A DNA stretch of 64,000 nucleotides, from positions 58,426 through 122,425 of the forward strand of contig JAGOSG010000001.1 of NCBI GenBank assembly GCA_018062445.1. The letters run 5' to 3'. This stretch comes from Minisyncoccota bacterium (lineage in GTDB: Bacteria; Patescibacteriota; Minisyncoccia; Phycocordibacterales; Phycocordibacteraceae). Within the stretch, counting starts at the first letter, position 1, and every line of letters starts with the position of its first letter. Position numbers and translations under genes: made by a program. The notes beneath the pieces are model-generated. The model was not told the origin of the DNA. It ran no database searches and saw nothing but the letters and a program-made list of their open reading frames with translations. Positions 1-64,000 of this stretch are shown in pieces.

Positions 1-323
1 AAACTGCAAAACAAAATGTTTCAGTGAACGGAAAGACCCTTGAAGAATATTTCCGCACCGCAGAATTGGTTCGTATTTCTGTTGCACCACTTTCGCATCA
101 TGAAAAGAAATTCACTATAACCGCAGTTCTTCGTGGGGGTGGTATTGCTGGCCAAGCTGTAGCGCTTTCTCACGGTATCGCGAGAGCAATAGTTGAGTTT
201 GATGCAACATCTCGAACACCTTTGAAGAAGTTGGGACTTTTGAAGCGTGACCCTCGTGCTAAAGAGCGTAAAAAACCAGGTCTCAAAAAGGCTCGCAAAG
301 CAGCTCAATGGAGTAAAAGATAA
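1..323 (+). CDS. rpsI: 30S ribosomal protein S9, 5'-truncated at window edge
   Basis: Frame is open from nt 3. Translation ...VNGKTLEEYF...GGGIAGQA...RDPRAKERKKPGLKKARKAAQWSKR matches the S9 family C-terminal hallmark. Confidence 0.85.
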   Translation, partial: TAKQNVSVNGKTLEEYFRTAELVRISVAPLSHHEKKFTITAVLRGGGIAGQAVALSHGIARAIVEFDATSRTPLKKLGLLKRDPRAKERKKPGLKKARKAAQWSKR

Positions 324-570
324 AGACATATCAACAACAAAAAACTCACATCTAGAATGTGGGTTTTTTGTTGTTACACTTCTACCTATGTTTGAGAAAG
401 GAGTTAGTTCTTTTGCTGTTAAGGAACATTCTTCCATCCCCTTACTTGATAGGCCGATTTCAAAAAACGAAATGCTAGCTTCCGAGCTCGCATTAGCAAT
501 TTTGCTTGCCACCTTAATTCTAGGGAAAAAATCACATAAATAAAGAGCGGAGAAATGCCTAGGTTGATTA

Positions 571-1065
571 ATGCTTTTGGTGGGTGTATTAATAAAAGTA
601 ATGAGCACTGAAGGTTATAGGTTTGAAAATCATGGATTGAAGGTGCATCCAGAAAGAGTTTCTGCTTCTAGAATGGAATCCATTCCCTTGTTTGAGCGCG
701 GTAGTGAGTTTGGAGTGCAGACACTTTCAAGAAGGGTGGGCAGTCAAGAGCAGGGCAGATATACATCTTATGGTGCTCGAAATGAGGAAGGAGATTTTCG
801 TCATGGACTAGGAAAGACTGCTCAAGTAGTTACGCTTGCTATCGTTGAACTATTGGCGAGTGCTACAGCCGTGGTAGCGGGTGGTGTTGTTGCTGCGGGT
901 GGCTTACATTTCCCCTTCGCAGTATATACACTTCTTGCCATGGGTGCGCCGATACCATTTGGAGTGGTTCTGCCAATAACTCTCAGCGTCATCGGTATAG
1001 GTTTGATTGTTGTAGGTGTGAAGCGTATTGGTGCTGCAACGAGAAGGGTCCGTTCTCTTTTTTAA
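571..1065 (+). CDS. hypothetical protein with C-terminal hydrophobic/Gly-Ala-Val-rich segment (alt start 601)
   Basis: 164-aa ORF following rpsI; no recognisable family; C-terminal TM-like stretch. Confidence 0.35.
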   Translation: MLLVGVLIKVMSTEGYRFENHGLKVHPERVSASRMESIPLFERGSEFGVQTLSRRVGSQEQGRYTSYGARNEEGDFRHGLGKTAQVVTLAIVELLASATAVVAGGVVAAGGLHFPFAVYTLLAMGAPIPFGVVLPITLSVIGIGLIVVGVKRIGAATRRVRSLF

Positions 1066-1163
1066 ATTCTTTTTATAAACACACCTCTACCCCTTAGTTA
1101 ACTAAAGGGGTGAGGAAACGAGGATTGTTTTTGCTTTGAGGTGTGTCAGCATAGTCGTCGTTT

Positions 1164-1192
1164 TTGACTTGCGTATCTGTTTGACGCATAAT
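1164..1192 (+). promoter_or_regulatory. sigma70-like promoter of grpE: TTGACT -17 nt- CATAAT, ending 7 nt before the ATG, so a leaderless or near-leaderless transcript
   Basis: -35 TTGACT at 1164-1169, 17-nt spacer, -10 CATAAT at 1187-1192, grpE ATG at 1200. Confidence 0.4.
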
Positions 1193-1199
1193 CTACTTC

Positions 1200-1751
1200 A
1201 TGAGTGAAGAAGACGATATTGTTATTGAATCTGATGATGAAAGCTTAGAGGGAGAAGGCTCTACTGCTGAAAAACTTGCGGAAAAAAACAAAAAGTTACG
1301 CCTAGAGCTTGCAAATTCCAATAAAGAAAAGCAAGAATACTTGGATGGATGGCAGAGAGCCAAAGCTGACTATGTAAATATTCGTCGTCGTGCAGAAGAG
1401 GAGCGCCAAATATTAGTGCGAGATGCCTCTAAGTCTCTCATTGAAGCTCTACTACCTGCACTTGATAGCTTTGACCAAGCAATAGGTACTGCAGAAGGAT
1501 CAGGGTCATGGGTGGAGGGCATAAAAAATACACACAGTCAGCTCATGAAAGCTCTCAAGGCGGAAGGTGTGAGCGCTTTCGATCCTTTAGGTGAAGTATT
1601 TGACCCAGTACAGCATGAACCTGTAGAAAGAGTTGCAGTAAAAAGTCAGGTGGAGGATAATGTTGTTACCAAAGTCTATCAAAAAGGGTACACCCTTCAT
1701 GGTACGATTATCCGCCCAGCACGCATTGCAGTTGGACACTTCGAAGGGTAG
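1200..1751 (+). CDS. grpE: nucleotide exchange factor GrpE
   Basis: Acidic N-terminus, coiled coil, conserved GrpE core (…WQRAKADYVNIRRRAEEER…), directly upstream of dnaK. Confidence 0.9.
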   Translation: MSEEDDIVIESDDESLEGEGSTAEKLAEKNKKLRLELANSNKEKQEYLDGWQRAKADYVNIRRRAEEERQILVRDASKSLIEALLPALDSFDQAIGTAEGSGSWVEGIKNTHSQLMKALKAEGVSAFDPLGEVFDPVQHEPVERVAVKSQVEDNVVTKVYQKGYTLHGTIIRPARIAVGHFEG

Positions 1752-1823
1752 CGTTCAGAAGTTGACAAGCAAAGGTTTTTAGAAAAAAATATTAAAAAAA
1801 TTAATAACTTACGTACATACACT

Positions 1824-3737
1824 ATGGGAAAAATACTCGGCATCGACCTCGGAACTACAAACTCAGCGATGGCTATTGTTGAGGGTGGTGAGCCACGCAT
1901 CATTGAAAATGCAGAAGGAAATCGCACAACACCCTCAGTAGTGGCTATTTCAAAGGCCGGAGAGCGCCTTGTAGGGCTCGTTGCAAAGAGGCAAGCAGTG
2001 ACGAACCCTACAAACACCATATATGGCGTAAAGCGCTTCATGGGTCACAAGCTGAGTGACGAAGCGGTTCAGAAGGACATCTCTACTGCCTCCTACAAAA
2101 CAAAAGAAGCTTCGGGCGGTGGTGTGTCTGTGGTACTCGGAGATAAAGAGTACCGACCTGAAGAAATTTCAGCAATGATTTTGCAGAAATTAAAAGCGGA
2201 CGCTGAAGCAAAGCTCGGTGAAACTATTACTGAAGCAATCATTACTGTTCCTGCATATTTCGACGATGCACAGCGACAAGCTACCAAAGATGCAGGTAAA
2301 ATTGCCGGTCTTGATGTGAAGCGAATTATCAATGAACCAACCGCTGCAGCTCTCGCATACGGCTTCAATAAAAGAAAGAACGAACAAATTATTGTCTACG
2401 ATTTCGGAGGGGGAACATTTGATGTTTCAGTACTCGAGGTAGGAGATGATGTTATTGAAGTAAAATCAACAGGAGGGGATTCACACATGGGTGGAAGGGA
2501 CATTGATCAAAAGATTGTTCAATGGATTGCTGATTCATATAAAAAAGAAAGCGGGATTGATATCACTAAGGATTCACTTGCACTGCAACGCTTGGATGAG
2601 GCCGCAGAAAAGGCGAAGCATGAACTCTCCACTACCATGGAGACGGAAATTAACATCCCGTTCATTACTTCAGATGCGTCAGGCCCTAAGCATCTTCTTA
2701 TGAAGATGAGCCGTGCAGCACTTGAAGAGCTTGCACGAGAATACATTGATCGCTCTATTGAGATCACTAAACAAGTTCTTGAGTCCGCAAAGTTTAAGAC
2801 TTCTGATATCGAAGAAATCATTCTTGTCGGAGGACAAACTCGTATGCCTGCTATTCAGGAGGCAGTAAAGAATGTTTTCGGTAAAGAACCAAACCGTAGT
2901 ATTAACCCTGATGAAGTTGTCGCACTTGGCGCTGCAATTCAAGCAGGCATTATGCAGGGCGATGTAAAGGATGTACTTCTTCTTGATGTTATTCCACTTT
3001 CTCTCGGTATTGAAACAATGGGAGGTGTTGCTACAAAGCTTATTGAAAAAAACACAACTATCCCAGCAACGCGCTCGCAGTCGTTCTCAACCGCAGCAGA
3101 TAACCAAACATCAGTAGAAATCCATGTAGTTCAAGGAGAAAGAGCGATGGCAAACGATAATAAATCATTAGGGCGCTTTATCCTTGATGGTATTCCACCA
3201 GCTCCTCGAGGTCTCCCACAGGTTGAAGTGTCGTTCGATGTGGATGCAAACGGAATTCTCAAAGTGACTGCAAAAGATAAGGCGACAAACAAAGAGCAAT
3301 CTATCCGCATCGAAGCGCGCTCGGGACTCACCGATGCTGACATAGAGAAGATGAAGAAGGATGCCGACATGAATGCCGACACCGATAAAAAGTCAAAAGA
3401 GCTTGTTGAAACAAGGAATCTTGCTGATCAAATGATTTACACTGCTGAAAAAGCTCTTCTTGAACATGGTGCAAAAATCCCAGACAATGTGAAGCAGGAT
3501 GTTACTAATGCTGTTCAAAAAGTAAAAGAAGTAAAGGAAACAGGTGATATCACCGGTATTCAAACTGCAACGCAAGCACTCTCAACTGAAATGCAAAAAA
3601 TTGGGCAGTATATGTCACAGCAGGGTGAGCAGAAGGCGGATTCGACAGGCTCACCGCAAGCAGACGGTGCACAAACACCGCCAACTGATACTCCTCCTTC
3701 GGACACTTCTACCCAAGGACCAGTGACGGATGTGTGA
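1824..3737 (+). CDS. dnaK: molecular chaperone DnaK (Hsp70)
   Basis: [21 protein letters not shown] and other Hsp70 signatures; 637 aa. Confidence 0.97.
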
Positions 3738-3740
3738 AGC

Positions 3741-3828
3741 AGAAGCTTTCAGGTGTCAGCTGTTAGCTTTCAGCTTTTGATTATTTTGAATTTAAAGCTG
3801 GAACCTGTAAGCTAAAAGCTATAAGCTC
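3741..3828. repeat. AGCTTTCAG-type heptad-array repeat (inverted arms) downstream of dnaK
   Basis: agctttcaggtgtcagctgttagctttcagctttt … aagctggaacctgtaagctaaaagct; member of a family seen at 13 or more loci. Confidence 0.7.
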
Positions 3829-4908
3829 ATGAATAAGGATTACTACCAACTTCTCGGTGTCGACAAAAAAGCCTCAAAAGAGGATATAAAGAAAGCATTT
3901 CGTAAGCTCGCACATCAGCACCACCCTGACAAGAAAGGTGGCAATGAGGCGAAGTTTAAAGAAGTGAGCGAGGCCTACAGCATACTGTCTGACGATAAAA
4001 AGCGTGCAGAATACGATTCGTATGGAAGAGTGTTCTCAGGTGGCGCGGGACCTCAAGGGGGCCAAGGAGGAGCTGGATTTGAAGGTTTTGATTTCTCACA
4101 ATTTCAAGGAGGTGCTGATTTTGATGTCGACTTGAATGACATATTCGGAGGATTCTCTGATATTTTCGGTGGCAGGGGCAGGCAAGCTCGTGGCAGAGAT
4201 ATATCGGTTGATTTAGAGCTTTCGTTCAAAGAATCAATTTTCGGACTTACGCGTAGAATGCTCATCACTAAAGATAGTACTTGCTCTAAGTGTGCTGGTT
4301 CAGGAGCAGAACCAGAAACTAAAACAAAAACCTGCCCAACCTGTAATGGTAAAGGACAAGTAGTTGAATCTCGTCGTTCTCCTTTTGGAACATTCTCCGT
4401 GTCGACAGCCTGCACAACCTGCAGTGGGAGGCGTGTTGTGCCTGAGAAACCTTGCACCACCTGTAAAGGATCGGGTGTGCATCGCCGTCAAGAAGAGATT
4501 ACGGTGGTTATTCCAGCAGGAATTGATAACGGACAAGTTATTCGTTTGGCAGGTTTAGGGGAAGCAATTTCTGGAGGAGCAACAGGGGACTTGTATGTGA
4601 AAGTACATGTACGACCTGATGCAAAATTTAGAAAAGAGGGCTTTAACTTAATCACCGATCTTCCTGTAAAAGTTTCAGACGCGTTAATTGGCGCTGAATA
4701 CCAACTCGACACTCTTGATGGCACGGTTACCGTAACAGTGCCCCCACTACAATCAACCGATGAAATTCTTCGCATGAAAGGTAAGGGTGTTCCAACGGAG
4801 AGAGGGAAGCGAGGTGATCTTCTTATACGTGTTCGCGTTGAATTTCCACAAAAGATTTCAAAAGAAGCAAAAGAGTTACTTCAAAAATTGAAGAAGGAAG
4901 GAATCTAA
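3829..4908 (+). CDS. dnaJ: chaperone DnaJ
   Basis: J-domain with HPD (AHQHHPDKK), Gly-rich linker, four CxxCxGxG zinc-finger repeats. Confidence 0.95.
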
Positions 4909-4985
4909 TTATTTACCAGTAGGGAAGCGTGGTATGAGTTATCCGCCCCTCTAAAAATCTGACACGCATAGCGTGGTATGATTTT

Positions 4986-5498
4986 TTGCGTATGAATACA
5001 CTCAACAATTTAGATATAGGTGCACGATTTCACGCAGTTCTCAACTTCATTATTGGCTTTGGTCAAGATTTCCTCCCATTCATAATTGTTGTAGGACTTG
5101 TCGCCGCATTTGCTTTTTTTCTTGGGCGAAATCGTCTTATGCCACTCATTGCTGCAATCTATACAGCTATTCCTCTATATCTCTTTTTTCCTTTTCAAAC
5201 GGCACTACTCCAAGATCACTACATTGCAATAGCGCTCTATCTTTTGTTTGTATTCCTTTCTTTCGTAGCTTTTTCAGGTCTTTCTTACTTCATGGCAAGT
5301 GCTCCTCGATCCTTTCTTCGAGTAGGCGCTATGTCTATACTTGTTGCAGGAACACTTCTCGCTATCGGTATTCACATTCTTCCTTTAGAGCAGATTTATA
5401 CATTTAATAGCGCAACAAAAGCACTCTTTGCCTCAAACCAAGCTTTCTTCTGGTGGCTCCTAGCTCCTTTGGTTGGACTCTTCTTTTTGGAGCGTTAA
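4986..5498 (+). CDS. hypothetical polytopic membrane protein
   Basis: 170 aa, about 5 predicted TM helices, no family recognised. Confidence 0.5.
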   Translation: MRMNTLNNLDIGARFHAVLNFIIGFGQDFLPFIIVVGLVAAFAFFLGRNRLMPLIAAIYTAIPLYLFFPFQTALLQDHYIAIALYLLFVFLSFVAFSGLSYFMASAPRSFLRVGAMSILVAGTLLAIGIHILPLEQIYTFNSATKALFASNQAFFWWLLAPLVGLFFLER

Positions 5499-5676
5499 TA
5501 ATCTATTGTCTTGAGTGGTGCGTCTAAGACGGCCTGCTCACAGTCGACAATATGAATAAATATGCCTTGACTTATGAAGTTAAACGGTGTGGTAGAATAG
5601 AACTCTTGATTCATTTTTTCTAAATATTTCCTTTTTTCAAGAAATTATCTAGATATTTGCTGAAAATCTATCATTC

Positions 5677-6750
5677 ATGTCCGATTTGAAAATTATCGTT
5701 ATTGACGCAAGTACACTGTCGGAATTCAATAACCACAAAAGAATTTTACGCATTGAAGATTCTGCAAGTGGACTTTTGGCATTTATTTCGATTCACAATA
5801 CAAATCGTGGTCCTGCTATAGGGGGAACACGTTATTGGCACTACCAGAAAGAAGAGGATGCCTTGAGGGATTCTCTCCGTCTCTCCCGTGCAATGACATA
5901 CAAATGTGCCATTGCAGAAGTTCCTTTTGGTGGAGCAAAAGGAGTGATTGTAGCTCCGAATAATGCAAGCCAAGAAGAAAAGGATGCAATACTCGTTTCC
6001 TATGCGAAAGCTTTAGCGGAATTGGGAGAGCCTTTTTATACCGGAGAAGACGTGGGACTTAATGAGCATGACGTACAAGTACTCGAACAACATTCAAATA
6101 CCATAGTGGGAAGACCTGAAGTTGGTGGCCTCCCGGCACGATGGGCAGCACTGAGTGTTTTTTATGCCATGGAGGGAGCGCTTGCTATGCAAACAGGCTC
6201 GGCATCTTTTGAAGGTAAAAAAATTGCTATAAAAGGTTTGGGTGGGGTAGGTATTGATCTCTGTGCGCTTCTTGAAAAAGCAGGCGCAAGACTTGTGGGA
6301 GCTGACATTGTTCCTGAAAGAGTCGAGCGTGCTCTAAAAAATCATCCAGCAATTGAAATAGTTGATTCAGCGGTCATACACACCACTGAATCTGACATAT
6401 ATTCGCCGTGTGCTATGGGTAACGAGTTTAATAAAGATACTATTTCAGATCTCAAAACAAAAATTATCTGTGGCGCAGCTAACAATCAGGTGGCCACGAA
6501 AGCTGATGGGCAAGGTTTGTTTGAAGCGGGAATACTCTATATTCCAGATTATGTAGCTAATGCGGGTGGACTGATTAGTGTTGCTGACGAATTACATCCC
6601 TCCGGATATTCAAAAGAACGAGTAGAGAAAAACATTAAACGTATTAGAAACACTGTTGAAAAAATAATAGAAACTTCTCTTAGAGAATTAAGTCCTACCG
6701 GTGAAGTCGCCGATAGAATTGCTGAAGACCGTTTTAAAGAAAGCGTATGA
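5677..6750 (+). CDS. Glu/Leu/Phe/Val dehydrogenase family protein (LeuDH/PheDH-like amino-acid dehydrogenase)
   Basis: GPAIGGTRYWHY and FGGAKGVIVAP catalytic-Lys box, Rossmann GLGGVGIDL; stop overlaps next start (ATGA). Confidence 0.85.
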   Translation: MSDLKIIVIDASTLSEFNNHKRILRIEDSASGLLAFISIHNTNRGPAIGGTRYWHYQKEEDALRDSLRLSRAMTYKCAIAEVPFGGAKGVIVAPNNASQEEKDAILVSYAKALAELGEPFYTGEDVGLNEHDVQVLEQHSNTIVGRPEVGGLPARWAALSVFYAMEGALAMQTGSASFEGKKIAIKGLGGVGIDLCALLEKAGARLVGADIVPERVERALKNHPAIEIVDSAVIHTTESDIYSPCAMGNEFNKDTISDLKTKIICGAANNQVATKADGQGLFEAGILYIPDYVANAGGLISVADELHPSGYSKERVEKNIKRIRNTVEKIIETSLRELSPTGEVADRIAEDRFKESV

Positions 6751-8237
6751 ACAAAAAAGAATCTGACAAGATAGTAGATGATATCCTTACGAAAAAGTCA
6801 GATTTTTGGGAAAAGACCGGAAGAAACACAGCTCTCCGTATATTTAAAAAAGCACGTCACTCTATTTCTGCGTACAAGTTATTTTTGAAAAAAAATAATA
6901 TTTCGATATCTCAAAAAAATACATGGGATGAATTTCAAAAGATACCTACCACTGATAAAAAAACCTACCTGCGCTCTTCGTTACTTTCAGATCTCTGTTA
7001 CTCCCACCTTGCTGGTGGTATCGTCTTCTCTTCGACATCCGGCTCTACCGGTAAACCCTTTTACTTCCCACGCAACGCGACTCTCGATTGGGAGTATTCA
7101 ATCTTTTTAGAATTGTATTTGAAGGGAATATCTACCCAATACAAGAAACGAAGAACTCTGGTCATTATCGGCTTTGGTATGGGTGTGTGGATTGGGGGCC
7201 TCATTACATACAAAGCATTTGAGCTTGTTAATCAACGAACAGGGAACCTTTCTCTTATAACTCCGGGCGTTAACAAAAAGGAAATTTTTAACGCACTCAG
7301 AGAACTTTCGCCACAATATGATCAAACAATTCTTGTCGGATACCCACCTTTTATTAAAGATATTATTGACGAAGCTCAAGAAGAAGCTGTTGAAATAAAC
7401 AAACTCAACATCAAATTTATTTTTGCCGCCGAAGCCTTCACTGAAGCGTTTAGGGAATATCTCGTTGACAAGACGAAGGTAGGGAATCTACACACTGAAA
7501 CAGCAAACATATACGGGACAGCTGATATCGGTGCAATGGCATTCGAGACGCCTACTTCTATACTCATAAGACGTCTGGTTTTAAGTCAACCAACTCTGAC
7601 TGAAAAGGTTTTTGGAAAAATTAACCGTACACCCACCTTAGCTCAATATAATCCTCACTTTGTACATTTTGAAACTATCAAAAATGAGATAGTTCTAACG
7701 GGTGATAGCGAGATACCTCTTGTGCGCTATGCAGTTGGAGATCACGGCGGAACGTACTCGTTTAGAGAACTTAAAAAAATTCTAGCGGAAGCTGGTATTG
7801 ATATAGGAAAAGAAGCGAAGAAAAATAAAATAAAGATCTATGAATTACCCTTTGTGTTTGTTTACGAACGAACCGACCTTTCTACAACTCTCTATGGTCT
7901 TCAAATTTATCCAGAAACCATACGCGAAGTGCTTTTAAGAAAAAAATTCCAATCTTCGCTCACTGGTAAATTTACATTACTCACTACATTTGATGCAGAA
8001 AAGAATCAATTCCTAGAAATGCACATCGAACAAAAGCGCAACAAAAAAATCAACCTAGTTGAACAAGGTCTTTTACTAGAAGCAATAATTCAAAATCTGC
8101 GAATTACTAATTCGGAATTTAGGGAATTATCCGATATGCTAGGTAAGCGTGCAAACCCTAAACTGGTGTTTTGGGACTTGGGCGATCCTACTCATTTTCC
8201 TGTTGGCATAAAACAAAAATGGGTTAAAAAAATATGA
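6747..8237 (+). CDS. adenylate-forming enzyme, phenylacetate-CoA ligase / coenzyme F390 synthetase (PaaK/CapK)-like
   Basis: ANL-type phosphate-binding motif SSTSGSTGKPFYFP and YGTAD motif; 496 aa; translationally coupled to flanking genes. Confidence 0.65.
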   Translation: MNKKESDKIVDDILTKKSDFWEKTGRNTALRIFKKARHSISAYKLFLKKNNISISQKNTWDEFQKIPTTDKKTYLRSSLLSDLCYSHLAGGIVFSSTSGSTGKPFYFPRNATLDWEYSIFLELYLKGISTQYKKRRTLVIIGFGMGVWIGGLITYKAFELVNQRTGNLSLITPGVNKKEIFNALRELSPQYDQTILVGYPPFIKDIIDEAQEEAVEINKLNIKFIFAAEAFTEAFREYLVDKTKVGNLHTETANIYGTADIGAMAFETPTSILIRRLVLSQPTLTEKVFGKINRTPTLAQYNPHFVHFETIKNEIVLTGDSEIPLVRYAVGDHGGTYSFRELKKILAEAGIDIGKEAKKNKIKIYELPFVFVYERTDLSTTLYGLQIYPETIREVLLRKKFQSSLTGKFTLLTTFDAEKNQFLEMHIEQKRNKKINLVEQGLLLEAIIQNLRITNSEFRELSDMLGKRANPKLVFWDLGDPTHFPVGIKQKWVKKI

Positions 8238-9283
8238 AACCTGAACGTATACAATTTAAAGATGTAGAACAGGCTTTAAAAACAAAGAAAGCTTTAGTCA
8301 TTGATGTGTACAGAGAACTACTAGAAGACTTATTTCTTATAAGGAACCCTCGATTTAAATTTGACAAGAACTACATAAAAGAATTTGAAGTATTCATAAA
8401 AGAACACACAGGTGGTCGTGATATGAAGGAATCTGGTTCCTGGTTTTATTTTCCCTGGAATAACCAGCTGGTGCACTACCTGTCTGATTCCGAACATCAG
8501 GAAATTCGCACAACACGAAATAGAAATTTAATCACAAATGATGAGCAGAAGAAACTACGAGATGCACGAATAGCCGTTGCAGGAATGAGTGTGGGGAGTC
8601 ACTGCGCGCTCACACTCAATATGATGGGTATGAGCAGGTATATAAAGATTGCTGATCCTGACACACTCTCAGCTTCAAACATGAACCGCGTGCGATACGA
8701 TTTTACTAAAGTAGGACAAAAGAAAACTTCGGTTGCAAGAGAGTACATTTATCAAATGGATCCTTATGGAGAAGTCGAAGAATACGCAGAAGGAGTTACT
8801 CCAGAAAATATCGATAAATTTCTAAAAGATATTGATGTACTAGTAGAAGAGACCGATCATCTAGAAACAAAAATATTCCTTCGGGAAGAGGCTCGCAAAA
8901 GAGGTATACCAGTTGTGATGGCGACCGACAATGGTGATGGCGTCATTGTTGATATTGAGCGTTTTGATTTAAACCAGGAAACATATCTTTTTAACGGCTT
9001 GATAGGTGATATTACCCTTGAGGAGTTTAAAACATTCCCGCCAACAGAGCTACCGAGACTGGCGACAAAAATTGCCGGTGCAGAGATGGTGGTTCCTCGC
9101 ATGATGTCATCTCTTGGTGAAGTTGGTAAAACCCTCTACTCGTGGCCGCAGTTAGGTGACGCTGCGACCCTCTCGGGAGTAGTGGTCGCCTTTGTAATTA
9201 AACAAATTATACTTGGAATTCCAATTGATTCAGGAAAAATAGACGTAAGTTTGGAGAAGATTTTCCACTCTACACACATATGA
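8234..9283 (+). CDS. ThiF/MoeB (E1-like) family protein with ~105-aa N-terminal extension
   Basis: Rossmann AVAGMSVGS (degenerate GxGxxG), ADPDTLSASNMNRV (DxD…SNLNRQ-like), nucleotide-binding core; coupled ATGA overlaps both sides. Confidence 0.75.
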   Translation: MKPERIQFKDVEQALKTKKALVIDVYRELLEDLFLIRNPRFKFDKNYIKEFEVFIKEHTGGRDMKESGSWFYFPWNNQLVHYLSDSEHQEIRTTRNRNLITNDEQKKLRDARIAVAGMSVGSHCALTLNMMGMSRYIKIADPDTLSASNMNRVRYDFTKVGQKKTSVAREYIYQMDPYGEVEEYAEGVTPENIDKFLKDIDVLVEETDHLETKIFLREEARKRGIPVVMATDNGDGVIVDIERFDLNQETYLFNGLIGDITLEEFKTFPPTELPRLATKIAGAEMVVPRMMSSLGEVGKTLYSWPQLGDAATLSGVVVAFVIKQIILGIPIDSGKIDVSLEKIFHSTHI

Positions 9284-10341
9284 TAGAAAAAGAAGCGCTC
9301 GAGAAAATACTTACTTACGCTGTCCTCGCTCCATCAGGAGATAATTCGCAACCGTGGAAATTTTCTATTCCTTCTCAAAACATCGTTCAAATCTGGAATA
9401 TACCAGGAAAAGATAATCCCATCTTAAACTATCAACAAACAGGGTCATATGTTGCTCACGGCGCTCTAATACAAAACATACGTATCGCTGCTGCAGCGCA
9501 AACTCTTTCTGTCTCAGTAAAATACTTTCCGGGCGAAAAGGACTGCGTTGCAGAAATTACATTTTTTGAAAAGAAAGAAGCTGATACAAGACTTTACGAA
9601 ACAATTAGTAATCGATCTTCAAACAGAAAGCACTATTCAAAAAAACCTCTTTCAGAATCTGATAAGAAAACCCTACTGTTAAGTACACACGGTATTTCGC
9701 CAAGCGTGTCGTTTGTATTTTCAAAAGACGCTGTCGATAAAAACGAGGTGGGGAAGGCACTTGCTACCATGGAAGATATAGCTTTGCAGGTTCCCGAACT
9801 TCATCACTTGTTTTTTAAAGATATTTTATGGGACAAAAAAGGTAACGAGTCCGGTATAGAAGGTCTATACATTAAGTCGTTAGAGTTGCCACCTCCTGCA
9901 CAATTTGCAATGCGCATTCTTAAACATTGGAAAGTAACAGACACGCTCAACAGATCTATTGGGTTATCTAAAAAAATAGCCGCTCAAATGGCTAGTGTAT
10001 ATCGCGACTCTGCAATATATGGCGGTATATTTATTAACAAAAGAACTCCTGAAGCATATGTCCAGGTTGGCGAACTAATGCAACGGGTATGGCTCGAAGC
10101 AACGGCACTGGGTATCGCCGTGCAACCCGTAACCGGTTTAATGTTTTTAACACATCGCGCTGAAGTTAATGACCTAACGCCTATTCCAAAAAAATTTGAA
10201 AAACAAATTCTTGATTCATATCAAAAAGTATTTAATGCATTTGATGCCCCTACAGACTCACACCTAGCATTTCTTATGCGGTTTGGACACAGCAAACCTG
10301 CCAGTGCCCGCTCTCGACGCCTACCCCCTGTTATAGTGTAA
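9280..10341 (+). CDS. nitroreductase-superfamily (SagB/McbC-like FMN oxidoreductase fold) protein, enlarged (353 aa)
   Basis: N-terminal APSGDNSQPWKF (nitroreductase SxxNxQPW box), internal RSSNRKHYS (RRSxRxF-like), C-terminal VGELMQRVWLEATALGIAVQPV. Confidence 0.7.
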   Translation: MIEKEALEKILTYAVLAPSGDNSQPWKFSIPSQNIVQIWNIPGKDNPILNYQQTGSYVAHGALIQNIRIAAAAQTLSVSVKYFPGEKDCVAEITFFEKKEADTRLYETISNRSSNRKHYSKKPLSESDKKTLLLSTHGISPSVSFVFSKDAVDKNEVGKALATMEDIALQVPELHHLFFKDILWDKKGNESGIEGLYIKSLELPPPAQFAMRILKHWKVTDTLNRSIGLSKKIAAQMASVYRDSAIYGGIFINKRTPEAYVQVGELMQRVWLEATALGIAVQPVTGLMFLTHRAEVNDLTPIPKKFEKQILDSYQKVFNAFDAPTDSHLAFLMRFGHSKPASARSRRLPPVIV

Positions 10342-10342
10342 G

Positions 10343-11983
10343 GTGATGGTTTTTTCTTTATCGGCATTTGTTAATCTAGAACTTTTGACTGTCGGCGTTG
10401 TCATTGCCTTCATGGCTGTATTAGGTGCAGTTGTGTATTTTTCTAATACAAAAAGTAGCTCAAATACAATCTTTTTATTTTTCTGCTTCACTTCAATAGC
10501 ATGGAGCGTACTCAACTATCTGTTTTACCAAACACAGGTTGCTGATACCGCTTTTTGGATTATTCGAGGAGTAATCGCGAGCGCTGCGTGGTTTGTATTT
10601 AGTCTTTTTTTATTCCTCTCTACCTTTCCAGAACATAAAATACCATTTAAAAAAACAACCCAGGTCTGGCTATTTCTTTGTGCCGTTTGCGTTTCAATTT
10701 TGAATTTATCCCCGTTCGTATTTACACGCATAGGTACTCTTACCTCAGATGGATCTATCGCAACAATCGTCAATGGTCCTGGAATAGTGATTTTTGGTAT
10801 ATTTGTATTTTTCTGTCTTGTGGGAGGTTTAGTCCATTTCATTTCAAAATTTAAAAAAACCAAAGCACAGGAGCGCACGCCAATGCGTGTCATTCTTGCT
10901 GGTATTGTTATTACATTTACGCTTCTTATTACTTTTAACTTTGTACTCCCGGCATTTTTTGATAATCCTTCGTTTCTCAAGTTTGGAGCTCTATTCATAT
11001 TTCCTTTTATATTTGCAGCATCATTGGCATTACTACGATATAAATTTCTCAACGCCAAAGCCGCGGCAGTCGCGATTCTGACGGCCTTTTTAGCTGTGGT
11101 AATTTTTGGTGAAATAATCTTTTCAAAAGAAACACATTTATTAATTTTTCGCGTAAGCGAATTTCTCCTTGTTCTGTCTTTTGGAATACTACTGATTCGA
11201 GGTGTAACAAAAGAAGTCGAGCAGCGAGAACATATTGAAATACTCGCTGCTGATTTGAGAGTTGCAAACGACAAGCTGAAGGAACTCGACAGACTTAAGT
11301 CGCAATTTCTTTCAATGGCTTCGCACGACCTCCGTGCGCCACTCACCATTATTCGAAACTTCATTTCACTCCTTCTTGATGGTTCATATGGGAAGCTCGC
11401 CCCAGCGGGACAGGAGGGTCTTCAGCAGGTCTTTGATAGGGCAACCGACATGGCAAAATCGGTAGAAACATACCTCGATGTATCGCGTATTGAGCAGGGA
11501 AGGATGAAGTACGATTTTGTAGACATTGAGCTTGTGCCACTTATAAAAAATGCAGTAATGGCGTTCACTCCAAACGCGGAAAAGAAAGGATTGAAATTGA
11601 GCGCCACCTACGATTCTGCACTTGATGGCGTGAAAGCAAAGATCGATGTCTCTAAGATGAATGAAGTCTTGAATAATCTTTTGGATAACACCATCAAGTA
11701 CACACCAACAGGAGAGATGAATCTTAGTGTGAAGCGCATGGGCACCGTTGCTCGTATTTCACTTAAAGACACTGGGGTTGGTATGACAGAAGACACCCTT
11801 AAAAATCTCTTCCAGCTCTTCAGACCAGGCGAGGACTCAAAACGTATCAACCCTGCTTCAACAGGCGTAGGACTCTTCGTCACTAAAGCTCACGTAGAGG
11901 CTCACAGCGGAAAGATCTGGGCAGAGTCTGAAGGTGCAGGAAAAGGCTCCACCTTCATCATGGAGCTCCCGTTGCTTGCCTAG
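10343..11983 (+). CDS. membrane sensor histidine kinase (multi-TM N-terminal sensor, HisKA, HATPase_c); no adjacent response regulator
   Basis: 6-7 TM helices, H-box MASHDLRAPL, N/G1/G2 boxes (NLLDNTIKYT, DTGVGM, GVGLFV); starts 2 nt after preceding gene. Confidence 0.85.
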   Translation: MMVFSLSAFVNLELLTVGVVIAFMAVLGAVVYFSNTKSSSNTIFLFFCFTSIAWSVLNYLFYQTQVADTAFWIIRGVIASAAWFVFSLFLFLSTFPEHKIPFKKTTQVWLFLCAVCVSILNLSPFVFTRIGTLTSDGSIATIVNGPGIVIFGIFVFFCLVGGLVHFISKFKKTKAQERTPMRVILAGIVITFTLLITFNFVLPAFFDNPSFLKFGALFIFPFIFAASLALLRYKFLNAKAAAVAILTAFLAVVIFGEIIFSKETHLLIFRVSEFLLVLSFGILLIRGVTKEVEQREHIEILAADLRVANDKLKELDRLKSQFLSMASHDLRAPLTIIRNFISLLLDGSYGKLAPAGQEGLQQVFDRATDMAKSVETYLDVSRIEQGRMKYDFVDIELVPLIKNAVMAFTPNAEKKGLKLSATYDSALDGVKAKIDVSKMNEVLNNLLDNTIKYTPTGEMNLSVKRMGTVARISLKDTGVGMTEDTLKNLFQLFRPGEDSKRINPASTGVGLFVTKAHVEAHSGKIWAESEGAGKGSTFIMELPLLA

Positions 11984-12008
11984 TTTTAGGCAGGATATAC
12001 TGCACTGT

Positions 12009-12311
12009 ATGAATACACTCATACAGGCGGATATTTTCTTTTTCATTACTGCAATTGCTGTGGTTGTTTGTACTGCAGCGTTTCTTGTTGCGGCGTGGTA
12101 TGTGATTCAAATCCTCCGAGATGTACGTGAAATATCTACGAAAGCAAAAAATGCAGCGGGCAAACTTGAGGTTGATTTTGAGACACTCCGTGCTGATTTG
12201 AAACATAAAGGTACCAAAGTAGGCTCAATTGCTGACATGATTCTTGCCTTTATAGCAAGCTGGATTCCTCACCCTAAGAAAAAGAAGGCAGAAAAAAACG
12301 ATGTGATATAA
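12009..12311 (+). CDS. hypothetical small membrane protein (start uncertain; ORF opens at 11934 but that overlaps the kinase)
   Basis: single TM followed by charged helical tail. Confidence 0.35.
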   Translation: MNTLIQADIFFFITAIAVVVCTAAFLVAAWYVIQILRDVREISTKAKNAAGKLEVDFETLRADLKHKGTKVGSIADMILAFIASWIPHPKKKKAEKNDVI

Positions 12312-12339
12312 TTGAAAAATATTAGAATAATAAACAGCA

Positions 12340-12744
12340 ATGGAAAAAACAAATAATCTAGGAATGAAGGTAGGCATTGCTGCAGGTGTAGCAGCGGCAG
12401 CTGCGGCGGCAGTAGGGGCATATTGGCTTTATGGTGCTAAACACTCAGCAAAGCATCGTAAGATGGCAAAAAGCTGGATGCTCAAAGCTCGCGCTGAAGT
12501 AATGGAGGCTGTAGAAAAAATGGCGGCTATTGATCGCGCTGTATATTTGAAAATCGTTGACGAAGTCATGAAGCGTTACGCTTCAATGAAAGATTCAACG
12601 GCAGATGAAGTAAGTAAGGTTGCTCGTGAATTGAAAAGTTCATGGAGTCATATTCAAAAAGCACATAAGGCAACGAAGAAATCAGCACCAAAAAAAGCTG
12701 GTTCAGCTAAGAAATCAGTCAAAGCTAAGAAGGCTTCAAAATAA
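12340..12744 (+). CDS. hypothetical protein, N-terminal TM (Ala-rich) and Lys-rich C-terminal tail (histone-H1-like KKxxK repeats)
   Basis: 134-aa ORF followed by a strong intrinsic terminator. Confidence 0.5.
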   Translation: MEKTNNLGMKVGIAAGVAAAAAAAVGAYWLYGAKHSAKHRKMAKSWMLKARAEVMEAVEKMAAIDRAVYLKIVDEVMKRYASMKDSTADEVSKVARELKSSWSHIQKAHKATKKSAPKKAGSAKKSVKAKKASK

Positions 12745-12765
12745 TCAAACACACCGCTTGCTAAC

Positions 12766-12792
12766 AAAAGACCCCAAAAGGGTCTTTTGTTT
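12766..12792 (+). terminator. rho-independent terminator
   Basis: AGACCC-caaaa-GGGTCT followed by TTTGTTTT. Confidence 0.75.
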
Positions 12793-12843
12793 TGAATGGG
12801 GGAGATTCTGAAAATTAGATCATTTTCTGCTATTATTGACAGC

Positions 12844-13791
12844 ATGTCAGAAAAGAAAAAGAGACTCCTCACTGGCCTTCAGCCATCTGGGGCTCTTCAT
12901 ATTGGCAACTACTTCGGCACCATCAAACCCATCGTTGACCTCTTCACCGACCACGAAGGACTTCTGATGGTAGCGGACTACCATGCCCTCACAAGCGTCA
13001 GGAATCCGGAAGAACTTCGAAAGAGTATCGTTGAAAATGCAAAAGATTATTTTGCCGCAGGACTGAATCTTGATAACGCCATCCTCTTCCAGCAATCGAG
13101 CGTTCCTGAGCACGCCGAGCTCGCCTGGATATTTGATTGCCTTGTAACGGTATCCTTTTTAGAGTTGGGACATGCATATAAAGATAAAGTTGCAAAAGGG
13201 CTCGAGGCAAACGCCGGACTTTTCACTTACCCAATGCTTATGGCCGCTGACATTCTTTTGTATGACACAGATATCGTGCCGGTAGGGGAAGACCAGCGCC
13301 AGCACGTCGAGTATGCACGTGAAGCGGCTGCTAAATTTAACAACGCCTACGGTACAACCTTCAAGGAACCGCAAGAGTTGATAAGTAAAACGGTGGGGGT
13401 AGTGCCCGGAACTGATGGACAAAAAATGTCAAAGAGTTACAGAAACACAATTCCGCTTTTTGCCACCCGAGATGAAATACAAAAAGCCGTGATGTCTATC
13501 GTAACGGATTCGTCTGGCGACAAGCCGGAGCATGTGTATGCGATACATACCCTCTACAAGACCGATGCTGAACTTACACCTCTTTATGAAGAGAAGAAAG
13601 GAAAATATAAAGACCTTAAAGAGGCGTTGATCGAAGACATCGACACCTATATCGCCCCTATGCGTGAGAAGCGTGCCTCAATCTCCGACGAGGATGTAAG
13701 GCTCGTATTAAAAGAAGGGGGCGAGAAAGCTCGCGCTCTTGCTTCCGCGAAAATGGCTGAGGTGAGAAAAAAGGTCGGGGTTACGTTATAG
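12844..13791 (+). CDS. trpS: tryptophan--tRNA ligase (alt start 12796)
   Basis: QPSGALHIGNYFG (HIGH region) and KMSKS; 315-331 aa. Confidence 0.9.
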   Translation: MSEKKKRLLTGLQPSGALHIGNYFGTIKPIVDLFTDHEGLLMVADYHALTSVRNPEELRKSIVENAKDYFAAGLNLDNAILFQQSSVPEHAELAWIFDCLVTVSFLELGHAYKDKVAKGLEANAGLFTYPMLMAADILLYDTDIVPVGEDQRQHVEYAREAAAKFNNAYGTTFKEPQELISKTVGVVPGTDGQKMSKSYRNTIPLFATRDEIQKAVMSIVTDSSGDKPEHVYAIHTLYKTDAELTPLYEEKKGKYKDLKEALIEDIDTYIAPMREKRASISDEDVRLVLKEGGEKARALASAKMAEVRKKVGVTL

Positions 13792-13793
13792 AA

Positions 13794-13824
13794 TAGCTTT
13801 TAGGTGTCAGCTTCTAGCTTTTAA
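13794..13824. repeat. AGCTTTCAG-type heptad repeat (single arm)
   Basis: atagcttttaggtgtcagcttctagctttt. Confidence 0.6.
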
Positions 13825-13836
13825 CATCAACAGAAT

Positions 13837-15189
13837 ATGGAAAGAATATTAATAAAAAACTTGCCAGAACATATTGAAAAGGAAGTAACCATCCAAGGTT
13901 GGGTGGATGTTCGTCGTGATCAAGGAAAAATGATTTTCTTCGACTTCCGCGATCGCTCTGGCAAAGTGCAGGGAGTAGTATTGCCAGCAAGCTCTGCACT
14001 CGAAACCGCAAAGACATTGCGTCATGAATACGTGGTTGAAGTGAATGCAAAAGTGAATGCCCGTCCCCCCAAAAACGTAAACGAGAAAGTACAAAACGGT
14101 AGTATCGAACTCGAAGTACTCGAAATAAAAGTTCTCGCTGAGGCCGAAGCCTTGCCCTTTGATATGTCTGAATCGGGCTACAATCTTGACCTTACAACTG
14201 AACTTGATCATCGTGCACTGACACTTCGTCATTCGCGTAATCAAGCAATTTTCAAAATACAGGCCGTCATCATTGACTCGTTCCGTGAATACATGAAGTC
14301 GCAAGATTTCCTTGAATTTCAAGCGCCATCAATTACCCCAGCAACCGCTGAGGGTGGGGCAGAGGTCTTTGAAGTTCAATATTTTGGCAAGAAAGCCTAT
14401 CTCTCGCAGTCACCACAGCTCTACAAGCAAATCGTAATGACAGCGTTTGAGCGAGTATTCTCAGTCAACAAAATATTCCGCGCAGAACCATCTGCTACTA
14501 CTCGCCACCTTACGGAAGTAGTTTCACTCGACGCCGAATGGGCATTCATTAAGTCTTGGGAAGACATACGCGATATGTCTGAAAATACTGTCCGGTATAT
14601 CTTGAAACAGTTGGAAGAGCGCTGTGCTACTGAACTTCTGCATCTCAAAGCTGAACTGCCAGTCTTACTTGAGCACACACCGACCATGACCTTAACTGAG
14701 GCACAGGATAAAATTTTCGCATTCAATGGACGAGATGTCCGTGGTGATAAAGATTTAAATGCGGAAGATGAACGCATACTGTGCGATATCGTAAAAAAAG
14801 AAACAGGCTCTGACTTTGTGTATGTGTATGGCTATCCCACAAAACAAAAACCTTTCTATGTATATCCCAATCCTGAAAACCCTGAGTTCAATGAAGGAGT
14901 AGACCTGCTCTGTCGTGGACGTGAATGGCTTTCAGGTGGACGTCGCATTAATAACTACAAACAGCTTTTAAAACACGTAAAAGAGTGGGGTATGGATCCT
15001 GAAAAGATTGCTATGTTCCTTGAGGCGTTTCGCTACGGAGTACCACCCGAAGGAGGTTTTGCATTTGGTGCAGAGCGTATGACTATGCAAATTTTGGGAC
15101 TTGAAAATATTCGTGAAGCAACAATGTTCCCTCGCGACATGAATCGCATAGACTCATCTCTAAGCCAAACGGATTCCGCTCCGGATTAA
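13837..15189 (+). CDS. aspS: aspartate--tRNA ligase, archaeal/eukaryal-type class IIb (about 450 aa; possibly non-discriminating)
   Basis: N-terminal OB anticodon-binding domain, QSPQLYKQ and FRAE motif 2, GxGxERM motif 3; short archaeal-type length. Confidence 0.85.
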   Translation: MERILIKNLPEHIEKEVTIQGWVDVRRDQGKMIFFDFRDRSGKVQGVVLPASSALETAKTLRHEYVVEVNAKVNARPPKNVNEKVQNGSIELEVLEIKVLAEAEALPFDMSESGYNLDLTTELDHRALTLRHSRNQAIFKIQAVIIDSFREYMKSQDFLEFQAPSITPATAEGGAEVFEVQYFGKKAYLSQSPQLYKQIVMTAFERVFSVNKIFRAEPSATTRHLTEVVSLDAEWAFIKSWEDIRDMSENTVRYILKQLEERCATELLHLKAELPVLLEHTPTMTLTEAQDKIFAFNGRDVRGDKDLNAEDERILCDIVKKETGSDFVYVYGYPTKQKPFYVYPNPENPEFNEGVDLLCRGREWLSGGRRINNYKQLLKHVKEWGMDPEKIAMFLEAFRYGVPPEGGFAFGAERMTMQILGLENIREATMFPRDMNRIDSSLSQTDSAPD

Positions 15190-15212
15190 ACAAGCTAGTA
15201 AACAAAAGGTAA

Positions 15213-16595
15213 TTAGAAAGTTTCAATCAGGCGAACGAGGAGACGGATAGGCGTACCAGTTGCGCCTTTTGTGAGCATGTCGTCAGGAATAGATTCCATG
15301 CGAGGGGCAATGTCGATATGTGCCCATTGAGGAAATTTTTCAGCAAATTGCGCTAAGAATATTCCACCATTAATTGTTCCACCGCCAGGTCTTCCAACTG
15401 TGGCATTTGCAAGGTCAGCATGAATACCTCGAACTTCTGCCTCGTACTCTTTCCAAAGAGGAAGTGGCCACACGTATTCTCCCGATTTTTCACCAAGATC
15501 ACGGAGTAGATTTTCTAATGACGGCGTTCTTGTCATAATTGCGGAAGCACGTTTACCGAGCGCAACGAGAGCGGCACCAGTGAGTGTTGCAACATCAATA
15601 ACAAGTCGTGGATCGTATCGCTCAGCATAGGTAAGAGCATCGCCTAAAATAAGCCTGCCTTCCGCATCAGTATTAAATATTTCGACAGTCTTTCCGTTCA
15701 TCGCACGGAGTATATCGCCAGGACGGTACGCAGAACCTGAAACGGCATTTTCAACAGCAGGGACAAGTGCGATAACATTTTTCTTCAACTTTAACTTTGC
15801 AATAATAGCGACCGTAGCAATGACTGACGCACCGCCTGCCATGTCGTGATTCATACCCATGAGTGCATCAGAAGGTTTGAGGTTGATGCCACCTGTATCA
15901 AAGGTAATACCTTTACCCACAAGAACAATTGGTTTTTCCTTACTAGTTTTTCCTGCACCCCAGTACTCAACAATAATAAATTTTGCTGGCTCTATAGAGC
16001 CTTTATCGACACCTAAAATAAGACCCATTTTAAGCTTTTTAATTTCAGCAACAGAAAGGACTGTAACGGTTGCAGAGGTACCTTTAAGTTGAAGTTTGGC
16101 ACTGTTCGCAAGAATGGTAGGCGTCATGTCACCACCAGGTGTATTGGCAAGATCACGACAGTAGTTAATCTCAGTGGCAATTATTTTTCCTTCCTTAAAA
16201 CCCTTCTTAGCGTCTGCGGTTGCTCCCTGAATATAAATTGATTGTACGGTCGGGAAGCCTTCCTTGGGTGGAGTTTTGTATTTCCGAAACTCATAATTTG
16301 CCATTTCAAAATTTTCCGCAAGAATACGTCCAAGCTCATGGTCAGAAATGTCCTTTGTTCCTGCAAATTGAAAATCGAGGAAGGGGATAGAGAGAGCACT
16401 AAATCGGTGTTCATTGGCAATGCGTATAACTTTTCGTGAAATGGTTACAAGTTTCCGACGTGTTATTTCCTCAACTTTTCCAATACCTATTTTTAATACA
16501 ACAACACCGTGCGCATCTTCAACCACTCTAGTAACGTCACCAGCAACAAGGTCAACAGACACGGCGCCTTTGGGTTCAACGAATTCTATTTTCAT
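15213..16595 (-). CDS. pepA: leucyl aminopeptidase (M17)
   Basis: NTDAEGRL signature, metal-binding core, 460 aa. Confidence 0.9.
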   Translation of the reverse strand: MKIEFVEPKGAVSVDLVAGDVTRVVEDAHGVVVLKIGIGKVEEITRRKLVTISRKVIRIANEHRFSALSIPFLDFQFAGTKDISDHELGRILAENFEMANYEFRKYKTPPKEGFPTVQSIYIQGATADAKKGFKEGKIIATEINYCRDLANTPGGDMTPTILANSAKLQLKGTSATVTVLSVAEIKKLKMGLILGVDKGSIEPAKFIIVEYWGAGKTSKEKPIVLVGKGITFDTGGINLKPSDALMGMNHDMAGGASVIATVAIIAKLKLKKNVIALVPAVENAVSGSAYRPGDILRAMNGKTVEIFNTDAEGRLILGDALTYAERYDPRLVIDVATLTGAALVALGKRASAIMTRTPSLENLLRDLGEKSGEYVWPLPLWKEYEAEVRGIHADLANATVGRPGGGTINGGIFLAQFAEKFPQWAHIDIAPRMESIPDDMLTKGATGTPIRLLVRLIETF

Positions 16596-16702
16596 ATAGA
16601 TAGTATATCCGTAGTATTTCTAAAACAAAAATGAATACGGGGCTCTACTTACGGACTTATACAGTCCTAAAAGCCCTATTTCTTGCATGATATAGTTACT
16701 CC

Positions 16703-17428
16703 GTGGAAACAAGCTTTAGCATCAAAACACCCCAATTTGAAGGCCCATTGGAGTTACTATTGAATCTCATTGAAGAGCGAAAGCTTTTGATTTCAGATAT
16801 TTCGCTTTCAAGTGTTGCCGATGATTTTTTAGGATATATTCAGCGCCAAGTCGCATTCCCAATAGGGCAAGCTGCTCATTTCATCCTTGTTGCAGCAACA
16901 TTACTTCTCCTAAAATCTCGTTCGCTACTCCCAGTACTTTCCCTTACTAAAGAAGAGGAGGGGAATGTTAAAGATTTAGAATTTCGTTTGACACTGTACA
17001 AAATATTTCGAGATACCGCTAAAGAAATAAGCACTCTACATTCTAGGATGTTTTTCGGTACTGGCTCTCGAAATACCGAACCTCTTTTTACACCATCAAA
17101 CGATTTGTCGCTTCAAAGCATACAAGAAGCACAAGAGCGTGTTTTAGCAAGTGCACCAAAAGAAATTGGACGAGACGAAGTTGCGGTAAAATCAGTCATC
17201 TCTCTTGAGGAAATGATAGACCGATTATCAGGACGAATTGAACGCGCAATACAAATGACTTTCCGAGATTTTGCAGGAACGAGCGCTGTAAATAAGAGAG
17301 AAGTGGTAGTAAGCTTTCTTGCTATGTTGGAACTTTTTAAACGAGGATTAGTGTTAGTAGAGCAAGAGCAAACATTTGGCGAGATAGCTATTGCATACAA
17401 CGGTAATGCCAAAACCCCAAAGTTTTAA
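16703..17428 (+). CDS. scpA: segregation and condensation protein A
   Basis: N-terminal FEGPLELLLNLIEERKL motif typical of ScpA/kleisin. Confidence 0.85.
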   Translation: METSFSIKTPQFEGPLELLLNLIEERKLLISDISLSSVADDFLGYIQRQVAFPIGQAAHFILVAATLLLLKSRSLLPVLSLTKEEEGNVKDLEFRLTLYKIFRDTAKEISTLHSRMFFGTGSRNTEPLFTPSNDLSLQSIQEAQERVLASAPKEIGRDEVAVKSVISLEEMIDRLSGRIERAIQMTFRDFAGTSAVNKREVVVSFLAMLELFKRGLVLVEQEQTFGEIAIAYNGNAKTPKF

Positions 17429-17429
17429 T

Positions 17430-18005
17430 ATGACACAAAAACCTCCAATTGAAGTAGAGATAGAGGCTGCGCTTTTTTTCCGCGGTGGTGCAATTACAGT
17501 TAAAGAACTCTCCTCACACATAGGGCTTTCAAAAGAAGAAACAGAAATTGGTATTACGAGTCTTGCTATGTCCTTGGAAGGGCGAGGAGTGCGCGTGGTA
17601 CGCGAAGGTGAGACGGTGGCTCTCGCAACTGCACCAGAAACACATGAACTCATTGAAAAGATGCGCCGAGAAGAACTGGAAGGTCCACTTGGTAAGGCAG
17701 GTTTAGAGACTATTAGTATAGTGATTTTCCGAGGACCTATTTCAAGGTCAGATATTGAATATGTCCGAGGCGTTAATTGCTCCTCAATACTTCGCTCACT
17801 CCTTATTCGAGGATTAATAGAGCGAGTTGAAAATACAAGCGACAAACGAAGTTTTTTGTATCGAGCTACCGCAGAGTTACCTGCGTACTTAGGTGTTGCC
17901 ACACTCGCTGATATTCCTGGGTACACTGAAACACGATCAGCTATTGATGAGGTGTTTGCCGGACGCGAAGAGACCTCATCAGAAGAAAGCACTCCGGCAC
18001 TATGA
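17430..18005 (+). CDS. scpB: segregation and condensation protein B (start at MTQKP; ORF opens at 17391)
   Basis: EAALFFRGGAITVKELS winged-helix repeats of ScpB; follows scpA. Confidence 0.8.
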   Translation: MTQKPPIEVEIEAALFFRGGAITVKELSSHIGLSKEETEIGITSLAMSLEGRGVRVVREGETVALATAPETHELIEKMRREELEGPLGKAGLETISIVIFRGPISRSDIEYVRGVNCSSILRSLLIRGLIERVENTSDKRSFLYRATAELPAYLGVATLADIPGYTETRSAIDEVFAGREETSSEESTPAL

Positions 18006-18937
18006 ATCCAAACACGCGCCTAAATTTATTGCTATTGAGTACAGTGTTTTTGAGCGGAACAATTATTTTTTCGGCATGGCCACTTGTTTTTAAGGAGAAT
18101 TCACGCGCAACAGTTTCTGCGTCAGTGTTTTGCGCAAACCTCTCTCCGCAACTCTCTTTGACGGGGAAAGCGGCATATGCACAAGACCTAGACACAGGGG
18201 AAGTTTTGTATGAAAAAAATGCTGATATTCAACTACCTCTGGCTTCACTCACAAAACTTATGACCGCACTCGTTGCGTCTGACGTACTAGAAGATGATGA
18301 TACTGTCATAATATCAAAAGATGCCCTTACACCAGAAGGGGACTCGGGATTTACGTTGGGAGAAAGGTGGCGAGTAAAAAACCTGATAGATTTTACGCTT
18401 GTAACGTCTTCAAACGATGGGGCTCATGCACTTGCACTTGCTACAGAAAAAAAGAAACACGGGTCATCTGAAATGTTTATACAATACATGAACCAAAAGG
18501 CGGTATCTCTCGGAATGTCTCAAACATTTTTTGCCGATGACACCGGTCTTGATATCTCAGAAAATTCCGCTGGAGCCTTCGGGTCTGCTCGTGACATTGG
18601 GAAATTATTTGCGCATATTGTTGAAACAAGGCCACGCCTTGTTGAAGGCACAACGGTAGTTAGAGATACTTTTTTATCGCTCGATAACACAAAACATCGA
18701 GGAACAAATACTAGCTCTGTCATATCCCTTCTTCCTGGTGCCATTGGTTCTAAAACAGGCTTTACAGACATTGCTGGAGGAAACTTAGCGGTAACTTTTG
18801 AACCGCTACCAGGCCATGGAGTAGTTGCAGTTATCTTGGGTTCAACAAGAGAGGGACGAGATGCTGATATGGTTACCTTAACAAATGCACTGAAAACAAG
18901 CATGCGACGCTCTCTTATCTGCAATACAAATCAATAA
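18002..18937 (+). CDS. D-alanyl-D-alanine carboxypeptidase (S11, low-MW PBP)
   Basis: SxxK (SLTKLMT), SxN (SSND), KTG (KTGFT); N-terminal signal/TM. Confidence 0.8.
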   Translation: MNPNTRLNLLLLSTVFLSGTIIFSAWPLVFKENSRATVSASVFCANLSPQLSLTGKAAYAQDLDTGEVLYEKNADIQLPLASLTKLMTALVASDVLEDDDTVIISKDALTPEGDSGFTLGERWRVKNLIDFTLVTSSNDGAHALALATEKKKHGSSEMFIQYMNQKAVSLGMSQTFFADDTGLDISENSAGAFGSARDIGKLFAHIVETRPRLVEGTTVVRDTFLSLDNTKHRGTNTSSVISLLPGAIGSKTGFTDIAGGNLAVTFEPLPGHGVVAVILGSTREGRDADMVTLTNALKTSMRRSLICNTNQ

Positions 18938-18991
18938 AAAGAACCCCGTTTAGGCTCTATATAGTAAAATGAATCACTCGACACACATACT

Positions 18992-20056
18992 ATGATTATT
19001 GACCTTCTTAAAGTTTTTGTCCCATCCGTAATTGCTTTCTGGGTAGGTATTGCCATTGCTCCACTTCTTACGCACTACCTTTATAAGTACCGCGTATGGA
19101 AAAAACAACCAGGAAAAAAAGCCCTCGATGGGCAGGTTGCTGTTGAGTTCGCAAGACTCCACGGAGAAACTGAAACAAAAACTCCACGCATGGGAGGCAT
19201 TCTTGTGTGGGCATCAGTTATTCTTACTATCGCTCTACTTTGGGCTCTTCAATATATTTTCCCAAACTCATCAACTACAAAACTCCTCTTTCTTTCACGG
19301 TCTCAAACATGGATACCTTTCACAACCCTAATTCTTGGCTCATTAGTCGGACTTATTAACGATATTCTCGATGTTGTTGATCGAAATGGTGAGAAAGGTA
19401 TTCCACTGAAAATTCGACTTTTATTTGTTGCCGTACTTTCCTTTTGTATTGGCTGGTGGTTCTATACAAAACTCGACATAGCTTCTATTAGTATGCCGTT
19501 TGGCGATCCTCTCTATATAGGATGGCTTGTCATACCATTCTTCATGCTGGTTTCTTTATTTCTCTACGCATCAGGGGTTATCGATGGAATTGATGGCTTG
19601 TCTGGGGCTGTGTTTGCATCTATCTTCACCGCATACGCCTTTATTGCATTTCACCAAAACCAAATAGACCTAGCCGCATTTTGTGCAACGATTGTTGGAG
19701 CGCTCCTCGCTTTTCTCTGGTTCAATGTACCTCCTGCCAGGTTTTGGATGACAGAAACCGGCACAATGGGTTTAACACTCACCGTTGCTGCTATTGCATT
19801 TATGACCGATACCCTTGGTGAAGGTAGGGGGCTTCCTGCACTACCAATTATTGCGTTCTTACTTGTCGTAACAGTGCTTTCAAATATTATTCAGGTGTTC
19901 TCAAAAAAAGTTTTTAAGAAAAAAGTTTTTAAAATCGCTCCACTCCACCATCACTTTGAAGCAATAGGCTGGCCAGGGTCTAAAGTCACCATGCGCTACT
20001 GGATTCTTTCTATTATTTTTGCAATTCTCGGTGTTTCTCTTGCACTCCTCGGCTAA
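18992..20056 (+). CDS. mraY: phospho-N-acetylmuramoyl-pentapeptide transferase
   Basis: Polytopic membrane protein, conserved PLHHHFE motif, GT4/MraY family. Confidence 0.85.
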   Translation: MIIDLLKVFVPSVIAFWVGIAIAPLLTHYLYKYRVWKKQPGKKALDGQVAVEFARLHGETETKTPRMGGILVWASVILTIALLWALQYIFPNSSTTKLLFLSRSQTWIPFTTLILGSLVGLINDILDVVDRNGEKGIPLKIRLLFVAVLSFCIGWWFYTKLDIASISMPFGDPLYIGWLVIPFFMLVSLFLYASGVIDGIDGLSGAVFASIFTAYAFIAFHQNQIDLAAFCATIVGALLAFLWFNVPPARFWMTETGTMGLTLTVAAIAFMTDTLGEGRGLPALPIIAFLLVVTVLSNIIQVFSKKVFKKKVFKIAPLHHHFEAIGWPGSKVTMRYWILSIIFAILGVSLALLG

Positions 20057-20062
20057 CACCCT

Positions 20063-21169
20063 ATGAGAAAATCGGCACGCCAACATCCAGACCGGATACT
20101 TCTAATGACGGTTGCGACTCTCGTAGTCAGTGGTTTATTTATTTTCCTTTCAGCCTCTTTAGGATTACTCGCATACGATGGTGCCAAATTTTCAAGTGTG
20201 GCGCGCAGTCAGCTAATCTTTGGACTCGGTGGGGGACTCATTGCATTTTTCTTTTGTTTAGCAGTTCCGTATCGCGTATGGAAACGTTTTTCTTTGCATA
20301 TTTTTGGCGCATCCATCGTACTCACGCTTCTTGTATTTATTCCACACCTTGGTCTTACACTGAACGGCGCTACGCGTTGGATACATATTGGTCCAATCAC
20401 GCTACAACCTTCAGAGTTTTTAAAAATTGCCTATATTTTGTACCTTGCTACTTGGTTTTCAAATACAAAATCAAAGATAAATACTATTGGTCAGGGCCTC
20501 ATACCATTCGGAATTATTACTGCAATAACTGGAGCTGCACTTCTTGCTCAACCTGACACAGACACCTTTGTTATTATTGCAGTTGCAGGTGGCGCCATGT
20601 TTATGGCTGCAGGCGCTCGTATTAAACATTTGGCAATTCTAGCTGGCGCAGGCATTTGTCTTTTAATTATTCTAGTTTCTTTCCGTCCTTACCTAGCGGA
20701 TCGACTTACCACATTCCTACATCCGACCCTAGATCCTCGCGGAACAAGTTATCAAGTACAGCAATCCCTTCTTGCTGTTGGCGCTGGTGAGACATTCGGT
20801 CGTGGTTTTGGACAAAGCATCCAAAAATTTGGAAAATTACCAGAACCTATTTCAGATTCAATATTTTCAGTCTTCGCTGAAGAATTTGGTTTTGTTGGGG
20901 GATTGGCGCTTATACTTGTGTATATTACCTTTGCCCTTCGAGGCCTCTGGGTTGCCGCTAGGACGCCAGATATGTTTGGGGGATTAGTTGCCGTAGGTAT
21001 TGTGGTGCTTATTACGGCCCAATCATTTTTAAACATCGGCGCAATGCTTGCTCTCCTGCCACTTTCAGGACTCCCTCTTGTGTTTGTAAGTCACGGAGGC
21101 ACTGCACTCTTGGTGTCCCTCGGAGCTGCAGGAATTTTGCTGTCAATCTCTCGTTCAATAACAAAGTAA
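20063..21169 (+). CDS. ftsW: SEDS family peptidoglycan polymerase FtsW/RodA
   Basis: 10-TM SEDS core, SIFSVFAEEFGFVGG motif. Confidence 0.85.
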   Translation: MRKSARQHPDRILLMTVATLVVSGLFIFLSASLGLLAYDGAKFSSVARSQLIFGLGGGLIAFFFCLAVPYRVWKRFSLHIFGASIVLTLLVFIPHLGLTLNGATRWIHIGPITLQPSEFLKIAYILYLATWFSNTKSKINTIGQGLIPFGIITAITGAALLAQPDTDTFVIIAVAGGAMFMAAGARIKHLAILAGAGICLLIILVSFRPYLADRLTTFLHPTLDPRGTSYQVQQSLLAVGAGETFGRGFGQSIQKFGKLPEPISDSIFSVFAEEFGFVGGLALILVYITFALRGLWVAARTPDMFGGLVAVGIVVLITAQSFLNIGAMLALLPLSGLPLVFVSHGGTALLVSLGAAGILLSISRSITK

Positions 21170-21245
21170 AAATGTCACTAGTTACCCAACCATTACTCCT
21201 AGCTCATATGCATTACTGGACTTATACTTTACAAGAGATATGAAT

Positions 21246-21358
21246 CCCGTTAGAAATCACGGACGCATATCAATACGTATCACTATGGCACAATCGAACA
21301 TTACACATCTAGCTGTTATAGGCACTGACGCAGTGGCGTTCGTGTCCTATTTCTAACG
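21246..21358 (+). other. intergenic structured element: 12-bp perfect inverted repeat CCCGTTAGAAAT/ATTTCTAACGGG extendable to about 21 bp, enclosing about 70 nt upstream of murG
   Basis: cccgttagaaatcacggacgc … gcgttcgtgtcctatttctaacggg; the inner 9-bp extension contains one G·U wobble. Confidence 0.4.
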
Positions 21359-21360
21359 GG

Positions 21361-22500
21361 ATGAAAATTGTTTTTACTGGGGGCGGAACTGGAGGTCATT
21401 TTTACCCAGTTATTGCTGTTGCTGAAGCAATCCATGAAATCGTAAAAGAGAAAAAACTTCTCGACCCTCAACTCTACTTTTTTGGACCCACGGCGTTTGA
21501 TGAACGAGCACTGTACGAAAACAACATTACTTTCGTACAAACACCCGCAGGGAAAATGCGTCGTTATTTTTCAATTCTCAATTTTTTTGATTTCTTTAAA
21601 ACAGGATGGGGGATACTCCAAACAACTCTTGCTCTTTATCAAATATTTCCTGATGTTGTTTTTTCAAAAGGAGGATATGGAAGCGTGCCAACACTTCTTG
21701 CGGCAAAATGGCTTCGCATCCCCGTAATTGCACATGATTCCGATGCCGTGCCAGGGCGCGCCACCATACTTGCCCTACCTTTTGCAAAACAGATCGGTAT
21801 TTCATACGAAGAAGCATACGAATATTTCCCAGAAAAGTTTCGACCAAAAGTAGCTCTCGTTGGCAATCCTGTACGCACTGAGCTTAAAAATCCTGCCCGT
21901 GAAGGAGCGCAAGAATTTTTGGAACTTGAACGCAATGTTCCCGTACTTCTTTTTCTTGGCGGTTCACTTGGGGCAGAGAAGCTTAACAACACTATCCTCG
22001 AGGCACTGCCAGAACTTATTGATCATTTCCAAGTTATACATCAGGCAGGGCAGGTACATATTAAATCTGTTGCTGAAACAGCCCATGTCATTTTAGGAAA
22101 AAATGAAAAACGATACCGCTATAAACCGTATGGATATCTTTCAACTCTTGCATTAAAGATGGCTGCGGGAGCTTCTGACTTAGTCATCACTCGCGCAGGA
22201 TCAGGTTCTATTGCGGAGGTTGCTTCGTGGAAGAAAGCCTCAATCCTTATCCCTATACCTGAAGAGGTAAGTCGGGATCAGCGCTCAAATGCTTTCGCAT
22301 ATGCTCGCTCAGGTGCCGCAATTGTTATGGAGCAACAAAATCTCACCCCCCATCTGCTACTTGCAGAAATAGAACGCCTTTTTACTAATCCAAAAGCACG
22401 AAACGACATGGCAGAGGCAGCGGGAAAATTTGCAAAACCAGATTCAGCAAAAGCAATTGCGCAAATAATTCTGGATACTGCTCTAGAACATGAAAACTAA
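21361..22500 (+). CDS. murG: UDP-GlcNAc:lipid I GlcNAc transferase
   Basis: N-terminal GGGTGGHFYP motif and GT28 C-terminal domain. Confidence 0.9.
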   Translation: MKIVFTGGGTGGHFYPVIAVAEAIHEIVKEKKLLDPQLYFFGPTAFDERALYENNITFVQTPAGKMRRYFSILNFFDFFKTGWGILQTTLALYQIFPDVVFSKGGYGSVPTLLAAKWLRIPVIAHDSDAVPGRATILALPFAKQIGISYEEAYEYFPEKFRPKVALVGNPVRTELKNPAREGAQEFLELERNVPVLLFLGGSLGAEKLNNTILEALPELIDHFQVIHQAGQVHIKSVAETAHVILGKNEKRYRYKPYGYLSTLALKMAAGASDLVITRAGSGSIAEVASWKKASILIPIPEEVSRDQRSNAFAYARSGAAIVMEQQNLTPHLLLAEIERLFTNPKARNDMAEAAGKFAKPDSAKAIAQIILDTALEHEN

Positions 22501-22539
22501 CTAGGTGCCAGAGTATAGCTTCCAGGGTTTCAGCTTTTT
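22501..22539. repeat. AGCTTTCAG-type heptad repeat (single arm)
   Basis: ctaggtgccagagtatagcttccagggtttcagcttttt. Confidence 0.55.
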
Positions 22540-22575
22540 AAATTTCTTAAATCAAATAAAGACAAAAGAGCGGTG

Positions 22576-22611
22576 TATAGTATAATTTAACGATCGTTAA
22601 ATTATACTATA
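22576..22611. repeat. 36-bp perfect palindrome TATAGTATAATTTAACGATCGTTAAATTATACTATA (copy 1 of 4)
   Basis: Perfect dyad centred on CGATCG; related copies at 32309, 33926 and 39893. Confidence 0.85.
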
Positions 22612-22742
22612 TCGTTAAAAACTAAAAAAACTGGCACCTAAAACCTACAAAGAGACTTTATAGCTGTCACTCACTCGGGGAAGGGCAATAATGCCCCTCT
22701 TCCCACTCGCTTCGTTAGGCTGTAACCTATACACTAAGCTCT

Positions 22743-24188
22743 ATGAAAGTAATTACCCGCTTCGCTCCCAGTCCCACAGGCTTTATGCATATCGGCGGTG
22801 TCCGTACGGCACTATTTGCCTATCTTTTTGCCAAGAAAAATGAAGGCACGCTAATACTCCGTATCGAGGATACCGATCAAGCTCGGGCAATAGAAGGCTC
22901 CATTCAACATATTCAAGACTCTCTTTCGTGGCTTGGTATTGATTGGGAATATGGCCCCGACAAACCAGGGCCTTTCGGTTCTTGCATTCAATCAGAGAGA
23001 ATGGACTCATATAGAGCATTTGCACAGAAGCTCATGGACGCGGGCCATGCGTATCCCGATCCGTACACTCATGATGAAATAACGGCATTTAGAGAAACGG
23101 CTAAAGCTGAAAAACGACCGTTTTTATTTCGAGATCATCGCCCCGAAACATTTTCTGTATGGGACGGGAAGGCACCACTTCGCTTTAAGGTACCGGAAAT
23201 AAAAAGATACAAGTGGAATGACGCTGTCCGAGGTGAGCTTGAAGCAGGCGAAGAAGCTCTTGATGACTTCATTCTCATGAAGGGCGATGGGTACCCAACG
23301 TATAACTTTGCACATATTGTTGACGATCACCTCATGGGTGTTACTCATATTTTTCGTGCGGACGAATTTATTTCTTCAACGCCACGATTTCTTAGTTTGT
23401 ACGATGCTCTTGGTGTTCCGGCGCCTGTCTTTGTAACACTCCCTGCCATACTTCGCGACGATCGCACTAAAAAATTAGGAAAACGAGATGGCGCAAAAGA
23501 TGTTCTTGAATACAAAACTGAAGGCTATCTTCCGAGTGCTATGGTGAATTACCTCGCACTCATTGGATGGAACCCAGGAACCGATGAGGAAATATTTTCA
23601 AAAGACGAATTAATACAGCGGTTCAGCGTGGATCAAATCCAAAAGAGCGGGGGAGCCTTCAATGAGATGAAGCTCAAATGGTTTAATAGGGAACACATCC
23701 TAAAATTATCTTCTGATGAATTTTTGAAGCACGCCTCTCTGTTTCTTTCAAAGGAAACGTATACCGCACTTAATAAAAAGAATCTTCTTGAGAGTCTTGT
23801 CCCTCTTATGCGTGAACGCATACAAACCTTCTCTGAATTGAAAGACATGGATGAAGCAGGAGAATTTTCCTTTTATGCAGAGGCACCCACATACCCAGTC
23901 TCAGGACTATTACCAAAAGATGATATGGATAAGCAAAGAACTGCGACACGCTTGAAGCAAGTTATGTCACTCCTTAATACCTTGAACGATTCTGAATGGC
24001 ATGATCAAAAAATTAAAGAGGTTGTTTGGCCATACGCTGAAGAAAAGGGCAGGGGACTTGTGCTGTGGCCGTTTAGGTTTACGCTTTCAGGTAGAGGTAA
24101 ATCCCCTGACCCATTTACCATTGCGGGTGTCATAGGTAAGAAAGAAACAATAACCCGTATTGAAGACGCTATTCGTGCCCTCGGATAA
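22743..24188 (+). CDS. gltX: glutamate--tRNA ligase
   Basis: PSPTGFMHIGG (HIGH) and KLGKRD (KMSKS-like); 481 aa. Confidence 0.92.
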   Translation: MKVITRFAPSPTGFMHIGGVRTALFAYLFAKKNEGTLILRIEDTDQARAIEGSIQHIQDSLSWLGIDWEYGPDKPGPFGSCIQSERMDSYRAFAQKLMDAGHAYPDPYTHDEITAFRETAKAEKRPFLFRDHRPETFSVWDGKAPLRFKVPEIKRYKWNDAVRGELEAGEEALDDFILMKGDGYPTYNFAHIVDDHLMGVTHIFRADEFISSTPRFLSLYDALGVPAPVFVTLPAILRDDRTKKLGKRDGAKDVLEYKTEGYLPSAMVNYLALIGWNPGTDEEIFSKDELIQRFSVDQIQKSGGAFNEMKLKWFNREHILKLSSDEFLKHASLFLSKETYTALNKKNLLESLVPLMRERIQTFSELKDMDEAGEFSFYAEAPTYPVSGLLPKDDMDKQRTATRLKQVMSLLNTLNDSEWHDQKIKEVVWPYAEEKGRGLVLWPFRFTLSGRGKSPDPFTIAGVIGKKETITRIEDAIRALG

Positions 24189-24190
24189 CA

Positions 24191-25558
24191 ATGAAATGGA
24201 TACCTCCATTTAAGAATTCTATTTCTTTTGTATCGGTTTTTATCGGACTTTTTTTGTTTTTTGGGATTCTAGGATTTTCTCAAACCTCACCTACGATAGT
24301 TTTTGGTGATACCACCTCAGACATCCAAGAAAAAATAACTGAACAGAATGCCAAAATCGCAGCATTGGAAAAAGAAATTGCACAGTACGAAAGCACGCTC
24401 TATCAAATAGCCGGAGAAAAAACAACACTGCAAGGAGAAGTAAACAGAATTGATGTTTCTAGAAAAAAAATAGGAGCAACTATTTCAGTTACAGAAAATA
24501 AAATTGCTTCGGCAACACTACAGCTCAAACGCCTCGGTGGGGCTATTGATGATAAAGCAAAACGTATAGAAACTTCCAAGAAGACAATGGAGCAATCTTT
24601 CCAAGCTCTCTATCAGATAGGTGAGACCACGATAGTTGAACAACTCCTGAGTGCAGATGGGATGATTGAGGTCTGGCAAGAAGTAGATCGTGTAGAGCAA
24701 CTCAGTAGTGTTCTCAGAAATGAAGTTATTGATCTTCAAAATACAAAAGAATCTCTTACGGCGGACTATAGCACTACAGAAAAAGAGAAAGCGAAACTTC
24801 TTTCTTTGAAAAAGCAATTGTCTGATCAAAAAATACTTCTCGATCAAAATCGCAACGAGCAGGCCACACTACTTGCACAGACAAAAAATAAGGAATCTGC
24901 GTTCCAAAAACTACTTGCAGATAAACAGGCCGCAAAAGCTCAATTTGAAAAACAACTTAATGACTACGAAGCGAGCCTGAAATACACACTTGATCCAACA
25001 AGTATCCCAAAGGCAGGTAGCGGAGTTCTTTCATTTCCACTTGATTCTGCCTTTATGCTTCGCTGTAGGGATCGCACCAATACATTCAAAAATATATATT
25101 GTCTTACGCAATACTTTGGCAATACTGCATTCGCTCAAAGTGGTGCATACAATGACAAAGGTCACAACGGTGTAGATTTTGGAGCACCTGAAGGAACGCC
25201 TATTGTTTCAGCCTTGGGAGGTGTCGTTGTCGATACGGGCAACACAGATCTTTTCCGTGGTTGTTACTCATACGGTAAATGGGTATATGTACGCCATAAC
25301 AACGGACTAGGCACTATTTATGCCCACCTATCAGTCATTAGCGTCTCTAAGGGCTCTACAGTAGGCACAGGGAGTCTCCTTGGGTACAGCGGTAAGACAG
25401 GATACGCCACCGGACCACATCTCCATTTCAGCGTATATGTGGCAAGTGCCGTTAAAATTATTAAGCTTGGTGATGTGAAATCAATAACAAAGTGTGCTGG
25501 AGCCTATATGCCAGTAGCCCCTACGGAGGCCTATTTGAATCCGATGAAATACCTTTAG
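24191..25558 (+). CDS. M23 family metallopeptidase with N-terminal TM and long coiled coil (EnvC-like)
   Basis: GHNGVDFGAPEGTPI and HLHFSVY motifs of LytM/M23. Confidence 0.8.
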   Translation: MKWIPPFKNSISFVSVFIGLFLFFGILGFSQTSPTIVFGDTTSDIQEKITEQNAKIAALEKEIAQYESTLYQIAGEKTTLQGEVNRIDVSRKKIGATISVTENKIASATLQLKRLGGAIDDKAKRIETSKKTMEQSFQALYQIGETTIVEQLLSADGMIEVWQEVDRVEQLSSVLRNEVIDLQNTKESLTADYSTTEKEKAKLLSLKKQLSDQKILLDQNRNEQATLLAQTKNKESAFQKLLADKQAAKAQFEKQLNDYEASLKYTLDPTSIPKAGSGVLSFPLDSAFMLRCRDRTNTFKNIYCLTQYFGNTAFAQSGAYNDKGHNGVDFGAPEGTPIVSALGGVVVDTGNTDLFRGCYSYGKWVYVRHNNGLGTIYAHLSVISVSKGSTVGTGSLLGYSGKTGYATGPHLHFSVYVASAVKIIKLGDVKSITKCAGAYMPVAPTEAYLNPMKYL

Positions 25559-25612
25559 CTAGGGGTTAGGGTATAGGGTTTAGCGATTAGGCGACGCCCC
25601 GTCGGATCCGAA
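25548..25612. repeat. composite repeat: TTAGGG-like heptamer array plus tandem-hairpin element (reverse orientation)
   Basis: gctaggggttagggtatagggtttagcgattaggc + cgacgccccgtcg + ggatccgaagggatc. Confidence 0.7.
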
Positions 25613-25665
25613 GGGATCATTTATTATGGAGATGCAAATCCGAAACCTCACACCGCAAACAAACT

Positions 25666-26187
25666 CTAGTGGTGGTTTTTATTAAGATACAAAAGCCTAA
25701 CGAGAATAGGGAGGTCGCTCTTTGTTTTTTCTCCCCCCTCAATTCTCTTGAGTAAATCTAAAGGTTTAAACCAAAAAGATTCAAAGAAATCAGTTGGATT
25801 GTAGTCTGGTACAGTATCCATTTTCAATTCAAATATCATTTGAAACGCTTTGAGTCCATGCTCTCCTCCTTTAAAATACCCAATAACTTTGTAAGGAACC
25901 ACTCCAGTGTCAATATTTAACTCTTCCGCCATTTCACGCCTAAAAGTTTGTTCATATGTTTCTCCACTTTCAACATGACCACCCATACTCATATCGAGCC
26001 CAAGAGGTGCAATTTGTTTATGAGCTGTGCGTCTAGGAATCCATAACTCTCCGCTTGAATTCACAATAAAGGCATTTACCGCTCTGAAGTTATTTAGATG
26101 TTTAGCGTGCACCTCAGAACGCTTTTCTCGTCCTATGACTAGGTCATTTTCATCAACAAGATCAAGATACTCGTCGGTGTTATCCAT
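25666..26187 (-). CDS. Nudix hydrolase
   Basis: Nudix box GGHVESGETYEQTFRREMAEELNI. Confidence 0.8.
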   Translation of the reverse strand: MDNTDEYLDLVDENDLVIGREKRSEVHAKHLNNFRAVNAFIVNSSGELWIPRRTAHKQIAPLGLDMSMGGHVESGETYEQTFRREMAEELNIDTGVVPYKVIGYFKGGEHGLKAFQMIFELKMDTVPDYNPTDFFESFWFKPLDLLKRIEGGEKTKSDLPILVRLLYLNKNHH

Positions 26188-26367
26188 AACGCTTATATAT
26201 ATTTCATTAAATATATCACGCTACCAAAAGTAAAATTTGACCTCACCAATCGAGTTAGAAAAAAACAATCCACACCGACAAGTTAAGTATCCTTGCGAAG
26301 GTTATTTTAGGTGTTCAATGTATTAGTAAAGTCATTATTAATAGTTTTAGATAATTAATATATTTAT

Positions 26368-26607
26368 ATGAAGTATTTGCATATGCTTGCGTTCCTACTC
26401 CTTGTAGTAGGCGGACTCAATTGGGGTCTCGTAGGCCTTGGTGGTTTTATGGGTAGCGACTGGAATGTCGTTAGCATGCTCCTTGGCACGTGGCCAATGG
26501 TGGAATGGGCTGTATATGTCCTTGTAGGACTCTCAGCACTCTGGCTTGTACTAGGACACAAGAAAGAATGTGCTTGGTGCATGGGCGGACCAAAGCCAAT
26601 GACCTAA
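26368..26607 (+). CDS. DUF378 (YuzA-like) small membrane protein
   Basis: GGLNWGLVGLGGF motif, two TM helices, 79 aa. Confidence 0.6.
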   Translation: MKYLHMLAFLLLVVGGLNWGLVGLGGFMGSDWNVVSMLLGTWPMVEWAVYVLVGLSALWLVLGHKKECAWCMGGPKPMT

Positions 26608-26630
26608 AGAATCTCAGGCTATTCTATTTT

Positions 26631-26662
26631 AAAAACCCTCCAGCTCGGAGGGTTTTTTATTT
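26631..26662. terminator. bidirectional intrinsic terminator
   Basis: AAAAA-CCCTCC-agctc-GGAGGG-TTTTTT. Confidence 0.75.
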
Positions 26663-26899
26663 TATGTTAAATATTTTTTGTATAAGTTTTTTCCCCGCTG
26701 TCGGATTAGCCTCTAGATCACCAAAAAAGTTTCTTCGAAAAAAGACATTGGCACACCTAGCAATGTGCGCATTCCGTATTTTTCTTATTTTTGTCCGGGC
26801 AGAAGCCCTCCTGACTATAATAGTCTTCTTTGATGACAAGCCTTCCAGCTCCTCACGAAGAGCATCCAACAGTGGAGTGGCTCCAGTGCGTACCTCCAT
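26657..26899 (-). CDS. hypothetical small protein (start uncertain; 80 aa from MEVRTG…)
   Basis: ORF only; stop sits inside the terminator T-run. Confidence 0.25.
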   Translation of the reverse strand: MEVRTGATPLLDALREELEGLSSKKTIIVRRASARTKIRKIRNAHIARCANVFFRRNFFGDLEANPTAGKKLIQKIFNIK

Positions 26900-27219
26900 A
26901 CGATTCAGATTTGGTAACATTTTTATATAACAACATAATATTTGCTTTTTGCAAGTAGTCACTGTGGAAAAGAGGGGAGTGAGATATTTTAAGTTTCTCT
27001 GACAACATAATCTTAATACTCTAAGCTCGAGAGGAAGCAAAGAATATGTCACAGTCAACACAGAATGAGAGAGAATAAATAGACAGTTTATACAAAAGGC
27101 CAGCCGAAGACGCAGGCTGAAAGTTCAGTATTTAGCTATATAGTAACTTCGTAAAAGATATATTGTGCGAAGTACTCCTAATCCTGTTCCCCCTAGCAGA
27201 GACCAGTTAAGAGGCGGAT

Positions 27220-27390
27220 TTAATCTTCGTCGTCTTCTCGAGCAAGTCTCCTTTCATCTCGTTCAAGAACGTTTTCAAAACGAGCACCGCCACGACGGAC
27301 AGCAGGAGGAGCTCCGTAGTACCGATGATCCTTTGCTTTCTGAGTAAAGTGACGACGCCTTCCTTGTACCTTTTCAAATCTCTTTGACAT
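27220..27390 (-). CDS. hypothetical small basic protein (56 aa), acidic C-terminus
   Basis: MSKRFEKVQGRRRHFTQKAKDHRYYGAPPAVRRGG…; GGGGAG about 14 nt upstream; below the ORF-track size cutoff. Confidence 0.3.
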   Translation of the reverse strand: MSKRFEKVQGRRRHFTQKAKDHRYYGAPPAVRRGGARFENVLERDERRLAREDDED

Positions 27391-27417
27391 GATGATTAAT
27401 CTTGCTCCCCTTGTGCG

Positions 27418-27555
27418 TCAAGAGAAAGACCGGATTACGCAGGAGTAACCGCAATACCCACAAAATGCAACCTCGCCTTTTGAGCAATGCCTCTGACATT
27501 TTTCAAAATGACCTCCTATCCCTTCACCGGCTCCTACGCTATTTTTTAAAGCCAT
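27418..27555 (-). CDS. hypothetical Cys-rich small protein (45 aa; C-x3-C-x9-C-x2-C-x3-C)
   Basis: MALKNSVGAGEGIGGHFEKCQRHCSKGEVAFCGYCGYSCVIRSFS; AGGAG upstream. Confidence 0.3.
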   Translation of the reverse strand: MALKNSVGAGEGIGGHFEKCQRHCSKGEVAFCGYCGYSCVIRSFS

Positions 27556-27587
27556 AACTTTGTTTAATTTTCTCCTTTTTATTAATC

Positions 27588-27722
27588 TTAATGATGTCTT
27601 GGTGGCGGAGGCTCTACTGCTTCGACTTTCTTTATATCGCAATTCCAACAAAGAGTGCTTCCTGGTTGATTGATAGCTCCACACTCATCACATATCCAAC
27701 AACTTCCTTTTTCACGACCCAT
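27588..27722 (-). CDS. hypothetical 44-aa zinc-ribbon peptide with RanBP2-type zinc-finger pattern
   Basis: MGREKGSCWICDECGAINQPGSTLCWNCDIKKVEAVEPPPPRHH fits W-x-C-x2-C-x3-N-x6-C-x2-C exactly. Confidence 0.35.
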   Translation of the reverse strand: MGREKGSCWICDECGAINQPGSTLCWNCDIKKVEAVEPPPPRHH

Positions 27723-27735
27723 GCAACTTTAGTAA

Positions 27736-27921
27736 TTACTCTTCGTCGAAAAGCCCTCGGGTTGAAAGACGATCTTTATTTCCCTTATGAATTTCCCTTT
27801 GGTGACTATTACGACTAGCATTTCCCACGGCAAGTTTTCCATTCCTTCGTGGAGACCGCGTGCCTTCAAAAATTCTACCCGCCTTTGGAGAACGCTCTTT
27901 ATCAAAACTTCCTTGTCCCAT
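27736..27921 (-). CDS. hypothetical small basic protein (61 aa)
   Basis: ORF in tight tandem (13-nt gap) with the zinc-ribbon ORF; no SD. Confidence 0.25.
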   Translation of the reverse strand: MGQGSFDKERSPKAGRIFEGTRSPRRNGKLAVGNASRNSHQREIHKGNKDRLSTRGLFDEE

Positions 27922-28124
27922 GTGATTTTTATAGTACTGACATTCAAAATAATGTCAATAATGCACAGATTCTAGAGCCTAAAGAGCTTTACTCAGTTCA
28001 CTACCTGTGAGAACATTAGGAATGATAGAAAATGATATAAGTCACTGGCTCAACTTGGCATTCTTTGCCATCGTCATACTTGCCTTTTTGAAGGATAGTA
28101 ATAGTTAATTTTCATTTCAGTAGC

Positions 28125-28463
28125 TTGAGCGCTATTTTGCTATACTGCGTCTTATTCGTAACAATTACTCCCATGCCACAAGAATTTGATTTCAACTCTG
28201 TTCCTTCAAAGCTTTTTGTCGATACTGTTAATGTTCGAGTTATAAATGGACTCTTGCACCTTGCGGTAGAGTCGGGTCAGGCAACCTCATGCTTCTTACT
28301 CCCCTTACCTGCCGCGAAGATGATTGCAAAGGCAATTACTCAACAAGTAGAAGAAATAGAGCAGAAAAATAACATCAAATTTGATGATCGCCTCCCCAAC
28401 GAACCCGTCTTAAGCCCTTGGACATCCAAATCTGGAGGAGAAAACCCTGAACAAAAGAAATAG
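28125..28463 (+). CDS. hypothetical protein (alt start 28173)
   Basis: 112-aa ORF, no confident family. Confidence 0.4.
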   Translation: MSAILLYCVLFVTITPMPQEFDFNSVPSKLFVDTVNVRVINGLLHLAVESGQATSCFLLPLPAAKMIAKAITQQVEEIEQKNNIKFDDRLPNEPVLSPWTSKSGGENPEQKK

Positions 28464-28529
28464 CGAGACAGAAGTCTACACACCTAAGGCTCAGCTGTTA
28501 TACTGGAATCACCTTATTATTTTAGTTTT

Positions 28530-28937
28530 TTGAGTATGGATAAATACGCATCCGCTTTAGCACTTGTTGGTCGCCTCGCTCTTGCAGGCATCTTCGTGAT
28601 TTTTGGTTTTACTAAGATTTCTGGTTTTGCAGGCATGGTTGCCTATGCAGCCTCTGCCGGGGTTCCCTTCCCTGAGCTTGCAATAGTACTTGCAATTGCC
28701 ATAGAACTTCTCGGTGGAATCATGCTTGTCATAGGATTCAAAACAAAGTGGGTAGCTCTCGCTATTGCCCTCTTTCTTATTCCAGTTACCTACTACTTCC
28801 ACACTGACTTCACTAATCCAGTAAACATGATAATGCTCTGGAAGAATGTCTCAATTATAGGAGGCATGCTTGTCCTCACGGCTCACGGTGCAGGCAAATA
28901 TAGTTTAGACGCCATGCTCGCAAAAAAGAGCTACTAA
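28530..28937 (+). CDS. DoxX family membrane protein
   Basis: 4-TM DoxX pattern (…LAGIFVIFGFTKISGF…ELLGGIMLVIGF…). Confidence 0.75.
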   Translation: MSMDKYASALALVGRLALAGIFVIFGFTKISGFAGMVAYAASAGVPFPELAIVLAIAIELLGGIMLVIGFKTKWVALAIALFLIPVTYYFHTDFTNPVNMIMLWKNVSIIGGMLVLTAHGAGKYSLDAMLAKKSY

Positions 28938-28948
28938 ACGCTTTTATT

Positions 28949-28979
28949 AAAAAACCTCCCCGCATGGGGAGGTTTTTTA
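28949..28979. terminator. bidirectional intrinsic terminator
   Basis: AAAAAA-CCTCCCC-gcat-GGGGAGG-TTTTTT. Confidence 0.8.
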
Positions 28980-28998
28980 ATACTTCCTATTCCACAAT

Positions 28999-29949
28999 TT
29001 ACTTTTTTGAAGCTGGCGTAGAAGAAAACGAAACTCCGAATTTCTTCTCTAATGCTTCTTGATACTTAGATGAACGAGCAGACTTCAACATCTCGGAAAA
29101 ATAATACTGAACCGCTACATCAGCCATAATTTCTTTCATTGACACTTCTCGTCCCTGAGACGAAAGCTCTTGTTTGAAAATTATCTCCAGACCTTGCAAA
29201 GCAAAACCGAATGCTTTCTCGAGCGAGATTGGTTCTTCTGCTTCACGCTCTATGCGTATTTCTTGGAAGAGTGCTTGTATTCCCTGAAAAACACGGGGAT
29301 GTTCAATAATCACTTTAACCTCATTAATGGGAATAGCACCACCAATAGAACCTGTCTGATCGAGGTTTGCAAAGGTATTGATACCTATGACTTCATCTTT
29401 TGCATTAAGCATAACCCCACCAGAACTTCCTGAACGAATGTCAGCATCTGTTCTGAAGGCGAACTGTTCATGGCCATCAGGTACTGAAGTAACAGTCCCT
29501 TGAGAAAAACTTCCTCCTACACCAAGAGGGTTCCCAGCAATTGTAATTGTTGCTCCTCTCTTTACCTTATCTGAATCCCCAATGGTAAGTGGCTCATGTT
29601 TAGTTCCTGCGACTTTCAAGAGTGCAAAGTCACGCACGGGGTCTATATAAAAAACTTCTGCCGTTAGTTTTTTCTTTGAATCCAATTGCACCACCAAAGC
29701 CTCATCTTGGCTACCACCTGACACGACATGCCTATTAGTCACAATCATTCCATCCTTTGATACAAAAAAGCCGCTCCCTTCAGCTGTTGGAACCCAGTGA
29801 GACTCTTGTGTTCGTTCGGGATTCTTTGGATGCACTGACCCTTTAACTTCTTTAAAAACCTTCACACTAACTACCGAGTGTGCCACACGCTCGACAGTAC
29901 GCTCCAATGGAGTCTTTTCTGTATGTGCTTCATTCATAATTTTTTGCAT
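28999..29949 (-). CDS. trypsin-like serine protease (S1C/HtrA-like catalytic domain, no obvious PDZ)
   Basis: GSGFFVSKDGMIVTNRHV (His box), DADIRSGSSGGVM (Ser box). Confidence 0.8.
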   Translation of the reverse strand: MQKIMNEAHTEKTPLERTVERVAHSVVSVKVFKEVKGSVHPKNPERTQESHWVPTAEGSGFFVSKDGMIVTNRHVVSGGSQDEALVVQLDSKKKLTAEVFYIDPVRDFALLKVAGTKHEPLTIGDSDKVKRGATITIAGNPLGVGGSFSQGTVTSVPDGHEQFAFRTDADIRSGSSGGVMLNAKDEVIGINTFANLDQTGSIGGAIPINEVKVIIEHPRVFQGIQALFQEIRIEREAEEPISLEKAFGFALQGLEIIFKQELSSQGREVSMKEIMADVAVQYYFSEMLKSARSSKYQEALEKKFGVSFSSTPASKK

Positions 29950-29967
29950 TGTACCTTAGATTGATGT

Positions 29968-29998
29968 ATATGTCAATACCCACCTAAAGGCGGGTATT
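29968..29998. other. 8-bp-stem hairpin CAATACCC-N10-GGGTATTG in the 5' region of the protease gene
   Basis: Perfect inverted repeat 20-50 nt upstream of the protease start; no T-run. Confidence 0.3.
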
Positions 29999-30025
29999 GA
30001 GTAGTCAATTCTGTATTAAAAAACT

Positions 30026-30457
30026 TTATTTTTGAGCCAGCGTAGCTCCTTCTGTCGATTTCTTTGAGAGAGGTCCCCAACAAGCTTTAGAAGATGCCCA
30101 AGGCTTTGTACCCTCTTTCTCATACAAACGCTTAGCGTAGGCAAGGTTACCGTCAAGGGTGTGCAAGTCGAGATTCATAGCCTCTGCTTGCTCTTCATGA
30201 TACTTGGTATTAATTTGCATCACCCCTATATCCTTAGGATTGACGACGCCACGCAATATATCGCCCTCTTTATCGACATGACGAATTCTGGACTCACACC
30301 ATGCTATATCGGCCAAAATAGGCGTATCAGCGTAGTACTGCTTCACATACTGTCCTAAGGTTTCCACCTTTGGACCTTCTGGGTTTGTGGTCGTAGAAAG
30401 TGCTGTGGGCGTAGACATGGCAACGCTCGCTAGCAATAGCATAATTGGTAAGAACAT
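30026..30457 (-). CDS. secreted lysozyme-like / lytic transglycosylase-domain protein
   Basis: Signal peptide; …IAWCESRIRHV…GVMQIN…YHEEQA…GNLAYAKRLYEKEG…CW resembles the transglycosylase-like domain. Confidence 0.55.
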   Translation of the reverse strand: MFLPIMLLLASVAMSTPTALSTTTNPEGPKVETLGQYVKQYYADTPILADIAWCESRIRHVDKEGDILRGVVNPKDIGVMQINTKYHEEQAEAMNLDLHTLDGNLAYAKRLYEKEGTKPWASSKACWGPLSKKSTEGATLAQK

Positions 30458-30545
30458 ACGATTTAATGATTTTGGCCCATAGGGGCCGTTAGTGATGATG
30501 TAAACCTGCTTTGAGTTCCCCTTCGTAATAATCGAAATTGGGGTA

Positions 30546-30572
30546 CTAAAAAAGCCGGCCCGAAAGCCGACT
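30546..30572 (-). terminator. minus-strand intrinsic terminator about 220 nt downstream of the LOG gene
   Basis: On the minus strand: AGUCGGC-uuucgg-GCCGGCU followed by UUUUUU. Confidence 0.5.
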
Positions 30573-30729
30573 ACCTCACTACGCTAGCACTGGGAACTTT
30601 TGGTGTCAAGGCTTGCGGAACCAAAAAACACTCTTCTACGGCTCTACAGAGCCACAAAAATGCTGGTGGGGAAATAGAGGTTTTTAAGATATTTTCGACG
30701 TTGAACCCTCCCGCGAAAACGACGAGGCT

Positions 30730-30789
30730 TGTTCCCTACGGAACCGACGAGGCGTCGCCTAAACGCTAAACCTTACCCTCTATCCCCTC
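30730..30789. repeat. composite repeat: tandem-hairpin element plus CCCTAAA-like heptamer tail
   Basis: GTTCC-ctac-GGAAC, CGACG-agg-CGTCG, then cctaaacgctaaaccttaccctctatcccc. Confidence 0.7.
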
Positions 30790-30792
30790 TTC

Positions 30793-31524
30793 TTAGCATT
30801 TGACGAGCTTCAAAATTTCCTGATGAGCCTCTTCAGGAGTGTCAGCCACCACAAAAAGGTCTAAATCTTCCTTGTTGATGGTCTGATACTTAATGAGGAG
30901 GTGTTCTTTAAAGAAGTTGAGGAGTGGTGTCCAGTATTCCCTATTGTAGAGAATTATAGGAATCCGCTTGATTTTGTTGGTTTGAACTAAGGTCAAGATC
31001 TCAAACAACTCATCCATAGTCCCAAAACCGCCCGGGAAGTAGATATATACCTCAGAGGCAAAGGAAAGCATCACTTTCCGAGTGAAGAAATAATTAAAGA
31101 GGGCCGTGTCGGTGAGGTAGGGATTAACGTGCTGTTCAGTTGGAAGTTTGATGTTAAGCCCTACAGATTGCCCTCCTGCTTCAAATGCTCCCTTACTTGC
31201 AGACTCCATAACACCTCCTGCACCACCTGTAATAACCACAAATCCTGATTTAGCGAGCTTCTCCGCAAGCAATCGCGCATCTTCATATACCTTTGGATTC
31301 ATATGAGAACGAGCTGAACCAAAGAAGGTCGCAGCCAGACGATATTTCCGGAGCATGGAGAATCCATCAATCAATTCACCCATTATCTTAAAAATACGCC
31401 AAGACTCCATGTCTTTAGTGTGGTCAGTTTTTTCAGGATCACAGACACGAAAATCCCCTTCCATGCGATGTTCGCCAGGAGGATTTACTATTCGGTATTT
31501 TCTTTGCGGATCAGACATGGTCAA
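30793..31524 (-). CDS. LOG family protein (TIGR00730; cytokinin riboside 5'-monophosphate phosphoribohydrolase-like)
   Basis: GGAGGVMES… and PGGFGTMDELFE (PGGxGTxxE) motifs. Confidence 0.85.
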   Translation of the reverse strand: MTMSDPQRKYRIVNPPGEHRMEGDFRVCDPEKTDHTKDMESWRIFKIMGELIDGFSMLRKYRLAATFFGSARSHMNPKVYEDARLLAEKLAKSGFVVITGGAGGVMESASKGAFEAGGQSVGLNIKLPTEQHVNPYLTDTALFNYFFTRKVMLSFASEVYIYFPGGFGTMDELFEILTLVQTNKIKRIPIILYNREYWTPLLNFFKEHLLIKYQTINKEDLDLFVVADTPEEAHQEILKLVKC

Positions 31525-31544
31525 AGTGTAACATTTGAAACTAC

Positions 31545-31581
31545 TAGCTTACAGCTTTCAGGTGTCAGCTTTCAGCTTTTT
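31545..31581. repeat. AGCTTTCAG-type heptad repeat
   Basis: tagcttacagctttcaggtgtcagctttcagcttttt. Confidence 0.6.
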
Positions 31582-31594
31582 GGGGAAAGAAAAA

Positions 31595-32194
31595 CTACTT
31601 AGAAAGCCAAGGGATTGGAAAAGGAGAGAACTCTGGGAGAAGAGGCTTTCTGTAGAGGATCCGTGAAGCAACTTCAGCGTGCGAGAGGGCGCCAGTGAGA
31701 GCATTATGGGGCTTCGGCTCTTCTGGAATACCTACATATTTAAGAGCGGTGTCTAGAGTCAGTTTTGTGTGATGTTTCTCCTCATCAAACGGAGGGGTAA
31801 TTCCTCGTTCCACCATATGCATGTAGGTAAGGGTGTGAGTATCAATCGTTCGGTGCGCAAAAGGAAAATTAATACCTCCCCTCTCGCAAGCGGCAATCAA
31901 GAAGTCTCTATCAAAAGATGGATTTTGTCCTACAAAAGTTCGATCATGAACAGCAAGTGTCCATGAAATAAAATCTTGCACCAGTTCTATTTCGCTTTTC
32001 TTTGAAAGATCAATGGCTTGTGCGTGTGAAAAACCGTTAACCCCAAGTGCTTCTTCATTAATATGAGCTCCATCCCACACCCTACACTCGCCATAAAAAC
32101 GATTAGCAGGAGTAGCAACATCGATTCCCCCAATTGAGAGTATCGAATTCTTATGAGGCTCTGTGCCTGAGCATTCAATGTCTAGAGCAATCAT
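31595..32194 (-). CDS. DEDD-family 3'-5' exonuclease (DnaQ/RNase T-like)
   Basis: Exo I motif MIALDIECSG, 199 aa. Confidence 0.8.
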   Translation of the reverse strand: MIALDIECSGTEPHKNSILSIGGIDVATPANRFYGECRVWDGAHINEEALGVNGFSHAQAIDLSKKSEIELVQDFISWTLAVHDRTFVGQNPSFDRDFLIAACERGGINFPFAHRTIDTHTLTYMHMVERGITPPFDEEKHHTKLTLDTALKYVGIPEEPKPHNALTGALSHAEVASRILYRKPLLPEFSPFPIPWLSK

Positions 32195-32195
32195 T

Positions 32196-32240
32196 TTAGT
32201 TAGGGGTTAGTGTTTAGGGTATAGGGTATAGGGGTAAATG
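32196..32240. repeat. TTAGGG-like heptamer array
   Basis: ttagttaggggttagtgtttagggtatagggtataggggtaaatg. Confidence 0.7.
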
Positions 32241-32308
32241 TACAATAAAATGAGAGCTGGTGTGTAGATATCTTCTCACTCAAAATTAAGAGTACACACG
32301 CTCAAAGA

Positions 32309-32352
32309 CCTGTATAGTATAACTTAACGATCGTTAAATTATACTATACAGG
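32309..32352. repeat. 44-bp palindrome CCTGTATAGTATAAcTTAACGATCGTTAAATTATACTATACAGG (copy 2)
   Basis: One mismatch to a perfect dyad; followed by a T-run. Confidence 0.85.
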
Positions 32353-32388
32353 GTTTTTAATTTTTATATTTGACTTAATTTGAAAAAT

Positions 32389-32423
32389 TGAAAGCTAGAA
32401 CCTAGAAGCTAGCACCTAGAGCC
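32389..32423. repeat. AGCTTTCAG-type heptad repeat (opposite arm)
   Basis: tgaaagctagaacctagaagctagcacctagagcc. Confidence 0.55.
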
Positions 32424-32427
32424 TTCT

Positions 32428-32832
32428 TCACATCCCATTACAACGGCCAGCGTGGTAGCCGGCACCCTCAGCGGAAACCCTACTGCTGAAATAAATTCTG
32501 TCCATTGAAGAAATCTTTACCGCAAGTGGGCACCATGGGAAAAAGTAAGTACTTCCTATCTTCGACGCTACAAAATAGCCCGCAACCTGAGGTAGTGGCG
32601 GTAAGGTAATTTCCTCTCTAATACCACCAACACCCAAGAATCCAGTGAGAGCTGAAGCACTTTGACCATTTGGATAGATCACCTTAAATTGGCCTTTTTC
32701 TCCGTAGAAAACAGATAATCTCCCAAGCCCAAAGGCCAACGATGCAACTAACACAATAACGATAACAATTAGTGTGTTTTCCCATACTCTCGCCCCTAGA
32801 GCCTTGATTTTATTAATGAAATCACGAAACAT
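32428..32832 (-). CDS. hypothetical protein with N-terminal TM helix
   Basis: 134-aa ORF, no family recognised. Confidence 0.45.
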   Translation of the reverse strand: MFRDFINKIKALGARVWENTLIVIVIVLVASLAFGLGRLSVFYGEKGQFKVIYPNGQSASALTGFLGVGGIREEITLPPLPQVAGYFVASKIGSTYFFPWCPLAVKISSMDRIYFSSRVSAEGAGYHAGRCNGM

Positions 32833-33020
32833 ATTGAGTAGATTTCAGTTATACCCTGTTAAATCTGGCTCAAAGCCAGCCAGCTTGAAATTTTCCCTGA
32901 AAACAGTTATATTCTATAGTATAGAGTACGCAATGAGCGGTTTTCTATACACCTGAGTCCAAGCTGGATTTAACAGGGTGTAAGAATTTCTAAGCTCGAT
33001 ACTCGCTAAGAACTTCTAAC

Positions 33021-33293
33021 ATGGCAACAAAAAAAGCAGCCGGCTCCGCTAAAAATCTTACCGATTCCAATCCACAATACTTGGGCGTTAAGCTCTATGA
33101 GGGTCAGAAGGCAAAGAAAGGTTCAATCATCATCCGTCAGCGCGGTACAAAATTCATGCCAGGAAAGAATGTTGAGGTAGGTAAAGACCACACGCTCTAC
33201 GCAGTTGAAGAAGGCACTGTCTCTTTCCGCCTTGCTCGAAAAACAAAATTTGACGGTTCAACCATCAAGCGAAATGTTGTTGACGTAAAATAA
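33021..33293 (+). CDS. rpmA: 50S ribosomal protein L27
   Basis: …[26 protein letters not shown]… matches the L27 signature. Confidence 0.92.
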
Positions 33294-33315
33294 GCATCCG
33301 TCCCGCATCAATAAA

Positions 33316-33346
33316 CAAAAACTCCGCACATGTGCGGAGTTTTTTA
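33316..33346. terminator. bidirectional intrinsic terminator shared by convergent rpmA and rplI
   Basis: AAAA-ACTCCGCACA|TGTGCGGAGT-TTTTT, a perfect 20-nt palindrome. Confidence 0.8.
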
Positions 33347-33793
33347 ATTGGTAGTCGTTAAGGAAACTGAAATTTCCGCAAAAGCACCTTGAATTTTTAC
33401 TTCAACTCGGTGAGAGCCGAGCTTTTTTATTGGGCCATCAACAATCAAGATTGAATCTTCAGGCACTGACATCTTAAATTGCTTCAAAACAGCTTGGGCA
33501 ACTTGTTTTGCATGAATAGACTCAAAGAGTGTCCCCTTGTCATTTGCTTTAGCCTGAATTTCAAGCACTTTTCCGTCAATCTCAGCAAGTGCCTTTTTAG
33601 CTAAGGTGGTATCCATAGCCACTTTATCTTTTGCGCTCTGATTTCGTTTTTCAAAACTACGGATATTCTCAGCTGTAGCAGGTAAAGCCAACTTCTTTGG
33701 AATCAAGACATTCTGAGCGTAGCCATCAGCCACAGTAATCAGAGTTCCTCGTTGACCTACCTTCTTAACATCGGCGAGCATTATGACTTTCAT
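33344..33793 (-). CDS. rplI: 50S ribosomal protein L9
   Basis: MKVIMLADVKKVGQRGTLITVADGYAQNVLIPKKLA N-domain. Confidence 0.9.
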   Translation of the reverse strand: MKVIMLADVKKVGQRGTLITVADGYAQNVLIPKKLALPATAENIRSFEKRNQSAKDKVAMDTTLAKKALAEIDGKVLEIQAKANDKGTLFESIHAKQVAQAVLKQFKMSVPEDSILIVDGPIKKLGSHRVEVKIQGAFAEISVSLTTTN

Positions 33794-33886
33794 ACCTAAT
33801 AGCTTACCGTCTAACGAGCCGAGGGGGAAGAGAGGAAATTTCTCTCTTCCCCGAGCGAGAGCTGACGGAAAACCACTTTGTGGTTT

Positions 33887-33915
33887 ACAGGTTTCAGCTC
33901 TCAGGTGCCAGTTTT
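33887..33915. repeat. AGCTTTCAG-type heptad repeat
   Basis: acaggtttcagctctcaggtgccagtttt. Confidence 0.5.
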
Positions 33916-33925
33916 CTTTGTTCTT

Positions 33926-33968
33926 ACCTGTATAGTTTAATCTAACGATCGTTAAGTTATACTATACA
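33926..33968. repeat. 44-bp palindrome family, diverged copy 3
   Basis: cctgtatagtttaatctaacgatcgttaagttatactatacag. Confidence 0.8.
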
Positions 33969-34022
33969 GATCTTTTTATCTTTAGGGTTCCCCTGTTTGG
34001 CTTAGAGAATTGAAAAACCAGA

Positions 34023-34078
34023 TGATCCCTTCGGATCCGATGAAGTATCGCCTAGTCACTAAACGCTAAACCCTTCTA
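34023..34078. repeat. composite repeat: tandem-hairpin element plus CCCTAAA-like tail
   Basis: GATCC-cttc-GGATC, CGAT-gaagt-ATCG, then cctagtcactaaacgctaaaccc. Confidence 0.7.
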
Positions 34079-34079
34079 C

Positions 34080-35294
34080 TTACTTTCCTGTAATCAAAAA
34101 CTCCGCAGCCCTTTCTAGTTGAGGGTCACGCTTTGCATCTATATCTTCCTCAGTAACTGCCACTTCAATATCAGGAACTATACCCTCATGAGAAATAGAG
34201 ACTCCATTAGGGGTTAGCCAGCGAGCAATAGTTATTTTTAATGAAGTATCTGCGGTTACATTAAAAAGTTGCTGTACCGACCCTTTACCGAATGATTTTC
34301 CACCAATAAGAGTTGCCTTGCCATGATCACGGAGTGCTCCCGCTAGAATCTCTGATGCAGAGGCGGAACCTTCGTCAATTAGAATCGCAAATTTTACCTT
34401 GTCAGAAAAAACATCATACCCACGACTTCGACTAACATCAGGAGCCTGCTTAGAACCAAAATCTTCGGTAACTATCACCTTCCCTACTGGCAAAAACCAA
34501 CTAGCAATGTCAACGGCCACCTCCAAGTAACCACCAGGGTTACCACGAAGGTCAATAATCATTTTATTGGAACCTGAATCAGCAAACTCACGGATAGCCT
34601 GACGGAACTTCTCGGGAGCATTTGCATTGAATGTAAAAAGGCGGATTACAAACACGCCATCAGGTCGCGATGTTGTCTTAATGGTTGGGAGATTGATAGT
34701 GGCTCGAACTAGCGTTACATCAAATGGAGCATCTTTGCCACGAATCACTGTGATAGTGACCGGCGTACCAATTTCTCCTCGAATAACACTGACTGCATCA
34801 TCAACAGATATGCCTACAGTATCTTTACCTTCAATTTTTAGAATGATGTCCCCGCTCCTCATTCCAGCCTTTGATGCAGGCGTACCTTCAAGTGGCGCTA
34901 CTACGGTAAGGATTCCATCTTTAAGACCTAACTCCATCCCAACACCACCAAAATCACCTTGAACTTGGCTATCAAAAAGCTTTTTCTCTTTTGGAGGGAA
35001 AAAGGTTGTATAAGGATCACCATAAGAAGAAGCGAGGCCTTCTATCATTCCCCACAACCTATCTTCATCGGTACTCGTTGCCGTAGTGGTGGATGGAGTA
35101 AAATTTTGATCAAGTAATTCCCACGCCTTAAATAATGGCTGTAGATCCGCCTTTGAATAATCTGTAGCGCCACGCGCCTGAGTTGTCCAAGGAACCATTC
35201 CTCCAGCTTCTGTACCAACAAAGAAGGCAACAATGGCAACAAGTACTACCGCTATCAGTGCAGTGCGAAGTCCAATTTTAGAATTGTCTTTCAT
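34080..35294 (-). CDS. ctpA: carboxyl-terminal processing protease (S41) with PDZ domain
   Basis: N-terminal TM, PDZ, S41 core IDLRGNPGGYL. Confidence 0.88.
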   Translation of the reverse strand: MKDNSKIGLRTALIAVVLVAIVAFFVGTEAGGMVPWTTQARGATDYSKADLQPLFKAWELLDQNFTPSTTTATSTDEDRLWGMIEGLASSYGDPYTTFFPPKEKKLFDSQVQGDFGGVGMELGLKDGILTVVAPLEGTPASKAGMRSGDIILKIEGKDTVGISVDDAVSVIRGEIGTPVTITVIRGKDAPFDVTLVRATINLPTIKTTSRPDGVFVIRLFTFNANAPEKFRQAIREFADSGSNKMIIDLRGNPGGYLEVAVDIASWFLPVGKVIVTEDFGSKQAPDVSRSRGYDVFSDKVKFAILIDEGSASASEILAGALRDHGKATLIGGKSFGKGSVQQLFNVTADTSLKITIARWLTPNGVSISHEGIVPDIEVAVTEEDIDAKRDPQLERAAEFLITGK

Positions 35295-35326
35295 TGTTTC
35301 CTATTATGCCACAGAGAAGCGTTTAG

Positions 35327-35403
35327 GGTTTAGGGAATAGCGTTTAGGTTTGTGAATCTCTAAAATTTTTCCCCTAAACGCTGACCACTAAACACTAACC
35401 CCT
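35327..35403. repeat. inverted pair of TTTAGGG/CCCTAAA heptamer arrays in the divergent ctpA/corA promoter region
   Basis: agcgtttagggtttagggaatagcgtttaggtttg … cccctaaacgctgaccactaaacactaacccc. Confidence 0.7.
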
Positions 35404-35420
35404 GCTGGTATACTGTTCTG

Positions 35421-36335
35421 ATGATAAACCGTTACGAATACGAGGGCATAATTTGGATAGACATAGAAAATCCAACCGCTGATGAAATTGCCGAGGTCGG
35501 GCAAGAATTTAACCTTGGACTTTTACTCCGACAAGAGCTGTTGGCACCAACAATAAAGCCCCGTGTAGATTTATATCCCGAGATTGTCTACACACTTCTT
35601 CATTTCCCAGCACGAAGACACACGCACAATGTACAAGAAAGTCAGGAGGTCGATTTCGTTATCGGCAAACACTTCATCATTACGGTGCACTATGACACCA
35701 TTGATGCTCTTGTTGATTTTGCTCGATCATTTGAAGCCGCGATGCTTCTTAAGCGCACGACAGGGAAATTCCACAGTGGACATGTACTCTTGGAACTTAC
35801 GCAACGACTCTACCAAGAAGTGGAATATGAATTAGATTCCCTTGAAGATTCTGTAACTGCGATTGAAACGGCAATATTCTCAGGACGTGAGAAAGACATG
35901 GTCTTAGCAATATCGCGTGTCACTCGTGAACTCATTGATCAAAAACGCACACTCTCCATGCATGCTGAGGTTCTTGCTTCTCTAGAACAAGCGACTACGA
36001 CCTTATTCGGTGAACACTTCACCGAATATCTCCGTGGAGTATCTGCATTTCACTACCGTGCGCACCAACGAGCACTTGCCATGATGGATATCGTCACCGA
36101 ACTTCGAAAAACAAACGACTCCCTCTTGACCACACGCCAAAACGAAATCACAAAAAACCTTACTATCATGGCATTCATTACCTTTCCGCTTTCCGTGGTA
36201 GCAGCGGTGTTCGGAATGAACACTGAACACACACCCATCGTCGGATCCCCGAACGGTTTCTGGATCATCACGGGAGCCATGGTCGTCCTTACCGCAGTCT
36301 TTTTCATCTACTTTAAGATTAAGAAGTGGTTCTGA
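35421..36335 (+). CDS. corA: magnesium transporter CorA
   Basis: Two C-terminal TM helices with the GMN motif (AVFGMNTEH). Confidence 0.88.
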   Translation: MINRYEYEGIIWIDIENPTADEIAEVGQEFNLGLLLRQELLAPTIKPRVDLYPEIVYTLLHFPARRHTHNVQESQEVDFVIGKHFIITVHYDTIDALVDFARSFEAAMLLKRTTGKFHSGHVLLELTQRLYQEVEYELDSLEDSVTAIETAIFSGREKDMVLAISRVTRELIDQKRTLSMHAEVLASLEQATTTLFGEHFTEYLRGVSAFHYRAHQRALAMMDIVTELRKTNDSLLTTRQNEITKNLTIMAFITFPLSVVAAVFGMNTEHTPIVGSPNGFWIITGAMVVLTAVFFIYFKIKKWF

Positions 36336-36342
36336 GGCACAA

Positions 36343-36366
36343 AGTGCCAGCTTATAGCTTCTAGGG
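36343..36366. repeat. AGCTTTCAG-type heptad repeat (short)
   Basis: gtgccagcttatagcttctaggg. Confidence 0.45.
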
Positions 36367-36398
36367 AGGAAATGAAGGGATGCTCTGGTTTTTTTCTT

Positions 36399-36435
36399 GC
36401 CCTAAACCCTATACCCTAGTGGCTAAACCCTAATT
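36399..36435. repeat. CCCTAAA-type heptamer array
   Basis: gccctaaaccctataccctagtggctaaaccctaatt. Confidence 0.7.
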
Positions 36436-36506
36436 CAGATGTGCAAAACTCCGTGTACAAACCTCCGCATAACGGCTCTTTTTATAGATTTCTTTAAAAA
36501 CGACGA

Positions 36507-37904
36507 GTGCTACAATGCACTGCTATGGCAAACCAAGGTGCACGAATTCCTCCACAATCCACTGAAGCAGAGCGAGCACTTTTAGGCTCAGTGATGATCA
36601 AGCCTGACTCAATTCATGAAGTCACCGACTTTGTATCGGCAGATTCTTTCTATGTAGAAAAACACCGCCTCATTTATCGAGCATTCACTGACCTTACAAC
36701 TGGCGGAAATCCTATTGACCTATTGTCTACTGCAAACCGCCTCAAAGAGACAAATGACTTAGAGCGTGCTGGTGGTAACGCGTACCTAGCTGAACTCGTG
36801 AGTGCAGTACCAAGCTCAGCAAACCTCAAACACTATGCTGAAATTGTTCAGAAAAAATCAATGATGCGTTCCCTCATTTCCGCATCGTCAGACATTGGCG
36901 AGATGGGCTATGACGAATCACAAGACATTGATGAACTGTTAAATAGCGCTGAAAAAAGAATCTATGAAGTGACCAGCTCCCCTTCTGTTAGAAAGTTCGT
37001 TGCGATCGGTGATGCCTTGGGAGAGGCGTGGGAGCGTTTTGATAACCTCCACAAGGGTGACTACCAAATGCGAGGCATCCCAACAGGCTTTGATGCCCTC
37101 GACAACATGCTTGCAGGCTTTCAACGCTCTGACCTCATCATCCTTGCCGCTCGTCCTTCCGCAGGTAAAACCGCTTTTGCCTTGGACATCGCGAGGCAAA
37201 CCGCCATTAAGCACGGCACACCAGTGGGAATTTTTTCACTTGAAATGAGCGCCCAGCAGTTAGTCGACCGCATGCTCGCAGCTGAGGCTCGAGTAGACGC
37301 ATGGAAACTCCGTACTGGAAAAATTTCTACTGATGAAGAATTTGAAAGAATCCGCGATGCTATGGGTCGTCTGTCTAAAGCTCCAATTCACATCGATGAT
37401 CAACCTGCAACAAATGCACTCGGTATGCGCTCTGCAGCTCGTCGATTAAAACGAGAGCACGGCATTGGCCTCCTTGTGGTTGACTACCTTCAGCTCATGA
37501 GTCCAACATCATCTCGCTCATCAGACTCAATGGTTCAGCAAGTCACCGAAATCTCTCGTTCTCTAAAAACCCTTGCTCGTGAACTCGACGTTCCCGTACT
37601 TGCACTCTCCCAGCTTTCGCGTGCCATTGAACAAAGACGAGGCCGTCCTCGCCTTTCAGACCTTCGTGACTCTGGTTCAATTGAGCAGGACGCCGATGTG
37701 GTTATGTTCATTCACAATGAAGATAGATACAATGACAACAAAGAAGAGCGAAGTAATGTTACTGAAATCTTGATTGAAAAACACCGCAATGGTCGTACAG
37801 GGAAAATAGATCTCTTCTTCGATGTAGAACGAGCAACATTCTTACCTATTGAAAAATCAGGCTTTAGTGGAGGCGCCCCAGGAAACGCACAGGATGATTT
37901 TTAA
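36507..37904 (+). CDS. dnaB: replicative DNA helicase DnaB (alt start 36525)
   Basis: N-terminal domain …PPQSTEAERALLGSVMI…, Walker A GARPSAGKT, RecA-like core; no intein. Confidence 0.92.
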   Translation: MLQCTAMANQGARIPPQSTEAERALLGSVMIKPDSIHEVTDFVSADSFYVEKHRLIYRAFTDLTTGGNPIDLLSTANRLKETNDLERAGGNAYLAELVSAVPSSANLKHYAEIVQKKSMMRSLISASSDIGEMGYDESQDIDELLNSAEKRIYEVTSSPSVRKFVAIGDALGEAWERFDNLHKGDYQMRGIPTGFDALDNMLAGFQRSDLIILAARPSAGKTAFALDIARQTAIKHGTPVGIFSLEMSAQQLVDRMLAAEARVDAWKLRTGKISTDEEFERIRDAMGRLSKAPIHIDDQPATNALGMRSAARRLKREHGIGLLVVDYLQLMSPTSSRSSDSMVQQVTEISRSLKTLARELDVPVLALSQLSRAIEQRRGRPRLSDLRDSGSIEQDADVVMFIHNEDRYNDNKEERSNVTEILIEKHRNGRTGKIDLFFDVERATFLPIEKSGFSGGAPGNAQDDF

Positions 37905-37911
37905 TTTAAAA

Positions 37912-37988
37912 AGGTGTCAGGTTTCAGCTGTCGGCTTTCAGCTTTGAATTCAGAAAAAGCTGGCACCTGGCACCTGAAAGCTGTAACC
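37912..37988. repeat. AGCTTTCAG-type heptad repeat, both arms (near-identical to the copy at 53139)
   Basis: ggtgtcaggtttcagctgtcggctttcagctttgaattcagaaaaagctggcacctggcacctgaaagctgtaacc. Confidence 0.75.
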
Positions 37989-37996
37989 TATTCAAT

Positions 37997-38593
37997 ATGC
38001 GTCCCACACAAGATCTCATTGAACACATTGCGGAGTTCCCCGGCATTGGCCCAAGACAAGCTCGTCGTGTAGTGCAATTTCTCCTCTCTGCAGGAGTACC
38101 TTTCCGCGAAAAATTAGCAAACCTCATTATTGAATCTGGCAAATCAACATCCCCCTGCACTACATGCTTTCGTTTCGATGACGCACGAGACTCAGGCGTA
38201 TGTTCAATTTGCTCTGATTCTCTCCGCGATCACACAACACTGATGGTAGTTGAAAAAGATATTGATATAGAAGGTATAGAAGGCTCTGGGGCGTATAGAG
38301 GAATCTATTTCATTCTAGGAGGGCTCAAAACTATGACGGAGAGAAAAAACTCTCGGATGGTGCGAACAAAAGAGCTACTAGAGCGTGTAGCAAAAAACGA
38401 CACAAAAGAAATTATTTTTGCTCTTTCAACCACACCCGAGGGTGACTACACAGCCCGTGAACTTTCAAAAGAAATACAAAAAGCACATCCTGATAAAAAA
38501 GTAACCCTTCTTGGGCGAGGGCTTTCAGTAGGGGCTGAAATTGAGTACGCAGATTCGGAAACACTCAGAAGTGCTCTTAGAAATCGGTCTTAA
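37997..38593 (+). CDS. recR: recombination protein RecR
   Basis: HhH (FPGIGPRQARR), C4 zinc finger (CTTC…CSIC), Toprim. Confidence 0.9.
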   Translation: MRPTQDLIEHIAEFPGIGPRQARRVVQFLLSAGVPFREKLANLIIESGKSTSPCTTCFRFDDARDSGVCSICSDSLRDHTTLMVVEKDIDIEGIEGSGAYRGIYFILGGLKTMTERKNSRMVRTKELLERVAKNDTKEIIFALSTTPEGDYTARELSKEIQKAHPDKKVTLLGRGLSVGAEIEYADSETLRSALRNRS

Positions 38594-38957
38594 ATACGAG
38601 TGCGATTCTGCTTTCGACGCGCATGACGACCGACTATCTTGTCTGCTCGTTCTTCAGGCATACCACCAGGCAGAAGACCATCAAATCCTGATAGCCAAGC
38701 CTTCAAAAAAGACCCGAAAAGACTAGTTTCTGGGATACGCTTTCTTTCTGGAAGTAATGGCATATGTAATATGTAATTTAATATCTTAATAAACCTAGGA
38801 AAAACCGTCTTATTTTTTCTCCATTAGAAGCTCTGTAAATATTATTATATCTCTTCGCAGCATGCTCTGCTCTGCCGGGAGGTAAACCACGCTGGCGGTA
38901 CTCTGCCTCTACTCCATGTAAAAAGAAAGTGGACATAGCAACAAACGAGAAAAGAAT

Positions 38958-39269
38958 TTAAACGCTCTCAATCTTCACTTTCATGTTGGGCTGTTTGTGC
39001 CCTCGTTTCTTGTAGTATCGGCTTTTTGCTTTGTACTTTACAACAACAACCTTAGGAGCGCGTCCTACCATCAAAACGGTACCAGTAACTTTTGCACCTG
39101 AAACAGTTGGAGCACCAACTGATGCTTTTGCTCCATCGTCAGTAAAAAGGACAGCATCAAAGGTGATTTTGTCGTCTTTCTTGACATTAGCTATTTTTTC
39201 AATCGTAATCAAAGAACCCTCTTTTACAAGGTACTGCTTCCCTCCTGTCTTTATAACCGCAATATTCAT
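38958..39269 (-). CDS. rplU: 50S ribosomal protein L21 (start at MNIAVIK; ORF opens at 39305)
   Basis: MNIAVIKTGGKQYLVKEGSLITIEKI matches the L21 N-terminus. Confidence 0.88.
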   Translation of the reverse strand: MNIAVIKTGGKQYLVKEGSLITIEKIANVKKDDKITFDAVLFTDDGAKASVGAPTVSGAKVTGTVLMVGRAPKVVVVKYKAKSRYYKKRGHKQPNMKVKIESV

Positions 39270-39309
39270 ATCAGAGCATCGTACCAAAAAAGCCCTAAAA
39301 AGCAACTTT

Positions 39310-39350
39310 CCTTAGGGTCTAGGGGTCAGCGTTTAGGGTTTAGGTATTAG
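39310..39350. repeat. TTAGGG-type heptamer array just upstream of rplU
   Basis: ccttagggtctaggggtcagcgtttagggtttaggtattag. Confidence 0.7.
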
Positions 39351-39351
39351 T

Positions 39352-39531
39352 TTTTAAAGCTGAACGTCGGCCTCAGGCGCCCTTCTACTTAAAGTACGCA
39401 AAAGTCCTGCAATCAAATGGGCAGGTATTTTATCTAGAGACTCAGGTCTCGCAAGTGCATTTGCCCGCTCTGGCCGAGTTCCACGACGCCCACGCTTACG
39501 CCTAGAAACAGTTTCGTTCTTTGCTTCATTC
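39352..39531 (-). CDS. hypothetical 59-aa Arg-rich protein upstream of rplU
   Basis: MNEAKNETVSRRKRGRRGTRPERANALARPE…; ORF only, below the ORF-track cutoff. Confidence 0.25.
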
Positions 39532-39581
39532 ATGCGGATATACTATATCGGCTGACAATGACCTGTCAAAAAGCCGAAAAA

Positions 39582-39839
39582 CTACTTTGCTCCTTCAATC
39601 AATTCAGGACGCAAGACTGTCTTTGTAGGGTGGAATAATCGTCGCACAAATCTCTCTGAAGCAGTAGACGCTAGACCTACTTTCCCATGGCGAAATAACG
39701 CCGCCCAAAAGACTGTTTTCTTGATGACACGACTATCTAAGTTCGGCTCTAGAGAATCCTCAGGAGTATAAAACATGTCGTGCTGAAGCCACGGGCTTGG
39801 ATCTGTAAACATAGTTAAAAAGCACTGTACCGTAACCAA
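39582..39839 (-). CDS. hypothetical protein (start uncertain)
   Basis: 85-aa ORF, no family. Confidence 0.3.
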   Translation of the reverse strand: MVTVQCFLTMFTDPSPWLQHDMFYTPEDSLEPNLDSRVIKKTVFWAALFRHGKVGLASTASERFVRRLFHPTKTVLRPELIEGAK

Positions 39840-39892
39840 AGCTTTCTGTCGTCATTCACTCAGTATCCTCCAAGCCACACCCTTCATGTTTG

Positions 39893-39938
39893 TACCTGTA
39901 TAGTATAATTTAACGATCGTTAGATTATACTATACAGG
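39893..39938. repeat. 44-bp palindrome family copy 4 (ACCTGTATAGTATAATTTAACGATCGTTAgATTATACTATACAGGT)
   Basis: One mismatch to a perfect dyad; T-run follows. Confidence 0.85.
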
Positions 39939-39975
39939 TCTTTTTCGCCTTTTATCCGATTATTTGATTTAAGAG

Positions 39976-40100
39976 GTGGAGAGGCTGACACCTATTCTAC
40001 GCAAGCAGAGCTTCTTCTTATTGTTCGCTCGGAAATATTCAAACCTAACACCTCCCATTTATTCTACGCAAGCAGAGCTTCCTCTCATCGTTCGTTCGGC
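39976..40100. repeat. two-copy tandem direct repeat (about 63-bp period) downstream of glmS
   Basis: acacctATTCTACGCAAGCAGAGCTTCttcttattgttcgctcgg / acacctcccatttATTCTACGCAAGCAGAGCTTCctctcatcgttcgttcgg. Confidence 0.6.
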
Positions 40101-40133
40101 ATTATCCAAGCCGAGCTTGTCTACTGCCCTCAC

Positions 40134-41954
40134 TCACTCGACAGTGACTGACTTCGCAAGATTACGAGGGCGGTCAACATTGAGTCCCTTATCCGCCGCA
40201 AAGTGATAGGCAAAAAGTTGGAGCGCGATTATGGAAAGCACTACTGAAAGTTCTTCAGATGCTTTTGGAATGTATATAACATGATCAGAGACCTCTTTGA
40301 TTTTCTCATCACCAGCAGTGGCAATAGCAATCACTGGTCCTTTACGGGTACGTATCTCTATCATGTTAGAAACAGTTTTCTCGTACACTGAATCTTGAGG
40401 AACAATGGCAACTGTTGGGAATTTCTCATCAATCATTGCAAGTGGTCCGTGCTTCATCTCCCCTGCCCCATATCCTTCCGCGTGTACGTATGAAACCTCT
40501 TTGAGCTTCAGTGCTCCTTCTAAGGCTGCGGGATAACTAAACTTGCGACCAATAAAAAGGAAATCTCGTGAATCTTTATATACATTAGCAACTTTACGAA
40601 TTTCTTCAGACTGTTCCAACACTTTTTTTGCTAACTCTGGCAAACTTTTAAGTGCATTAGCCAATGCAACACCATCATCTTTAGAGAGTGAGCGAGTACG
40701 GCCAAGGAAGAGTGCAACGAGTGAAAGAATAACCACTTGAGAAACAAGAGCCTTGGTGGAAGCAACGCCAATTTCGGGGCCTGCATGGTTATACACTCCA
40801 GCGTCTGTCTCACGAGCAATCGTAGAGCCTACGGTATTCACAATGCCAAGAGTAAGTGCACCGTGTCGCTTTGCTTCACGGATAGCTTCAAGTGTATCGA
40901 GAGTCTCGCCTGACTGGGAGATTGCCAAGACTGCGGTGTTTGGTCTGATAACTGGCTTTCTATAACGAAATTCCGAAGCAAGTTCCACTTCAACAGGAAC
41001 ACCAGCAAGGGATTCAATTAAATACTCACCAATGAGTCCTGCGTAGTATGCGGTTCCACAACCAACAATAATAAGTCTGTCGATATTTTGAAGCTCTTTT
41101 TCAACTGCTTCTAGTCCGCCAAGTTTTGCCTTCCCTTCTTCCATAATAAGCCTGCCTCGAAGTGCATTCTCTATAACCTCAGGCGATTCCATCATCTCTT
41201 TCAGCATGAAATGTGGATATCCCCCGCGTGATGCCTCCCCAACATCCCAAGTAATGGTTTCAGATGGGCGATCAACCTCGGTTTCTAAAAGTGTACGCAC
41301 ACGGTGCGTTGTAGGCGTGATAATCGCAACGTCTCCATCAGAGAGAAACATCATTTGCTTCGTGTGTTTCAAAATTGGCGTTGCATCAGAGGCAATAAAA
41401 TTCTCTCCGTCTCCTAAGCCCACGACAACAGGAGAACCCATTCGTGCAGTAATAATGGTGTCGGGATCTTTTGCATAGGAAATCAGAAGACCATAAGTGC
41501 CTCGAAGTTTCTTCAGGGTATCGATAACAGCATCTTCAAAATTAAGTTTGTCTTTCAGAGCTCCTTCAATAAGGTGCGCAATCACTTCAGTGTCAGTCTC
41601 TGATTTAAATGTATGACCTCCCGCTAAAAGCTCTTCTTTTAACTCACGGAAGTTTTCAATAATGCCATTGTGAATTACAAACACATCTCCATCACAGTCG
41701 CCATGTGGGTGCGCATTGACTTCATTTGGGGCTCCGTGAGTTGCCCAGCGTAGATGCGCTATCCCAGAAGTCGCAGGATAGTCTTTTGTCATTCTTTTGG
41801 TAAGCTCTGCAACCGCGCCAGGGGTCTTCACCACATCAAAGCCAGGCATATATATTCCTGCAGAATCATATCCTCGGTACTCAAGCATTGAGAGCCCTTC
41901 GAGAAGGATTGGTGACGCTTTTTTAGAGCCAGTGTAGGCAAAGATTCCGCACAT
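40134..41954 (-). CDS. glmS: glutamine--fructose-6-phosphate aminotransferase
   Basis: N-terminal MCGIFAY (Ntn Cys), two SIS domains, 606 aa. Confidence 0.95.
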   Translation of the reverse strand: MCGIFAYTGSKKASPILLEGLSMLEYRGYDSAGIYMPGFDVVKTPGAVAELTKRMTKDYPATSGIAHLRWATHGAPNEVNAHPHGDCDGDVFVIHNGIIENFRELKEELLAGGHTFKSETDTEVIAHLIEGALKDKLNFEDAVIDTLKKLRGTYGLLISYAKDPDTIITARMGSPVVVGLGDGENFIASDATPILKHTKQMMFLSDGDVAIITPTTHRVRTLLETEVDRPSETITWDVGEASRGGYPHFMLKEMMESPEVIENALRGRLIMEEGKAKLGGLEAVEKELQNIDRLIIVGCGTAYYAGLIGEYLIESLAGVPVEVELASEFRYRKPVIRPNTAVLAISQSGETLDTLEAIREAKRHGALTLGIVNTVGSTIARETDAGVYNHAGPEIGVASTKALVSQVVILSLVALFLGRTRSLSKDDGVALANALKSLPELAKKVLEQSEEIRKVANVYKDSRDFLFIGRKFSYPAALEGALKLKEVSYVHAEGYGAGEMKHGPLAMIDEKFPTVAIVPQDSVYEKTVSNMIEIRTRKGPVIAIATAGDEKIKEVSDHVIYIPKASEELSVVLSIIALQLFAYHFAADKGLNVDRPRNLAKSVTVE

Positions 41955-41957
41955 AAA

Positions 41958-41991
41958 CTAGGGTTTAGGGTTTAGTGAATAGTGTTTAGAG
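41958..41991. repeat. TAGGGTT heptamer array immediately upstream of glmS
   Basis: ctagggtttagggtttagtgaatagtgtttagag. Confidence 0.7.
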
Positions 41992-42039
41992 AAAGACTCA
42001 GCTAATACTACCTGAAAGACACGCATTCGGTAACAGCAA

Positions 42040-43128
42040 TTAATCTTCATCTCGGGTAGGTGCGTCAATAACAGGCATTGCAATCCCTGGGGCATCACCA
42101 GTAATGCGCATCACATCCTTATCAATCTTTTTAAATTCCTTACCTGAGTTATTGAAATGGTTCACCACGGTGCCAAGTGCGTTTCCAAGTTTCGCATGGT
42201 ATTCCTCAAAGGTTTTTAAGTGCTTACCAAGCTCCCCCACTCGCTGAACAATGTCCTTTGCCTGCTCCTCTATTTGCATAGCACGGAGCCCCTGCAAAAC
42301 CGTCTGCAAATACGCCAAGAATGATGTGGGTGAGACGATGATTACCTTATACCTTCCCGCAGCGCGCTGAATGAGGTTCTCGGTGTCTTCTGTTACAGCG
42401 CCAATTTTGTTGATGAGCAAATCGTAATAAATAGCTTCATGGGGAATAAACATGAACGCAAAATCCATAGTGCCTTCGCTTGGACGAATGTACTTTGCTG
42501 TTTCTTGAATACGAAGCTTTAAGTCGTTCACAAACAGTTTTTCCAATCGTAATTTCTCTGATGGGTCAGTAGCCTCCGTAAGACGATTATAGTTTTCAAG
42601 TGAGAATTTGGAATCAATTGGAATGACTTTGTCTTTCACAAACACCGCCGCATCCACTATCTCACCATTAGCAAACGCATACTGCATTTGATACTGCCCT
42701 GGTGGAAGAACATTTTTGAGCAATGTTTCCAAATAATACTCACCTAATATTCCTCGCTGTTTAGGATTCTTCAGAATGTCCTGCAAGTTTTGAAGTTGAT
42801 CCGCAAACGAAACTACTTGCCTGTTAGTTTCATCAAGCTTCGTAAGACGCTCTGTCACATCACGAATAATGCGATTGGCTTCAGTAGATTGAGCTTGGGT
42901 TGAGCGCATCAAATTCTCCGATGTCTTGTCGAGTCGCTCATCCAGTGTTCGAGAAAGTTCGGCAATACGCTGATTTATCATAGTAACCCCCTCCCCTTGT
43001 CCGGTGTCCTTTTTTCTAGAGAGGAAAAACACCACCGCTCCTGCGTTGAGAATTAAGAGTGCTACCACCAAAACAATAAGCAAAGTTTCCATCCCGTTGA
43101 TTATAACAGAGTGCCAATGTATGCTCAT
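42040..43128 (-). CDS. rmuC: DNA recombination protein RmuC
   Basis: N-terminal TM, long coiled coil, C-terminal RmuC nuclease-like domain. Confidence 0.8.
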   Translation of the reverse strand: MSIHWHSVIINGMETLLIVLVVALLILNAGAVVFFLSRKKDTGQGEGVTMINQRIAELSRTLDERLDKTSENLMRSTQAQSTEANRIIRDVTERLTKLDETNRQVVSFADQLQNLQDILKNPKQRGILGEYYLETLLKNVLPPGQYQMQYAFANGEIVDAAVFVKDKVIPIDSKFSLENYNRLTEATDPSEKLRLEKLFVNDLKLRIQETAKYIRPSEGTMDFAFMFIPHEAIYYDLLINKIGAVTEDTENLIQRAAGRYKVIIVSPTSFLAYLQTVLQGLRAMQIEEQAKDIVQRVGELGKHLKTFEEYHAKLGNALGTVVNHFNNSGKEFKKIDKDVMRITGDAPGIAMPVIDAPTRDED

Positions 43129-43131
43129 TTT

Positions 43132-43308
43132 ATGAATATCGAACGCCTTATCCCTGATACCCTTTGGGAGTCATTTGAAAACGCACTAGCGTCATTACGA
43201 CAGGCTGAAAATGAAGGAGCCGTGGGAAGCCTAGACTATGTAAGCGAGTTAGATAGATTAAGCCGACTCGGAGATCTCGCAAAATTTTTCGAAATTGATT
43301 TTAGATAA
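43132..43308 (+). CDS. hypothetical small helical protein (58 aa), divergent from rmuC
   Basis: ORF only. Confidence 0.25.
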   Translation: MNIERLIPDTLWESFENALASLRQAENEGAVGSLDYVSELDRLSRLGDLAKFFEIDFR

Positions 43309-43335
43309 AGAGATATTCTGAGGTAAAATAAACAC

Positions 43336-43788
43336 ATGCTACAAACACAAATCAAATCTGACATGGTGACCGCGATGAAGGCACGAGAAGCTCTCAAGGT
43401 TGAAGTGCTTCGTGGACTTATGTCTTCATGCACTAACGAGCTCGTCTCTTTGAAGCGCCTCCCGACGGAAGAGCTTTCTGATCAAGAAGTGCTCGCAGTT
43501 ATTCGCAGAGAAGTTAAGAAGCGTAAAGACGCGTTCGAGCAGTTCACTAAGGGTAACCGCCCTGAATTAGCACAAAAAGAAGAAGCTGAGCGCGTCATGC
43601 TCGAAGCCTATCTTCCTGCCATGATGAGCCAAGACGATATTCGCAAGATTGCGGAGGCTAAAAAAGCAGAAATGGGTGTCACGGACAAAAAAGAAGCGGG
43701 TAAATTTATGGGGGCTTTAATGAAAGATCTCCAAGGCAAGGCTGACGGCACGGATGTGAAAGCCGTCATTGACTCACTGTTCAATTGA
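43336..43788 (+). CDS. GatB/YqeY domain-containing protein
   Basis: 150 aa with the YqeY N- and C-terminal helical domains. Confidence 0.85.
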   Translation: MLQTQIKSDMVTAMKAREALKVEVLRGLMSSCTNELVSLKRLPTEELSDQEVLAVIRREVKKRKDAFEQFTKGNRPELAQKEEAERVMLEAYLPAMMSQDDIRKIAEAKKAEMGVTDKKEAGKFMGALMKDLQGKADGTDVKAVIDSLFN

Positions 43789-44153
43789 TCCGCTAAATTG
43801 TATGTCACACGAAATTGGCGTACACAAAAAACATCGCATAACTTCAGCTGATAGATTTCGAGGACAAACCTTTCAAAGAGTTGCTTCGGGCACAAGAGAT
43901 ATCATTACCGCAACTAAAAAATGGGCAGAGGTTCAGCATGAAATGTTGTCACTCAAAGCTAAAAGAATTAAACACAGAAGAAACCGACGAAAAGACCCCG
44001 ATATGTGGGCATAGACAAAACGAACGACCTACAAGGTCGTTCATATTTTCCAGAGGTTAATGGCAGACATACGATGTCTGCCATAGGGTCGTTTATCTTG
44101 TGACTATGTTGGGTTTCGTAAATCCAACACAATAACAATAAGTAGATCTATGC

Positions 44154-45128
44154 TTATGCTTCTTCTCGAGAGGCGAGGTAGCACACTAACCCTGCACTTT
44201 CTTGATGCTCTGGTTTCTTTGGGAATAGGATGATGCCGTTCAATGGTGAGTGCACAGGAATGCCTCCTTGATGCCCAATAACTTCACCTTTTGTTATAGG
44301 GGCAAACCCTCGTTCCTTCCCTTCTGCAAATACAAATGGTCGGCTCGCATCGTACGGAATTGATGTCATCACAGTATATTCAGAACCCGCTAGAGGAGGC
44401 TCTGGCAATACGCCTTCTACCATCCCTCTCTCAATCATGATGGCGCGAATGGCTTCAAATACAGGAACGATGTTCCGCATATCAGTTGCCTGTCCTGATT
44501 CGTAGCAAATACCAACTTTCCCAAAATCATCTGCCGCTTCATCAATAGAGCCACCTCCACCTGAAACTATTCTTTCAGGGTCAAGCACCACAGACTCCCG
44601 TGGAAGCCATTTGTAGACCGAACTATGCTCCTCATCTCCAAGCGCACACACGAACGCTGGCGACGGCCTATTGGTTGAATGGAGATCAATAACGATGTCC
44701 GACGAGCGAATAGCCTCGGTAATTTTTTGTGCACGACGCCCTTCCCACCCTTTATCTTCCCTACCTGAAATAACTGATGGCAGAAAAATTCTGTTCAAAT
44801 CAACTCCTCCTGGGGCTGTTCGCTGGTCAGCCTCTATTGCACGTGTATTTCCAAGGGTAAGTTGTACTTCTCCAGATTTGAGCATCAATGCTCCAGTCTC
44901 CAAGCTTTCACGGAGAAGATCTGCAACAAGAACACCAAGAACTTCATTTCCATGAGTACCGCCGATAATAAGAATAGAAGGTCCAGCTCTCTCGCCAGAA
45001 TATCTCAATGTTTTTTCACCAAAGGTACGGAGTGCTTCAAGAACACGCTCTCTGACTTCAGGTTCTCGAGTTTCTCCTGCAATATTCATAGGTTTATTTT
45101 CGTGTCCATTTCTCATATGTTTTACCAT
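44154..45128 (-). CDS. succinylglutamate desuccinylase/aspartoacylase (AstE/AspA) family zinc hydrolase
   Basis: ILIIGGTHGNEVLG zinc-binding motif. Confidence 0.8.
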   Translation of the reverse strand: MVKHMRNGHENKPMNIAGETREPEVRERVLEALRTFGEKTLRYSGERAGPSILIIGGTHGNEVLGVLVADLLRESLETGALMLKSGEVQLTLGNTRAIEADQRTAPGGVDLNRIFLPSVISGREDKGWEGRRAQKITEAIRSSDIVIDLHSTNRPSPAFVCALGDEEHSSVYKWLPRESVVLDPERIVSGGGGSIDEAADDFGKVGICYESGQATDMRNIVPVFEAIRAIMIERGMVEGVLPEPPLAGSEYTVMTSIPYDASRPFVFAEGKERGFAPITKGEVIGHQGGIPVHSPLNGIILFPKKPEHQESAGLVCYLASREEA

Positions 45129-45340
45129 TTTTCATGGCAGTAGTTATTCATCGTGTAGAGTCCAATAAAAGAAAAACAGCCCCCTTCGAGGCTGCTCCAG
45201 AATCTTTATTTTTTAAATTTAAAAATCCGCGAACAACCTCAAAGGAGGCTTCGCTTTGCTGAACTCAAAACTGTCATTGATGTGTGCCCATTCATGCCTT
45301 TATAGTATGTATCGTTTTTATAGGTGTGTCAATAATGCCG

Positions 45341-45871
45341 TTAGAATAACTGAACAAGCAGGGGTAAAACATACAAGTAACTGAGATACGCGCTCACAAT
45401 GCCAATGAGGCACCCTGCAAGCATGTCCGATGGATAGTGCACACCTGCCATAACTCGCGCAGTGGCAATACCTATAGTGATGAGAAGAAATATAACTCCA
45501 AGTAAGGGGTAAAAGAAAAGAACAAAGGTTGAAAGTGCGAAGAAAAAGAGTGCGTGTCCGGAAGGAAACGAAGGTGACTTCAAGTCAATGAGCGGTTTCA
45601 ATGCATGTGTCACTCTCGGTCGAGGCACGGGATGAAAAAATCTGATTAAACTTCCAAAAATAAGTCGAGCAATCAATCCTGCAACGAGCCCCGAAACAGA
45701 AAGGATAATCCCCTCTCTCATCGAAGTTTGTACAAGGAAGAGATACAAAGGAAATGCTACAGCAAGTGGGTATGCGATGTACGAGCCAAAAAACAGTATT
45801 AAAAAATCACCGCGTTTGCTCTTATGGGCAAAGCTGTTCAATTTAAAAAAGAGTTTTGTATCGAGGTTCAT
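45341..45871 (-). CDS. PAP2 family phosphatase (membrane)
   Basis: PAP2 motifs KPLIDLKSPSFPSGHA…; about 5 TM. Confidence 0.75.
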   Translation of the reverse strand: MNLDTKLFFKLNSFAHKSKRGDFLILFFGSYIAYPLAVAFPLYLFLVQTSMREGIILSVSGLVAGLIARLIFGSLIRFFHPVPRPRVTHALKPLIDLKSPSFPSGHALFFFALSTFVLFFYPLLGVIFLLITIGIATARVMAGVHYPSDMLAGCLIGIVSAYLSYLYVLPLLVQLF

Positions 45872-46040
45872 GACTTACCTACCTTTTTAGGTTTCCAATT
45901 TAGAAAACTCTTCAATACACTCTTCCACGTTATGGATGTACGAAGTTCATCTAGTGCTTCAACAAAGGGAGCAAACACTGGAGGCGGAAGCTCTGACATA
46001 GAAACATTCTACTCCTCTACCTTCTAATAAGACAGAACCC

Positions 46041-46349
46041 TTAGAAGAATCTGGATAGAAACAGACATGCAAAGAGAATCGCCGTAATGACTGCAAATGC
46101 TCCTACTGTTTGTAGGGCGAGGTTGACTCCTCTGGCTTTCTCACCTTCCATATACATAAGCACTGGCTGATAGAAAAATACAAATGCCATTACTGCAACG
46201 GAAAGTGAAAATAGACACAACATTGCAATGGGTACCAACACGGTTTCTTCTATGGGAACTGCTAATGAGGAGCCGAAGAACATAATCGATGCAACTATAC
46301 ATATGTAGAGCACGGCGCTAAGCGCATTGAGAATTGGGTTTTTAGTCAT
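46041..46349 (-). CDS. hypothetical 3-TM membrane protein
   Basis: 102 aa; GGGG Shine-Dalgarno 9 nt upstream. Confidence 0.4.
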   Translation of the reverse strand: MTKNPILNALSAVLYICIVASIMFFGSSLAVPIEETVLVPIAMLCLFSLSVAVMAFVFFYQPVLMYMEGEKARGVNLALQTVGAFAVITAILFACLFLSRFF

Positions 46350-46382
46350 GTCTACCTAACCCCAATTACTTCAGTGAAGTTA

Positions 46383-46526
46383 CTAAGCTAAACAGGTACC
46401 TCCGCAGTGACCACACGATAGGTCGCCATGTAAACAGTGCTTACCTGCATCTTTACACTTACGTACATGGGATGGAAATGCTTGGTGTGGAGGGCGCCCC
46501 CCAGGACCTTTGTCTATACTACTCAT
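46383..46526 (-). CDS. hypothetical 47-aa Cys-rich peptide (C-x6-C-x6-C-x2-C-x3-C; contains CGHC)
   Basis: MSSIDKGPGGRPPHQAFPSHVRKCKDAGKHCLHGDLSCGHCGGTCLA, immediately upstream of the membrane protein; no SD. Confidence 0.25.
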   Translation of the reverse strand: MSSIDKGPGGRPPHQAFPSHVRKCKDAGKHCLHGDLSCGHCGGTCLA

Positions 46527-47055
46527 AGAAAAATCGTACTCTTCTAAAATGGGTTATGCAAGTAGTTTTTTGACCCCCTCACTTGAGCCTAGAATATAAA
46601 TGCGTATACTGCCCCTGATGCCACACGAATCAGACAAAACTATTCTTGCACGACTCCAAAGAAAACCTTCTGATGGTGAAAGGCCATTTGGAGGGATGAC
46701 TGATAAGGAACGCGCTCTACGCAATCAACAAAGGCTTAAAGAAATGCTGGCTGACGACGGTGACCTTGATGGCGACAGTGATGCTGAATTGGATTGGTAA
46801 GGCCTGCGTTTTAGATCAACTACTACTTATACTACCTGCATGTCTCACGAATCATTTGAAGATGCCCTTGAAAGAGTTCTAGCGGAGCAAATAAAAAACC
46901 CACCCGGAATAAGGAGTGCGGAGAAAGTTGCTGAACGCAACAGAGCAATATTCGAGCGAACTATGGATGATGATTATCAGGATTGAGAGGAAGTCTCGCA
47001 TCAAATTAAAAACAACACACCTCTAGGTGTGTTGTTTTTAATAATCTGAGATATT

Positions 47056-47403
47056 TTATTGATTGAACCAGCTCCTCCTCCAGTCCTTCATCATCTGTAT
47101 CTCCCCTGTCTGGGCAGTAACGATGTCGTTGCCGAGCTTGATGAGCTCTGGGCGCTTTGTACCCTTAAGAAGGGTTTGTGCCATCTCAACAGCTCCTTCG
47201 TGATGAATAATCATTCCGTCCAAGAATGCTTTATCAAGTTCGTCGCCTGTCTTTCCCTCAAGACCAATTGTCATACCATTCATGGCACCATGCATGCTGG
47301 ACTGATCTTCCACTAGAGGGCGATTACCAATAAAGTACCCTATCCCTAAACCGAAAAGTAATGTGACGAGGCCGATAAAGAGTATGTTGTTTTTTGCTTC
47401 CAT
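47056..47403 (-). CDS. DUF305 domain protein (secreted or membrane-anchored)
   Basis: MIIHHEGAVEMAQ (HHxGAxxMA) motif. Confidence 0.7.
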   Translation of the reverse strand: MEAKNNILFIGLVTLLFGLGIGYFIGNRPLVEDQSSMHGAMNGMTIGLEGKTGDELDKAFLDGMIIHHEGAVEMAQTLLKGTKRPELIKLGNDIVTAQTGEIQMMKDWRRSWFNQ

Positions 47404-47624
47404 GATTTTGAACTTTTTGTAAACCTATTGTGCAACAGCCAATGCCACGCCGAGGTAGTACGGCCAGATGATAAGAGCTAACACTCCTTTCCAAAAAGTA
47501 AGCTGTAAGTAGCCTACGGTGAAAAGCCATGCTGCAATCCAAAATCCTCCTGATAGCGTGTGGTGTTCTATTTTTATTTTTTCCATGATTCTTTTAAATA
47601 ATGGGAACTATATACAATACTACC

Positions 47625-47873
47625 CTAGTTAGAGTGCTTTCGTTCGTGCCGAGTTACTGATTTTTCGGTTGCCGTATCCTTCTCAGCTTCTTGCTGTTCT
47701 TTTTTGTGTTTTTCTACAAGAGCGTCAATTTCTTTTGCATCCTTTGCCACTCTTCCTAACCAAATAAAAACTGCACCGACTATAAAAAGCCACAGCCACC
47801 AAAGAAACGGGAACGTGATAACGAAAATCACTCCTCCGGTGATTATAACGATAGCCCAGCCTATGAATTGCAT
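47625..47873 (-). CDS. hypothetical small 2-TM membrane protein with charged tail
   Basis: 82-aa ORF. Confidence 0.4.
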   Translation of the reverse strand: MQFIGWAIVIITGGVIFVITFPFLWWLWLFIVGAVFIWLGRVAKDAKEIDALVEKHKKEQQEAEKDTATEKSVTRHERKHSN

Positions 47874-47903
47874 AGGCTTTTATTATGCCATGTTTTTAAA
47901 TGA

Positions 47904-48107
47904 TTATTGATGATGTGCGTGTTCAGGGATGATAAAAGTAGCAATGATGTAGGCAACGATGCCTGGCACGACCCCAGTAAAGATTACCACTAAGACCCAA
48001 ATAAGGCGCAGTAACACGGGGTCGATGTCGAAATATTCTCCAAGCCCTCCGCAGATTCCTGCGAATACTTTATTGGCGTTGCTTTTGTAGAGGTGTTTAT
48101 GGGGCAT
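47904..48107 (-). CDS. PspC domain-containing protein
   Basis: FAGICGGLGEYFDIDPVLLRLIWVL is the PspC signature. Confidence 0.7.
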   Translation of the reverse strand: MPHKHLYKSNANKVFAGICGGLGEYFDIDPVLLRLIWVLVVIFTGVVPGIVAYIIATFIIPEHAHHQ

Positions 48108-48164
48108 AGAGGTATAGGAGACACGCTCAGTGTATTTGTTAAATTTTAAAAGAAAAGCGTACTT

Positions 48165-48626
48165 TTAGCCTATAACCATGTATGGATATGCGAGGAAATA
48201 AAATAGCACTTGAGATATAAAAAAACCGCCCCCAACAATAAGTATCTTCTGGAACAGTGAGTCACGTGCACTCAACAACTTGAATGCAACATAGAGTATA
48301 ATCGCGAGCACAATACTAATAAAAAGTCCGTGGAACCAAGGCGTTATTACATGTGTGACACCCATACCTAATTGTGCATCCAATCCAGTCCAAATGGATC
48401 TTGGCCCTACGCCACTCATAATGACGAGTGAAGGGTTTGTAAGTAGCGTAAGGAAAAGAATGCAACCATATATAGAAGCCCAAAGAAAGGCGTGCTGGTT
48501 CCGACTCATCATATATTTCAACTTGTCCCAGAAGAACCAGCATCCGAAATACGCAGCTGTGAGCATACTTTCATAGTACCTTTTCATGAGCGAATCAGCG
48601 AGGAGAGAATTCAGATTAGCTACCAT
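48165..48626 (-). CDS. hypothetical polytopic membrane protein
   Basis: 153 aa, 4-5 TM. Confidence 0.45.
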   Translation of the reverse strand: MVANLNSLLADSLMKRYYESMLTAAYFGCWFFWDKLKYMMSRNQHAFLWASIYGCILFLTLLTNPSLVIMSGVGPRSIWTGLDAQLGMGVTHVITPWFHGLFISIVLAIILYVAFKLLSARDSLFQKILIVGGGFFISQVLFYFLAYPYMVIG

Positions 48627-48934
48627 TCCTTAAACCAAGAATGAAACCGGTCACAAGTAAATTTCTAGGAAATTTCTCGCGAAGTCTTTGTGGTCAAAAA
48701 ACCACGAAGAACTGGTCACAGATAAAATGCCTGCCGTCGCAGGCATTTTTCCGCGACCCCGCCTCGCCAAGCATTCGCTGGGCTCCGGCTTTCGATTAAC
48801 CACGGGGAATCTCTCCTTACAGGAGCTGTACACCTTGTGGATTTTTTCTTTCGGAGGCTCAGAAAAAATGCGCACAAGGTCTTCGATTCCCCGCCGTAAA
48901 GCTCCCAGCTTTACTTGGGGTCACAAACTGAAAA

Positions 48935-48960
48935 AAGCCCGACTAAGGGCTTGTTTTCTA
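48935..48960. terminator. bidirectional intrinsic terminator immediately 3' of the tRNA
   Basis: AAAAAA-GCCC-gactaa-GGGC-TTGTTTT. Confidence 0.6.
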
Positions 48961-48965
48961 GTTTG

Positions 48966-49037
48966 TGACCCCACGGGGAATCGAACCCCGATTCCATCCT
49001 TGAGAAGGATGTGTCCTAACCGTTAGACGATGGGGCC
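48966..49037 (-). tRNA. tRNA-Glu (anticodon CUC), 72 nt, CCA not encoded
   Basis: Cloverleaf GGCCCCA / TC / GTCT-AACGGTTA-GGAC / CATCC-TTCTCAA-GGATG / GAAT / CGGGG-TTCGATT-CCCCG / TGGGGTC-A, with a G2·U71 wobble. Confidence 0.85.
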
Positions 49038-49190
49038 GAACGAGAAGGAAAATGAACTTCAATATTCATTTTCTTCGAGAGAGGCCCCGCTTAGCCTATA
49101 CCTTATAGGCGACTGGGGCCGTTTTCAATTTCGACGACCGAAAGCTTAAAATACAGCATTCTTAGTCTTTTCTCAACTGCTCCCCTTCTC

Positions 49191-49233
49191 CTGAAAAGCT
49201 GGAAGCTGACAGCTGGCACCTGAAAGCTACTAG
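49191..49233. repeat. AGCTTTCAG-type heptad repeat (opposite arm)
   Basis: ctgaaaagctggaagctgacagctggcacctgaaagctactag. Confidence 0.6.
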
Positions 49234-49242
49234 AAACTTTTC

Positions 49243-50049
49243 TCAACCTCTTGCAAGCTCGGTTGCAAAAACTTTTCCTGTGATTTCTACAATGGGTTCG
49301 TGTATGTGCGGTGTTGAAACAACAATGCCACCCTTAAACATATCTTTTTCTGCACCAACAAGATCGGTAATCCGTGCACCGGCTTCTAGTGCGATTACCA
49401 TTCCTCCTGCGATATCCCACGCCTTGAGTCCGCGATGTGCCATGGCATCACTCTCTCCAGAGGCTACAGCGCAGATTTCCAAGCTTGCTGCCATTTTTGA
49501 TTCAACAACAGCACCCGCCTCAGTACATCCTTCTCTAATCGCACCGTGCATGCGAAGCGTTTGTTCACTTGCTCCTGTATCCAAAAGAATGTGTGCGCCT
49601 TTCATAGACTCACATGAAGACACTAATATTTTTTCTCCGTTTAAAAATGCACCGCCCCCTCGCTTACCACTATAGAGTTTATTTTCCGCGGGAGAGTACA
49701 CCACGCCAACCTCGGGTACTCCGTCTACAATAAGCCCGATTGAAATAGCGAAGTAGGGGTTACCACTCGAAAAGTTTTTAGTGCCGTCAATTGGGTCGAC
49801 AATCCACATTGAGTTACCCTCTGGCATACCCTTCACCTCTTCGCTGAGAATTGGATACTCAGGAAACTCTTTCCGCAAGGCATCAAGGACATAGGTGTTC
49901 ACCGCAAGGTCAGCAACGGTAAGAAGCGAGCCGTCATCTTTAATACTTCTGTCTGCATCCGTTATCTTTCCAAAATATTGGAGCGCAATATCACCAGCGC
50001 CACGAACGATTACTTCTAGTTTTTCTAAAGAAATATCAGACATACTCAA
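49243..50049 (-). CDS. suhB: inositol monophosphatase family protein
   Basis: WIVDPIDGTKNF and other IMPase motifs. Confidence 0.85.
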   Translation of the reverse strand: MSMSDISLEKLEVIVRGAGDIALQYFGKITDADRSIKDDGSLLTVADLAVNTYVLDALRKEFPEYPILSEEVKGMPEGNSMWIVDPIDGTKNFSSGNPYFAISIGLIVDGVPEVGVVYSPAENKLYSGKRGGGAFLNGEKILVSSCESMKGAHILLDTGASEQTLRMHGAIREGCTEAGAVVESKMAASLEICAVASGESDAMAHRGLKAWDIAGGMVIALEAGARITDLVGAEKDMFKGGIVVSTPHIHEPIVEITGKVFATELARG

Positions 50050-50052
50050 TAA

Positions 50053-51357
50053 TTATCGAATACTCCACTCAGCGTCTTGACGTACTAATAGATCTTTTGC
50101 TTTTTCGGGTTCAGCCATCAAGGACTTCACTACCCTCTCCATACGCATCGATTGCGAGCCTTTAACGAGGATTACATCGCCTGATTGAATAAGAGATAGA
50201 AGCTCGGTTGAGGCATCAGATCCTCTCTCACATTCAATAATCATGTTTTCGGGCATACCTGAAGTGCGTGCACCTTCTGCGATGCCTTTTGTGCGCACAC
50301 CCACCGTTACCAGTATGTCTGCTGACTCTGCAACAAGCGCACCAATGCGATTGTGTTCAATGACTGAAAAACCTCCGAGCTCAAGCATATCGGCGAGGAC
50401 GGCAATACGACGACCTGTCCGTGGAATATCACCAAGCGCAATGAGTGCTTCCTCCATCGCTGCAGGAGAAGCATTGTAGGTGTCATCAATAATCACCGAA
50501 TCCCGCATGCCTTTTATTAAACGCATTCTGCCCGAAGGGGTTTCATGTTTTTGAAACGCCCCTGTTGCTTCTTCAAGTGAAACTCCAACACTAAGCGCAA
50601 CGGCAATACCTGCGAGTACTGAGTACACATGAGAGCGACCAGCAACATCTGGAATGGATACCGTCACCTTTTCATTACCATAACTGATATCAAAAGAAAT
50701 TCCGCTTGGCATGCCATCCTCGCTTGTTGCGCGAAGATTTTCCGCTTTCAAATTTGCACCCTCTCCAAAACCGAAAGAAAGACGAGTAACTCCTGACGCC
50801 GTAGGCGCACCCTCAGCCCGCTCATCGTCTTCGTTGAAAACAAAGATTCCACCAGATTGGAGCCATCCCACAGGAGCGAGCTCTTCTTTAATTACATCTT
50901 CTGGAGAAGCGTAAAATTCAACATGTACAGAAATCTCAGGAAATCTCGTTGCAACCACAACGTCAGGCTTTAACCATGAAAGAGACTTGGTTATGTCGCC
51001 TGGTCTGTCTGCCCCCACCTCAACTATTAACCACTTTGGATACGGAGTAGTGAGGATAAGAAGCGAAATACCGTCTATGAGGTTTCTTATCCACTGGAAT
51101 ACATTAGACCAACCATTCCGAACACCAAGCACCGTTAGAGGAACGCCGATGTCGCCATTAAAACTCTTTTCACTCCTTCGTACAAAAAATGATTTAGAGA
51201 GCGCTGTATAAATGGCATCTTTTGCAGAGGTTTTACCCACACTCCCTGTTACGGCAATTATTTTTGGACGATGCTTCCGAAGTACAAGCTTTGCCTCAAG
51301 CGTGAGCAGGAATACTATTACTTGGCGAAAAAGTTCTTTTAGATTTCCCATAGTCAA
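50053..51357 (-). CDS. murF: UDP-MurNAc-tripeptide--D-Ala-D-Ala ligase
   Basis: IAVTGSVGKTSAKD P-loop, Mur ligase domains. Confidence 0.9.
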   Translation of the reverse strand: MTMGNLKELFRQVIVFLLTLEAKLVLRKHRPKIIAVTGSVGKTSAKDAIYTALSKSFFVRRSEKSFNGDIGVPLTVLGVRNGWSNVFQWIRNLIDGISLLILTTPYPKWLIVEVGADRPGDITKSLSWLKPDVVVATRFPEISVHVEFYASPEDVIKEELAPVGWLQSGGIFVFNEDDERAEGAPTASGVTRLSFGFGEGANLKAENLRATSEDGMPSGISFDISYGNEKVTVSIPDVAGRSHVYSVLAGIAVALSVGVSLEEATGAFQKHETPSGRMRLIKGMRDSVIIDDTYNASPAAMEEALIALGDIPRTGRRIAVLADMLELGGFSVIEHNRIGALVAESADILVTVGVRTKGIAEGARTSGMPENMIIECERGSDASTELLSLIQSGDVILVKGSQSMRMERVVKSLMAEPEKAKDLLVRQDAEWSIR

Positions 51358-51368
51358 TTAGACCTAAG

Positions 51369-53108
51369 TCATCCTCCAGTTTGTGCACGGTCAGGAGGGA
51401 TCTCGTAATAGTTTATAAGAAAATGCACAGTATTCATAAAGGGCAATGTCCACGTCTCTGAAGCGTACTGTGCTCCCTTAGGATACACCGCAAAAAAGAA
51501 GACGAGAAACTTTGGATTGTAGGCTGGGAAGTAGCCAAAAAATGAGTGGAGGTAGCGGTCGGCGTAGTACCCACGGGCGTCAGGGCGGGCAACCTGCGCC
51601 GTTCCCGTTTTTGCGGCAATGCTGTAGTCGGCCATTTTTATTTTTCCACCCTGAAGAGCGTCATCTACTACCGTTACCAACATTCGCGTAATGGCTTCAT
51701 CACTCTCTTTACTTATTGCTTGCATAGGGGGACTCCATCCGAGTTTTTTAGTTATACCTCCACCATAGCGAAGCTCAACGCCAACATGTGGTGCAGGCAC
51801 TACCCCACCATTTGCAAGCGTAGCGAGTGCTCGAGTCATAGCGATGGGAGAAATTGCAATACCCTGCCCGAACGAGGCAGTTGCATATTCAACGGCACGA
51901 GGACTTTTAAGGTTGCTCACAAGTGGTGATGCTTCGTTAGGAAGATCAATACCTGTTTCGCTCGCAATGCCAAATTTTTCTAAATAACCAGCAAATTTTG
52001 CAGTGCCCATTCTAGCAACCACAAATGAAACACCAGTATTGAGCGACTGATTCAACACCTCCTGCATAGACACTACTCCACGTGCTTTATGGTCGTAGTT
52101 ATTAATGCGCAGTCCATCCAAGACGAGGAACCCTTTGTCGTTGTAAGTGGTAGTAGGAGTAACCGCACCTGAATCAATTCCTGCAGCCATGGTTATAGGC
52201 TTCATAGTGGAGCCAAATTCATATACGCGCTCAACCAAGGGGTTCGCAAATGCATTTGGGTCTGCATTTTTAAAATCATTCAAATCAAAGCCTGGGCGTG
52301 ATGCCATTGCAATAATGGCACCGGTTTTTGGATCCATAATAATTCCGCCAACCGTGTCAGAGTTCCACGCCTCATCATATTTTTTCAAAGCATCTTCAAG
52401 AAATTGCTGTACTGATGGTTCAATTGAGGTGACTAAATCAGCACCCGGCTCTACTGTGTCAGGAGAAAATTTTGCACGAATGTTTGTAAAGAGATCCGCA
52501 AAGAAGTTTACATACAGTCCTCCGTCTGAGCGAGACAAAGCGCCATTGTAATAGCGTTCCAAGCCGTATTGCCCCGCAACACTTTTACCATCAGCACCAA
52601 AACCCAAAAAGCCAATAGATTGCGCGGCAAGAACACGCCCAGGGTAAAAACGCCAGTGTGAAGCAAGTACCTGCACTCCAGTTATTTTTAACGCAGAGAT
52701 AGCAACCCCAACCTCTGGCGTTACCTGCTTGGCTATTTCAGCGTATACACTGTCTTTCTTTCGAGCTTTTTCAAGAAATACTGATTCATCAAGGTCGGGC
52801 AATAATTTTTTTAAAGCAGGGTAGACATTTTCTGGATCTCCAAGCCGTGAGGGATTAATAACAATAGTGTTCCCCGCTGCGATGGTTGCCGCCGAAATAA
52901 GTGAACCATCACGAGAAGTAAAAAAGATAGTACCTCGGTCAATTTGGTTGGTGCTTTGTTGCACATACTGACTTTCTGCCTTTAGGCGATACTCTTTGCC
53001 GTGAACCACTTGTAAAAAATACAAGCGTACCAAAAGCACTAACGCAATCAATAGAATAAAACCAGCGATAATGCGTATACGAAAAGCGAAGTTAGACTTA
53101 GCGGACAT
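51369..53108 (-). CDS. ftsI: penicillin-binding protein, class B transpeptidase (FtsI/PBP3-like)
   Basis: SxxK (STMKP), SxN, KTGTA; N-terminal TM; sits in the dcw cluster. Confidence 0.9.
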   Translation of the reverse strand: MSAKSNFAFRIRIIAGFILLIALVLLVRLYFLQVVHGKEYRLKAESQYVQQSTNQIDRGTIFFTSRDGSLISAATIAAGNTIVINPSRLGDPENVYPALKKLLPDLDESVFLEKARKKDSVYAEIAKQVTPEVGVAISALKITGVQVLASHWRFYPGRVLAAQSIGFLGFGADGKSVAGQYGLERYYNGALSRSDGGLYVNFFADLFTNIRAKFSPDTVEPGADLVTSIEPSVQQFLEDALKKYDEAWNSDTVGGIIMDPKTGAIIAMASRPGFDLNDFKNADPNAFANPLVERVYEFGSTMKPITMAAGIDSGAVTPTTTYNDKGFLVLDGLRINNYDHKARGVVSMQEVLNQSLNTGVSFVVARMGTAKFAGYLEKFGIASETGIDLPNEASPLVSNLKSPRAVEYATASFGQGIAISPIAMTRALATLANGGVVPAPHVGVELRYGGGITKKLGWSPPMQAISKESDEAITRMLVTVVDDALQGGKIKMADYSIAAKTGTAQVARPDARGYYADRYLHSFFGYFPAYNPKFLVFFFAVYPKGAQYASETWTLPFMNTVHFLINYYEIPPDRAQTGG

Positions 53109-53138
53109 CTTTGTATTCTAGCGTATGAAGCAACTATT

Positions 53139-53215
53139 AGCTGTCAGGTTTCAGCTGTCAGCTTTCAGCTTTGAATGCAAAAGCTGGCACCTGGAAGCTG
53201 GCACCTGGAAGCTAC
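53139..53215. repeat. AGCTTTCAG-type heptad repeat, both arms
   Basis: agctgtcaggtttcagctgtcagctttcagctttgaatgcaaaagctggcacctggaagctggcacctggaagctac. Confidence 0.75.
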
Positions 53216-53219
53216 TACA

Positions 53220-53597
53220 TTATCTTGCATCTTTAAACGCCACACTTGCCTTGCTCACAAAAGAGCGATCACGCACAGATACAAAGCCAAGTGAGCGAGC
53301 GTACGGCTCAGTAATGGTTTGTGTTTTTGATAGATACGCAGTCTCAAGAGTCGCAACCTCAGCGGACGCGCGCGAAGCAGACCGAACAAGCTCTTGGCGG
53401 GCAGCGACATGTACCACCGAGGAAATCATGAAATAAATATAGAGGACCGACAAAAGAAGGAATGCGACACCAAACACTACTACTGTGCGACGTTCAAATA
53501 CATTTGCATACGCCAATATCCCCGAACGGGTGTTTCTAGAAAACGGCAGTGAACCTTGATGTTCTGATACTTTTTTGGTGTTTCGATTTTTGTTCAT
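53220..53597 (-). CDS. ftsL: cell division protein FtsL-like (single TM plus coiled coil); start at MNKNRN
   Basis: Position between rsmH and ftsI, TM helix, 125 aa. Confidence 0.5.
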   Translation of the reverse strand: MNKNRNTKKVSEHQGSLPFSRNTRSGILAYANVFERRTVVVFGVAFLLLSVLYIYFMISSVVHVAARQELVRSASRASAEVATLETAYLSKTQTITEPYARSLGFVSVRDRSFVSKASVAFKDAR

Positions 53598-53601
53598 GGT
53601 T

Positions 53602-54525
53602 TTATTTTTTGTTTTTTTCAAAAATTCTAAGCTTGGCACTTCTGGCGCGAGGATTCTTTTTCCTCTCCGCCTCACTCGGCACAATGGGTTTTTTGGTAAT
53701 TCGGACACCAATATCAGCATCTTCGGCTTGTCGAAATGCGTGCTTCACAATTCTGTCTTCAAGGCTATGAAATGAAATGACCGCGAGTCTTCCATTAGGA
53801 GCCAAAAGATCGAGCGCTTCTTTGAGTGCTTCTGTAAGAGCGCCAAGTTCATCATTCACTGCGATACGAAGCGCTTGGAATGTTCTTGTTGCGGGATGAA
53901 TTTTCCCATTTCTGTAAAAACTAGGGACAGCCGAAGAAATTATGTCTGCGAGTTGTTTTGCAGTATCAATACTCTGCTTTCTTCGCTCTTCAACAATGAC
54001 GCGAGCAATGCGTCCTGAAAATTTCTCTTCTCCGTATTCTTTGATGATTCGTGCAATCTCTTCTTCATCCCAATCTTTAATGATGTCCTTTGCGGTATAG
54101 AGATGCCCGTCACCAGAGCCGAGTGTCATCAAGAGTGGTTCATCGCTTTTAAATGAAAGCCCCCGACCAGCATCAAGTTGTTCTGAATGCCACCCTAAAT
54201 CAAATACAATCCCTGCAGGGTTAGTAATACCAGCACTCTCTGCGAGAGATTTGATGTTACGAAAATTTCCTTGTACATACATAACTTTCCCTGGTGCATC
54301 GCTCAGACGCTCACGGGAGCGAGTTAAAGAGTTTTCATCAAGATCAAGAACGAGCAGTGTTCCCTTCTTTCCCAATATCTTCGAAATTTTTTCCGAGTGC
54401 CCTCCCGTTCCTACCGTTGCATCTATCGCAGTCGCTCCTGCCTTCAATAGCAATCCATCAACGGTTTCATCCAAAAGAACCGTTTCGTGTTTTATTTCTT
54501 TGATTGCTGTATCTGTTTTTTTCAT
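53602..54525 (-). CDS. rsmH: 16S rRNA (cytosine1402-N4)-methyltransferase
   Basis: AIDATVGTGGHSE SAM-binding motif; follows mraZ. Confidence 0.92.
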   Translation of the reverse strand: MKKTDTAIKEIKHETVLLDETVDGLLLKAGATAIDATVGTGGHSEKISKILGKKGTLLVLDLDENSLTRSRERLSDAPGKVMYVQGNFRNIKSLAESAGITNPAGIVFDLGWHSEQLDAGRGLSFKSDEPLLMTLGSGDGHLYTAKDIIKDWDEEEIARIIKEYGEEKFSGRIARVIVEERRKQSIDTAKQLADIISSAVPSFYRNGKIHPATRTFQALRIAVNDELGALTEALKEALDLLAPNGRLAVISFHSLEDRIVKHAFRQAEDADIGVRITKKPIVPSEAERKKNPRARSAKLRIFEKNKK

Positions 54526-54537
54526 TTTTTTTTCTTA

Positions 54538-54574
54538 AAGCTGGAAGCCGAAAGCTGTAACCTGAAAGCTTTTA
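54538..54574. repeat. AGCTTTCAG-type heptad repeat between mraZ and rsmH
   Basis: aaagctggaagccgaaagctgtaacctgaaagctttt. Confidence 0.55.
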
Positions 54575-55006
54575 TATGACACCAATCTCCCCGAGCTTCG
54601 CAGCCATCGCGTCTCCCTGCGACTCAATCTGCTCTTTGTAGGATGCCCAGCGTTTCTTATCCCAAACTTCAATACGGTCATTCACACCTGCAAGTACGAC
54701 ATCAGTTTTAAGCGTTGCAAAATCTTTCAGATAATCAGGAATAAGAATGCGTCCTGCAGAATCAACATCAGCCTCTACTGCGCCTGCAAGCATGAAGCGA
54801 TTAAAACCTCGTGTATCAGATGAGCCTATAGAAAGCTGACTAAACTTCTCTGCAAGTTTTTTCCATGATGTTACTGAGAAAACAAAAAGACAGTGGTCGA
54901 GTCCTCGAGTAACGATAACGGTCTTACCAAGTTCTTTACGAAAGCGAGCCGGAAGTGAAAGGCGTTTTTTTGGATCAAGCGTGTGCTGGTATTCGCCAAT
55001 GAGCAT
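54572..55006 (-). CDS. mraZ: transcriptional regulator MraZ (start at MLIGEYQ)
   Basis: MLIGEYQHTLDPKKRLSLPARFR and second DUF-MraZ repeat. Confidence 0.88.
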   Translation of the reverse strand: MLIGEYQHTLDPKKRLSLPARFRKELGKTVIVTRGLDHCLFVFSVTSWKKLAEKFSQLSIGSSDTRGFNRFMLAGAVEADVDSAGRILIPDYLKDFATLKTDVVLAGVNDRIEVWDKKRWASYKEQIESQGDAMAAKLGEIGVI

Positions 55007-55040
55007 GAAAATAAAGGGGATTTTGTGGCTCAAAACTTAT

Positions 55041-55115
55041 ATGCCACTTTGTCCCACTTACTTCGTATTATATGCCACTCTGCCCCACTTTATGTTTACT
55101 TATCCCCACTTTGGA
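55041..55115 (-). promoter_or_regulatory. mraZ promoter with MraZ-box direct repeats (five AGTGG[G/C] motifs, two pairs at 10-bp period) flanking a TATAAT -10 element
   Basis: Minus strand: aaGTGGGgataagtaaacataaaGTGGGgcagaGTGGCaTATAATacgaagtaaGTGGGacaaaGTGGCat. Confidence 0.55.
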
Positions 55116-55155
55116 GAGCCAGGTTGTAGGTGTGAGGTGTGAGCTTTCAGGTAAC

Positions 55156-55185
55156 AAAAAATCCCCACCGTTGGTGGGGATTTTA
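55156..55185 (-). terminator. intrinsic terminator of lysS (also reads as a hairpin on the plus strand)
   Basis: ATCCCCACC-gtt-GGTGGGGAT with TTTTTT on the minus strand. Confidence 0.7.
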
Positions 55186-55213
55186 GACTTTAAAAATGGC
55201 TATGAAAATGAAA

Positions 55214-56806
55214 TTAAGAAACTTCTTTGAGGCGGGAAATCACGAATTCCCTATCCAAAACACTAAGGAACCACCCCACCTTAGGGCCATGGTCTTTCCC
55301 TAAGAACGCTTGATAGATTGCCCCGAAGAAAGCTTTAGGTTCTATGGCGTGTCGCTTTCGTATCTCATGAATTTCTGTGTGGAGTGCTAAACCATCAAGC
55401 TTCTCATGACTCTCTATGAAAGTGAGCAATTCCACTAGCGTACTCTTCTGCTCGAGAGACAAATTCTTTGCAGATTCAGGAACACTATCCATTGAAAGCG
55501 AAAATTTAAATTCATCAGAGGCTGATTTCTCCAGCCAAATCTTGGCGTACTTTGCTCGAAGCTCTAGCTCTTCTCTATCAAGTGGTGTTATTGCCCCTCC
55601 CTTTAAGCGGAGCATTTCAGACTCCAAATCAAGGTGTGGCATCTGCACAAGGAATGCTACTTGCGAGAATCTCGGGAGAAATCGCTTTCTACTTTTGAGC
55701 GCAACCCGTTCGACTGGTGTATGAATATATTCAAATAATCGTGAATCATCATCAACAATTCCTGACCAGTACTTCTCCGCAAGAGTGTCATAGGTATCAA
55801 ATAACACTGGAATAGTGTCACCAGCTGGATCAAAGTTAATTTGCTGATTCATATCCTTGCCAAAAAGTGCAAGTCTAAATATTTGCGGAGGCAAAAGATC
55901 AACAATCTCACGTGCCGAGGATCCTGCACCTTTTGAGGAAGACATTTTTTTGCCTCCCACTAAAAAGAATTCATTTGGTACACCGAAGGGTTCAGGGTAC
56001 TCGAACACTTCCTCCGAAATACGGCGCGCAACATCTCTCGCACCCCCTTTGGAGTAGTGGTCTTTACCACCACCTTCAACATCAACGCCCATCACTTTCC
56101 ATTTTGCAGCCCATTCAACCTTCCATGGCAATTTTGCTTTGCCATCAAACGGAGATACTTCTCCTTTGTACCCACATCCAACTGCCCACTTCACGGCAGT
56201 GGGATAACAGGCGTAGGTGACTTTTTCTCCGTCAAACAGAGTTGCTTTCGTTGTACCTACTTTCCCGCACTGCTCGCAAATGATTGAAATTGGAAGCCAT
56301 GTGTCGGCGCGCTCTGCTCCTGAAATTTCTTTATAGATTTGGCGAATGAGTGGTGCTTTCTCAAGTGCGGTACGAATAACTCCATTCATCCGTCCTGAAA
56401 GATACAATTCACTTGCGCGATAAAACTCTGGAGTAAAACCAGCATCATGAATTGCCTCTCTGTATTCGTTTGCAAAATATTCAGCAAAGTTTTCTGCCGA
56501 CAGATCAGGAGATGGGACATGCAAGAGTGGCTTTCCCATGTGCTCGGTGTACACCGATGCGTCCAAGTAGACAGGAAGACCATCCATTGGGTCGAAGTCG
56601 TTTATTTCGTATTTAAAAATGTTTGGAACACCAGCTTCTGTAAGTCGTTCTGAAAGTGCAGCGTGAAGTGCAAGTGCGCGCATGGAACCCACATGCACAC
56701 GACCAGATGATGTTTTTTCATCACGAACCGTAAGCGTGTTGCCTGACGCTATTTTTTCTTTAAGCGAAGTTCCTAGTTGTTCGTATACCCTATCAAGCCA
56801 GAACAT
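55214..56806 (-). CDS. lysK: lysine--tRNA ligase, class I (archaeal-type LysK)
   Basis: …TSSGRVHVGSMRA… (HIGH-like) and KMSSSKG (KMSKS); about 530 aa colinear with Pyrococcus-type class I LysRS. Confidence 0.88.
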   Translation of the reverse strand: MFWLDRVYEQLGTSLKEKIASGNTLTVRDEKTSSGRVHVGSMRALALHAALSERLTEAGVPNIFKYEINDFDPMDGLPVYLDASVYTEHMGKPLLHVPSPDLSAENFAEYFANEYREAIHDAGFTPEFYRASELYLSGRMNGVIRTALEKAPLIRQIYKEISGAERADTWLPISIICEQCGKVGTTKATLFDGEKVTYACYPTAVKWAVGCGYKGEVSPFDGKAKLPWKVEWAAKWKVMGVDVEGGGKDHYSKGGARDVARRISEEVFEYPEPFGVPNEFFLVGGKKMSSSKGAGSSAREIVDLLPPQIFRLALFGKDMNQQINFDPAGDTIPVLFDTYDTLAEKYWSGIVDDDSRLFEYIHTPVERVALKSRKRFLPRFSQVAFLVQMPHLDLESEMLRLKGGAITPLDREELELRAKYAKIWLEKSASDEFKFSLSMDSVPESAKNLSLEQKSTLVELLTFIESHEKLDGLALHTEIHEIRKRHAIEPKAFFGAIYQAFLGKDHGPKVGWFLSVLDREFVISRLKEVS

Positions 56807-56893
56807 CAGTCAATCCTAAGCTAAAGAAGCTTGATATACAAGAAAATTCTCCCAAGGTAGGGAGAATAAGAATGCCTAAATTATTTAAGAAAG

Positions 56894-57061
56894 CTAATTT
56901 TTCTTTCGGCTCTTTGCTTCTCTATCTAATTTTTCCTGCTGTTTCTTCTTCCACCCTGTTTTAGTCCATTTTGGAAAGCCGTCTATTCCTCCTGCTGTTT
57001 CAGCCTTCGTTACTTCAACGCCCGTAATGTAGAAGGTCCCGTGACTTTGTTCTATGCCCAT
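56894..57061 (-). CDS. hypothetical 55-aa Lys-rich protein, starts 5 nt after the greA stop
   Basis: ORF only (MGIEQSHGTFYITGVEVTKAET…). Confidence 0.25.
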   Translation of the reverse strand: MGIEQSHGTFYITGVEVTKAETAGGIDGFPKWTKTGWKKKQQEKLDREAKSRKKN

Positions 57062-57065
57062 GGAC

Positions 57066-57557
57066 TTAAGAAATCTCAATAACAGTGTACTCCTGTCTTC
57101 CGCTTGGAGTTGAGAATGTAAATGTCTCACCCTTCTTTTTGTTCATCATTGCTTCACCGAGTGGCGAGAGGTGAGAAATCTTGTGCTGACGCATATCTGC
57201 TTCCTCACTTCCTACAATGGTGTATGCATGCTCGCCTTTGTCACCTTTTTTGCGAATCGTAACTGTTGAGCCAAAACCTGCAACTCCTTTTTTCTTTTCT
57301 GAAATAATGACCGCTGATTTTATGATGTGCTCGAGCCTGCGAATGCGCTCTTCCGTCGCTGCTTGCAGTTCACGCGCTGCCTGATATTCAGCATTCTCTG
57401 AAAGGTCGCCAAGAGAGCGTGCGTACTCAAGGCCTTCTGCGATTTCTCTTCTTGCAACGGTAACTAAACGCTCGAGCTCCAACTTTAATTCATCAAATTT
57501 TTCCTGAGAAAGAAGATTTTGTTCTTCTGATTGATCACCTTTTGTACGTGCTTTCAT
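57066..57557 (-). CDS. greA: transcription elongation factor GreA
   Basis: Coiled-coil N-domain …LGDLSENAEYQAARE…, FKBP-like C-domain. Confidence 0.88.
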   Translation of the reverse strand: MKARTKGDQSEEQNLLSQEKFDELKLELERLVTVARREIAEGLEYARSLGDLSENAEYQAARELQAATEERIRRLEHIIKSAVIISEKKKGVAGFGSTVTIRKKGDKGEHAYTIVGSEEADMRQHKISHLSPLGEAMMNKKKGETFTFSTPSGRQEYTVIEIS

Positions 57558-57680
57558 AGTGGTATGCGATATTGTAAGTGGCATTGCAAAAATACGCAAT
57601 GCCCACGAATTAGAACATATTTTAGATAGAAAAAATCCTATCTCTGCTCTCCTTTTCTGTAGTCCTTGTGGATCTGATGA

Positions 57681-57720
57681 GGTGTCACCTGAAAGCTGAA
57701 AGCTGGCACCTGAAACCTAC
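57681..57720. repeat. AGCTTTCAG-type heptad repeat
   Basis: ggtgtcacctgaaagctgaaagctggcacctgaaacctac. Confidence 0.6.
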
Positions 57721-59444
57721 TTCACCATCTCTGGTCTTTCACTAACAATAAAACGAAGCACCTCTCCCATCACCGCAGGTGCCCCTTGCGGTGTGCCTGC
57801 CTTTGCGCGTTCCATCACCACCGCAAATGCATACTTAGGACTCTCATAGGGGAAGAATCCAACAACAAGTGAGTTGATGGATTCTTTACGCGCGCCAACT
57901 TCTGCAGTCCCTGTCTTTGCAGCGGCACGCACCCCAGGGACAGCGAGCGCTTGCGCCAAGCCTTCCGTAACAGCAAGTCGCATACCTTCCCGAACAACCT
58001 CTAAGTTACTAGAACTTACTGCGACATTTGTATGTAATCCATTTTGTCCTACTTCAATCACTGGTGTAATTAACATTCCATCGTTTGCAATCGCTGCAGT
58101 GCTCCGAACTAACTGCATCACCGTTACCTGAAAGCCGTACTGCCCAATTGCTGTGTGGTATGTGTTTCCAAGAAACCACCGCTCTCCATCAAACATGTTT
58201 GCTTTCCACTCTGGGTCTGGAACTGTACCAAATTCTTCACCTGACATTGGTACACCTGTTTCTTTTCCAAAACCAAACATACGCATGTACTTATCAATTG
58301 TTGCAATGCCAAGTCCCGCTTGGTCTTGATACCCGCCACCTATCGCGTAGAAATAAACATCAGACGACACTGAGAGCGCTTTGCGAATATCAACCCACCC
58401 ATGTGCTTTCCAATCTTTAAAGACAGAGGGCTTAGAAGGATCATACGGATTGGGAATGGAAATTGATCCAGTCGATAAAATTTGCTTGGTGGGACTAATG
58501 ATGCGCTCTTGGAGTGCGGCACTCGCCATAAAAGGTTTTACCACCGAGCCCGGCGTGTAGAGCCCTGAGACTGCCCGATCAAGAAATGGTGAACGATCAC
58601 TGGCAAGGAGTTTTGCAACAGCATCTTTAGGTGAACCGCTCGACATAACTTCAGGATCAAACGACGGATAACTCACTACCGCTAAGAGCTCCCCTGTTTG
58701 TACATCCATAATTACACCAGAACCACCACGCCATTTTGACTCCTCAGACCGATTGGCAATGGCTTCATGCATTGCCTTTTGAAGACCTGCATCAATGGAA
58801 AGACGAATGTCACTCCCAGTCTTTGCGGTGCGCACCATACTGCCTGAAACCACATTTCCCGATGCATCTGTTTCAGCAATACTGAGACCATTCGTCCCAG
58901 AGAGTGCCTCATCATACAAAGACTCAACTCCAACAACACCTGCCGTGTGATCTTGGTACCAATACCCATTTTGATCCGCTTTTGGATACGACACATACCC
59001 CACCAACACTGACGCAGAAGAACCAAAAGGATATTTCCTTGTTGCAAAAAGGCCGAGAGGCGCATCTTTTTTTGTCGTTGAAGAAGCGAGTGTTTCTGAT
59101 ATTCCCGCTGTATTACCTGCCAAGACTACTCCAGTACGATCAAGAATAAGACCACGGTCAGCAATAATTACTGAATGTGCAAGTCGATTGGCTTCAGCGC
59201 GCGCAGATAAAGACTGATATTGGACAATCTGTAAATTAATCAGTGCTCCTATAAATATGACCCCAACAAGCAAGACAATAGAAAAAAAACCAGTGAATAC
59301 GGAAGTACCTACAGGCCTCTCAATTCTTCCTTCAAGTCTAGAGGTATCGAACGCAGGCAGGTTTGCTGCATCAATAAGAATTTCGTCAGGTTCAATTTCC
59401 TGATATCGTTTTTTTCGATTAAAGATGCGACGAAATATAGTCAT
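57717..59444 (-). CDS. mrdA: penicillin-binding protein 2 (elongasome transpeptidase)
   Basis: SxxK (SVVKP), SxD, KTGTAEV; adjacent to mreBCD. Confidence 0.88.
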   Translation of the reverse strand: MTIFRRIFNRKKRYQEIEPDEILIDAANLPAFDTSRLEGRIERPVGTSVFTGFFSIVLLVGVIFIGALINLQIVQYQSLSARAEANRLAHSVIIADRGLILDRTGVVLAGNTAGISETLASSTTKKDAPLGLFATRKYPFGSSASVLVGYVSYPKADQNGYWYQDHTAGVVGVESLYDEALSGTNGLSIAETDASGNVVSGSMVRTAKTGSDIRLSIDAGLQKAMHEAIANRSEESKWRGGSGVIMDVQTGELLAVVSYPSFDPEVMSSGSPKDAVAKLLASDRSPFLDRAVSGLYTPGSVVKPFMASAALQERIISPTKQILSTGSISIPNPYDPSKPSVFKDWKAHGWVDIRKALSVSSDVYFYAIGGGYQDQAGLGIATIDKYMRMFGFGKETGVPMSGEEFGTVPDPEWKANMFDGERWFLGNTYHTAIGQYGFQVTVMQLVRSTAAIANDGMLITPVIEVGQNGLHTNVAVSSSNLEVVREGMRLAVTEGLAQALAVPGVRAAAKTGTAEVGARKESINSLVVGFFPYESPKYAFAVVMERAKAGTPQGAPAVMGEVLRFIVSERPEMVK

Positions 59445-59453
59445 ACTACTATT

Positions 59454-59711
59454 TTATTCTGAAAGAGTTCGGTGAAGATACCATGAAAATATAACGAGCA
59501 TGAAAAAAAGTGCTGTGTAGAGATACTGAAATCCTCCAAATGGAACCATTGGTGCACCAAAAACTAAATCCATACAGATACCCCCAATAATGACGAGTAC
59601 GCTGGCTTCAAAAAGTGAAAGCAAAAGAATACCCAAAGCTACAGTGAGCCACCAAGGACAGAAAAACACACTCGCGAAAAACGCCACACTCAGTCCTATG
59701 CGGGCAATCAT
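59454..59711 (-). CDS. mreD: rod shape-determining protein MreD (small polytopic membrane protein)
   Basis: Position after mreC, 85 aa, 3 TM. Confidence 0.55.
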   Translation of the reverse strand: MIARIGLSVAFFASVFFCPWWLTVALGILLLSLFEASVLVIIGGICMDLVFGAPMVPFGGFQYLYTALFFMLVIFSWYLHRTLSE

Positions 59712-60475
59712 CGGGTAGGAATAATTCGAATAAAATCAAGTTCAGAAAATGAAAATGGAATGGTGAATCGTACTATTTGAGATACATCACGTACCTCGGC
59801 AGAAATACTTTGAACAACGCCAGCAACAAGCGACTCAGTTGCAGGAAATCGTACTGAATCTCCTATTGCAACTTTTACACCTTGAGGGACAGAAACTTCA
59901 AACGCGCCACCGCCCAAACCTTTAGCTACTGCAACCGCGCGTGGATCGCCGAGAATGACATCATGCGAAACACCTGAACTTGAAAACAAAGTCACTGTCG
60001 CACTATTGCTATCAACAGCACTAATGCGCCCAAGCACCACACCTTGATATATAGCCACATCATTTTCATTGATACCGCCCGATTTCCCTACATCAATGAG
60101 GAGTGTGTCGTAATTTGTTCGAGGAGGTCTCGCAATAACACGAGCGGTAACGCCATGGGGAGTTGCCACTGCACTCACCGACTCACGAAGCGATGCATTT
60201 TCATTCGCCAAGAGACTATATAAAAGCGCCTGATAGTGCGTGCGCTTCAATTCAGCATCGGCAATATTGAGGCGAGCGATGAGTGCATTTTTCGACAGTG
60301 CACTATACTCATCGGCCTTTGCGCGAGGAGCTACAACATTTGCCACAATTCCCCTCATGAACGAACCGATGTTCGAGCTAAATACAAACACAATAACCAA
60401 ACTTGCCAGCGCAATAGCGCCAGTAAGAAAATGGAGTCGTGTTTTAGAACCCCGCGAGTACACCATCATCGTCAT
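59708..60475 (-). CDS. mreC: rod shape-determining protein MreC
   Basis: N-terminal TM, coiled coil, beta-rich C-domain; follows mreB. Confidence 0.7.
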   Translation of the reverse strand: MTMMVYSRGSKTRLHFLTGAIALASLVIVFVFSSNIGSFMRGIVANVVAPRAKADEYSALSKNALIARLNIADAELKRTHYQALLYSLLANENASLRESVSAVATPHGVTARVIARPPRTNYDTLLIDVGKSGGINENDVAIYQGVVLGRISAVDSNSATVTLFSSSGVSHDVILGDPRAVAVAKGLGGGAFEVSVPQGVKVAIGDSVRFPATESLVAGVVQSISAEVRDVSQIVRFTIPFSFSELDFIRIIPTR

Positions 60476-61505
60476 CGACTAATACTGCGCGATATTTTTC
60501 AACATCTTCGAGCACAATGCCGGTCCCACGAACAACCGTAGTGAGTGGGTCATCGACTACATGAATAGGTACCTTAAGCTCTGATGCCAAAAGCTCAGGC
60601 AACCCTCGAAGTAAGGCACCTCCACCCGTAAGGAAAATACCGAGACGCATCACATCAGAGACCACTTCAGGAGGAGCTGTTTCGATTACTTCTTTTATCG
60701 CTTCAACAATCGAAATAATAGAGGAGCCAGTGGCTTCTCGTATATCTGCATCAGTAATAACAATTTCACGGGGAAGTCCCGTCACTAAATCACGACCTCG
60801 AATGTGTGTCTCTAGTGCCACTGGTAACTTGATTGCTGAACCAACTGCAACTTTTACATCCTCAGCAGTGCGCTCACCAATTAAAATTTTGAATTCGCTA
60901 CGAATGTAACTCGCAATATCATCATTCAAAACATCTCCCGCGATTCGAATATTCTTTGCACGAACTATTCCACCCAAGGACATGAGCGCGATGTCGGTAG
61001 TACCTCCACCAATGTCCACGAGCATTGTCCCCACAGCGCTCTCAACAGGAAGCCGTGCGCCCAAAGCTGCAGCCATAGGCTCTTCAATAATTAATACTTC
61101 CCTCGCACCAGCATTTTTTGCAGCATCTCTGACGGCGCGAATTTCTACATTGGTAATACCTGAAGGAACACCAATAACAACACGGGGTCCTAACAACATT
61201 CGCTCCGTTTGTGCTTTTTGAATCAGATAGGTAAGCATTTCTTCGGTCACTTCGAAATCAGAAATAACACCCTCAACGAGAGGTCTAATGGCAGTGATGT
61301 GTGTCGGGGTCCTCCCTATCATGTCTCTCGCGGAAGCTCCGACAGCAACCACTTGTCCAGTTTTCTGATTCAACGCCACAACCGATGGCTCGGTGATGAC
61401 AATTCCCTTACCTTTCAAATACACCAAGGTATTAGCGGTACCAAGATCAATACCAATATCCTTTGAGAACCGCTCTGCTATTTTTCGCGGTAATTTAAAA
61501 GCCAT
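60444..61505 (-). CDS. mreB: rod shape-determining protein MreB
   Basis: Actin-fold motifs IGIDLGTANT, DIGGGTTD. Confidence 0.95.
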   Translation of the reverse strand: MAFKLPRKIAERFSKDIGIDLGTANTLVYLKGKGIVITEPSVVALNQKTGQVVAVGASARDMIGRTPTHITAIRPLVEGVISDFEVTEEMLTYLIQKAQTERMLLGPRVVIGVPSGITNVEIRAVRDAAKNAGAREVLIIEEPMAAALGARLPVESAVGTMLVDIGGGTTDIALMSLGGIVRAKNIRIAGDVLNDDIASYIRSEFKILIGERTAEDVKVAVGSAIKLPVALETHIRGRDLVTGLPREIVITDADIREATGSSIISIVEAIKEVIETAPPEVVSDVMRLGIFLTGGGALLRGLPELLASELKVPIHVVDDPLTTVVRGTGIVLEDVEKYRAVLVDDDDGVLAGF

Positions 61506-62748
61506 AATTTTGAGTTAACAGTGCCCGTTTTGATACCGTCTTTTTTAGTCCATCAACACGTCTCACAATTTCAAATGAATCTTCGGTCGACTGTCGTCCT
61601 ACCACTATGCGGTATGGCATACCTAAAAGATCTGAATCTGCAAATTTCTCTCCCGCGCGCGTATCTCGCTCATCGTACAAAACCTCAACACCAACAGCTT
61701 GAAGTTCTTCATATAAAGAATCCGCAAGCGCGCGTATTTTTTCATCCCCTTGTGAGAGCTCAACAAGATGAACATCGAAGGGTGCAATAGAAGCAGGCCA
61801 GACAATTCCCTTCTCATCGCACAATACTTCCACCACGGTGCCGAGAAGTCGTCCTACGCCTATGCCGTATGAGCCCATGTGTACCTCGGCATCTTTCCCG
61901 TCTTTGTCCTTGTATTTGAGACCAAGAGCATCAGCGTACTTCGTGCCGAGTTTAAAGATGTTACCCACTTCAATAGATTTTGCTTCTACCAACTTATTGC
62001 GATCAAGCGAGAGCTCTTCAAGCACTTCCTCTGTCATGACTTCATCGTTCACTGCAATCCGCTTTTCCGTGTCTATATATATAGTGTCTTCACCTGCAGT
62101 TGAAACCGTTTGGAACTCATGACTGAATTTTGAAAATACTCCGCCTGACGCAAATGTGAGGTAGGTAATATCACCCAAGCCAACACGACGGAATATATTT
62201 TCATAGGCGATACCCACCTCTTTATAAAATGCATCGAGCTCTTCTTCTGAGCGACAAAATGAATATAAATCTTTCATCACAAACTCGCGCCCACGCATGA
62301 TGCCGGATTTGGTGCGAAGTTCGTTTCGAAACTTTGACTGAAAGTGGTACACATATCGAGGTAAATCACGGTAGCTCGATACCTGCATGGCAACCGCTTT
62401 TGTGATTGGTTCTTCATGCGTAAAAGAAAGTCCAAGCTCCCCTCCTGATTTCAGTTCAGTCTTAAACCAATTATCTATTTTTTTATCGTCCCAGCGATCA
62501 GTCGCCTTCCAGAGTTCTGGATTCTGCAAAACAGAAAAAGAAACTTCCTGCCCGCCAAGTGCATTCATTTCCTCTCGAATAATGTTTTCAATTTTTTTAA
62601 AAACACGAAGTCCGAGTGGAAGTAAATCGTACACACCAGCCATTTCCTTGTGAATGTAGCCACCTCGAATCAGAAGCTGAGCATTCTCGGAAACCTCATC
62701 TTTTGGGGCATCCTTGCGGGTTTTAGTAAAGAGATGTGACTGCTTCAT
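61495..62748 (-). CDS. proS: proline--tRNA ligase, short bacterial-type lacking the INS editing domain (417 aa)
   Basis: Class II motifs and ProRS N-terminus MKQSHLFTKTRKDAPKDEVSENAQLLIRGGYI. Confidence 0.88.
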   Translation of the reverse strand: MKQSHLFTKTRKDAPKDEVSENAQLLIRGGYIHKEMAGVYDLLPLGLRVFKKIENIIREEMNALGGQEVSFSVLQNPELWKATDRWDDKKIDNWFKTELKSGGELGLSFTHEEPITKAVAMQVSSYRDLPRYVYHFQSKFRNELRTKSGIMRGREFVMKDLYSFCRSEEELDAFYKEVGIAYENIFRRVGLGDITYLTFASGGVFSKFSHEFQTVSTAGEDTIYIDTEKRIAVNDEVMTEEVLEELSLDRNKLVEAKSIEVGNIFKLGTKYADALGLKYKDKDGKDAEVHMGSYGIGVGRLLGTVVEVLCDEKGIVWPASIAPFDVHLVELSQGDEKIRALADSLYEELQAVGVEVLYDERDTRAGEKFADSDLLGMPYRIVVGRQSTEDSFEIVRRVDGLKKTVSKRALLTQNYGF

Positions 62749-62765
62749 TCTCGAAATAGTACAGC

Positions 62766-63101
62766 CTAAAAGAGCTTTCCGCCAACAATGGCAGAATCAT
62801 TGCTTGGGACAACAAGAATTGCCTGCCCTTCCGAATCGGGCACACCGAGCGTCAAACACTCTGAAACAAAAGGTCCAATTTGCCGAGGAGGAAAATTGAC
62901 TACACCAAGAACCTTCTTGCCGAGAAGTTCTTCTTTTGTGTGATGTTTCACAAGCTGTGCGGATGAATGTTTGATGCCAATATCAGATCCAAAATCAATG
63001 GTCAACTTATACGCAGGCTTTCTTGCTTCGGGAAAATCAAACACTTCAATAATTTTTCCAACCCTAATATCTACAATCCCCAAATCATCTATAGTTGCCA
63101 T
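62766..63101 (-). CDS. csaA: tRNA-binding protein CsaA/Trbp111-like (EMAP/OB-fold domain)
   Basis: VDIRVGKIIEV… OB-fold tRNA-binding domain, 111 aa. Confidence 0.8.
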   Translation of the reverse strand: MATIDDLGIVDIRVGKIIEVFDFPEARKPAYKLTIDFGSDIGIKHSSAQLVKHHTKEELLGKKVLGVVNFPPRQIGPFVSECLTLGVPDSEGQAILVVPSNDSAIVGGKLF

Positions 63102-63107
63102 AAGTAA

Positions 63108-63431
63108 TTACTGTAAGCTATTAATATTTTTCTCATCTCTCCTCAGCGCTCTCCACAACCTTCTCATTTTCACATCTAAGAGCTCTATGGAGTATGGAAT
63201 GAGGTGGAGATTCTTAGAAGTATCTCCTGCGTCCAACCATTCACGAAAGCGACTCTGTCTCGCTTCATATATACCAATTGAAGCCTTGAGGTGCTTCACG
63301 TGTCTTAGAAGACGCTCTTTCTTCTCCGAAGCACTCTCAGATTGACGGCGTGCACTTTTGAATTTGCGCCGTTCTTTTCTTCTAACAACATCAGTGAGCC
63401 TAGAAGAATCATTTTCTAATATTCTGAACAT
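63108..63431 (-). CDS. hypothetical basic protein (108-aa form starting MFRILEN); the longer 134-aa ORF would overlap the T-box core
   Basis: ORF begins about 70 nt downstream of the T-box motif; no family recognised. Confidence 0.3.
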   Translation of the reverse strand: MFRILENDSSRLTDVVRRKERRKFKSARRQSESASEKKERLLRHVKHLKASIGIYEARQSRFREWLDAGDTSKNLHLIPYSIELLDVKMRRLWRALRRDEKNINSLQ

Positions 63432-63737
63432 ATTCGTGTAACTAATTACCTCATAACGCCAACCCTTCGAATTTCTTCGAAACGTAAGGGGCGCAAAGCA
63501 GCGCGGTACCACCCTTTAGTAATCCCAAACAAAAAGCGCCTACCGGCGCGTGCTTGGAATCCTCAGTGCTCCTGCCTTTCGGCTGACACACGTAGACGCG
63601 TTTTTACGGTTGTCCTCCGTCGCACTTATATCCACCGTGGAATTTCGTGCGCAGCTTGTTTGGCTGGGTACCAAACTCAAACGCCTGTATGTAACTAAAA
63701 CTAGTGTACCAAAAGAAGCGAGAGTGTCAAAACTAAC
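63432..63737 (-). promoter_or_regulatory. T-box riboswitch leader (minus strand) upstream of the hypothetical-csaA-proS operon; candidate promoter TTGACA-16-TACACT at its 5' end
   Basis: Exact T-box core 5'-AGGGUGGUACCGCG-3' is the reverse complement of 63502-63515; candidate specifier-loop ACCCA (Pro CCC codon); GCGCC-ggua-GGCGC-UUUUU hairpin nearby. Confidence 0.55.
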
Positions 63738-64000
63738 TTAAGAAACTAAACGAAAGATATCGTGAGCAGTTACTGCAAGCATAAGAATAATGAGCACACC
63801 AAACCCAGCAACATTTATGATGTCAGAAACTCGTGCAGGAATCTTGCGTCGAGAGATTGTTTCAATACAGAGGAGTGCTAATCGTCCGCCATCAAGAGCT
63901 GGAAACGGAAGCAAGTTCACAATTGCCAAGTTCATTGAAATTAACGCTGCGAGAGAAAGAACGGAACCCAAGCCAAACCCGCTAGCATCTCCAACAAGTG
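63738..64000 (-). CDS. rseP: site-2 protease RseP (M50), C-terminal part only; gene continues past the window end
   Basis: C-terminal NLLPFPALDGGRL motif of M50 proteases. Confidence 0.7.
   Translation of the reverse strand, partial: LVGDASGFGLGSVLSLAALISMNLAIVNLLPFPALDGGRLALLCIETISRRKIPARVSDIINVAGFGVLIILMLAVTAHDIFRLVS

What the first reader, a model, noticed from the sequence alone, without database searches (positions are those of the whole stretch)
5677..11983. Translationally coupled 5-gene operon: LeuDH-like, PaaK-like ligase, E1/ThiF-like with N-terminal extension, enlarged nitroreductase (SagB-like), orphan sensor kinase
Four ORFs are chained by ATGA stop/start overlaps (6747/6750, 8234/8237, 9280/9283), and the fifth starts 2 nt later. 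Domain calls rest on motifs: GPAIGGTRYWHY/GGAKG for the amino-acid dehydrogenase, SSTSGSTGKP for the ANL/PaaK ligase, degenerate GxGxxG plus DxD…SNMNR for the E1-like protein, and SxxNSQPW, an RRS-like box and a C-terminal dimer helix for the nitroreductase fold. An E1-like protein with a ~105-aa N-terminal extension (where RiPP E1-like 'C proteins' and MccB carry their peptide-recognition domain) next to a SagB/McbC-type FMN dehydrogenase resembles TOMM or microcin-type peptide modification. No YcaO cyclodehydratase and no obvious precursor peptide are present, and an amino-acid dehydrogenase plus an aryl-acid-type adenylating ligase are atypical for those systems. Co-transcription with a 7-TM sensor histidine kinase lacking any response regulator suggests the product could be a signal sensed by that kinase. 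I do not recognise this gene combination as a described pathway. It is the best candidate in the window for an uncharacterised peptide/metabolite-modification or signalling system.
Basis: partly seen in the sequence, partly recalled or inferred. Interest (0 to 1): 0.78.

Follow-up and report, generated by a model that had tools for sequence, protein, structure and literature searches.

The report
Oxazolone-type pathway wired to a kinase
In a tiny-genome Patescibacteria (CPR) bacterium, a tightly packed five-gene operon appears to make an oxazolone-type small molecule from amino acids by an undescribed route and is genetically tied to its own membrane sensor kinase; it is not a peptide-modification system.

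Summary
The five ORFs, the ATGA overlaps and the motifs are all real. The source is a Paceibacterota (CPR) genome. The TOMM/microcin reading is not supported. The ThiF-like and nitroreductase proteins are the two halves of a split Rv1355c/TrzS-type enzyme, which in Mycobacterium is an ATP-dependent cyclase plus flavin desaturase that turns N-acyl amino acids into oxazolones. The N-terminal extension belongs to that family and is not an RRE. There is no YcaO, no SagB-type match and no conserved small ORF.

What is new is the front end and the wiring. The usual N-acyltransferase is absent. In its place is an unclassified PaaK-fold ligase, preceded by an amino-acid dehydrogenase. In other species that dehydrogenase is replaced by HisC-like or IlvE aminotransferases.

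In 80 species-level loci:
- ligase with ThiF: 74-75
- nitroreductase: 58-66
- the same 7TM kinase: 63-65

Gene order is shuffled between lineages, and natural DH-ligase, ligase-ThiF and DH-ligase-ThiF fusions exist.

Best model: a CoA-independent route from amino acid and 2-oxo acid to an N-acyl amino acid and then an oxazolone or dehydro-amino acid, coupled to a dedicated kinase. The product and the kinase's ligand are inferred, not shown. I rate it a new variant of a known kind.

The parts
5677..6750 (+). Amino-acid dehydrogenase of the Leu/Phe/Trp-DH branch (357 aa). It interconverts a hydrophobic, probably bulky or aromatic, amino acid and its 2-oxo acid.
   Evidence: Pfam ELFV_dehydrog_N and ELFV_dehydrog. 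Bit scores are 254 to LeuDH 6ACF, 225 to TrpDH 5B37 and 285 to the ScyB model, whose cutoff is 600. The catalytic Lys is invariant. LeuDH A113 is Gly in 28/28 and V291 is Leu in 27/28 cluster-linked DHs. In other species the slot is filled by HisC-like or IlvE aminotransferases or a divergent ELFV DH. It is fused to the ligase in P0249 and P0324.
6747..8237 (+). PaaK-fold adenylate-forming ligase of an unclassified family (496 aa). Proposed to replace the N-acyltransferase of known oxazolone pathways.
   Evidence: No Pfam family, and 31 bits to PaaK TIGR02155 against a cutoff of 646. AF2 model pLDDT 85. Foldseek hits: PaaK1 2Y27 at E 2e-20, BT_0428, and the CoA-independent ligases AjiA1 and ClxA. 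Family-invariant TSGSTG-P, YxxGD and C-terminal K489. About 490 clusters at 50 % identity with E<=1e-30.
8234..9283 (+). ThiF-like ATP-dependent cyclase (349 aa), the N-terminal half of a split TrzS/Rv1355c-type oxazolone synthetase. It includes a family-specific N-terminal domain (residues 1-95).
9280..10341 (+). Double-domain nitroreductase-fold flavoenzyme of the Acg/FDO type (353 aa), the C-terminal half of the split TrzS-type enzyme. Proposed C-alpha/C-beta desaturase.
   Evidence: PRK07877 at 183 bits (model positions 373-713) and the Acg-family model at 127 bits. The best PDB sequence match is Acg 2YMV. APSxxNxQPW, R112/R116 and W184 are invariant across Patescibacteria and actinobacterial TrzS-type proteins, and a C-terminal SxR motif is seen in the aligned representatives.
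10343..11983 (+). Dedicated sensor histidine kinase (546 aa) with a 7TM N-terminal sensor, a coiled-coil linker, HisKA and HATPase. It has no cytoplasmic sensor domain.
   Evidence: PF16927, PF00512 and PF02518. Full-length orthologues (about 280-600 bits, query 5-545) lie next to the enzymes in 63-65 of 80 loci.
4986..5498 (+). Possible accessory gene: a 170-aa polytopic membrane protein with no known family.
   Evidence: Homologues lie directly upstream of the DH or ligase in 7 of 80 loci from different lineages. No Pfam, NCBIfam or PADLOC hit. Membership is weak.
5499..5676 (+). 178-nt leader. It holds the only sizeable intergenic gap next to the operon and a TGgTAGAAT extended -10-like element at 5590-5598.
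   Evidence: Read from the sequence. The consensus scan did not list it, because the TTGACT at 5567-5572 is 20 nt upstream. No Rfam match. Low weight.

Best explanation
This is a Patescibacteria-specific variant of the N-acyl-amino-acid to oxazolone (azlactone) pathway, built to run without acyl-CoA and coupled to its own sensor kinase.

Proposed steps:
1. The dehydrogenase (an aminotransferase in other species) interconverts a hydrophobic or aromatic amino acid and its 2-oxo acid. The enzyme class is shown. The substrate is inferred.
2. The PaaK-fold ligase adenylates a carboxylic acid, most simply that 2-oxo acid. Like the related ligases ClxA and NatL2, it then couples the acid directly to an amino-acid amine, giving an N-acyl amino acid. 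It thereby replaces the acyl-CoA-dependent N-acyltransferase OxzA/TyzA/TrzA. This step is inferred.
3. The ThiF-like protein adenylates the N-acyl amino acid carboxylate, and the amide oxygen closes the oxazol-5(4H)-one ring. This rests on homology to TrzS/TyzB/OxzB.
4. The Acg/FDO-type flavoprotein desaturates C-alpha/C-beta, giving a 4-ylidene-oxazolone. That product may hydrolyse to an N-acyl dehydro-amino acid. This also rests on homology.
5. The 7TM kinase, which has no cytoplasmic sensor domain, either senses this lipophilic product or controls its production. In other species it signals through CheY-like receiver-only proteins. The genetic link is shown. The ligand is inferred.
For: - Split-TrzS identity: NCBIfam PRK07877 matches both halves, and the concatenated proteins align colinearly at 29 % identity with 708-aa fusions. 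The catalytic Asp and the FMN-type motifs are conserved.
- The biochemistry of TrzS, TyzBC and OxzB is published (PMC12856293, PMC10404671, bioRxiv 10.1101/2020.06.11.147165).
- Conservation in 80 species loci: ThiF 74-75, NTR 58-66, kinase 63-65. All lie on one strand, and gene order differs between lineages.
- Non-orthologous displacement at the first position: Leu/Phe-type DH, HisC-like aminotransferase (15 loci), IlvE, or a divergent ELFV DH.
- Full-length natural fusions exist: DH-ligase, ligase-ThiF, ThiF-ligase and DH-ligase-ThiF.
- The ligase fold is nearest PaaK1 and BT_0428. The CoA-independent amide/ester ligases AjiA1 and ClxA rank next (PMC7204872, PMC9400959, PMC12519233).
- No TrzA-like acyltransferase is present in the window or the loci.
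- Receivers, a TrmB regulator and an ABC exporter recur as accessories.
Against: - No product is known, and nothing shows that the ligase makes an amide rather than a CoA thioester.
- The acyl donor and the amino acid are both unidentified.
- The DH is present in only 27-29 of 80 loci, and some loci show no obvious amino-acid/2-oxo-acid enzyme.
- The TrzS residue R540, important for desaturation, could not be mapped. The plausible equivalent positions are not Arg in the Patescibacteria proteins.
- TrzS and TyzC use O2, whereas many Patescibacteria live in anoxic settings.
- Each half scores below the family's curated cutoff of 476 bits.
- The acyltransferase test used a single-sequence probe, which is weak.
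- Verrucomicrobia homologues of the ligase (41 % identity) work in an unrelated glycan context.
Confidence: 0.5

Rival explanations
1. RiPP pathway of the TOMM or microcin C/pantocin type. The E1-like protein would bind a precursor peptide through its N-terminal domain and adenylate or scaffold it, and the flavoprotein would oxidise azolines.
For: PaaA and MccB are among the structural neighbours of the ThiF core. ThiF-like proteins and FMN dehydrogenases do co-occur in LAP/TOMM clusters (PMC12596934).
Against: - No YcaO is present in the window region or in any recurrent neighbour family.
- No SagB-type or ocin_ThiF model matched.
- MccB and PaaA align over only ~220-230 residues, about the same as MoeB, so the N-domain is not matched.
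- The N-domain is instead homologous to that of TrzS-type small-molecule enzymes.
- No small-ORF family is conserved near the clusters. All recurrent ones are antisense or off-frame shadows of known genes.
- The ligase-ThiF and DH-ligase-ThiF fusions point to small-molecule hand-off.
Confidence: 0.04
2. The same enzymes make a different heterocycle or conjugate. The ligase makes a CoA thioester or another conjugate from the 2-oxo acid or amino acid. The ThiF/NTR pair then activates and oxidises a carboxylate that is not an N-acyl amino acid, giving for example a lactone, a hydantoin-like ring or a dehydro-acid.
For: [quoted passage not shown] The best structural neighbour, AclA 9EGB, has an unknown reaction. 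The TrzS R540 equivalent is not evidently conserved. Identity to TrzS-type proteins is only 29-37 %.
Against: Both halves, including the N-domain, are colinear with TrzS-type enzymes and keep the catalytic motifs. Every characterised ThiF plus FDO pair acts on N-acyl amino acids (PMC12856293, PMC10404671, PMC12479983).
Confidence: 0.28
3. A catabolic or salvage route for aromatic or branched-chain amino acids: amino acid to 2-oxo acid to acyl-CoA, PaaK-like. The kinase would sense nutrient availability, and ThiF/NTR would be unrelated or detoxifying.
For: The DH plus PaaK-fold ligase resemble the first steps of Phe degradation. BT_0428-type ligases act in aryl-acid metabolism.
Against: The ligase scores 31 bits against a PaaK cutoff of 646. 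No paa genes, decarboxylase or 2-oxoacid oxidoreductase lie in the clusters. The ligase is more tightly linked to ThiF (74-75 of 80 loci, plus fusions) than to the DH (27-29 of 80).
Confidence: 0.08
4. Activation of a ubiquitin-like or sulfur-carrier protein (MoeB/ThiF/E1 function), or a CBASS-like defence E1.
For: The ThiF Pfam domain is present. There are weak matches to MoeB/ThiF equivalogs and to PADLOC E1-E2 models at 53 bits or less.
Against: - All MoeB and ThiF models score far below their cutoffs.
- There is no conserved Cys or Zn motif.
- No ThiS/MoaD-like gene with a C-terminal GG is nearby.
- There is no E2 or JAB domain, and the other four proteins have no meaningful PADLOC hits.
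Confidence: 0.02

Closest known systems
TrzAS (Rv1356c-Rv1355c), N-acyl tryptazolone biosynthesis in Mycobacterium and Rhodococcus (PMC12856293)
   Same: The ThiF-like cyclase and FDO nitroreductase have the same architecture, including the N-terminal domain. This is the best NCBIfam match for both proteins. Alignment is colinear, with the adenylation Asp and FMN-type motifs conserved. A signalling gene sits next to the locus in both (c-di-GMP genes there, a kinase here).
   Different: Here the enzyme is split into two translationally coupled genes. The TrzA N-acyltransferase is absent. A PaaK-fold ligase and an amino-acid DH or aminotransferase are present instead. The host is Patescibacteria. 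Identity is only 29-37 %. The R540 equivalent is not evident.
TyzACB (M. tuberculosis) and OxzAB (Pseudoalteromonas rubra), tyrazolone and phenazolone biosynthesis; NasY-ThiF-NTR clusters for N-acyl dehydrotyrosines (PMC10404671, bioRxiv 10.1101/2020.06.11.147165, PMC12479983)
   Same: Separate (Tyz) or fused (Oxz) ThiF and NTR-fold desaturase act on an N-acyl aromatic amino acid. The genes are operon-like, with overlapping or near-touching ORFs.
   Different: All of those start from acyl-CoA and an N-acyl amino acid synthase. None has a ligase, an amino-acid DH or a linked histidine kinase. The models likely to cover OxzB-type proteins score lower here (PRK14851 at 76 and 151 bits).
ClxA and NatL2/AjiA1, PaaK-like ATP-dependent amide/ester ligases of benzoxazole pathways (PMC9400959, PMC7204872, PMC12519233)
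   Same: The fold is the same compact PaaK-type ANL fold (Foldseek E 7e-15 to 1e-13). They set a precedent for coupling an acyl-adenylate directly to a nucleophile without CoA.
   Different: Sequence identity is only 14-16 %. Their substrates are aminohydroxybenzoates. The window's ligase is about 70 residues longer than PaaK-type enzymes. Its chemistry is untested.
TcdA/CsdL, the ThiF-like tRNA t6A cyclodehydratase
   Same: It is an ATP-dependent cyclodehydration of an N-acylated (carbamoyl) amino acid carboxylate to an oxazolone-type ring by a ThiF fold lacking the Zn motif. It is among the best PDB sequence matches.
   Different: Its substrate is tRNA, it has no flavoprotein partner, and it lacks the N-terminal domain.

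Membership tests
Oxazolone biosynthetic systems (OxzAB / TyzACB / TrzAS) | ThiF-like ATP-dependent cyclase with the conserved adenylation Asp and SNxNR motif | tested here: met
   PRK07877 at 293 bits over model positions 27-340. D208 and ADPDxLSxSNxNR are invariant. Aligned with the Rhodococcus and Mycolicibacterium fusions.
Oxazolone biosynthetic systems (OxzAB / TyzACB / TrzAS) | Nitroreductase-superfamily flavin-dependent oxidase (FDO) fused or adjacent to the ThiF gene | tested here: met
   The 4-nt overlap with the ThiF gene. PRK07877 positions 373-713 at 183 bits, and the Acg family at 127 bits. Shared invariant motifs.
Oxazolone biosynthetic systems (OxzAB / TyzACB / TrzAS) | Adjacent N-acyl amino acid synthase / N-acyltransferase (OxzA, TyzA, TrzA, NasY) | tested here: not met
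   No acyltransferase domain in the window's neighbours or in L001-L004. No recurrent neighbour family of that kind. A TrzA-like probe from Rhodococcus found nothing even at E<=10; that probe is a weak, single-sequence one.
Oxazolone biosynthetic systems (OxzAB / TyzACB / TrzAS) | Whole-protein score above the curated Rv1355c-family cutoff (476 bits) | tested here: inconclusive
   Each split half is below the cutoff (293 and 183 bits). Their sum roughly equals it.
Oxazolone biosynthetic systems (OxzAB / TyzACB / TrzAS) | Product is an N-acyl oxazolone or N-acyl dehydro-amino acid | not testable with these tools
   Needs expression and LC-MS.
TOMM / LAP azoline-azole RiPP systems | YcaO cyclodehydratase in the cluster | tested here: not met
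   None among the neighbours in the window or the loci.
TOMM / LAP azoline-azole RiPP systems | SagB/McbC-type dehydrogenase (TIGR03605) and ocin_ThiF_like docking protein (TIGR03693) | tested here: not met
   Neither model appears among the NCBIfam hits at E<=0.01.
TOMM / LAP and MccB/PaaA RiPP systems | Precursor peptide gene nearby | tested here: not met
   No conserved small-ORF family (18-95 aa) within 2 kb of 80 clusters. Hypervariable peptides could escape this test.
MccB / PaaA RiPP adenylating enzymes | N-terminal RRE / peptide-clamp domain | tested here: not met
   [not shown]
MoeB / ThiF sulfur-carrier adenylyltransferases | Curated equivalog score, conserved Cys/Zn motif, and an adjacent ThiS/MoaD | tested here: not met
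   Scores of 42-89 bits against cutoffs of 152-449. No conserved Cys. No small GG-ending ORF.
PaaK phenylacetate-CoA ligase | Equivalog-level sequence match and a paa catabolic context | tested here: not met
   31 bits against a cutoff of 646. The fold is shared, but there are no paa genes nearby.
ELFV Leu/Phe/Val/Trp dehydrogenases | Both ELFV domains above the gathering score, and the catalytic Lys | tested here: met
   81 and 69 bits against cutoffs of 25 and 23. The GGAKG Lys is present in 28/28. It does not reach the ScyB equivalog cutoff (285 against 600).
Two-component sensor kinases with HisKA_7TM sensor | 7TM N-terminal region, HisKA and HATPase_c | tested here: met
   33.9, 47.5 and 73.6 bits, all above their cutoffs.
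Two-component sensor kinases with HisKA_7TM sensor | Cognate response regulator | tested here: inconclusive
   None detected in the 64-kb window. Receiver-only proteins lie next to the cluster in about 18-20 other species.

The most novel reading that the evidence does not exclude
Patescibacteria carry a lineage-wide chemical signalling module. It would make an oxazolone or dehydro-amino-acid signal from a single amino acid pool (amino acid plus its own 2-oxo acid) using only ATP, NAD+ and flavin, with no CoA and no fatty acids. The co-evolving 7TM histidine kinase would sense that signal and relay it through CheY-like receivers. This would be a self-contained autoinducer-type circuit in ultra-small episymbiotic bacteria, and the first assigned physiological role for bacterial oxazolones.
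Probability: 0.2. Interest if true: 0.85.

Novelty: new variant of a known kind. Interest (0 to 1): 0.62.

Why it matters
Oxazolone pathways were discovered only in 2021-2025, and their physiological role is an open question. The authors speculate about signalling and stress adaptation (PMC12856293). Here the same cyclase/desaturase pair is kept in genome-reduced Patescibacteria in at least about 160 species-level genomes. It is rebuilt with a ligase-based front end that may need no acyl-CoA. It is also locked to a dedicated 7TM kinase, often with receiver proteins and sometimes with an exporter.

That gives three things:
- A concrete, testable link between oxazolone-type metabolites and two-component signalling.
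- A candidate function for a large unclassified ligase family with no Pfam model.
- A rare example of conserved specialised metabolism in bacteria thought to have almost none, which is relevant to how they interact with hosts.

Tried and rejected
- **TOMM/microcin reading:** rejected, for the reasons given under rival explanations.
- **Tryptophan clue from the neighbouring TrpRS:** TrpRS follows the kinase directly in L010, L017, L038, L075 and L077, and lies within 1.7 kb in the window, L006 and L061. However, DnaK/DnaJ recur upstream in 12-14 loci, and a class II aaRS recurs downstream in 9. I therefore treat the adjacency as housekeeping synteny.
- **ScyB (Trp DH) assignment:** rejected. 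It scores 285 bits against a cutoff of 600, and LeuDH structures score as well or better.
- **Defence system:** rejected.
- **Riboswitch or leader RNA:** none found.
- **Sigma-70 scan:** not enriched, with 11 sites found against 18.6 expected.
- **Mapping TrzS R540/Q651:** The candidate columns are not conserved.
- **AclA (PDB 9EGB), the top structural neighbour:** no paper in the held library.
- **AFDB fold search:** unavailable.
- **Verrucomicrobia ligase homologues:** these turned out to sit in glycan-type clusters and are uninformative for this pathway.

Full report
**Observation**

The five ORFs lie exactly where stated, all on the + strand: 5677-6750, 6747-8237, 8234-9283, 9280-10341 and 10343-11983. 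The junctions read GT**ATGA**AC, AT**ATGA**AA and AT**ATGA**TA. The fourth gene ends TAA, followed by G and then GTGATG, which starts the kinase. The quoted motifs are in the translations.

Pfam and NCBIfam confirm four of the five domain calls:
- ELFV dehydrogenase
- ThiF, from residue 95
- nitroreductase
- HisKA_7TM, HisKA and HATPase_c

The second protein has no Pfam family and only 31 bits to PaaK, whose cutoff is 646. The operon has somewhat lower GC (0.37-0.42) than its flanks (0.43-0.46). It sits between grpE-dnaK-dnaJ and trpS.

**Source and distribution**

The closest proteins (96-97 % identity) are from a Candidatus Paceibacterota MAG. The ligase has about 490 clusters at 50 % identity with E<=1e-30.

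A scan of one genome per GTDB species found at least 162 species with a relative, and 80 loci were kept. These are named Kaiser-, Lipton-, Wolfe-, Adler-, Staskawicz-, Wildermuth-, Magasanik- and Gottesmanbacteria, Saccharimonadales and others, plus three Verrucomicrobia.

Mapping the window's proteins onto these loci, and clustering all neighbours, gives the following counts out of 80 loci:

| Gene | Loci out of 80 |
|---|---|
| ThiF | 74-75 |
| NTR | 58-66 |
| The same full-length 7TM kinase | 63-65 |
| Leu/Phe-type DH | 27-29 |

Gene order differs between lineages:
- DH-LIG-ThiF-NTR-HK
- NTR-ThiF-DH-LIG-HK-RR
- DH-LIG ... NTR-ThiF-HK
- ThiF ... DH-LIG-HK

Conservation despite shuffling argues for function rather than inherited synteny.

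**What the ThiF/NTR pair is**

Both proteins have their best NCBIfam match to one fused family, PRK07877 'Rv1355c family'. ThiF matches model positions 27-340 and NTR matches positions 373-713 of 722.

Rv1355c is TrzS, which has been characterised. [quoted passage not shown] It performs ATP-dependent cyclisation and O2-dependent desaturation of N-acyl-tryptophan to an oxazolone (PMC12856293). TyzB/TyzC and OxzB do the same with N-acyl-Tyr and N-acyl-Phe (PMC10404671; bioRxiv 10.1101/2020.06.11.147165).

tblastn against plasmids finds Rhodococcus and Mycolicibacterium 'Rv1355c family' proteins aligned from residue 6 of the window's ThiF protein, at 35-37 % identity. The concatenated ThiF+NTR aligns colinearly with two 708-aa fusions at 29 % identity. 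The shared features are:
- the N-terminal domain
- ADxDxLxxSNxNR
- the EExD Asp, which is D208 here and the type of residue mutated as D217A in TrzS
- APSGxNxQPW, RxxxR and the C-terminal SRR

The NTR's only PDB sequence relative of note is Acg 2YMV, the same structure the TrzS authors used.

**The N-terminal extension**

**RiPP tests**

- No YcaO is present.
- No SagB or ocin_ThiF model matched.
- No conserved small ORF lies near 80 clusters. All recurrent 'families' are shadows of aminotransferase, TrpRS, receiver or tRNA genes.

**What is different from known oxazolone clusters**

All described clusters carry an N-acyl amino acid synthase (PMC12856293, PMC12479983). None is present here.

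Instead the invariant partner is the ligase. Its AF2 model (pLDDT 85) is nearest to PaaK1 and BT_0428. AjiA1, ClxA and 2-hydroxyisobutyryl-CoA ligase follow. ClxA and NatL2 (the AjiA1 homologue) couple acyl-adenylates directly to nucleophiles without CoA (PMC9400959, PMC7204872, PMC12519233). The family keeps the P-loop TSGSTG-P, the YxxGD hinge and a C-terminal Lys.

**The first gene**

The window's DH scores 254 bits to LeuDH, 225 to TrpDH and 166 to PheDH structures. Against 1LEH, its pocket positions are L40 to Ile, A113 to Gly and V291 to Leu. Gly is invariant (28/28) and Leu nearly so (27/28) in cluster-linked DHs. From my own recollection of PheDH/LeuDH engineering work, Gly/Leu is the PheDH-type pair, which suggests a bulky side chain. 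This is a lead, not a test.

Where this DH is missing, the ORF directly upstream of the ligase is one of the following:
- a HisC-like class I/II aminotransferase (15 loci)
- a genuine IlvE (366 bits against a cutoff of 279)
- a divergent ELFV DH

All of these interconvert an amino acid and its 2-oxo acid. That is therefore the required function.

**Fusions**

Four cluster representatives are full-length colinear fusions:

| Protein | Arrangement | Length (aa) |
|---|---|---|
| P0249 | DH-ligase | 847 |
| P0263 | ligase-ThiF | 863 |
| P0328 | ThiF-ligase | 880 |
| P0324 | DH-ligase-ThiF | 1242 |

This supports consecutive steps from DH to ligase to ThiF.

**The kinase**

It consists of a 7TM region, a linker, HisKA and HATPase, with no cytoplasmic sensor domain. 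Orthologues match over the full length. The window has no receiver. Receiver-only proteins lie inside or beside the cluster in about 18-20 other species, with up to three in tandem. Other recurrent neighbours are a TrmB-type regulator (8 loci), an ABC exporter directly after the kinase (7 loci), ApbE (5 loci), an unknown 310-aa ORF between NTR and HK (6 loci), and the 170-aa membrane ORF found upstream in the window (7 loci).

**Model**

1. An amino acid and its 2-oxo acid are interconverted.
2. The ligase makes an N-acyl amino acid. The most economical version is 2-oxo-acyl-AMP plus an amino acid, which would need no CoA.
3. ThiF closes the oxazolone ring.
4. The FDO desaturates it, possibly followed by hydrolysis to an N-acyl dehydro-amino acid as in stieleriacine-type products (PMC12479983).
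5. The 7TM kinase senses the product or controls its production.

The enzyme classes, the homology to TrzS, the linkage and the fusions are shown. The ligase chemistry, the substrate identities, the product and the kinase ligand are inferred.

**Caveats**

- The TrzS R540 equivalent is not evident.
- O2 dependence may not suit anaerobes.
- The DH or aminotransferase is not universal.
- Verrucomicrobia ligase homologues work in glycan clusters.

**Literature**

No paper in the held library links Patescibacteria with oxazolones, ThiF/NTR or this gene set. The oxazolone papers do not mention ligases, kinases or CPR.

**Verdict**

The peptide-modification interpretation is replaced by a split TrzS-type oxazolone synthetase with a new ligase-based front end and a dedicated kinase. 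This is a new variant of a known kind, with moderately high interest.

Noticed in passing
window 12796-13791 (TrpRS); L010, L017, L038, L075, L077: TrpRS lies directly after the kinase in five other species (a gap of 52 nt or less, or overlapping). It lies within 1.7 kb in the window, L006 and L061. DnaK/DnaJ upstream (12-14 loci) and a class II aaRS downstream (9 loci) also recur. This looks like insertion into a housekeeping syntenic block rather than a tryptophan link.
   Followed up: partly
window 4986-5498: A 170-aa polytopic membrane protein without any family assignment recurs directly upstream of the DH or ligase in 7 of 80 loci. It could be an accessory component such as an export or anchoring protein.
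   Followed up: partly
window 5677-11983 versus its flanks: The operon's GC content (0.37-0.42) is lower than that of the flanking chaperone and aaRS genes (0.43-0.46). This may reflect a different history or different codon constraints.
   Followed up: no
P0249, P0263, P0324, P0328 (metagenomic proteins): Natural full-length fusions exist: DH-ligase, ligase-ThiF, ThiF-ligase and the tri-domain DH-ligase-ThiF. They would make convenient single-polypeptide targets for biochemistry.
   Followed up: yes
L076, L078, L081 (Verrucomicrobia MAGs): Ligase homologues at 41-42 % identity occur without ThiF, NTR or HK. In L076 the neighbours are GT2 glycosyltransferase, methyltransferase, Asn-synthase-like and GFO/IDH/MocA genes. 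The ligase family may have an older role in glycan modification.
   Followed up: partly
L029:14889-15818 and five other loci; L044:15285-17069; L031:4483-5229; L084:15330-16112: Lineage-specific accessories of the cluster are an unknown 310-aa ORF between NTR and the kinase (6 loci), an ABC exporter right after the kinase (7 loci), ApbE flavin transferase right before the ligase (5 loci), and a TrmB-type regulator (8 loci).
   Followed up: partly
L056; L057; L063; L009: Some clusters are locally amplified. L056 has two ligase-ThiF pairs, L057 has three tandem kinase paralogues, L063 has two, and L009 has three tandem receiver genes.
   Followed up: no
L088:5137-6987 (Kitasatospora plasmid NZ_CP108248.1): A 616-aa protein has a TrzS-like ThiF domain at its C-terminus and an unassigned ~350-aa N-terminal part. 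It lies next to a ketoacyl-ACP synthase III. This is another undescribed context for this ThiF clade.
   Followed up: no
[not shown]
   Followed up: partly
L086 (Rhodococcus qingshengii plasmid): The plasmid-borne TrzS homologue sits beside a GGDEF-domain gene. This echoes the c-di-GMP genes next to trzAS in M. tuberculosis and parallels the kinase linkage seen here.
   Followed up: no

Follow-up and report, generated by a model that had tools for sequence, protein, structure and literature searches.

A two-hairpin palindromic module fused to intergenic heptamer arrays in groundwater Parcubacteria, a possible miniature insertion element

Introduction

The families SDR1-8 of Nostoc punctiforme were described by Elhai et al. 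2008 (Genome Res 18:1484; cited in PMC4390886 and PMC5861425). Some of these families are reportedly hairpins, and a mechanism of recognition and copying similar to the one considered below was proposed for them. SDR5 inserts into HIP1 (PMC4390886), and SDRs have been reported only in Nostocaceae (PMC5861425). REP elements are extragenic palindromes of 20-40 nt with RAYT/TnpA-REP partners (Di Nocera et al. 2013, PMC3733652; Nunvar et al. 2010, PMC2817692; Ton-Hoang et al. 2012, PMC3333891). By definition, a REP element has one stem-loop, at one end of which is an unpaired tag, GTAG or CGTC (PMC3733652), and copies exceed 100 per genome (PMC2817692); REPs of the CGTC type are also without a known transposase (PMC3733652). 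Intergenic tandem repeats of heptamers occur in Nostoc/Calothrix and in Xanthomonas, where they lie near the stop codon of the upstream gene, often as inverted pairs (Rehm et al. 2015, PMC4692102).

The element described here is a short two-hairpin module that is always fused to a heptamer array. It is best read, at a probability of about 0.5, as a lineage-specific miniature palindromic insertion module, comparable to REP elements and to the SDRs of Nostoc. It resembles both in the way it works yet falls outside both as defined, the SDRs being compared by description and not by sequence. The principal competing explanation is a cis-acting RNA structure.

Copies of the module in the window

Three intact copies, A, B and C (Table 1), are present in the window, the whole 64-kb stretch of DNA that was analysed. 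The first-pass annotation of this DNA had described three two-hairpin copies with compensatory changes, and a reading of the sequence finds all of them with the pairings that it gave. Its position for copy C was exact, while copy A, given at 25582-25608, is shifted by 10 nt and copy B by 1 nt. The genes named as neighbours (the M23 peptidase/Nudix pair, LOG and ctpA) agree with Pfam; a point that had been missed is that LOG and ctpA are encoded on the other strand from copies B and C as these were written. A 19-mer search allowing at most 3 mismatches gave 3 matches in the window against 0.01 expected by chance, and these are copies A, B and C. The covariance-model search that the first pass had suggested, run with model R1 and filters off, added a decayed fourth copy, whose minimum-energy structure lacks the module fold and whose CT-phased tail adjoins the stop of a PBP2-like gene.

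The unit is 27-28 nt long and consists of two abutting 5-bp hairpins (TG-GATCC cttc GGATC-CGAYG arg CRTCG-CC). In the conserved form, (A/G/T)TG-GATCC-CTNC-GGATC-CGAYG-ARG-CRTCG-CCTA, 21 of 27 columns are invariant, most of them having been fixed by the search pattern itself; in a scan with freed stems, variation was likewise lacking at the outer pairs in hairpin 1 and, in hairpin 2, at pairs 3 and 5. The conserved flanks, present at copy A, are TG and CCTA. On the 3' side of each copy come 7-base repeats that start with CT, heptamers of the CTAAAC type, which form the tails CCTAATCGCTAAACC at copy A, CCTAAACGCTAAACC at copy B and CCTAGTCACTAAACGCTAAACC at copy C. The tail of copy A reaches as far as the M23 peptidase stop codon.

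A noncoding block of ~270 nt separates copy B from a 143-aa ORF that has no Pfam match. This block is kept in five related genomes though the adjoining spacer is scrambled, and it has no Rfam match. Its minus strand has two hairpins resembling terminators, and the block may represent a leader or small RNA that has escaped annotation.

Table 1. Positions of the module copies, heptamer arrays, neighbouring genes and other features in the window
Feature	Position	Strand	Details
Copy A, intact module	25592-25618	-	Exact 19-mer match
Copy A, model R1 match	25586..25622	-	58.7 bits
Copy A, hairpin 1	25618..25605	-	GATCC-cttc-GGATC
Copy A, hairpin 2	25604..25592	-	CGACG-ggg-CGTCG
Copy A, tail	25561..25591	-	CTAATCG CTAAACC CTATACC CTAACCC CTAG; CT-phased heptamer array
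Copy A, array scan interval	25561-25595		
Copy B, intact module	30731-30757	+	
Copy B, model R1 match	30727..30763	+	53.8 bits
Copy B, hairpin 1	30731-30744	+	GTTCC-ctac-GGAAC
Copy B, hairpin 2	30745-30757	+	CGACG-agg-CGTCG
Copy B, tail	30758..30792	+	CCTAAACGCTAAACCTTACCCTCTATCCCCTC...; reaches the stop of the LOG-family gene
Probable truncated older module	30705..30729	+	AACCCTCC..AAAACGACGAGGCT; directly 5' of copy B
Copy C, intact module	34024-34050	+	
Copy C, model R1 match	34020..34056	+	56.3 bits
Copy C, hairpin 1	34024-34037	+	GATCC-cttc-GGATC
Copy C, hairpin 2	34038-34050	+	CGATG-aag-TATCG; one G.T pair
Copy C, tail	34052..34079	+	CTAGTCA CTAAACG CTAAACC CTTCTAC; CT-phased array; adjoins the S41/CtpA-like stop
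Decayed fourth copy	57657..57693	+	AGTCC-ttgt-GGATC, TGATG-agg-TGTCA; R1 10.4 bits, E ~0.009, filters off
Fourth copy, CT-phased tail	57689-57723		
Peptidase_M23	24191..25558	+	Pfam
NUDIX	25666..26187	-	Pfam
LOG/Lysine_decarbox	30793..31524	-	Pfam
Peptidase_S41+PDZ (CtpA-like)	34080..35294	-	Pfam
PBP2-like gene	57717..59444	-	
Heptamer arrays	3744-3832, 13795-13822, 22503-22530, 22720-22747, 31546-31580, 32202-32236		CT or AG phase
Heptamer arrays (continued)	32395-32429, 35318-35408, 36402-36436, 37917-37994, 39314-39355, 41960-41994		CT or AG phase
Heptamer arrays (continued)	49199-49233, 53139-53218, 55121-55155, 57689-57723		CT or AG phase
Noncoding block	30457-30720		~270 nt
Terminator-like hairpins in the block	30660-30633, 30572-30553	-	
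44-nt near-perfect palindrome	22572-22615, 32309-32352, 33927-33970, 39895-39938		CCTGTATAGTATAATTTAACGATCGTTAAATTATACTATACAGG
Bidirectional intrinsic terminators	19173-19204, 28947-28978, 33313-33344		AAAAA-CTCCGCA-CATG-TGCGGAG-TTTTT type

Comparison with REP elements, SDRs and other repeats

The module (core 27-32 nt) and REP elements are alike in being short extragenic palindromes whose stems are kept by compensatory changes and which are thought to act as folded single strands. Both are found in the two orientations, in certain lineages only, and for the most part in spacers whose flanking genes are co-directional or convergent. They differ in architecture, the module having two abutting 5-bp hairpins where a REP element has one stem of at least 8-9 bp, and the module lacks the unpaired GTAG or CGTC tag, CGTC being found only within the hairpin-2 stem of one variant. 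The module is present in tens of copies (3 intact ones in the 64-kb window) against hundreds for REPs, and its copies are mostly single and always joined to a heptamer array, whereas REPs form head-to-head dimers. In REP genomes a RAYT gene (Y1/HUH) is typically flanked by REPs; for the module, no RayT match was found in 720 kb, which is part of the genomes concerned.

With SDRs, the module shares the size class of 21-27 nt and a precise placement within a host repeat, seen here as 27 nt between phased heptamers and as a pair of empty and filled sites; SDRs, too, have no known element-encoded enzyme. Unlike the SDRs of Nostocaceae, the module pattern is absent from cyanobacterial representatives and plasmids, the likeness again being one of description and not of consensus sequence. 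Membership in the cyanobacterial STRR/SDR families was rejected, as the scan matched only Patescibacteria MAGs and such MAGs match the window at 97.5-100% identity. A MITE was also rejected; the module has 27 nt (MITEs typically have more than 50-100 bp), no consistent target-site duplication and no IS nearby.

The tail of the module is an array of the same kind as the heptamers of Nostoc and Xanthomonas, with spacer units of 7 nt near a stop codon, although the unit sequences and the host phylum are different and no hairpin module has been described there (PMC4692102). On the N. punctiforme plasmid pNPUN01, (AGGAGTC)n lies near the 3' ends of genes and (CTGACTC)n ahead of their starts, a polarity identical to that seen in the window. 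No module interrupting an array was found in 200 kb of pNPUN01, though similar heptamer arrays are present.

Occurrence among genomes

Genomes of 185,579 species, one genome per species, were scanned with a pattern that left two stem pairs free. This gave 60 copies at 53 loci, confined to four related groundwater Patescibacteria/Parcubacteria MAGs and three single contigs binned elsewhere. Copies of the strict pattern number ~12-17 per MAG (~0.75-Mb genome); a single contig of 749 kb (JAZJYZ010000001.1) belongs to one of these MAGs. When metagenomes were scanned with six stem pairs freed, the matches came from this clade alone, apart from one additional relative and a few chance matches. The distribution of R1 scores is bimodal: 66 copies exceed 50 bits, and hardly any are intermediate. 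The module was absent from the viral contigs scanned, from plasmids searched by BLAST (Nostoc plasmids included) and from all cyanobacterial representative genomes in the species scan.

The window shows 70-100% identity with module-bearing loci, in long syntenic blocks. It is 97.5% identical to a locus of a Parcubacteria (Patescibacteria) MAG (L053) and 100% identical to a contig of GCA_017992865.1, and the closest named genome is Parcubacteria group bacterium Greene0714_7. Module-bearing contigs are also filed under Simkania and Saccharibacteria: L008 (JAGXTH010000098.1), L022 (CAYNOO010000001.1) and L048 (CAYGDK010000097.1). The "Simkania" contig L008 is 86% identical to the window over 4.2 kb and syntenic with it, and thus belongs to this Parcubacteria clade; all three are probably mis-binned or mislabelled contigs of the clade.

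Base pairing and folding

Pairing in both hairpins is kept by selection, as the first-pass annotation had argued from its three copies. Two pairs covary among 63 copies: pair 2 of hairpin 1 is A-T in 45, T-A in 8, G-C in 7 and A.C in 3, and pair 4 of hairpin 2 is C-G in 32, T-A in 28 and T.G in 3. These are the stem positions that the search pattern had left unconstrained, in copies from several genomes, and their covariation therefore places intrastrand pairing under selection. The first pass had allowed that further copies might lack consistent pairing; the opposite was seen, with 99.6% of cells paired in 56 distinct sequences. The observed covariation score was attained in 0 of 500 shuffles, and pairing fell to 21-40% in a slid control in which the 3' partners were shifted. 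Orthologous copies differ at 15 positions in all, 10 of which make up five double compensatory swaps, 4 lie in loops and 1 is a single stem change. In a divergent relative of the module, found at one orthologous site (CATCC-ctgc-GGATG + TGACG-rgg-CGTCA; L033 3426-3452, minus strand; L082 260-286, plus strand), the terminal pairs of both hairpins have been flipped compensatorily. This relative is not fused to a CT-phased tail; a CCCCTTGGGG hairpin comes next.

Folded in isolation, modules adopt the drawn structure at -7 to -10 kcal/mol, with RNA z-scores of -0.2 to -2.3. Such z-scores are ordinary and thermodynamic significance was set aside as evidence; stability alone is unremarkable, and the case for structure rests on covariation. 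When 70 nt of context were folded, the minimum-energy structure contained hairpin 1 in 88% of copies and hairpin 2 in only ~38%. On the module's own strand there are ~8 G.T pairs vs 4 A.C pairs, a weak excess, and wobble and mismatch pairs are not sorted by the transcribed strand. Judged from the sequences, the evidence would fit folding at the level of DNA or of RNA.

Each hairpin is palindromic, the major variant contains GATC twice as well as GGATCC, and the primary sequence is conserved. These properties would suit a duplex DNA site for a dimeric protein, of the kind seen in operator-like palindromes, or an independently transcribed small RNA gene, both of which are very unlikely. All three hairpin-1 variants are found within single genomes, so that A-T, G-C or T-A stands at symmetric positions in one and the same genome, which intrastrand pairing requires and a dimer would not; a parS-like or operator-like site was rejected because symmetric positions covary in this way. 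A small RNA gene is difficult to reconcile with a unit of 27 nt that occurs in both orientations, has no terminator and no promoter-like site upstream of copies in their own orientation, and finds no match in Rfam. At the Rfam gathering threshold, only a tRNA passes in the window, and with E values up to 10 the sole overlap with a module is COG3860 RNA (17.9 bits against a cut-off of 42.5, E = 2). A micro-ORF starting from the conserved (A/G/T)TG was also rejected, since the covarying positions would be non-conservative codon changes.

Heptamer arrays and module orientation

Heptamer arrays line many gene boundaries in this narrow groundwater clade. Arrays of at least 4 units phased on CT or AG number 26 in the window, against 1.3 in shuffled sequence, with a typical length of five units. 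In the sense of the mRNA, arrays are AG-phased after stop codons and CT-phased before start codons, and they are near-absent within genes. Numerous spacers thus consist of inverted arrays, which could fold into one long hairpin with imperfect pairing. Unit sequences in this clade are CTAAACN and CTGAAAG; some units, (CCCTAAA)n, match the plant-type telomere repeat. Among 548 distinct arrays in the DNA examined, 46 carry the module at their upstream edge, and no other module family is enriched at array edges.

Heptamers are phased on the module. Counted from the first G in 78 copies, CT stands at +28 in 99% and at +35 in 74%, and recurs at +42, +49 and +56; before the module it stands at -6 in 54% and at -13 in 38%. 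This phasing on both sides makes the module a 27-nt block set between phased heptamers, and it usually occupies the inner edge of an array, or lies one to two units further in.

Orientation relative to genes was assessed for 68 copies from crude ORF calls. Both flanking genes are on the opposite strand in 32 cases and on the same strand in 18, with convergent spacers in 6 and divergent spacers in 6. The tail side is always near a gene end (median ~25 nt), where it adjoins the stop codon of a gene on the opposite strand or the start codon of one on the same strand. This placement follows from the polarity rule of the arrays, and module direction is thus set by the array and not by transcription. 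All copies are intergenic, at most tens of bases from the end of a gene, and none lies inside a credible gene; where an ORF seems to cross a module, a better start codon is present downstream. The neighbouring genes have housekeeping roles (GroEL, FtsA, YbeY, LemA, GreA, PBP2, DnaB), and YbeY, LemA and similar genes lie between facing module pairs. A strict replication-strand rule was tried and rejected, local GC skew in module orientation being positive for 29 copies and negative for 50.

A possible role in spacer transcripts

The main rival to an insertion module is a cis-acting RNA in spacer transcripts, in the 3' UTR or between cistrons, kept by the host as an exonuclease barrier, a processing site or an aid to termination. 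Such a role is possible, though on balance doubtful. The intergenic position close to gene ends and the covariation both agree with it, and so does the retention of the module at some orthologous sites, where it is better conserved than its flanks. Some of the sites are old, and the module is in all likelihood transcribed within its spacers. REPs, the closest analogue, stabilise transcripts and have been reported to act in this way (PMC3733652). Read in reverse complement, hairpin 1 of copies A and C is followed by a T-rich stretch and scores as a weak terminator. However, only these two have even a weak T-rich tail, a U-tract is absent in general and the consensus flanks are heptamers, and a canonical intrinsic terminator was rejected on these grounds; the genome, moreover, has its own canonical terminators with long stems.

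Those terminators include bidirectional ones of the type AAAAA-CTCCGCA-CATG-TGCGGAG-TTTTT (three in Table 1), a family which shows that ordinary terminators serve at some of this organism's gene ends. A second dispersed family is a 44-nt near-perfect palindrome, CCTGTATAGTATAATTTAACGATCGTTAAATTATACTATACAGG, found four times in the window and in at least 16 distinct copies in related genomes. It is flanked by A-runs and T-runs and looks, from its sequence, like a bidirectional terminator.

Further observations weigh against a role in the transcript. Loop and flank conservation is the same in both orientations, even in divergent spacers, where there is no 3' end. Hairpin 2 forms in a minority of contexts, the stability z-scores are ordinary, wobble pairs do not track the mRNA strand, and most sites differ between genomes that are ~85% identical. 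The first-pass reading of the element as a structured RNA motif is therefore upheld only in part: the pairing is selected, but the two orientations, the polarity tied to arrays, the turnover of sites, the truncated and nested copies, the poorly formed hairpin 2, the lack of a general U-tract and of an Rfam match, and wobbles that are not sorted by strand all count against it.

Turnover of sites and composite copies

Modules have been acquired at some sites and lost at others, exchanged for a different variant, and nested. In L035 and L050, the L9/ctpA spacer orthologous to the site of copy C has inverted arrays only, without the module. Copy A and the entire Nudix gene (together 25584-26258) are missing from the 97.5%-identical locus L053, a gene-sized indel bounded by arrays; only ~26 nt of other heptamers stand in their place there. 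Conversely, L007 and L014 have a module copy where the window has an array only, and L035 and L050 have copies at two further spacers in which the window has none. A comparison of L008 with L035 gives a clean pair of empty and filled sites, with the module exactly at the array edge. The site of copy B is occupied in six genomes or assemblies (orthologous loci L053, L008, L058, L050 and L035), by GTTCC/CGACG in the group of the window, by GATCC/CGATG with a different upstream flank in L050, and by a decayed copy in L035.

Several module sites are common to genomes that are ~15% diverged. Pairs of intact orthologues share 96% identity over the module, a figure overstated because the comparison is conditioned on both copies matching the search pattern; identity is 88% in the 30 nt upstream, 74% in the tail and 82-86% in the outer flanks, which are mostly coding. 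The primary sequence of the module is thus almost invariant across genomes whose spacers are otherwise scrambled, and the arrays are the fastest-evolving part of the spacer.

Composites, in which a 5' module cut just past the hairpin-2 loop is followed by an intact module, were found at seven sites, including that upstream of copy B. The sequence 5' of copy B ends just past the hairpin-2 5' arm and loop, with a visible CGACGAGG duplication, and is probably the remnant of an older truncated module, to judge from this layout and its recurrence at at least six other sites. The recurrent breakpoint suggests site-specific cutting, or template switching at the hairpin. Direct tandems of two intact modules of different variants, one to three heptamers apart, are present at L012 3994-4078 and L034 5523-5601, and this arrangement could be the precursor of the truncated-plus-intact composites. 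The module flanks show no consistent target-site duplication. The first-pass annotation had foreseen that the elements might turn out to be fragments of a known mobile element; turnover and nesting of an insertion-like kind were indeed seen, but no known element matches.

These data bear on a further alternative, in which the module is a by-product of array dynamics that arose once and spread passively by slippage, unequal exchange or gene conversion, without any recognition machinery, conversion between arrays keeping the copies alike. In favour of this alternative, every module copy is joined to an array. Arrays are common, with 26 of them in the window (1.3 in shuffles) and 548 in the DNA examined, and they change fastest within spacers (74% identity); variants are swapped at orthologous sites, and no enzyme was found in 720 kb, part of each genome. 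Passive spread is nevertheless quite unlikely. The arrays are short (~35 nt), imperfect and of several sequence types, and so offer little homology for conversion, and this explanation does not account for the pairing kept through double changes, for the 21 of 27 positions that never vary across genomes or for the recurrent breakpoint of truncated copies.

A possible miniature insertion module

The near-invariant sequence in both orientations, the polarity shared with the arrays, the turnover of sites and the nesting of copies together fit a small insertion module best. Under this explanation, constraint would act on a folded single strand, most simply of DNA, and a putative sequence-specific activity would recognise the fold and copy the module into array edges, by copy-and-paste or by templated repair, a step comparable to the one ascribed to REPs with RAYT. 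The need for recognition would keep the sequence constant. Once inserted, the module would be transcribed as part of the spacer, adding two small stem-loops to the array hairpin, and these may be neutral or mildly useful for transcript 3' ends.

Not all observations favour an insertion module. The low copy number (~12-17) and the absence of target-site duplications count against it, and the sites common to ~15%-diverged genomes, at which the module is better conserved than its flanks, would also fit a host function. In 720 kb, which is part of each genome, neither a transposase nor another candidate enzyme was found: a search with E. coli RayT as query (phmmer and tblastn) gave no RAYT homolog, and there was no multi-copy gene family, no gene family recurring next to modules and no IS near them. 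A more ambitious proposal is that module and arrays form a gene-boundary system, kept by a dedicated enzyme, specific for sequence and hairpin, that copies elements of less than 30 nt without a classical transposase. Such a system is unlikely; the mechanism of its enzyme could be that proposed for the Nostoc SDRs and, if the proposal were true, the protein might be identified by simple phyletic profiling in a ~700-gene genome.

Implications

Patescibacteria are regarded as extremely streamlined, and miniature palindromic repeats together with pervasive boundary arrays are unexpected in them. The finding is real and statistically solid: a miniature palindromic dispersed repeat in an unexpected host group. 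In the literature searched, no description was found of such a palindromic repeat family, or of boundary heptamer arrays, in Patescibacteria. The module and its arrays mark this clade and its mis-binned contigs, and they explain the fast evolution of its spacers. What machinery moves very short repeats has been a question since the SDRs of Nostoc and the CGTC-type REPs; if the module is mobile, genomes of ~0.75 Mb offer a very small search space for such machinery, and identifying the copying machinery in these minimal genomes would raise the significance of the module family.

Follow-up and report, generated by a model that had tools for sequence, protein, structure and literature searches.

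Introduction

For 35 years, heptamer repeats have been recorded in the gene spacers of cyanobacteria, Xanthomonas and Beggiatoaceae, and to our knowledge those of bacteria have no accepted function. Heterocystous cyanobacteria carry the STRR units CCCCAGT, TTGGTCA and CAACAGT, and small dispersed repeats (SDR), said to have been described by Elhai et al. in 2008, are reportedly nested in cyanobacterial heptamer arrays.

Among the closest described systems are the (GGGAATC)n/(GGGANTN)n heptamers of Xanthomonas, which are intergenic and show position-specific conservation (Rehm et al., 2015; PMC4692102). The upstream ORF is ~28 nt away from the (GGGANTN)n arrays, among which there are 70-75 convergent inverted pairs, and the G-rich heptamers of Xanthomonas and Nostoc have been shown to be able to fold into G-quadruplexes (G4) (PMC4692102). 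The TAACTGA repeats of marine Beggiatoaceae also occur in some cyanobacteria and Bacteroidetes (MacGregor, 2015; PMC4679880). Heptameric long simple sequence repeats are the most abundant class in many bacteria, and slippage linked to the polymerase footprint was proposed for them (Mrazek et al., 2007, as summarised in PMC4679880 and PMC4692102). A 7-nt spacing also appears in a protein-binding site: HutP binds XAG motifs 7 nt apart (U498, U505, U512), the A and G being read specifically (PMC2425495).

This study analysed a 64,000-nt stretch of DNA (the window) from a member of the Patescibacteria, a phylum for which we found no published description of a period-7 repeat class. We describe its heptamer arrays, compare them with the systems above and with the same spacers in relatives, and weigh the explanations that may account for them.

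Results

Genomic setting

The host is known from a groundwater CPR/Patescibacteria MAG (Parcubacteria/Paceibacterota), and all relatives compared are Patescibacteria MAGs. The window is 100% identical to contig JAHZTO010000028.1 of GCA_020049755.1, and a cyanobacterial origin, to which the heptamers and a CGATCG palindrome could point, is therefore rejected. Six independent assemblies agree on the sequence, which rules out an assembly artefact. It is a syntenic run of housekeeping genes in a small, compact genome; in the 82 kb examined (the window plus ~9 kb on each side), ~88% is coding and ~12% non-coding. Pfam bears out the gene labels used from the start: an S41/PDZ peptidase (CtpA-like) gene at 34080-35294 (-), divergent from corA at 35421-36335 (+), L21 (rplU) at 38958-39269 (-) and glmS at 40134-41954 (-).

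Gene order over 24-45 kb is retained in relatives down to ~78% nucleotide identity, G+C is flat across the region, and the genes there are core housekeeping genes. On synteny, gene content and composition we thus reject the arrays as borders of a genomic island or insertion, which the original prediction had raised. Extended -10 boxes stand 6-9 nt upstream of the ATG in 9 of 74 genes (~0.2 expected), which suggests that the lineage uses extended -10 promoters 6-9 nt from start codons and hence leaderless mRNAs.

A single family of degenerate heptamers

Degenerate TTTAGGG/CCCTAAA arrays had been predicted at eight loci, at gene 3' ends and beside promoters, with an inverted pair between the divergent ctpA and corA genes. 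All eight were recovered with slightly revised boundaries, and both the positions and the inverted pair were borne out:

25555..25594, + strand: TTTAGGG array (GCTAGGG GTTAGGG TATAGGG TTTAGCG ATTAGGC), overlapping the TAG stop of the M23 peptidase gene 24191-25558
25590..25618, + strand: double-hairpin module GGCGACGCCCCGTCGGATCCGAAGGGATC, in phase and nested at the end of the 25555 array
30731..30759, - strand: variant of the double-hairpin module, GGCGACGCCTCGTCGGTTCCGTAGGGAAC
30757..30791, - strand: TTTAGGG array, 1 nt past the stop of gene 30793-31464/31518 (-)
32196..32242, + strand: TTTAGGG array (CCCTATA/CCCTAAA on the gene strand), 1-4 nt upstream of the ATG of gene 31595-32194 (-)
34024..34052, - strand: double-hairpin module GGCGATACTTCATCGGATCCGAAGGGATC
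34049..34079, - strand: TTTAGGG array, immediately past the stop of the CtpA-like gene 34080-35294 (-)
35303..35311, - strand: extended -10-like box TGGCATAAT, 8 nt upstream of the ctpA ATG
35316..35349, + strand: left arm of the inverted pair (TTTAGGG TTTAGGG AATAGCG TTTAGGT), ~4-10 nt upstream of the ctpA -10 box
35371..35406, - strand: right arm of the inverted pair, reading CCCCTAAACGCTGACCACTAAACACTAACCCCT on the + strand and adjoining the corA -10 box on its upstream side
35406..35414, + strand: extended -10-like box TGGTATACT, 6 nt upstream of the corA ATG
36346-36366, + strand: weak partner arm AGCTTATAGCTTCTAGGG of the 36398 array
36398..36434, - strand: TTTAGGG array in the corA-dnaB spacer
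39309..39352, + strand: TTTAGGG array upstream of rplU (38958-39269, -) at a distance of 41 nt, with a small hairpin in the final unit and a T run behind it
41955..41992, + strand: TTTAGGG array adjoining the glmS start codon (40134-41954, -)

The enrichment is far beyond chance: TTTAGGGTTTAGG has 19 matches with at most 2 mismatches where 1.8 are expected, a number reached in none of 100 shuffles, and the window holds 18 period-7 arrays compared with 0.72 in third-order Markov simulations. TRF lists arrays of period 7/14, and lag 7 is the dominant short period: it has 72 self-similar windows, whereas lags 3-6 and 8-10 have none and lags 11 and 12 have 1 and 21, respectively. A sub-motif described as shared by several arrays, GGTCAGCGTTTAGGGTTTAGG, is exact only at 39324-39344, and two more copies carry 3 mismatches each.

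TTTAGGG arrays are one flavour of a single degenerate family with the unit nnYAGSK, in which only AG is fixed. They do not make up a family of their own: a sister flavour (AGCTTTC = TTTCAGC / AGGTGTC) occurs in the same AG register at 14 more sites between 3.7 and 57.7 kb. The pattern (YAGSKNN)x4, which covers both flavours, gives 54 matches with at most 2 mismatches (0.15 expected). Across 106 phased units, A reaches 96% and G 94% at positions 4-5, the remaining positions draw on restricted alphabets, and the flavours form a continuum, CAGCT-CAGGT-TAGGT-TAGGG-TAGCG. The sister-flavour and related loci are:

3741..3781, + strand: sister array (TTCAGGT GTCAGCT ...), 3 nt past the dnaK stop, left arm of a hairpin pair
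3792..3830, - strand: sister array, right arm of the 3741 pair, extending into the dnaJ ATG at 3829
13792..13824, + strand: single sister array filling the 45-nt trpS-aspS spacer
31539..31585, + strand: single sister array in the spacer 31519-31594
32386..32427, - strand: TAGGT/TAGCT array that pairs with the 32196 array, immediately past the stop of gene 32428-32832 (-)
33880..33913, + strand: sister array, partner of the 34049 array, with a palindrome element and the module in between
37909..37992, no single strand: inverted sister pair filling the dnaB-recR spacer (hairpin -35.7 kcal/mol, z = -4.7)
49193..49231, - strand: single sister array, 11 nt past the stop of gene 49243-50043 (-)
53132..53216, no single strand: inverted sister pair between gene 53220-53597 (-) and the PBP gene 51369-53108 (-)
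54532..54573, - strand: single sister array filling the mraZ-rsmH spacer
55116..55153, + strand: sister array of AGGTGTG type in the lysS-mraZ spacer, among the few exceptions to the position rule given below
57677..57720, - strand: single sister array overlapping the stop of the PBP2 gene 57717-59444 (-)

The curated arrays are all confined to spacers, apart from overlaps with stop or start codons. Among the 63 spacers of at least 40 nt in the 82 kb, 23 (about a third) are occupied and 40 have no array; the arrays are thus not needed at every gene boundary. The TTTAGGG flavour is clustered, as had been noted, with 9 of 10 arrays inside 16.5 kb (permutation p = 0.0015). Its supposed confinement to 25-42 kb fails with the tenth array, ~100 nt left of the window start (-108) and ~25 kb outside the cluster.

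Polarity and pairing of the arrays

The arrays are polar: the AG-bearing, G/T-rich strand, read 5' to 3', leads from the neighbouring gene into the spacer. Approximately 27 of 32 arrays in the 82 kb, hand curation included, lie on the side of the spacer that this rule predicts. In 16 cases T-form arrays begin 0-11 nt from stop codons, and A-form arrays end at most 4 nt from the ATG in 7 cases and otherwise just upstream of a -10 box. Where two arrays share a spacer, they face each other in 25 of 25 cases in the window and its relatives. An independent detector found the same facing order in 6 of 6, including a relative with a different unit, CAAGATT, and the order judged by eye is again the same in the relatives L040 and L058, which have other units.

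The 82 kb hold 10 array pairs, single arrays being about as common as pairs. Facing arrays can pair into a long imperfect hairpin in which 5-bp helices alternate with 2x2 internal loops, with minimum free energies of -28 to -36 kcal/mol and z scores of -2.1 to -4.7. The arms are only ~70-80% complementary. By flavour, 15 pairs are T/T, 3 G/G and 6 mixed, so that strict arm complementarity or flavour matching is a tendency only (18 matched, 6 mixed). Sense and antisense RNAs do not differ in folding energy over 29 spacers (Wilcoxon p = 0.27), and G.U versus A.C mismatches in the nested module carry no strand signal; given no RNA strand asymmetry, a role at the RNA level is not favoured over one at the DNA level.

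Comparison with described heptameric repeats

Period 7, intergenic dispersal, position-specific conservation, convergent pairs and occupied spacers place the arrays in the bacterial class of heterogeneous intergenic heptameric repeats (LSSR/STRR), of which we found no description from the host phylum. The Xanthomonas heptamers share with them the short arrays, mostly of ~4 units, of a degenerate unit with period 7; the location, ~90% intergenic and near the end of the upstream ORF; the facing pairs able to form stem-loops; and the occupation of the same spacers in related species with differing length and sequence. In contrast to Xanthomonas, the core here is AG (nnYAGSK) rather than GGGA, the host belongs to the CPR and its genome is below 1 Mb, most arrays are unable to form G4, at least two flavours are interchangeable per site, and a structured 33-nt module is nested in arrays.

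The cyanobacterial STRR heptamers (Calothrix/Nostoc) and the Nostoc GGGGA(T/C)T repeat are likewise degenerate tandem heptamers across spacers, and in cyanobacteria, too, a short CGATCG-centred palindrome co-occurs and tiny structured insertions lie inside arrays. The phylum and the units differ, nnYAGSK in Parcubacteria/Paceibacterota not being STRR1-3; the module here is 33 nt long with two hairpins, and its mobility is indicated only by insertion sites that differ among genomes.

TAACTGA repeats resemble the present arrays in their 2-6 units, their position a few nucleotides upstream of start codons, spacers without ribosome-binding sites and the A-rich form on the sense strand, and their complement TCAGTTA contains YAG. 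They are nearly perfect, with 169 direct sets versus 1 inverted, whereas the units here are degenerate and half of the arrays stand past stop codons or in inverted pairs.

The consensus of one flavour equals the Arabidopsis-type telomere unit TTTAGGG, and the facing arrays are oriented like two telomeres fused head to head, the G strand running 5' to 3' towards the junction. In contrast to plant telomeres, the arrays are internal, with 3-6 degenerate units between syntenic housekeeping genes and no chromosome end nearby, and they are interchangeable with AGCTTTC arrays. The telomere resemblance stressed at first is coincidental, only AG being fixed and the flavour switching between ~95%-identical genomes; a telomeric or interstitial telomeric repeat, which would be long, nearly perfect and located at a chromosome end or derived from one, is rejected as well.

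Arrays in related genomes

Arrays were found in the relatives, as expected of the lineage-specific, intergenic repeat of structural or regulatory kind that had been proposed and that our data support. Their flavours swap at one and the same spacer between genomes ~95% identical. Thus, the spacer 31519-31594 holds an AGCTTTC-type array in the window, L008, L010 and L011 and a TTTAGGG-type array in L007 and L013, and the ctpA/corA spacer has an inverted pair in every close relative, yet in four different unit flavours. The -10 boxes of ctpA and corA are conserved while the adjoining arrays change; the corA box core GGTATACT is retained in L007, L008, L046 and L012, and TATACT is retained in L010 and L011. 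Downstream of the M23 gene stop, T-form arrays occur in all 4 genomes compared, with the TTTAGGG flavour in L013 and L010, and in L013/L046 most of the cluster's spacers carry the G flavour. More distant relatives have lineage-specific conserved cores (AGTATGG, TAGGCGC, CAAGATT, TTGTGAG). Overall, the lineages of L007-L011, L034, L040 and L058 carry arrays, and L012 and L014 lack them.

Upstream of glmS, the window has five different units versus one unit in L008, and L007 and L010 have a different element; the dnaB-recR spacer measures 8 nt in L011 and 92-215 nt elsewhere. Arrays common to the window and L007 have an unchanged number of units, and no slippage-type copy-number variation was seen between strains 95% identical. 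The 31539 array is 38/41 identical (93%) in L010, its non-consensus 5' part included, at a third-codon identity between the window and L010 of 0.46-0.52, at which synonymous sites are saturated. This array therefore appears to have been retained beyond neutral divergence; as it is consensus-like, its conservation could alternatively reflect continuing homogenisation instead of selection.

Other identities considered

In the array hairpins the 3' arm is rich in A and no T run follows, the reverse of an intrinsic terminator, in which a U run stands behind a GC-rich stem-loop. Only two structures gave weak terminator scores, the module's small hairpin and, in the 39309 array, the final unit; genuine A-run/GC-hairpin/T-run terminators stand elsewhere in the window (28945-28982, 33317-33344, 26631-26657). 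Arrays are not sigma-70 promoters either: consensus promoters number 33, compared with 32.4 in shuffles, and the conserved -10 boxes lie outside the arrays. Stop codons in all frames, supplied by TAG every 7 nt, are not the conserved feature, since position 3 is C as often as T. A search of Rfam 15 gave only a tRNA at the gathering threshold and only terminator-like sub-threshold matches in 24-44 kb, and no known RNA family matched the arrays, the module, the conserved 30458-30792 spacer or the L007 glmS-upstream element. As to MITE and REP-BIME-REPIN elements, no fixed ends or duplications were evident in spacer alignments, and no transposase is annotated in the 82 kb.

Discussion

We tentatively infer that the arrays may well act in cis, as polar boundary elements at gene ends that affect transcription or the transcript, and that they spread through recombination of whole blocks. 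On its way out of a gene, in either direction, RNA polymerase would first meet the G/U-rich form with NAG every 7 nt. Where arrays are paired, a hairpin would in addition close off the transcript and keep the neighbouring units apart, these being largely leaderless, Shine-Dalgarno-poor transcription units. Whole, already degenerate blocks would be kept or exchanged by recombination between arrays or strains; unit-by-unit slippage would not be the mode of array build-up, and G-quadruplexes would have no part in the mechanism. The polarity, the hairpins, the constraint on the 31539 array, the turnover of whole blocks and the Xanthomonas precedent speak for boundary elements. Against them count the missing U run and A-rich 3' arm of the hairpins, the imperfect complementarity and mixed flavours of the arms, the equal folding of sense and antisense RNA, the 40 array-free spacers and the single arrays, about half of the total, at which no hairpin is possible.

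The arrays could instead be functionless or selfish, either a by-product of mutation favouring a 7-nt period (slippage) or a miniature mobile or recombining element. We regard this as rather unlikely. In its favour, heptamers are abundant in bacteria and slippage has been proposed for them (Mrazek, 2007, as summarised in PMC4679880 and PMC4692102). Whole arrays are replaced between close relatives while some spacers are empty, other small mobile-looking elements (the module, a 44-nt palindrome and a ~65-nt hairpin) co-occupy the spacers, RNA strand asymmetry is lacking, and the local clustering of flavours fits short-range copying or an imported segment. Against such an origin, AG is ~95% fixed and the alphabet elsewhere is restricted, so the units are not decaying identical copies; unit number is constant between 95%-identical genomes; and one array is 93% identical where synonymous sites are saturated. 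The facing order of 25:0 and the abutment on stop and start codons would require selection or a very specific insertion mechanism, and in a small, compact genome persistent junk is unexpected.

By analogy with the antitermination proteins HutP and TRAP, the arrays might be bound periodically by a multimeric protein that recognises NAG at 7-nt intervals in single-stranded RNA or DNA, which we consider doubtful; the effect would then come from the protein and not from a hairpin. As in HutP/TRAP sites, at least three NAG recur at 7-nt spacing, the A and G would be the letters read, and the spacer is free: the invariant part is exactly AG after Y, in a 7-nt spacing with a tolerant 4-nt spacer, much as HutP binds XAG 7 nt apart (PMC2425495). 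The 4-6 units match the valency of ring proteins, single arrays are as common as pairs, and the lineage-dependent cores of distant relatives would be expected if sites co-evolve with their reader. On the other hand, neither HutP, TRAP nor any other candidate reader is among the Pfam hits of the 82 kb, and the CCCTAAA strand, the sense strand upstream of genes, is without NAG. HutP acts through a single 5' regulatory leader in a genome, where two sites flank a GC-rich terminator stem; here that layout is absent, no GC-rich stem stands between the arms, and dozens of arrays stand at gene boundaries.

A combination of polarity and periodic reading is more speculative still, and we hold it to be improbable: the arrays would form a polar 'punctuation code', in which a multimeric factor reads NAG every 7 nt on the gene-exiting strand, as nascent RNA or displaced DNA, and stops or processes exiting transcripts. 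Its targets would be read-through sense transcripts at 3' ends and antisense transcripts at 5' ends.

That the arrays fold into G-quadruplexes regulating the adjoining promoters or 3' ends, as first suggested, is very improbable. The TTTAGGG flavour is G-rich, Xanthomonas and Nostoc heptamers of this kind can form G4 (PMC4692102), and two of nine arrays (32196-32242; 36396-36436, - strand) have four runs of at least three G if loops of up to 12 nt are admitted. By the usual measure, which asks for four runs of at least three G separated by loops of 1-7 nt or for ~1.2-1.5 or more in G4Hunter, no canonical motif was found in any of the nine arrays or on either strand of the whole window, and the arrays score 0.55-1.15. 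Moreover, conservation within the unit is lowest in the G runs (S and K at positions 6-7), and the same spacers in close relatives hold AGCTTTC arrays free of G runs.

Finally, it is barely credible that a single regulon (ctpA, corA, dnaB, rplU, glmS and others) has the TTTAGGG arrays as its operators, or that these arrays mark the borders or interior of a horizontally acquired 17-kb segment: their clustering (p = 0.0015) and the several arrays adjoining promoters fit, but the flavour of a spacer changes between near-identical genomes while genes and -10 boxes stay, three arrays follow stop codons instead of preceding genes, synteny, housekeeping content and flat G+C are undisturbed, the tenth array lies outside the cluster, and a recombined segment or short-range copying explains the clustering better.

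Should the improbable factor-dependent reading of NAG prove true, it would amount to factor-dependent insulation or termination in bacteria with mostly leaderless, Shine-Dalgarno-poor units, and the facing polarity in Xanthomonas would point to a widespread, unrecognised mechanism behind bacterial heptamers. For the preferred boundary elements, as for any other mechanism, a compact CPR genome with relatives at graded distances exposes the features that constrain it: an invariant AG in a tolerant 7-nt frame, polarity from gene to spacer, and one array retained amid swaps of flavour. For annotators, telomere-like or G4-like matches in genomes of this kind are to be read as part of a wider family of repeats.

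Heptamer arrays form one family of several flavours

TTTAGGG/CCCTAAA arrays were found at all eight loci of the original prediction. Between the divergent genes ctpA (CtpA-like S41/PDZ peptidase, 34080-35294, minus strand) and corA (35421-36335, plus strand), the plus strand reads GCGTTTAGGGTTTAGGGAATAGCGTTTAGG at 35316-35349 and CCCCTAAACGCTGACCACTAAACACTAACCCCT at 35371-35406, both arms of the expected inverted pair; the other seven loci also contain 3-6 degenerate units. Matches to TTTAGGGTTTAGG with up to two mismatches numbered 19 against 1.8 expected, a count attained in none of 100 shuffles, and the proposed enrichment over a Markov background was borne out by a period-7 scan, which returned 18 arrays where third-order Markov simulations gave 0.72. 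Among short periods showing strong local self-similarity, seven dominates: 72 windows had it at lag 7, none at lags 3-6 and 8-10, a single one at lag 11, and 21 windows at lag 12. Since the array stretch is identical across six independent assemblies, the arrays are not an assembly artefact.

The TTTAGGG arrays are one flavour, or sequence variant, of a single family. Tandem Repeats Finder and our own scan revealed a second, commoner kind of heptamer array (AGCTTTC, AGGTGTC, AGCTGTC, etc.) at 3.7-57.7 kb. When 106 units of both kinds were each phased to the best register, positions 4 and 5 were A (96%) and G (94%), and the others were restricted, with K, H, and Y ahead of AG and S and K behind it. 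The pattern (YAGSKNN)x4, with up to two mismatches, recovered both kinds (54 matches against 0.15 expected); flavours form a continuum CAGCT-CAGGT-TAGGT-TAGGG-TAGCG, and single arrays mix them. The TTTAGGG flavour is clustered, nine of ten copies lying inside 16.5 kb (permutation p = 0.0015; 82 kb read, the window and ~9 kb either side), so that its supposed confinement to 25-42 kb stands as clustering but not as exclusivity, the tenth copy being ~100 nt left of the window.

Three TTTAGGG arrays run on into GGCGAYnnnnnRTCGGATCCGAAGGGATC, part of a 33-nt double-hairpin module (TAGGCGAYnnnnnRTCGGATCCGAAGGGATCAY) located in the window at:

25590-25618, plus strand, double-hairpin module
30731-30759, minus strand, double-hairpin module
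34024-34052, minus strand, double-hairpin module

Its 25 contexts (window, relatives, and 14 metagenome loci, L083-L096) place it nearly always in phase behind TTTA within TTTAGSG arrays, in spacers that differ between genomes. Pairing across the two 5-bp stems reaches 98.6%, three of ten pairs show both-side changes (CG/UA, 10:10; GC/CG/UA; AU/GC/UA), and the covariation score was matched by no shuffle; Rfam gave no match to the module. It resembles the tiny structured insertions reportedly present inside Nostoc heptamer repeats.

Arrays are polar with respect to genes

Gene positions for the polarity count were database gene calls, and arrays were read as T-form (T/G-rich, AG-bearing, e.g., TTTAGGG, TTTCAGC) or as its complement, A-form (CCCTAAA, GCTGAAA). 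In the 82 kb, with hand curation, ~27 of 32 arrays have the T-form adjoining the left gene and the A-form adjoining the right gene. Reverse complementation leaves this rule unchanged, so that along a gene's sense strand the T-form comes after the stop codon and the A-form ahead of the start. In 16 cases a T-form array begins 0-11 nt from a stop codon; in seven, an A-form array reaches to ≤4 nt from ATG, the other A-form arrays ending immediately before a -10 box. In spacers with two arrays, the order is always T-form then A-form (25:0, window and relatives), as it was with an independent detector (6/6, including relative L009, whose unit differs) and, judged by eye, at loci L040 and L058. Arrays favour co-directional spacers (19/44 occupied, against 2/12 divergent and 2/7 convergent).

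Extended -10-like boxes (TGnTAnnnT) end 6-9 nt before ATG in 9 of 74 genes against ~0.2 expected, among them:

35303-35311, minus strand, box of ctpA
35406-35414, box of corA, a plus-strand gene
36508-36516, box of dnaB
39278-39286, minus strand, box of rplU

Several additional genes have TAnnnT boxes without TG, and Shine-Dalgarno-like motifs are rare in the window. Genes starting 6-9 nt past an extended box are probably leaderless, and the box positions together with the rarity of Shine-Dalgarno motifs suggest that leaderless mRNAs are widespread in this CPR lineage.

Arrays turn over by blocks at orthologous spacers

Comparison with related genomes extended the prediction: the close relatives L007, L008, L013/L046, L010, L011, and L009 carry period-7 arrays at high density (nucleotide identity ~95% for L007, ~91% for L008, and ~78% for L010), none were found in L012 and L014, and some remoter Patescibacteria have arrays of other units (AGTATGG, TAGGCGC, GACATTT, ACAACTN, CAAGATT). 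At spacer 31519-31594 the window, L008, L010, and L011 have an AGCTTTC-type array, and L007 and L013 a TTTAGGG-type one, which indicates flavour swaps at one and the same spacer. All close relatives keep an inverted pair between ctpA and corA, built of differing units:

Window, L007, and L046: TTTAGGG
L008: CAGGTTT/GAAAGCT
L010: AGCTTTC
L011: ATAGGTT/AACCTAT

The -10-like boxes beside it, TGGCATAAT and GGTATACT, are kept while the units change. Arrays common to the window and L007 show few substitutions and never a different unit number; where arrays are not shared, the entire array differs. Judging from these alignments, arrays change by blocks.

Among long simple-sequence repeats, heptamers rank first in abundance in many bacteria, and slippage has been proposed as their source (PMC4679880). 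In the glmS spacer, five different units in the window correspond to one unit in L008, a difference that recent slippage cannot have made. That the arrays are a functionless or selfish product of some heptamer-biased mutational or mobile process is rather unlikely. The array at 31539 is identical to that of L010 at 38 of 41 positions, its non-consensus start included, against a third-codon identity of 0.46-0.52, which points to constraint on at least this one array, and a T-form array lies at the stop codon of the M23 peptidase gene in 4/4 genomes compared.

The NUDIX gene at 25666-26187, with ~675 nt surrounding it, is present in the window and missing from L007; the breakpoint falls exactly where the 25555 array and module end, and arrays may therefore be recombination junctions for gene-content differences.

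Relation to known heptamer repeats

The closest match is the Xanthomonas (GGGANTN)n repeats, which are intergenic and show position-specific conservation; their distance to the upstream ORF is ~28 nt, inverted pairs in convergent orientation number 70-75, and sister species have repeats of different sequence in the same spacers (PMC4692102). Calothrix/Nostoc heptamers, further members of that class (PMC4692102), and the Beggiatoaceae TAACTGA repeats, which precede start codons by no more than a few nt where the spacer lacks a ribosome-binding site (PMC4679880), are of the same class. Given these likenesses, and since full-text literature searches found no paper tying heptamer or simple-sequence repeats to CPR, Patescibacteria, or Parcubacteria, we file the arrays under a known, descriptively defined repeat class not found described for this phylum.

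HutP reads XAG triplets at 7-nt spacing and contacts A and G only (PMC2425495), an information profile identical to that of the array unit, whereas its site architecture is different. No HutP-like protein was seen within the 82 kb examined, and recognition by a protein that reads NAG periodically is an improbable explanation of the arrays.

Folding of the arrays

Facing arrays form long imperfect hairpins (predicted MFE -28 to -36 kcal/mol, z -2.1 to -4.7), which in the AGCT flavour comprise 5-bp helices every 7 nt with 2x2 internal loops between. Hairpin formation cannot account for the arrays by itself, because about half of them are single, pair arms can be mixed (15 T/T, 3 G/G, 6 mixed) and are only ~70-80% complementary, and the 3' arm is A-rich without a U run. 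Moreover, sense and antisense fold equally (29 spacers, p = 0.27), so nothing favours RNA over DNA, and the organism has ordinary terminators besides: intrinsic terminators of the canonical bidirectional type, with A run, GC-rich hairpin, and T run, lie at convergent gene pairs (28945-28982, 33317-33344, and 26631-26657).

The suggested G-quadruplex formation is highly improbable: four G3+ runs with loops ≤7 nt occur in 0/9 arrays (2/9 with loops up to 12 nt), neither window strand has a canonical motif, G4Hunter scores are 0.55-1.15, and the G runs occupy variable unit positions and are lost on flavour swap.

Host and genomic setting

A cyanobacterial host, suspected first, was rejected, as 24080-45294 is 100% identical to JAHZTO010000028.1 (GCA_020049755.1) and the relatives are Patescibacteria MAGs; loci with CtpA-like proteins >~45% identical are nearly all from Patescibacteria, Parcubacteria, or Paceibacterota MAGs, mostly groundwater. 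A TTTAGGG regulon or island deserves hardly any credence, and the notion that arrays delimit an ancient insertion failed: no sign of an inserted island was seen, gene order is conserved in relatives as far as ~78% nucleotide identity, G+C is flat along the window (0.40-0.47), and the arrays are surrounded by housekeeping genes (dnaK/dnaJ/grpE, aminoacyl-tRNA synthetases, dnaB, recR, glmS, ribosomal proteins L9, L21, and L27, and the mraZ-PBP-mur cluster).

Cumulative GC skew peaks at ~12-16 kb (window about 12-26 kb), and the dominant gene strand switches from plus to minus near 25 kb, which would fit a replication terminus near the TTTAGGG-flavour cluster.

Other small spacer elements

Further elements share these spacers:

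22574-22611, 32304-32352, 33927-33975, and 39895-39943, 44-49-nt near-perfect palindrome CCTGTATAGTATAATTTAACGATCGTTAAATTATACTATACAGG with a CGATCG centre
33806-33872, ~65-nt hairpin element ACCGTCTAACGAGCCGAGGGGGAAGAGAGG...CCTCTCTTCCCCGAGCGAGAGCTGACGG, downstream of ctpA
L007 3583-3691 and L010 ~3990-4097, ~100-nt element upstream of glmS, CTTAGATTTTGTTAGTGAACG...CTTAGACCCTGTTAAA...TTTAATAGGGTG

The four palindrome copies, 94-97% complementary between copies, each lie between or beside heptamer arrays; the dnaB-recR spacer has a copy in L008 and none in the window, which suggests an element that moves or is exchanged. The ~65-nt hairpin occurs in L010 in two other spacers (orthologous to 32195-32427 and 37905-37996), one copy inverted, and would seem to be a third type of small element that hops between spacers. 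The ~100-nt element is conserved and structured and occupies the spacer where the window has a TTTAGGG array; at E ≤ 1 no Rfam family matched it, the glmS ribozyme included. Two 53-nt direct repeats (39993-40045 and 40060-40112; 85% identical, 67 nt apart) lie in the 321-nt spacer that follows the stop codon of glmS (minus strand). The 335-nt spacer 30458-30792, conserved from the window to L011 despite saturated synonymous sites, contains a hairpin and T run (30553-30572, minus strand), has no Rfam match even at E ≤ 1, and is probably an unannotated structured RNA gene.

Possible role of the arrays

The family, its unit profile and polarity, the block turnover, and the local constraint are taken as shown. 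We tentatively regard the arrays as polar cis elements at transcript boundaries, a reading to which we give somewhat less than an even chance. A polymerase exiting a gene in either direction would first encounter the G/U-rich form, with NAG every 7 nt, and paired arrays would contribute a closing hairpin, in a genome in which many genes begin 6-9 nt past an extended -10 box.
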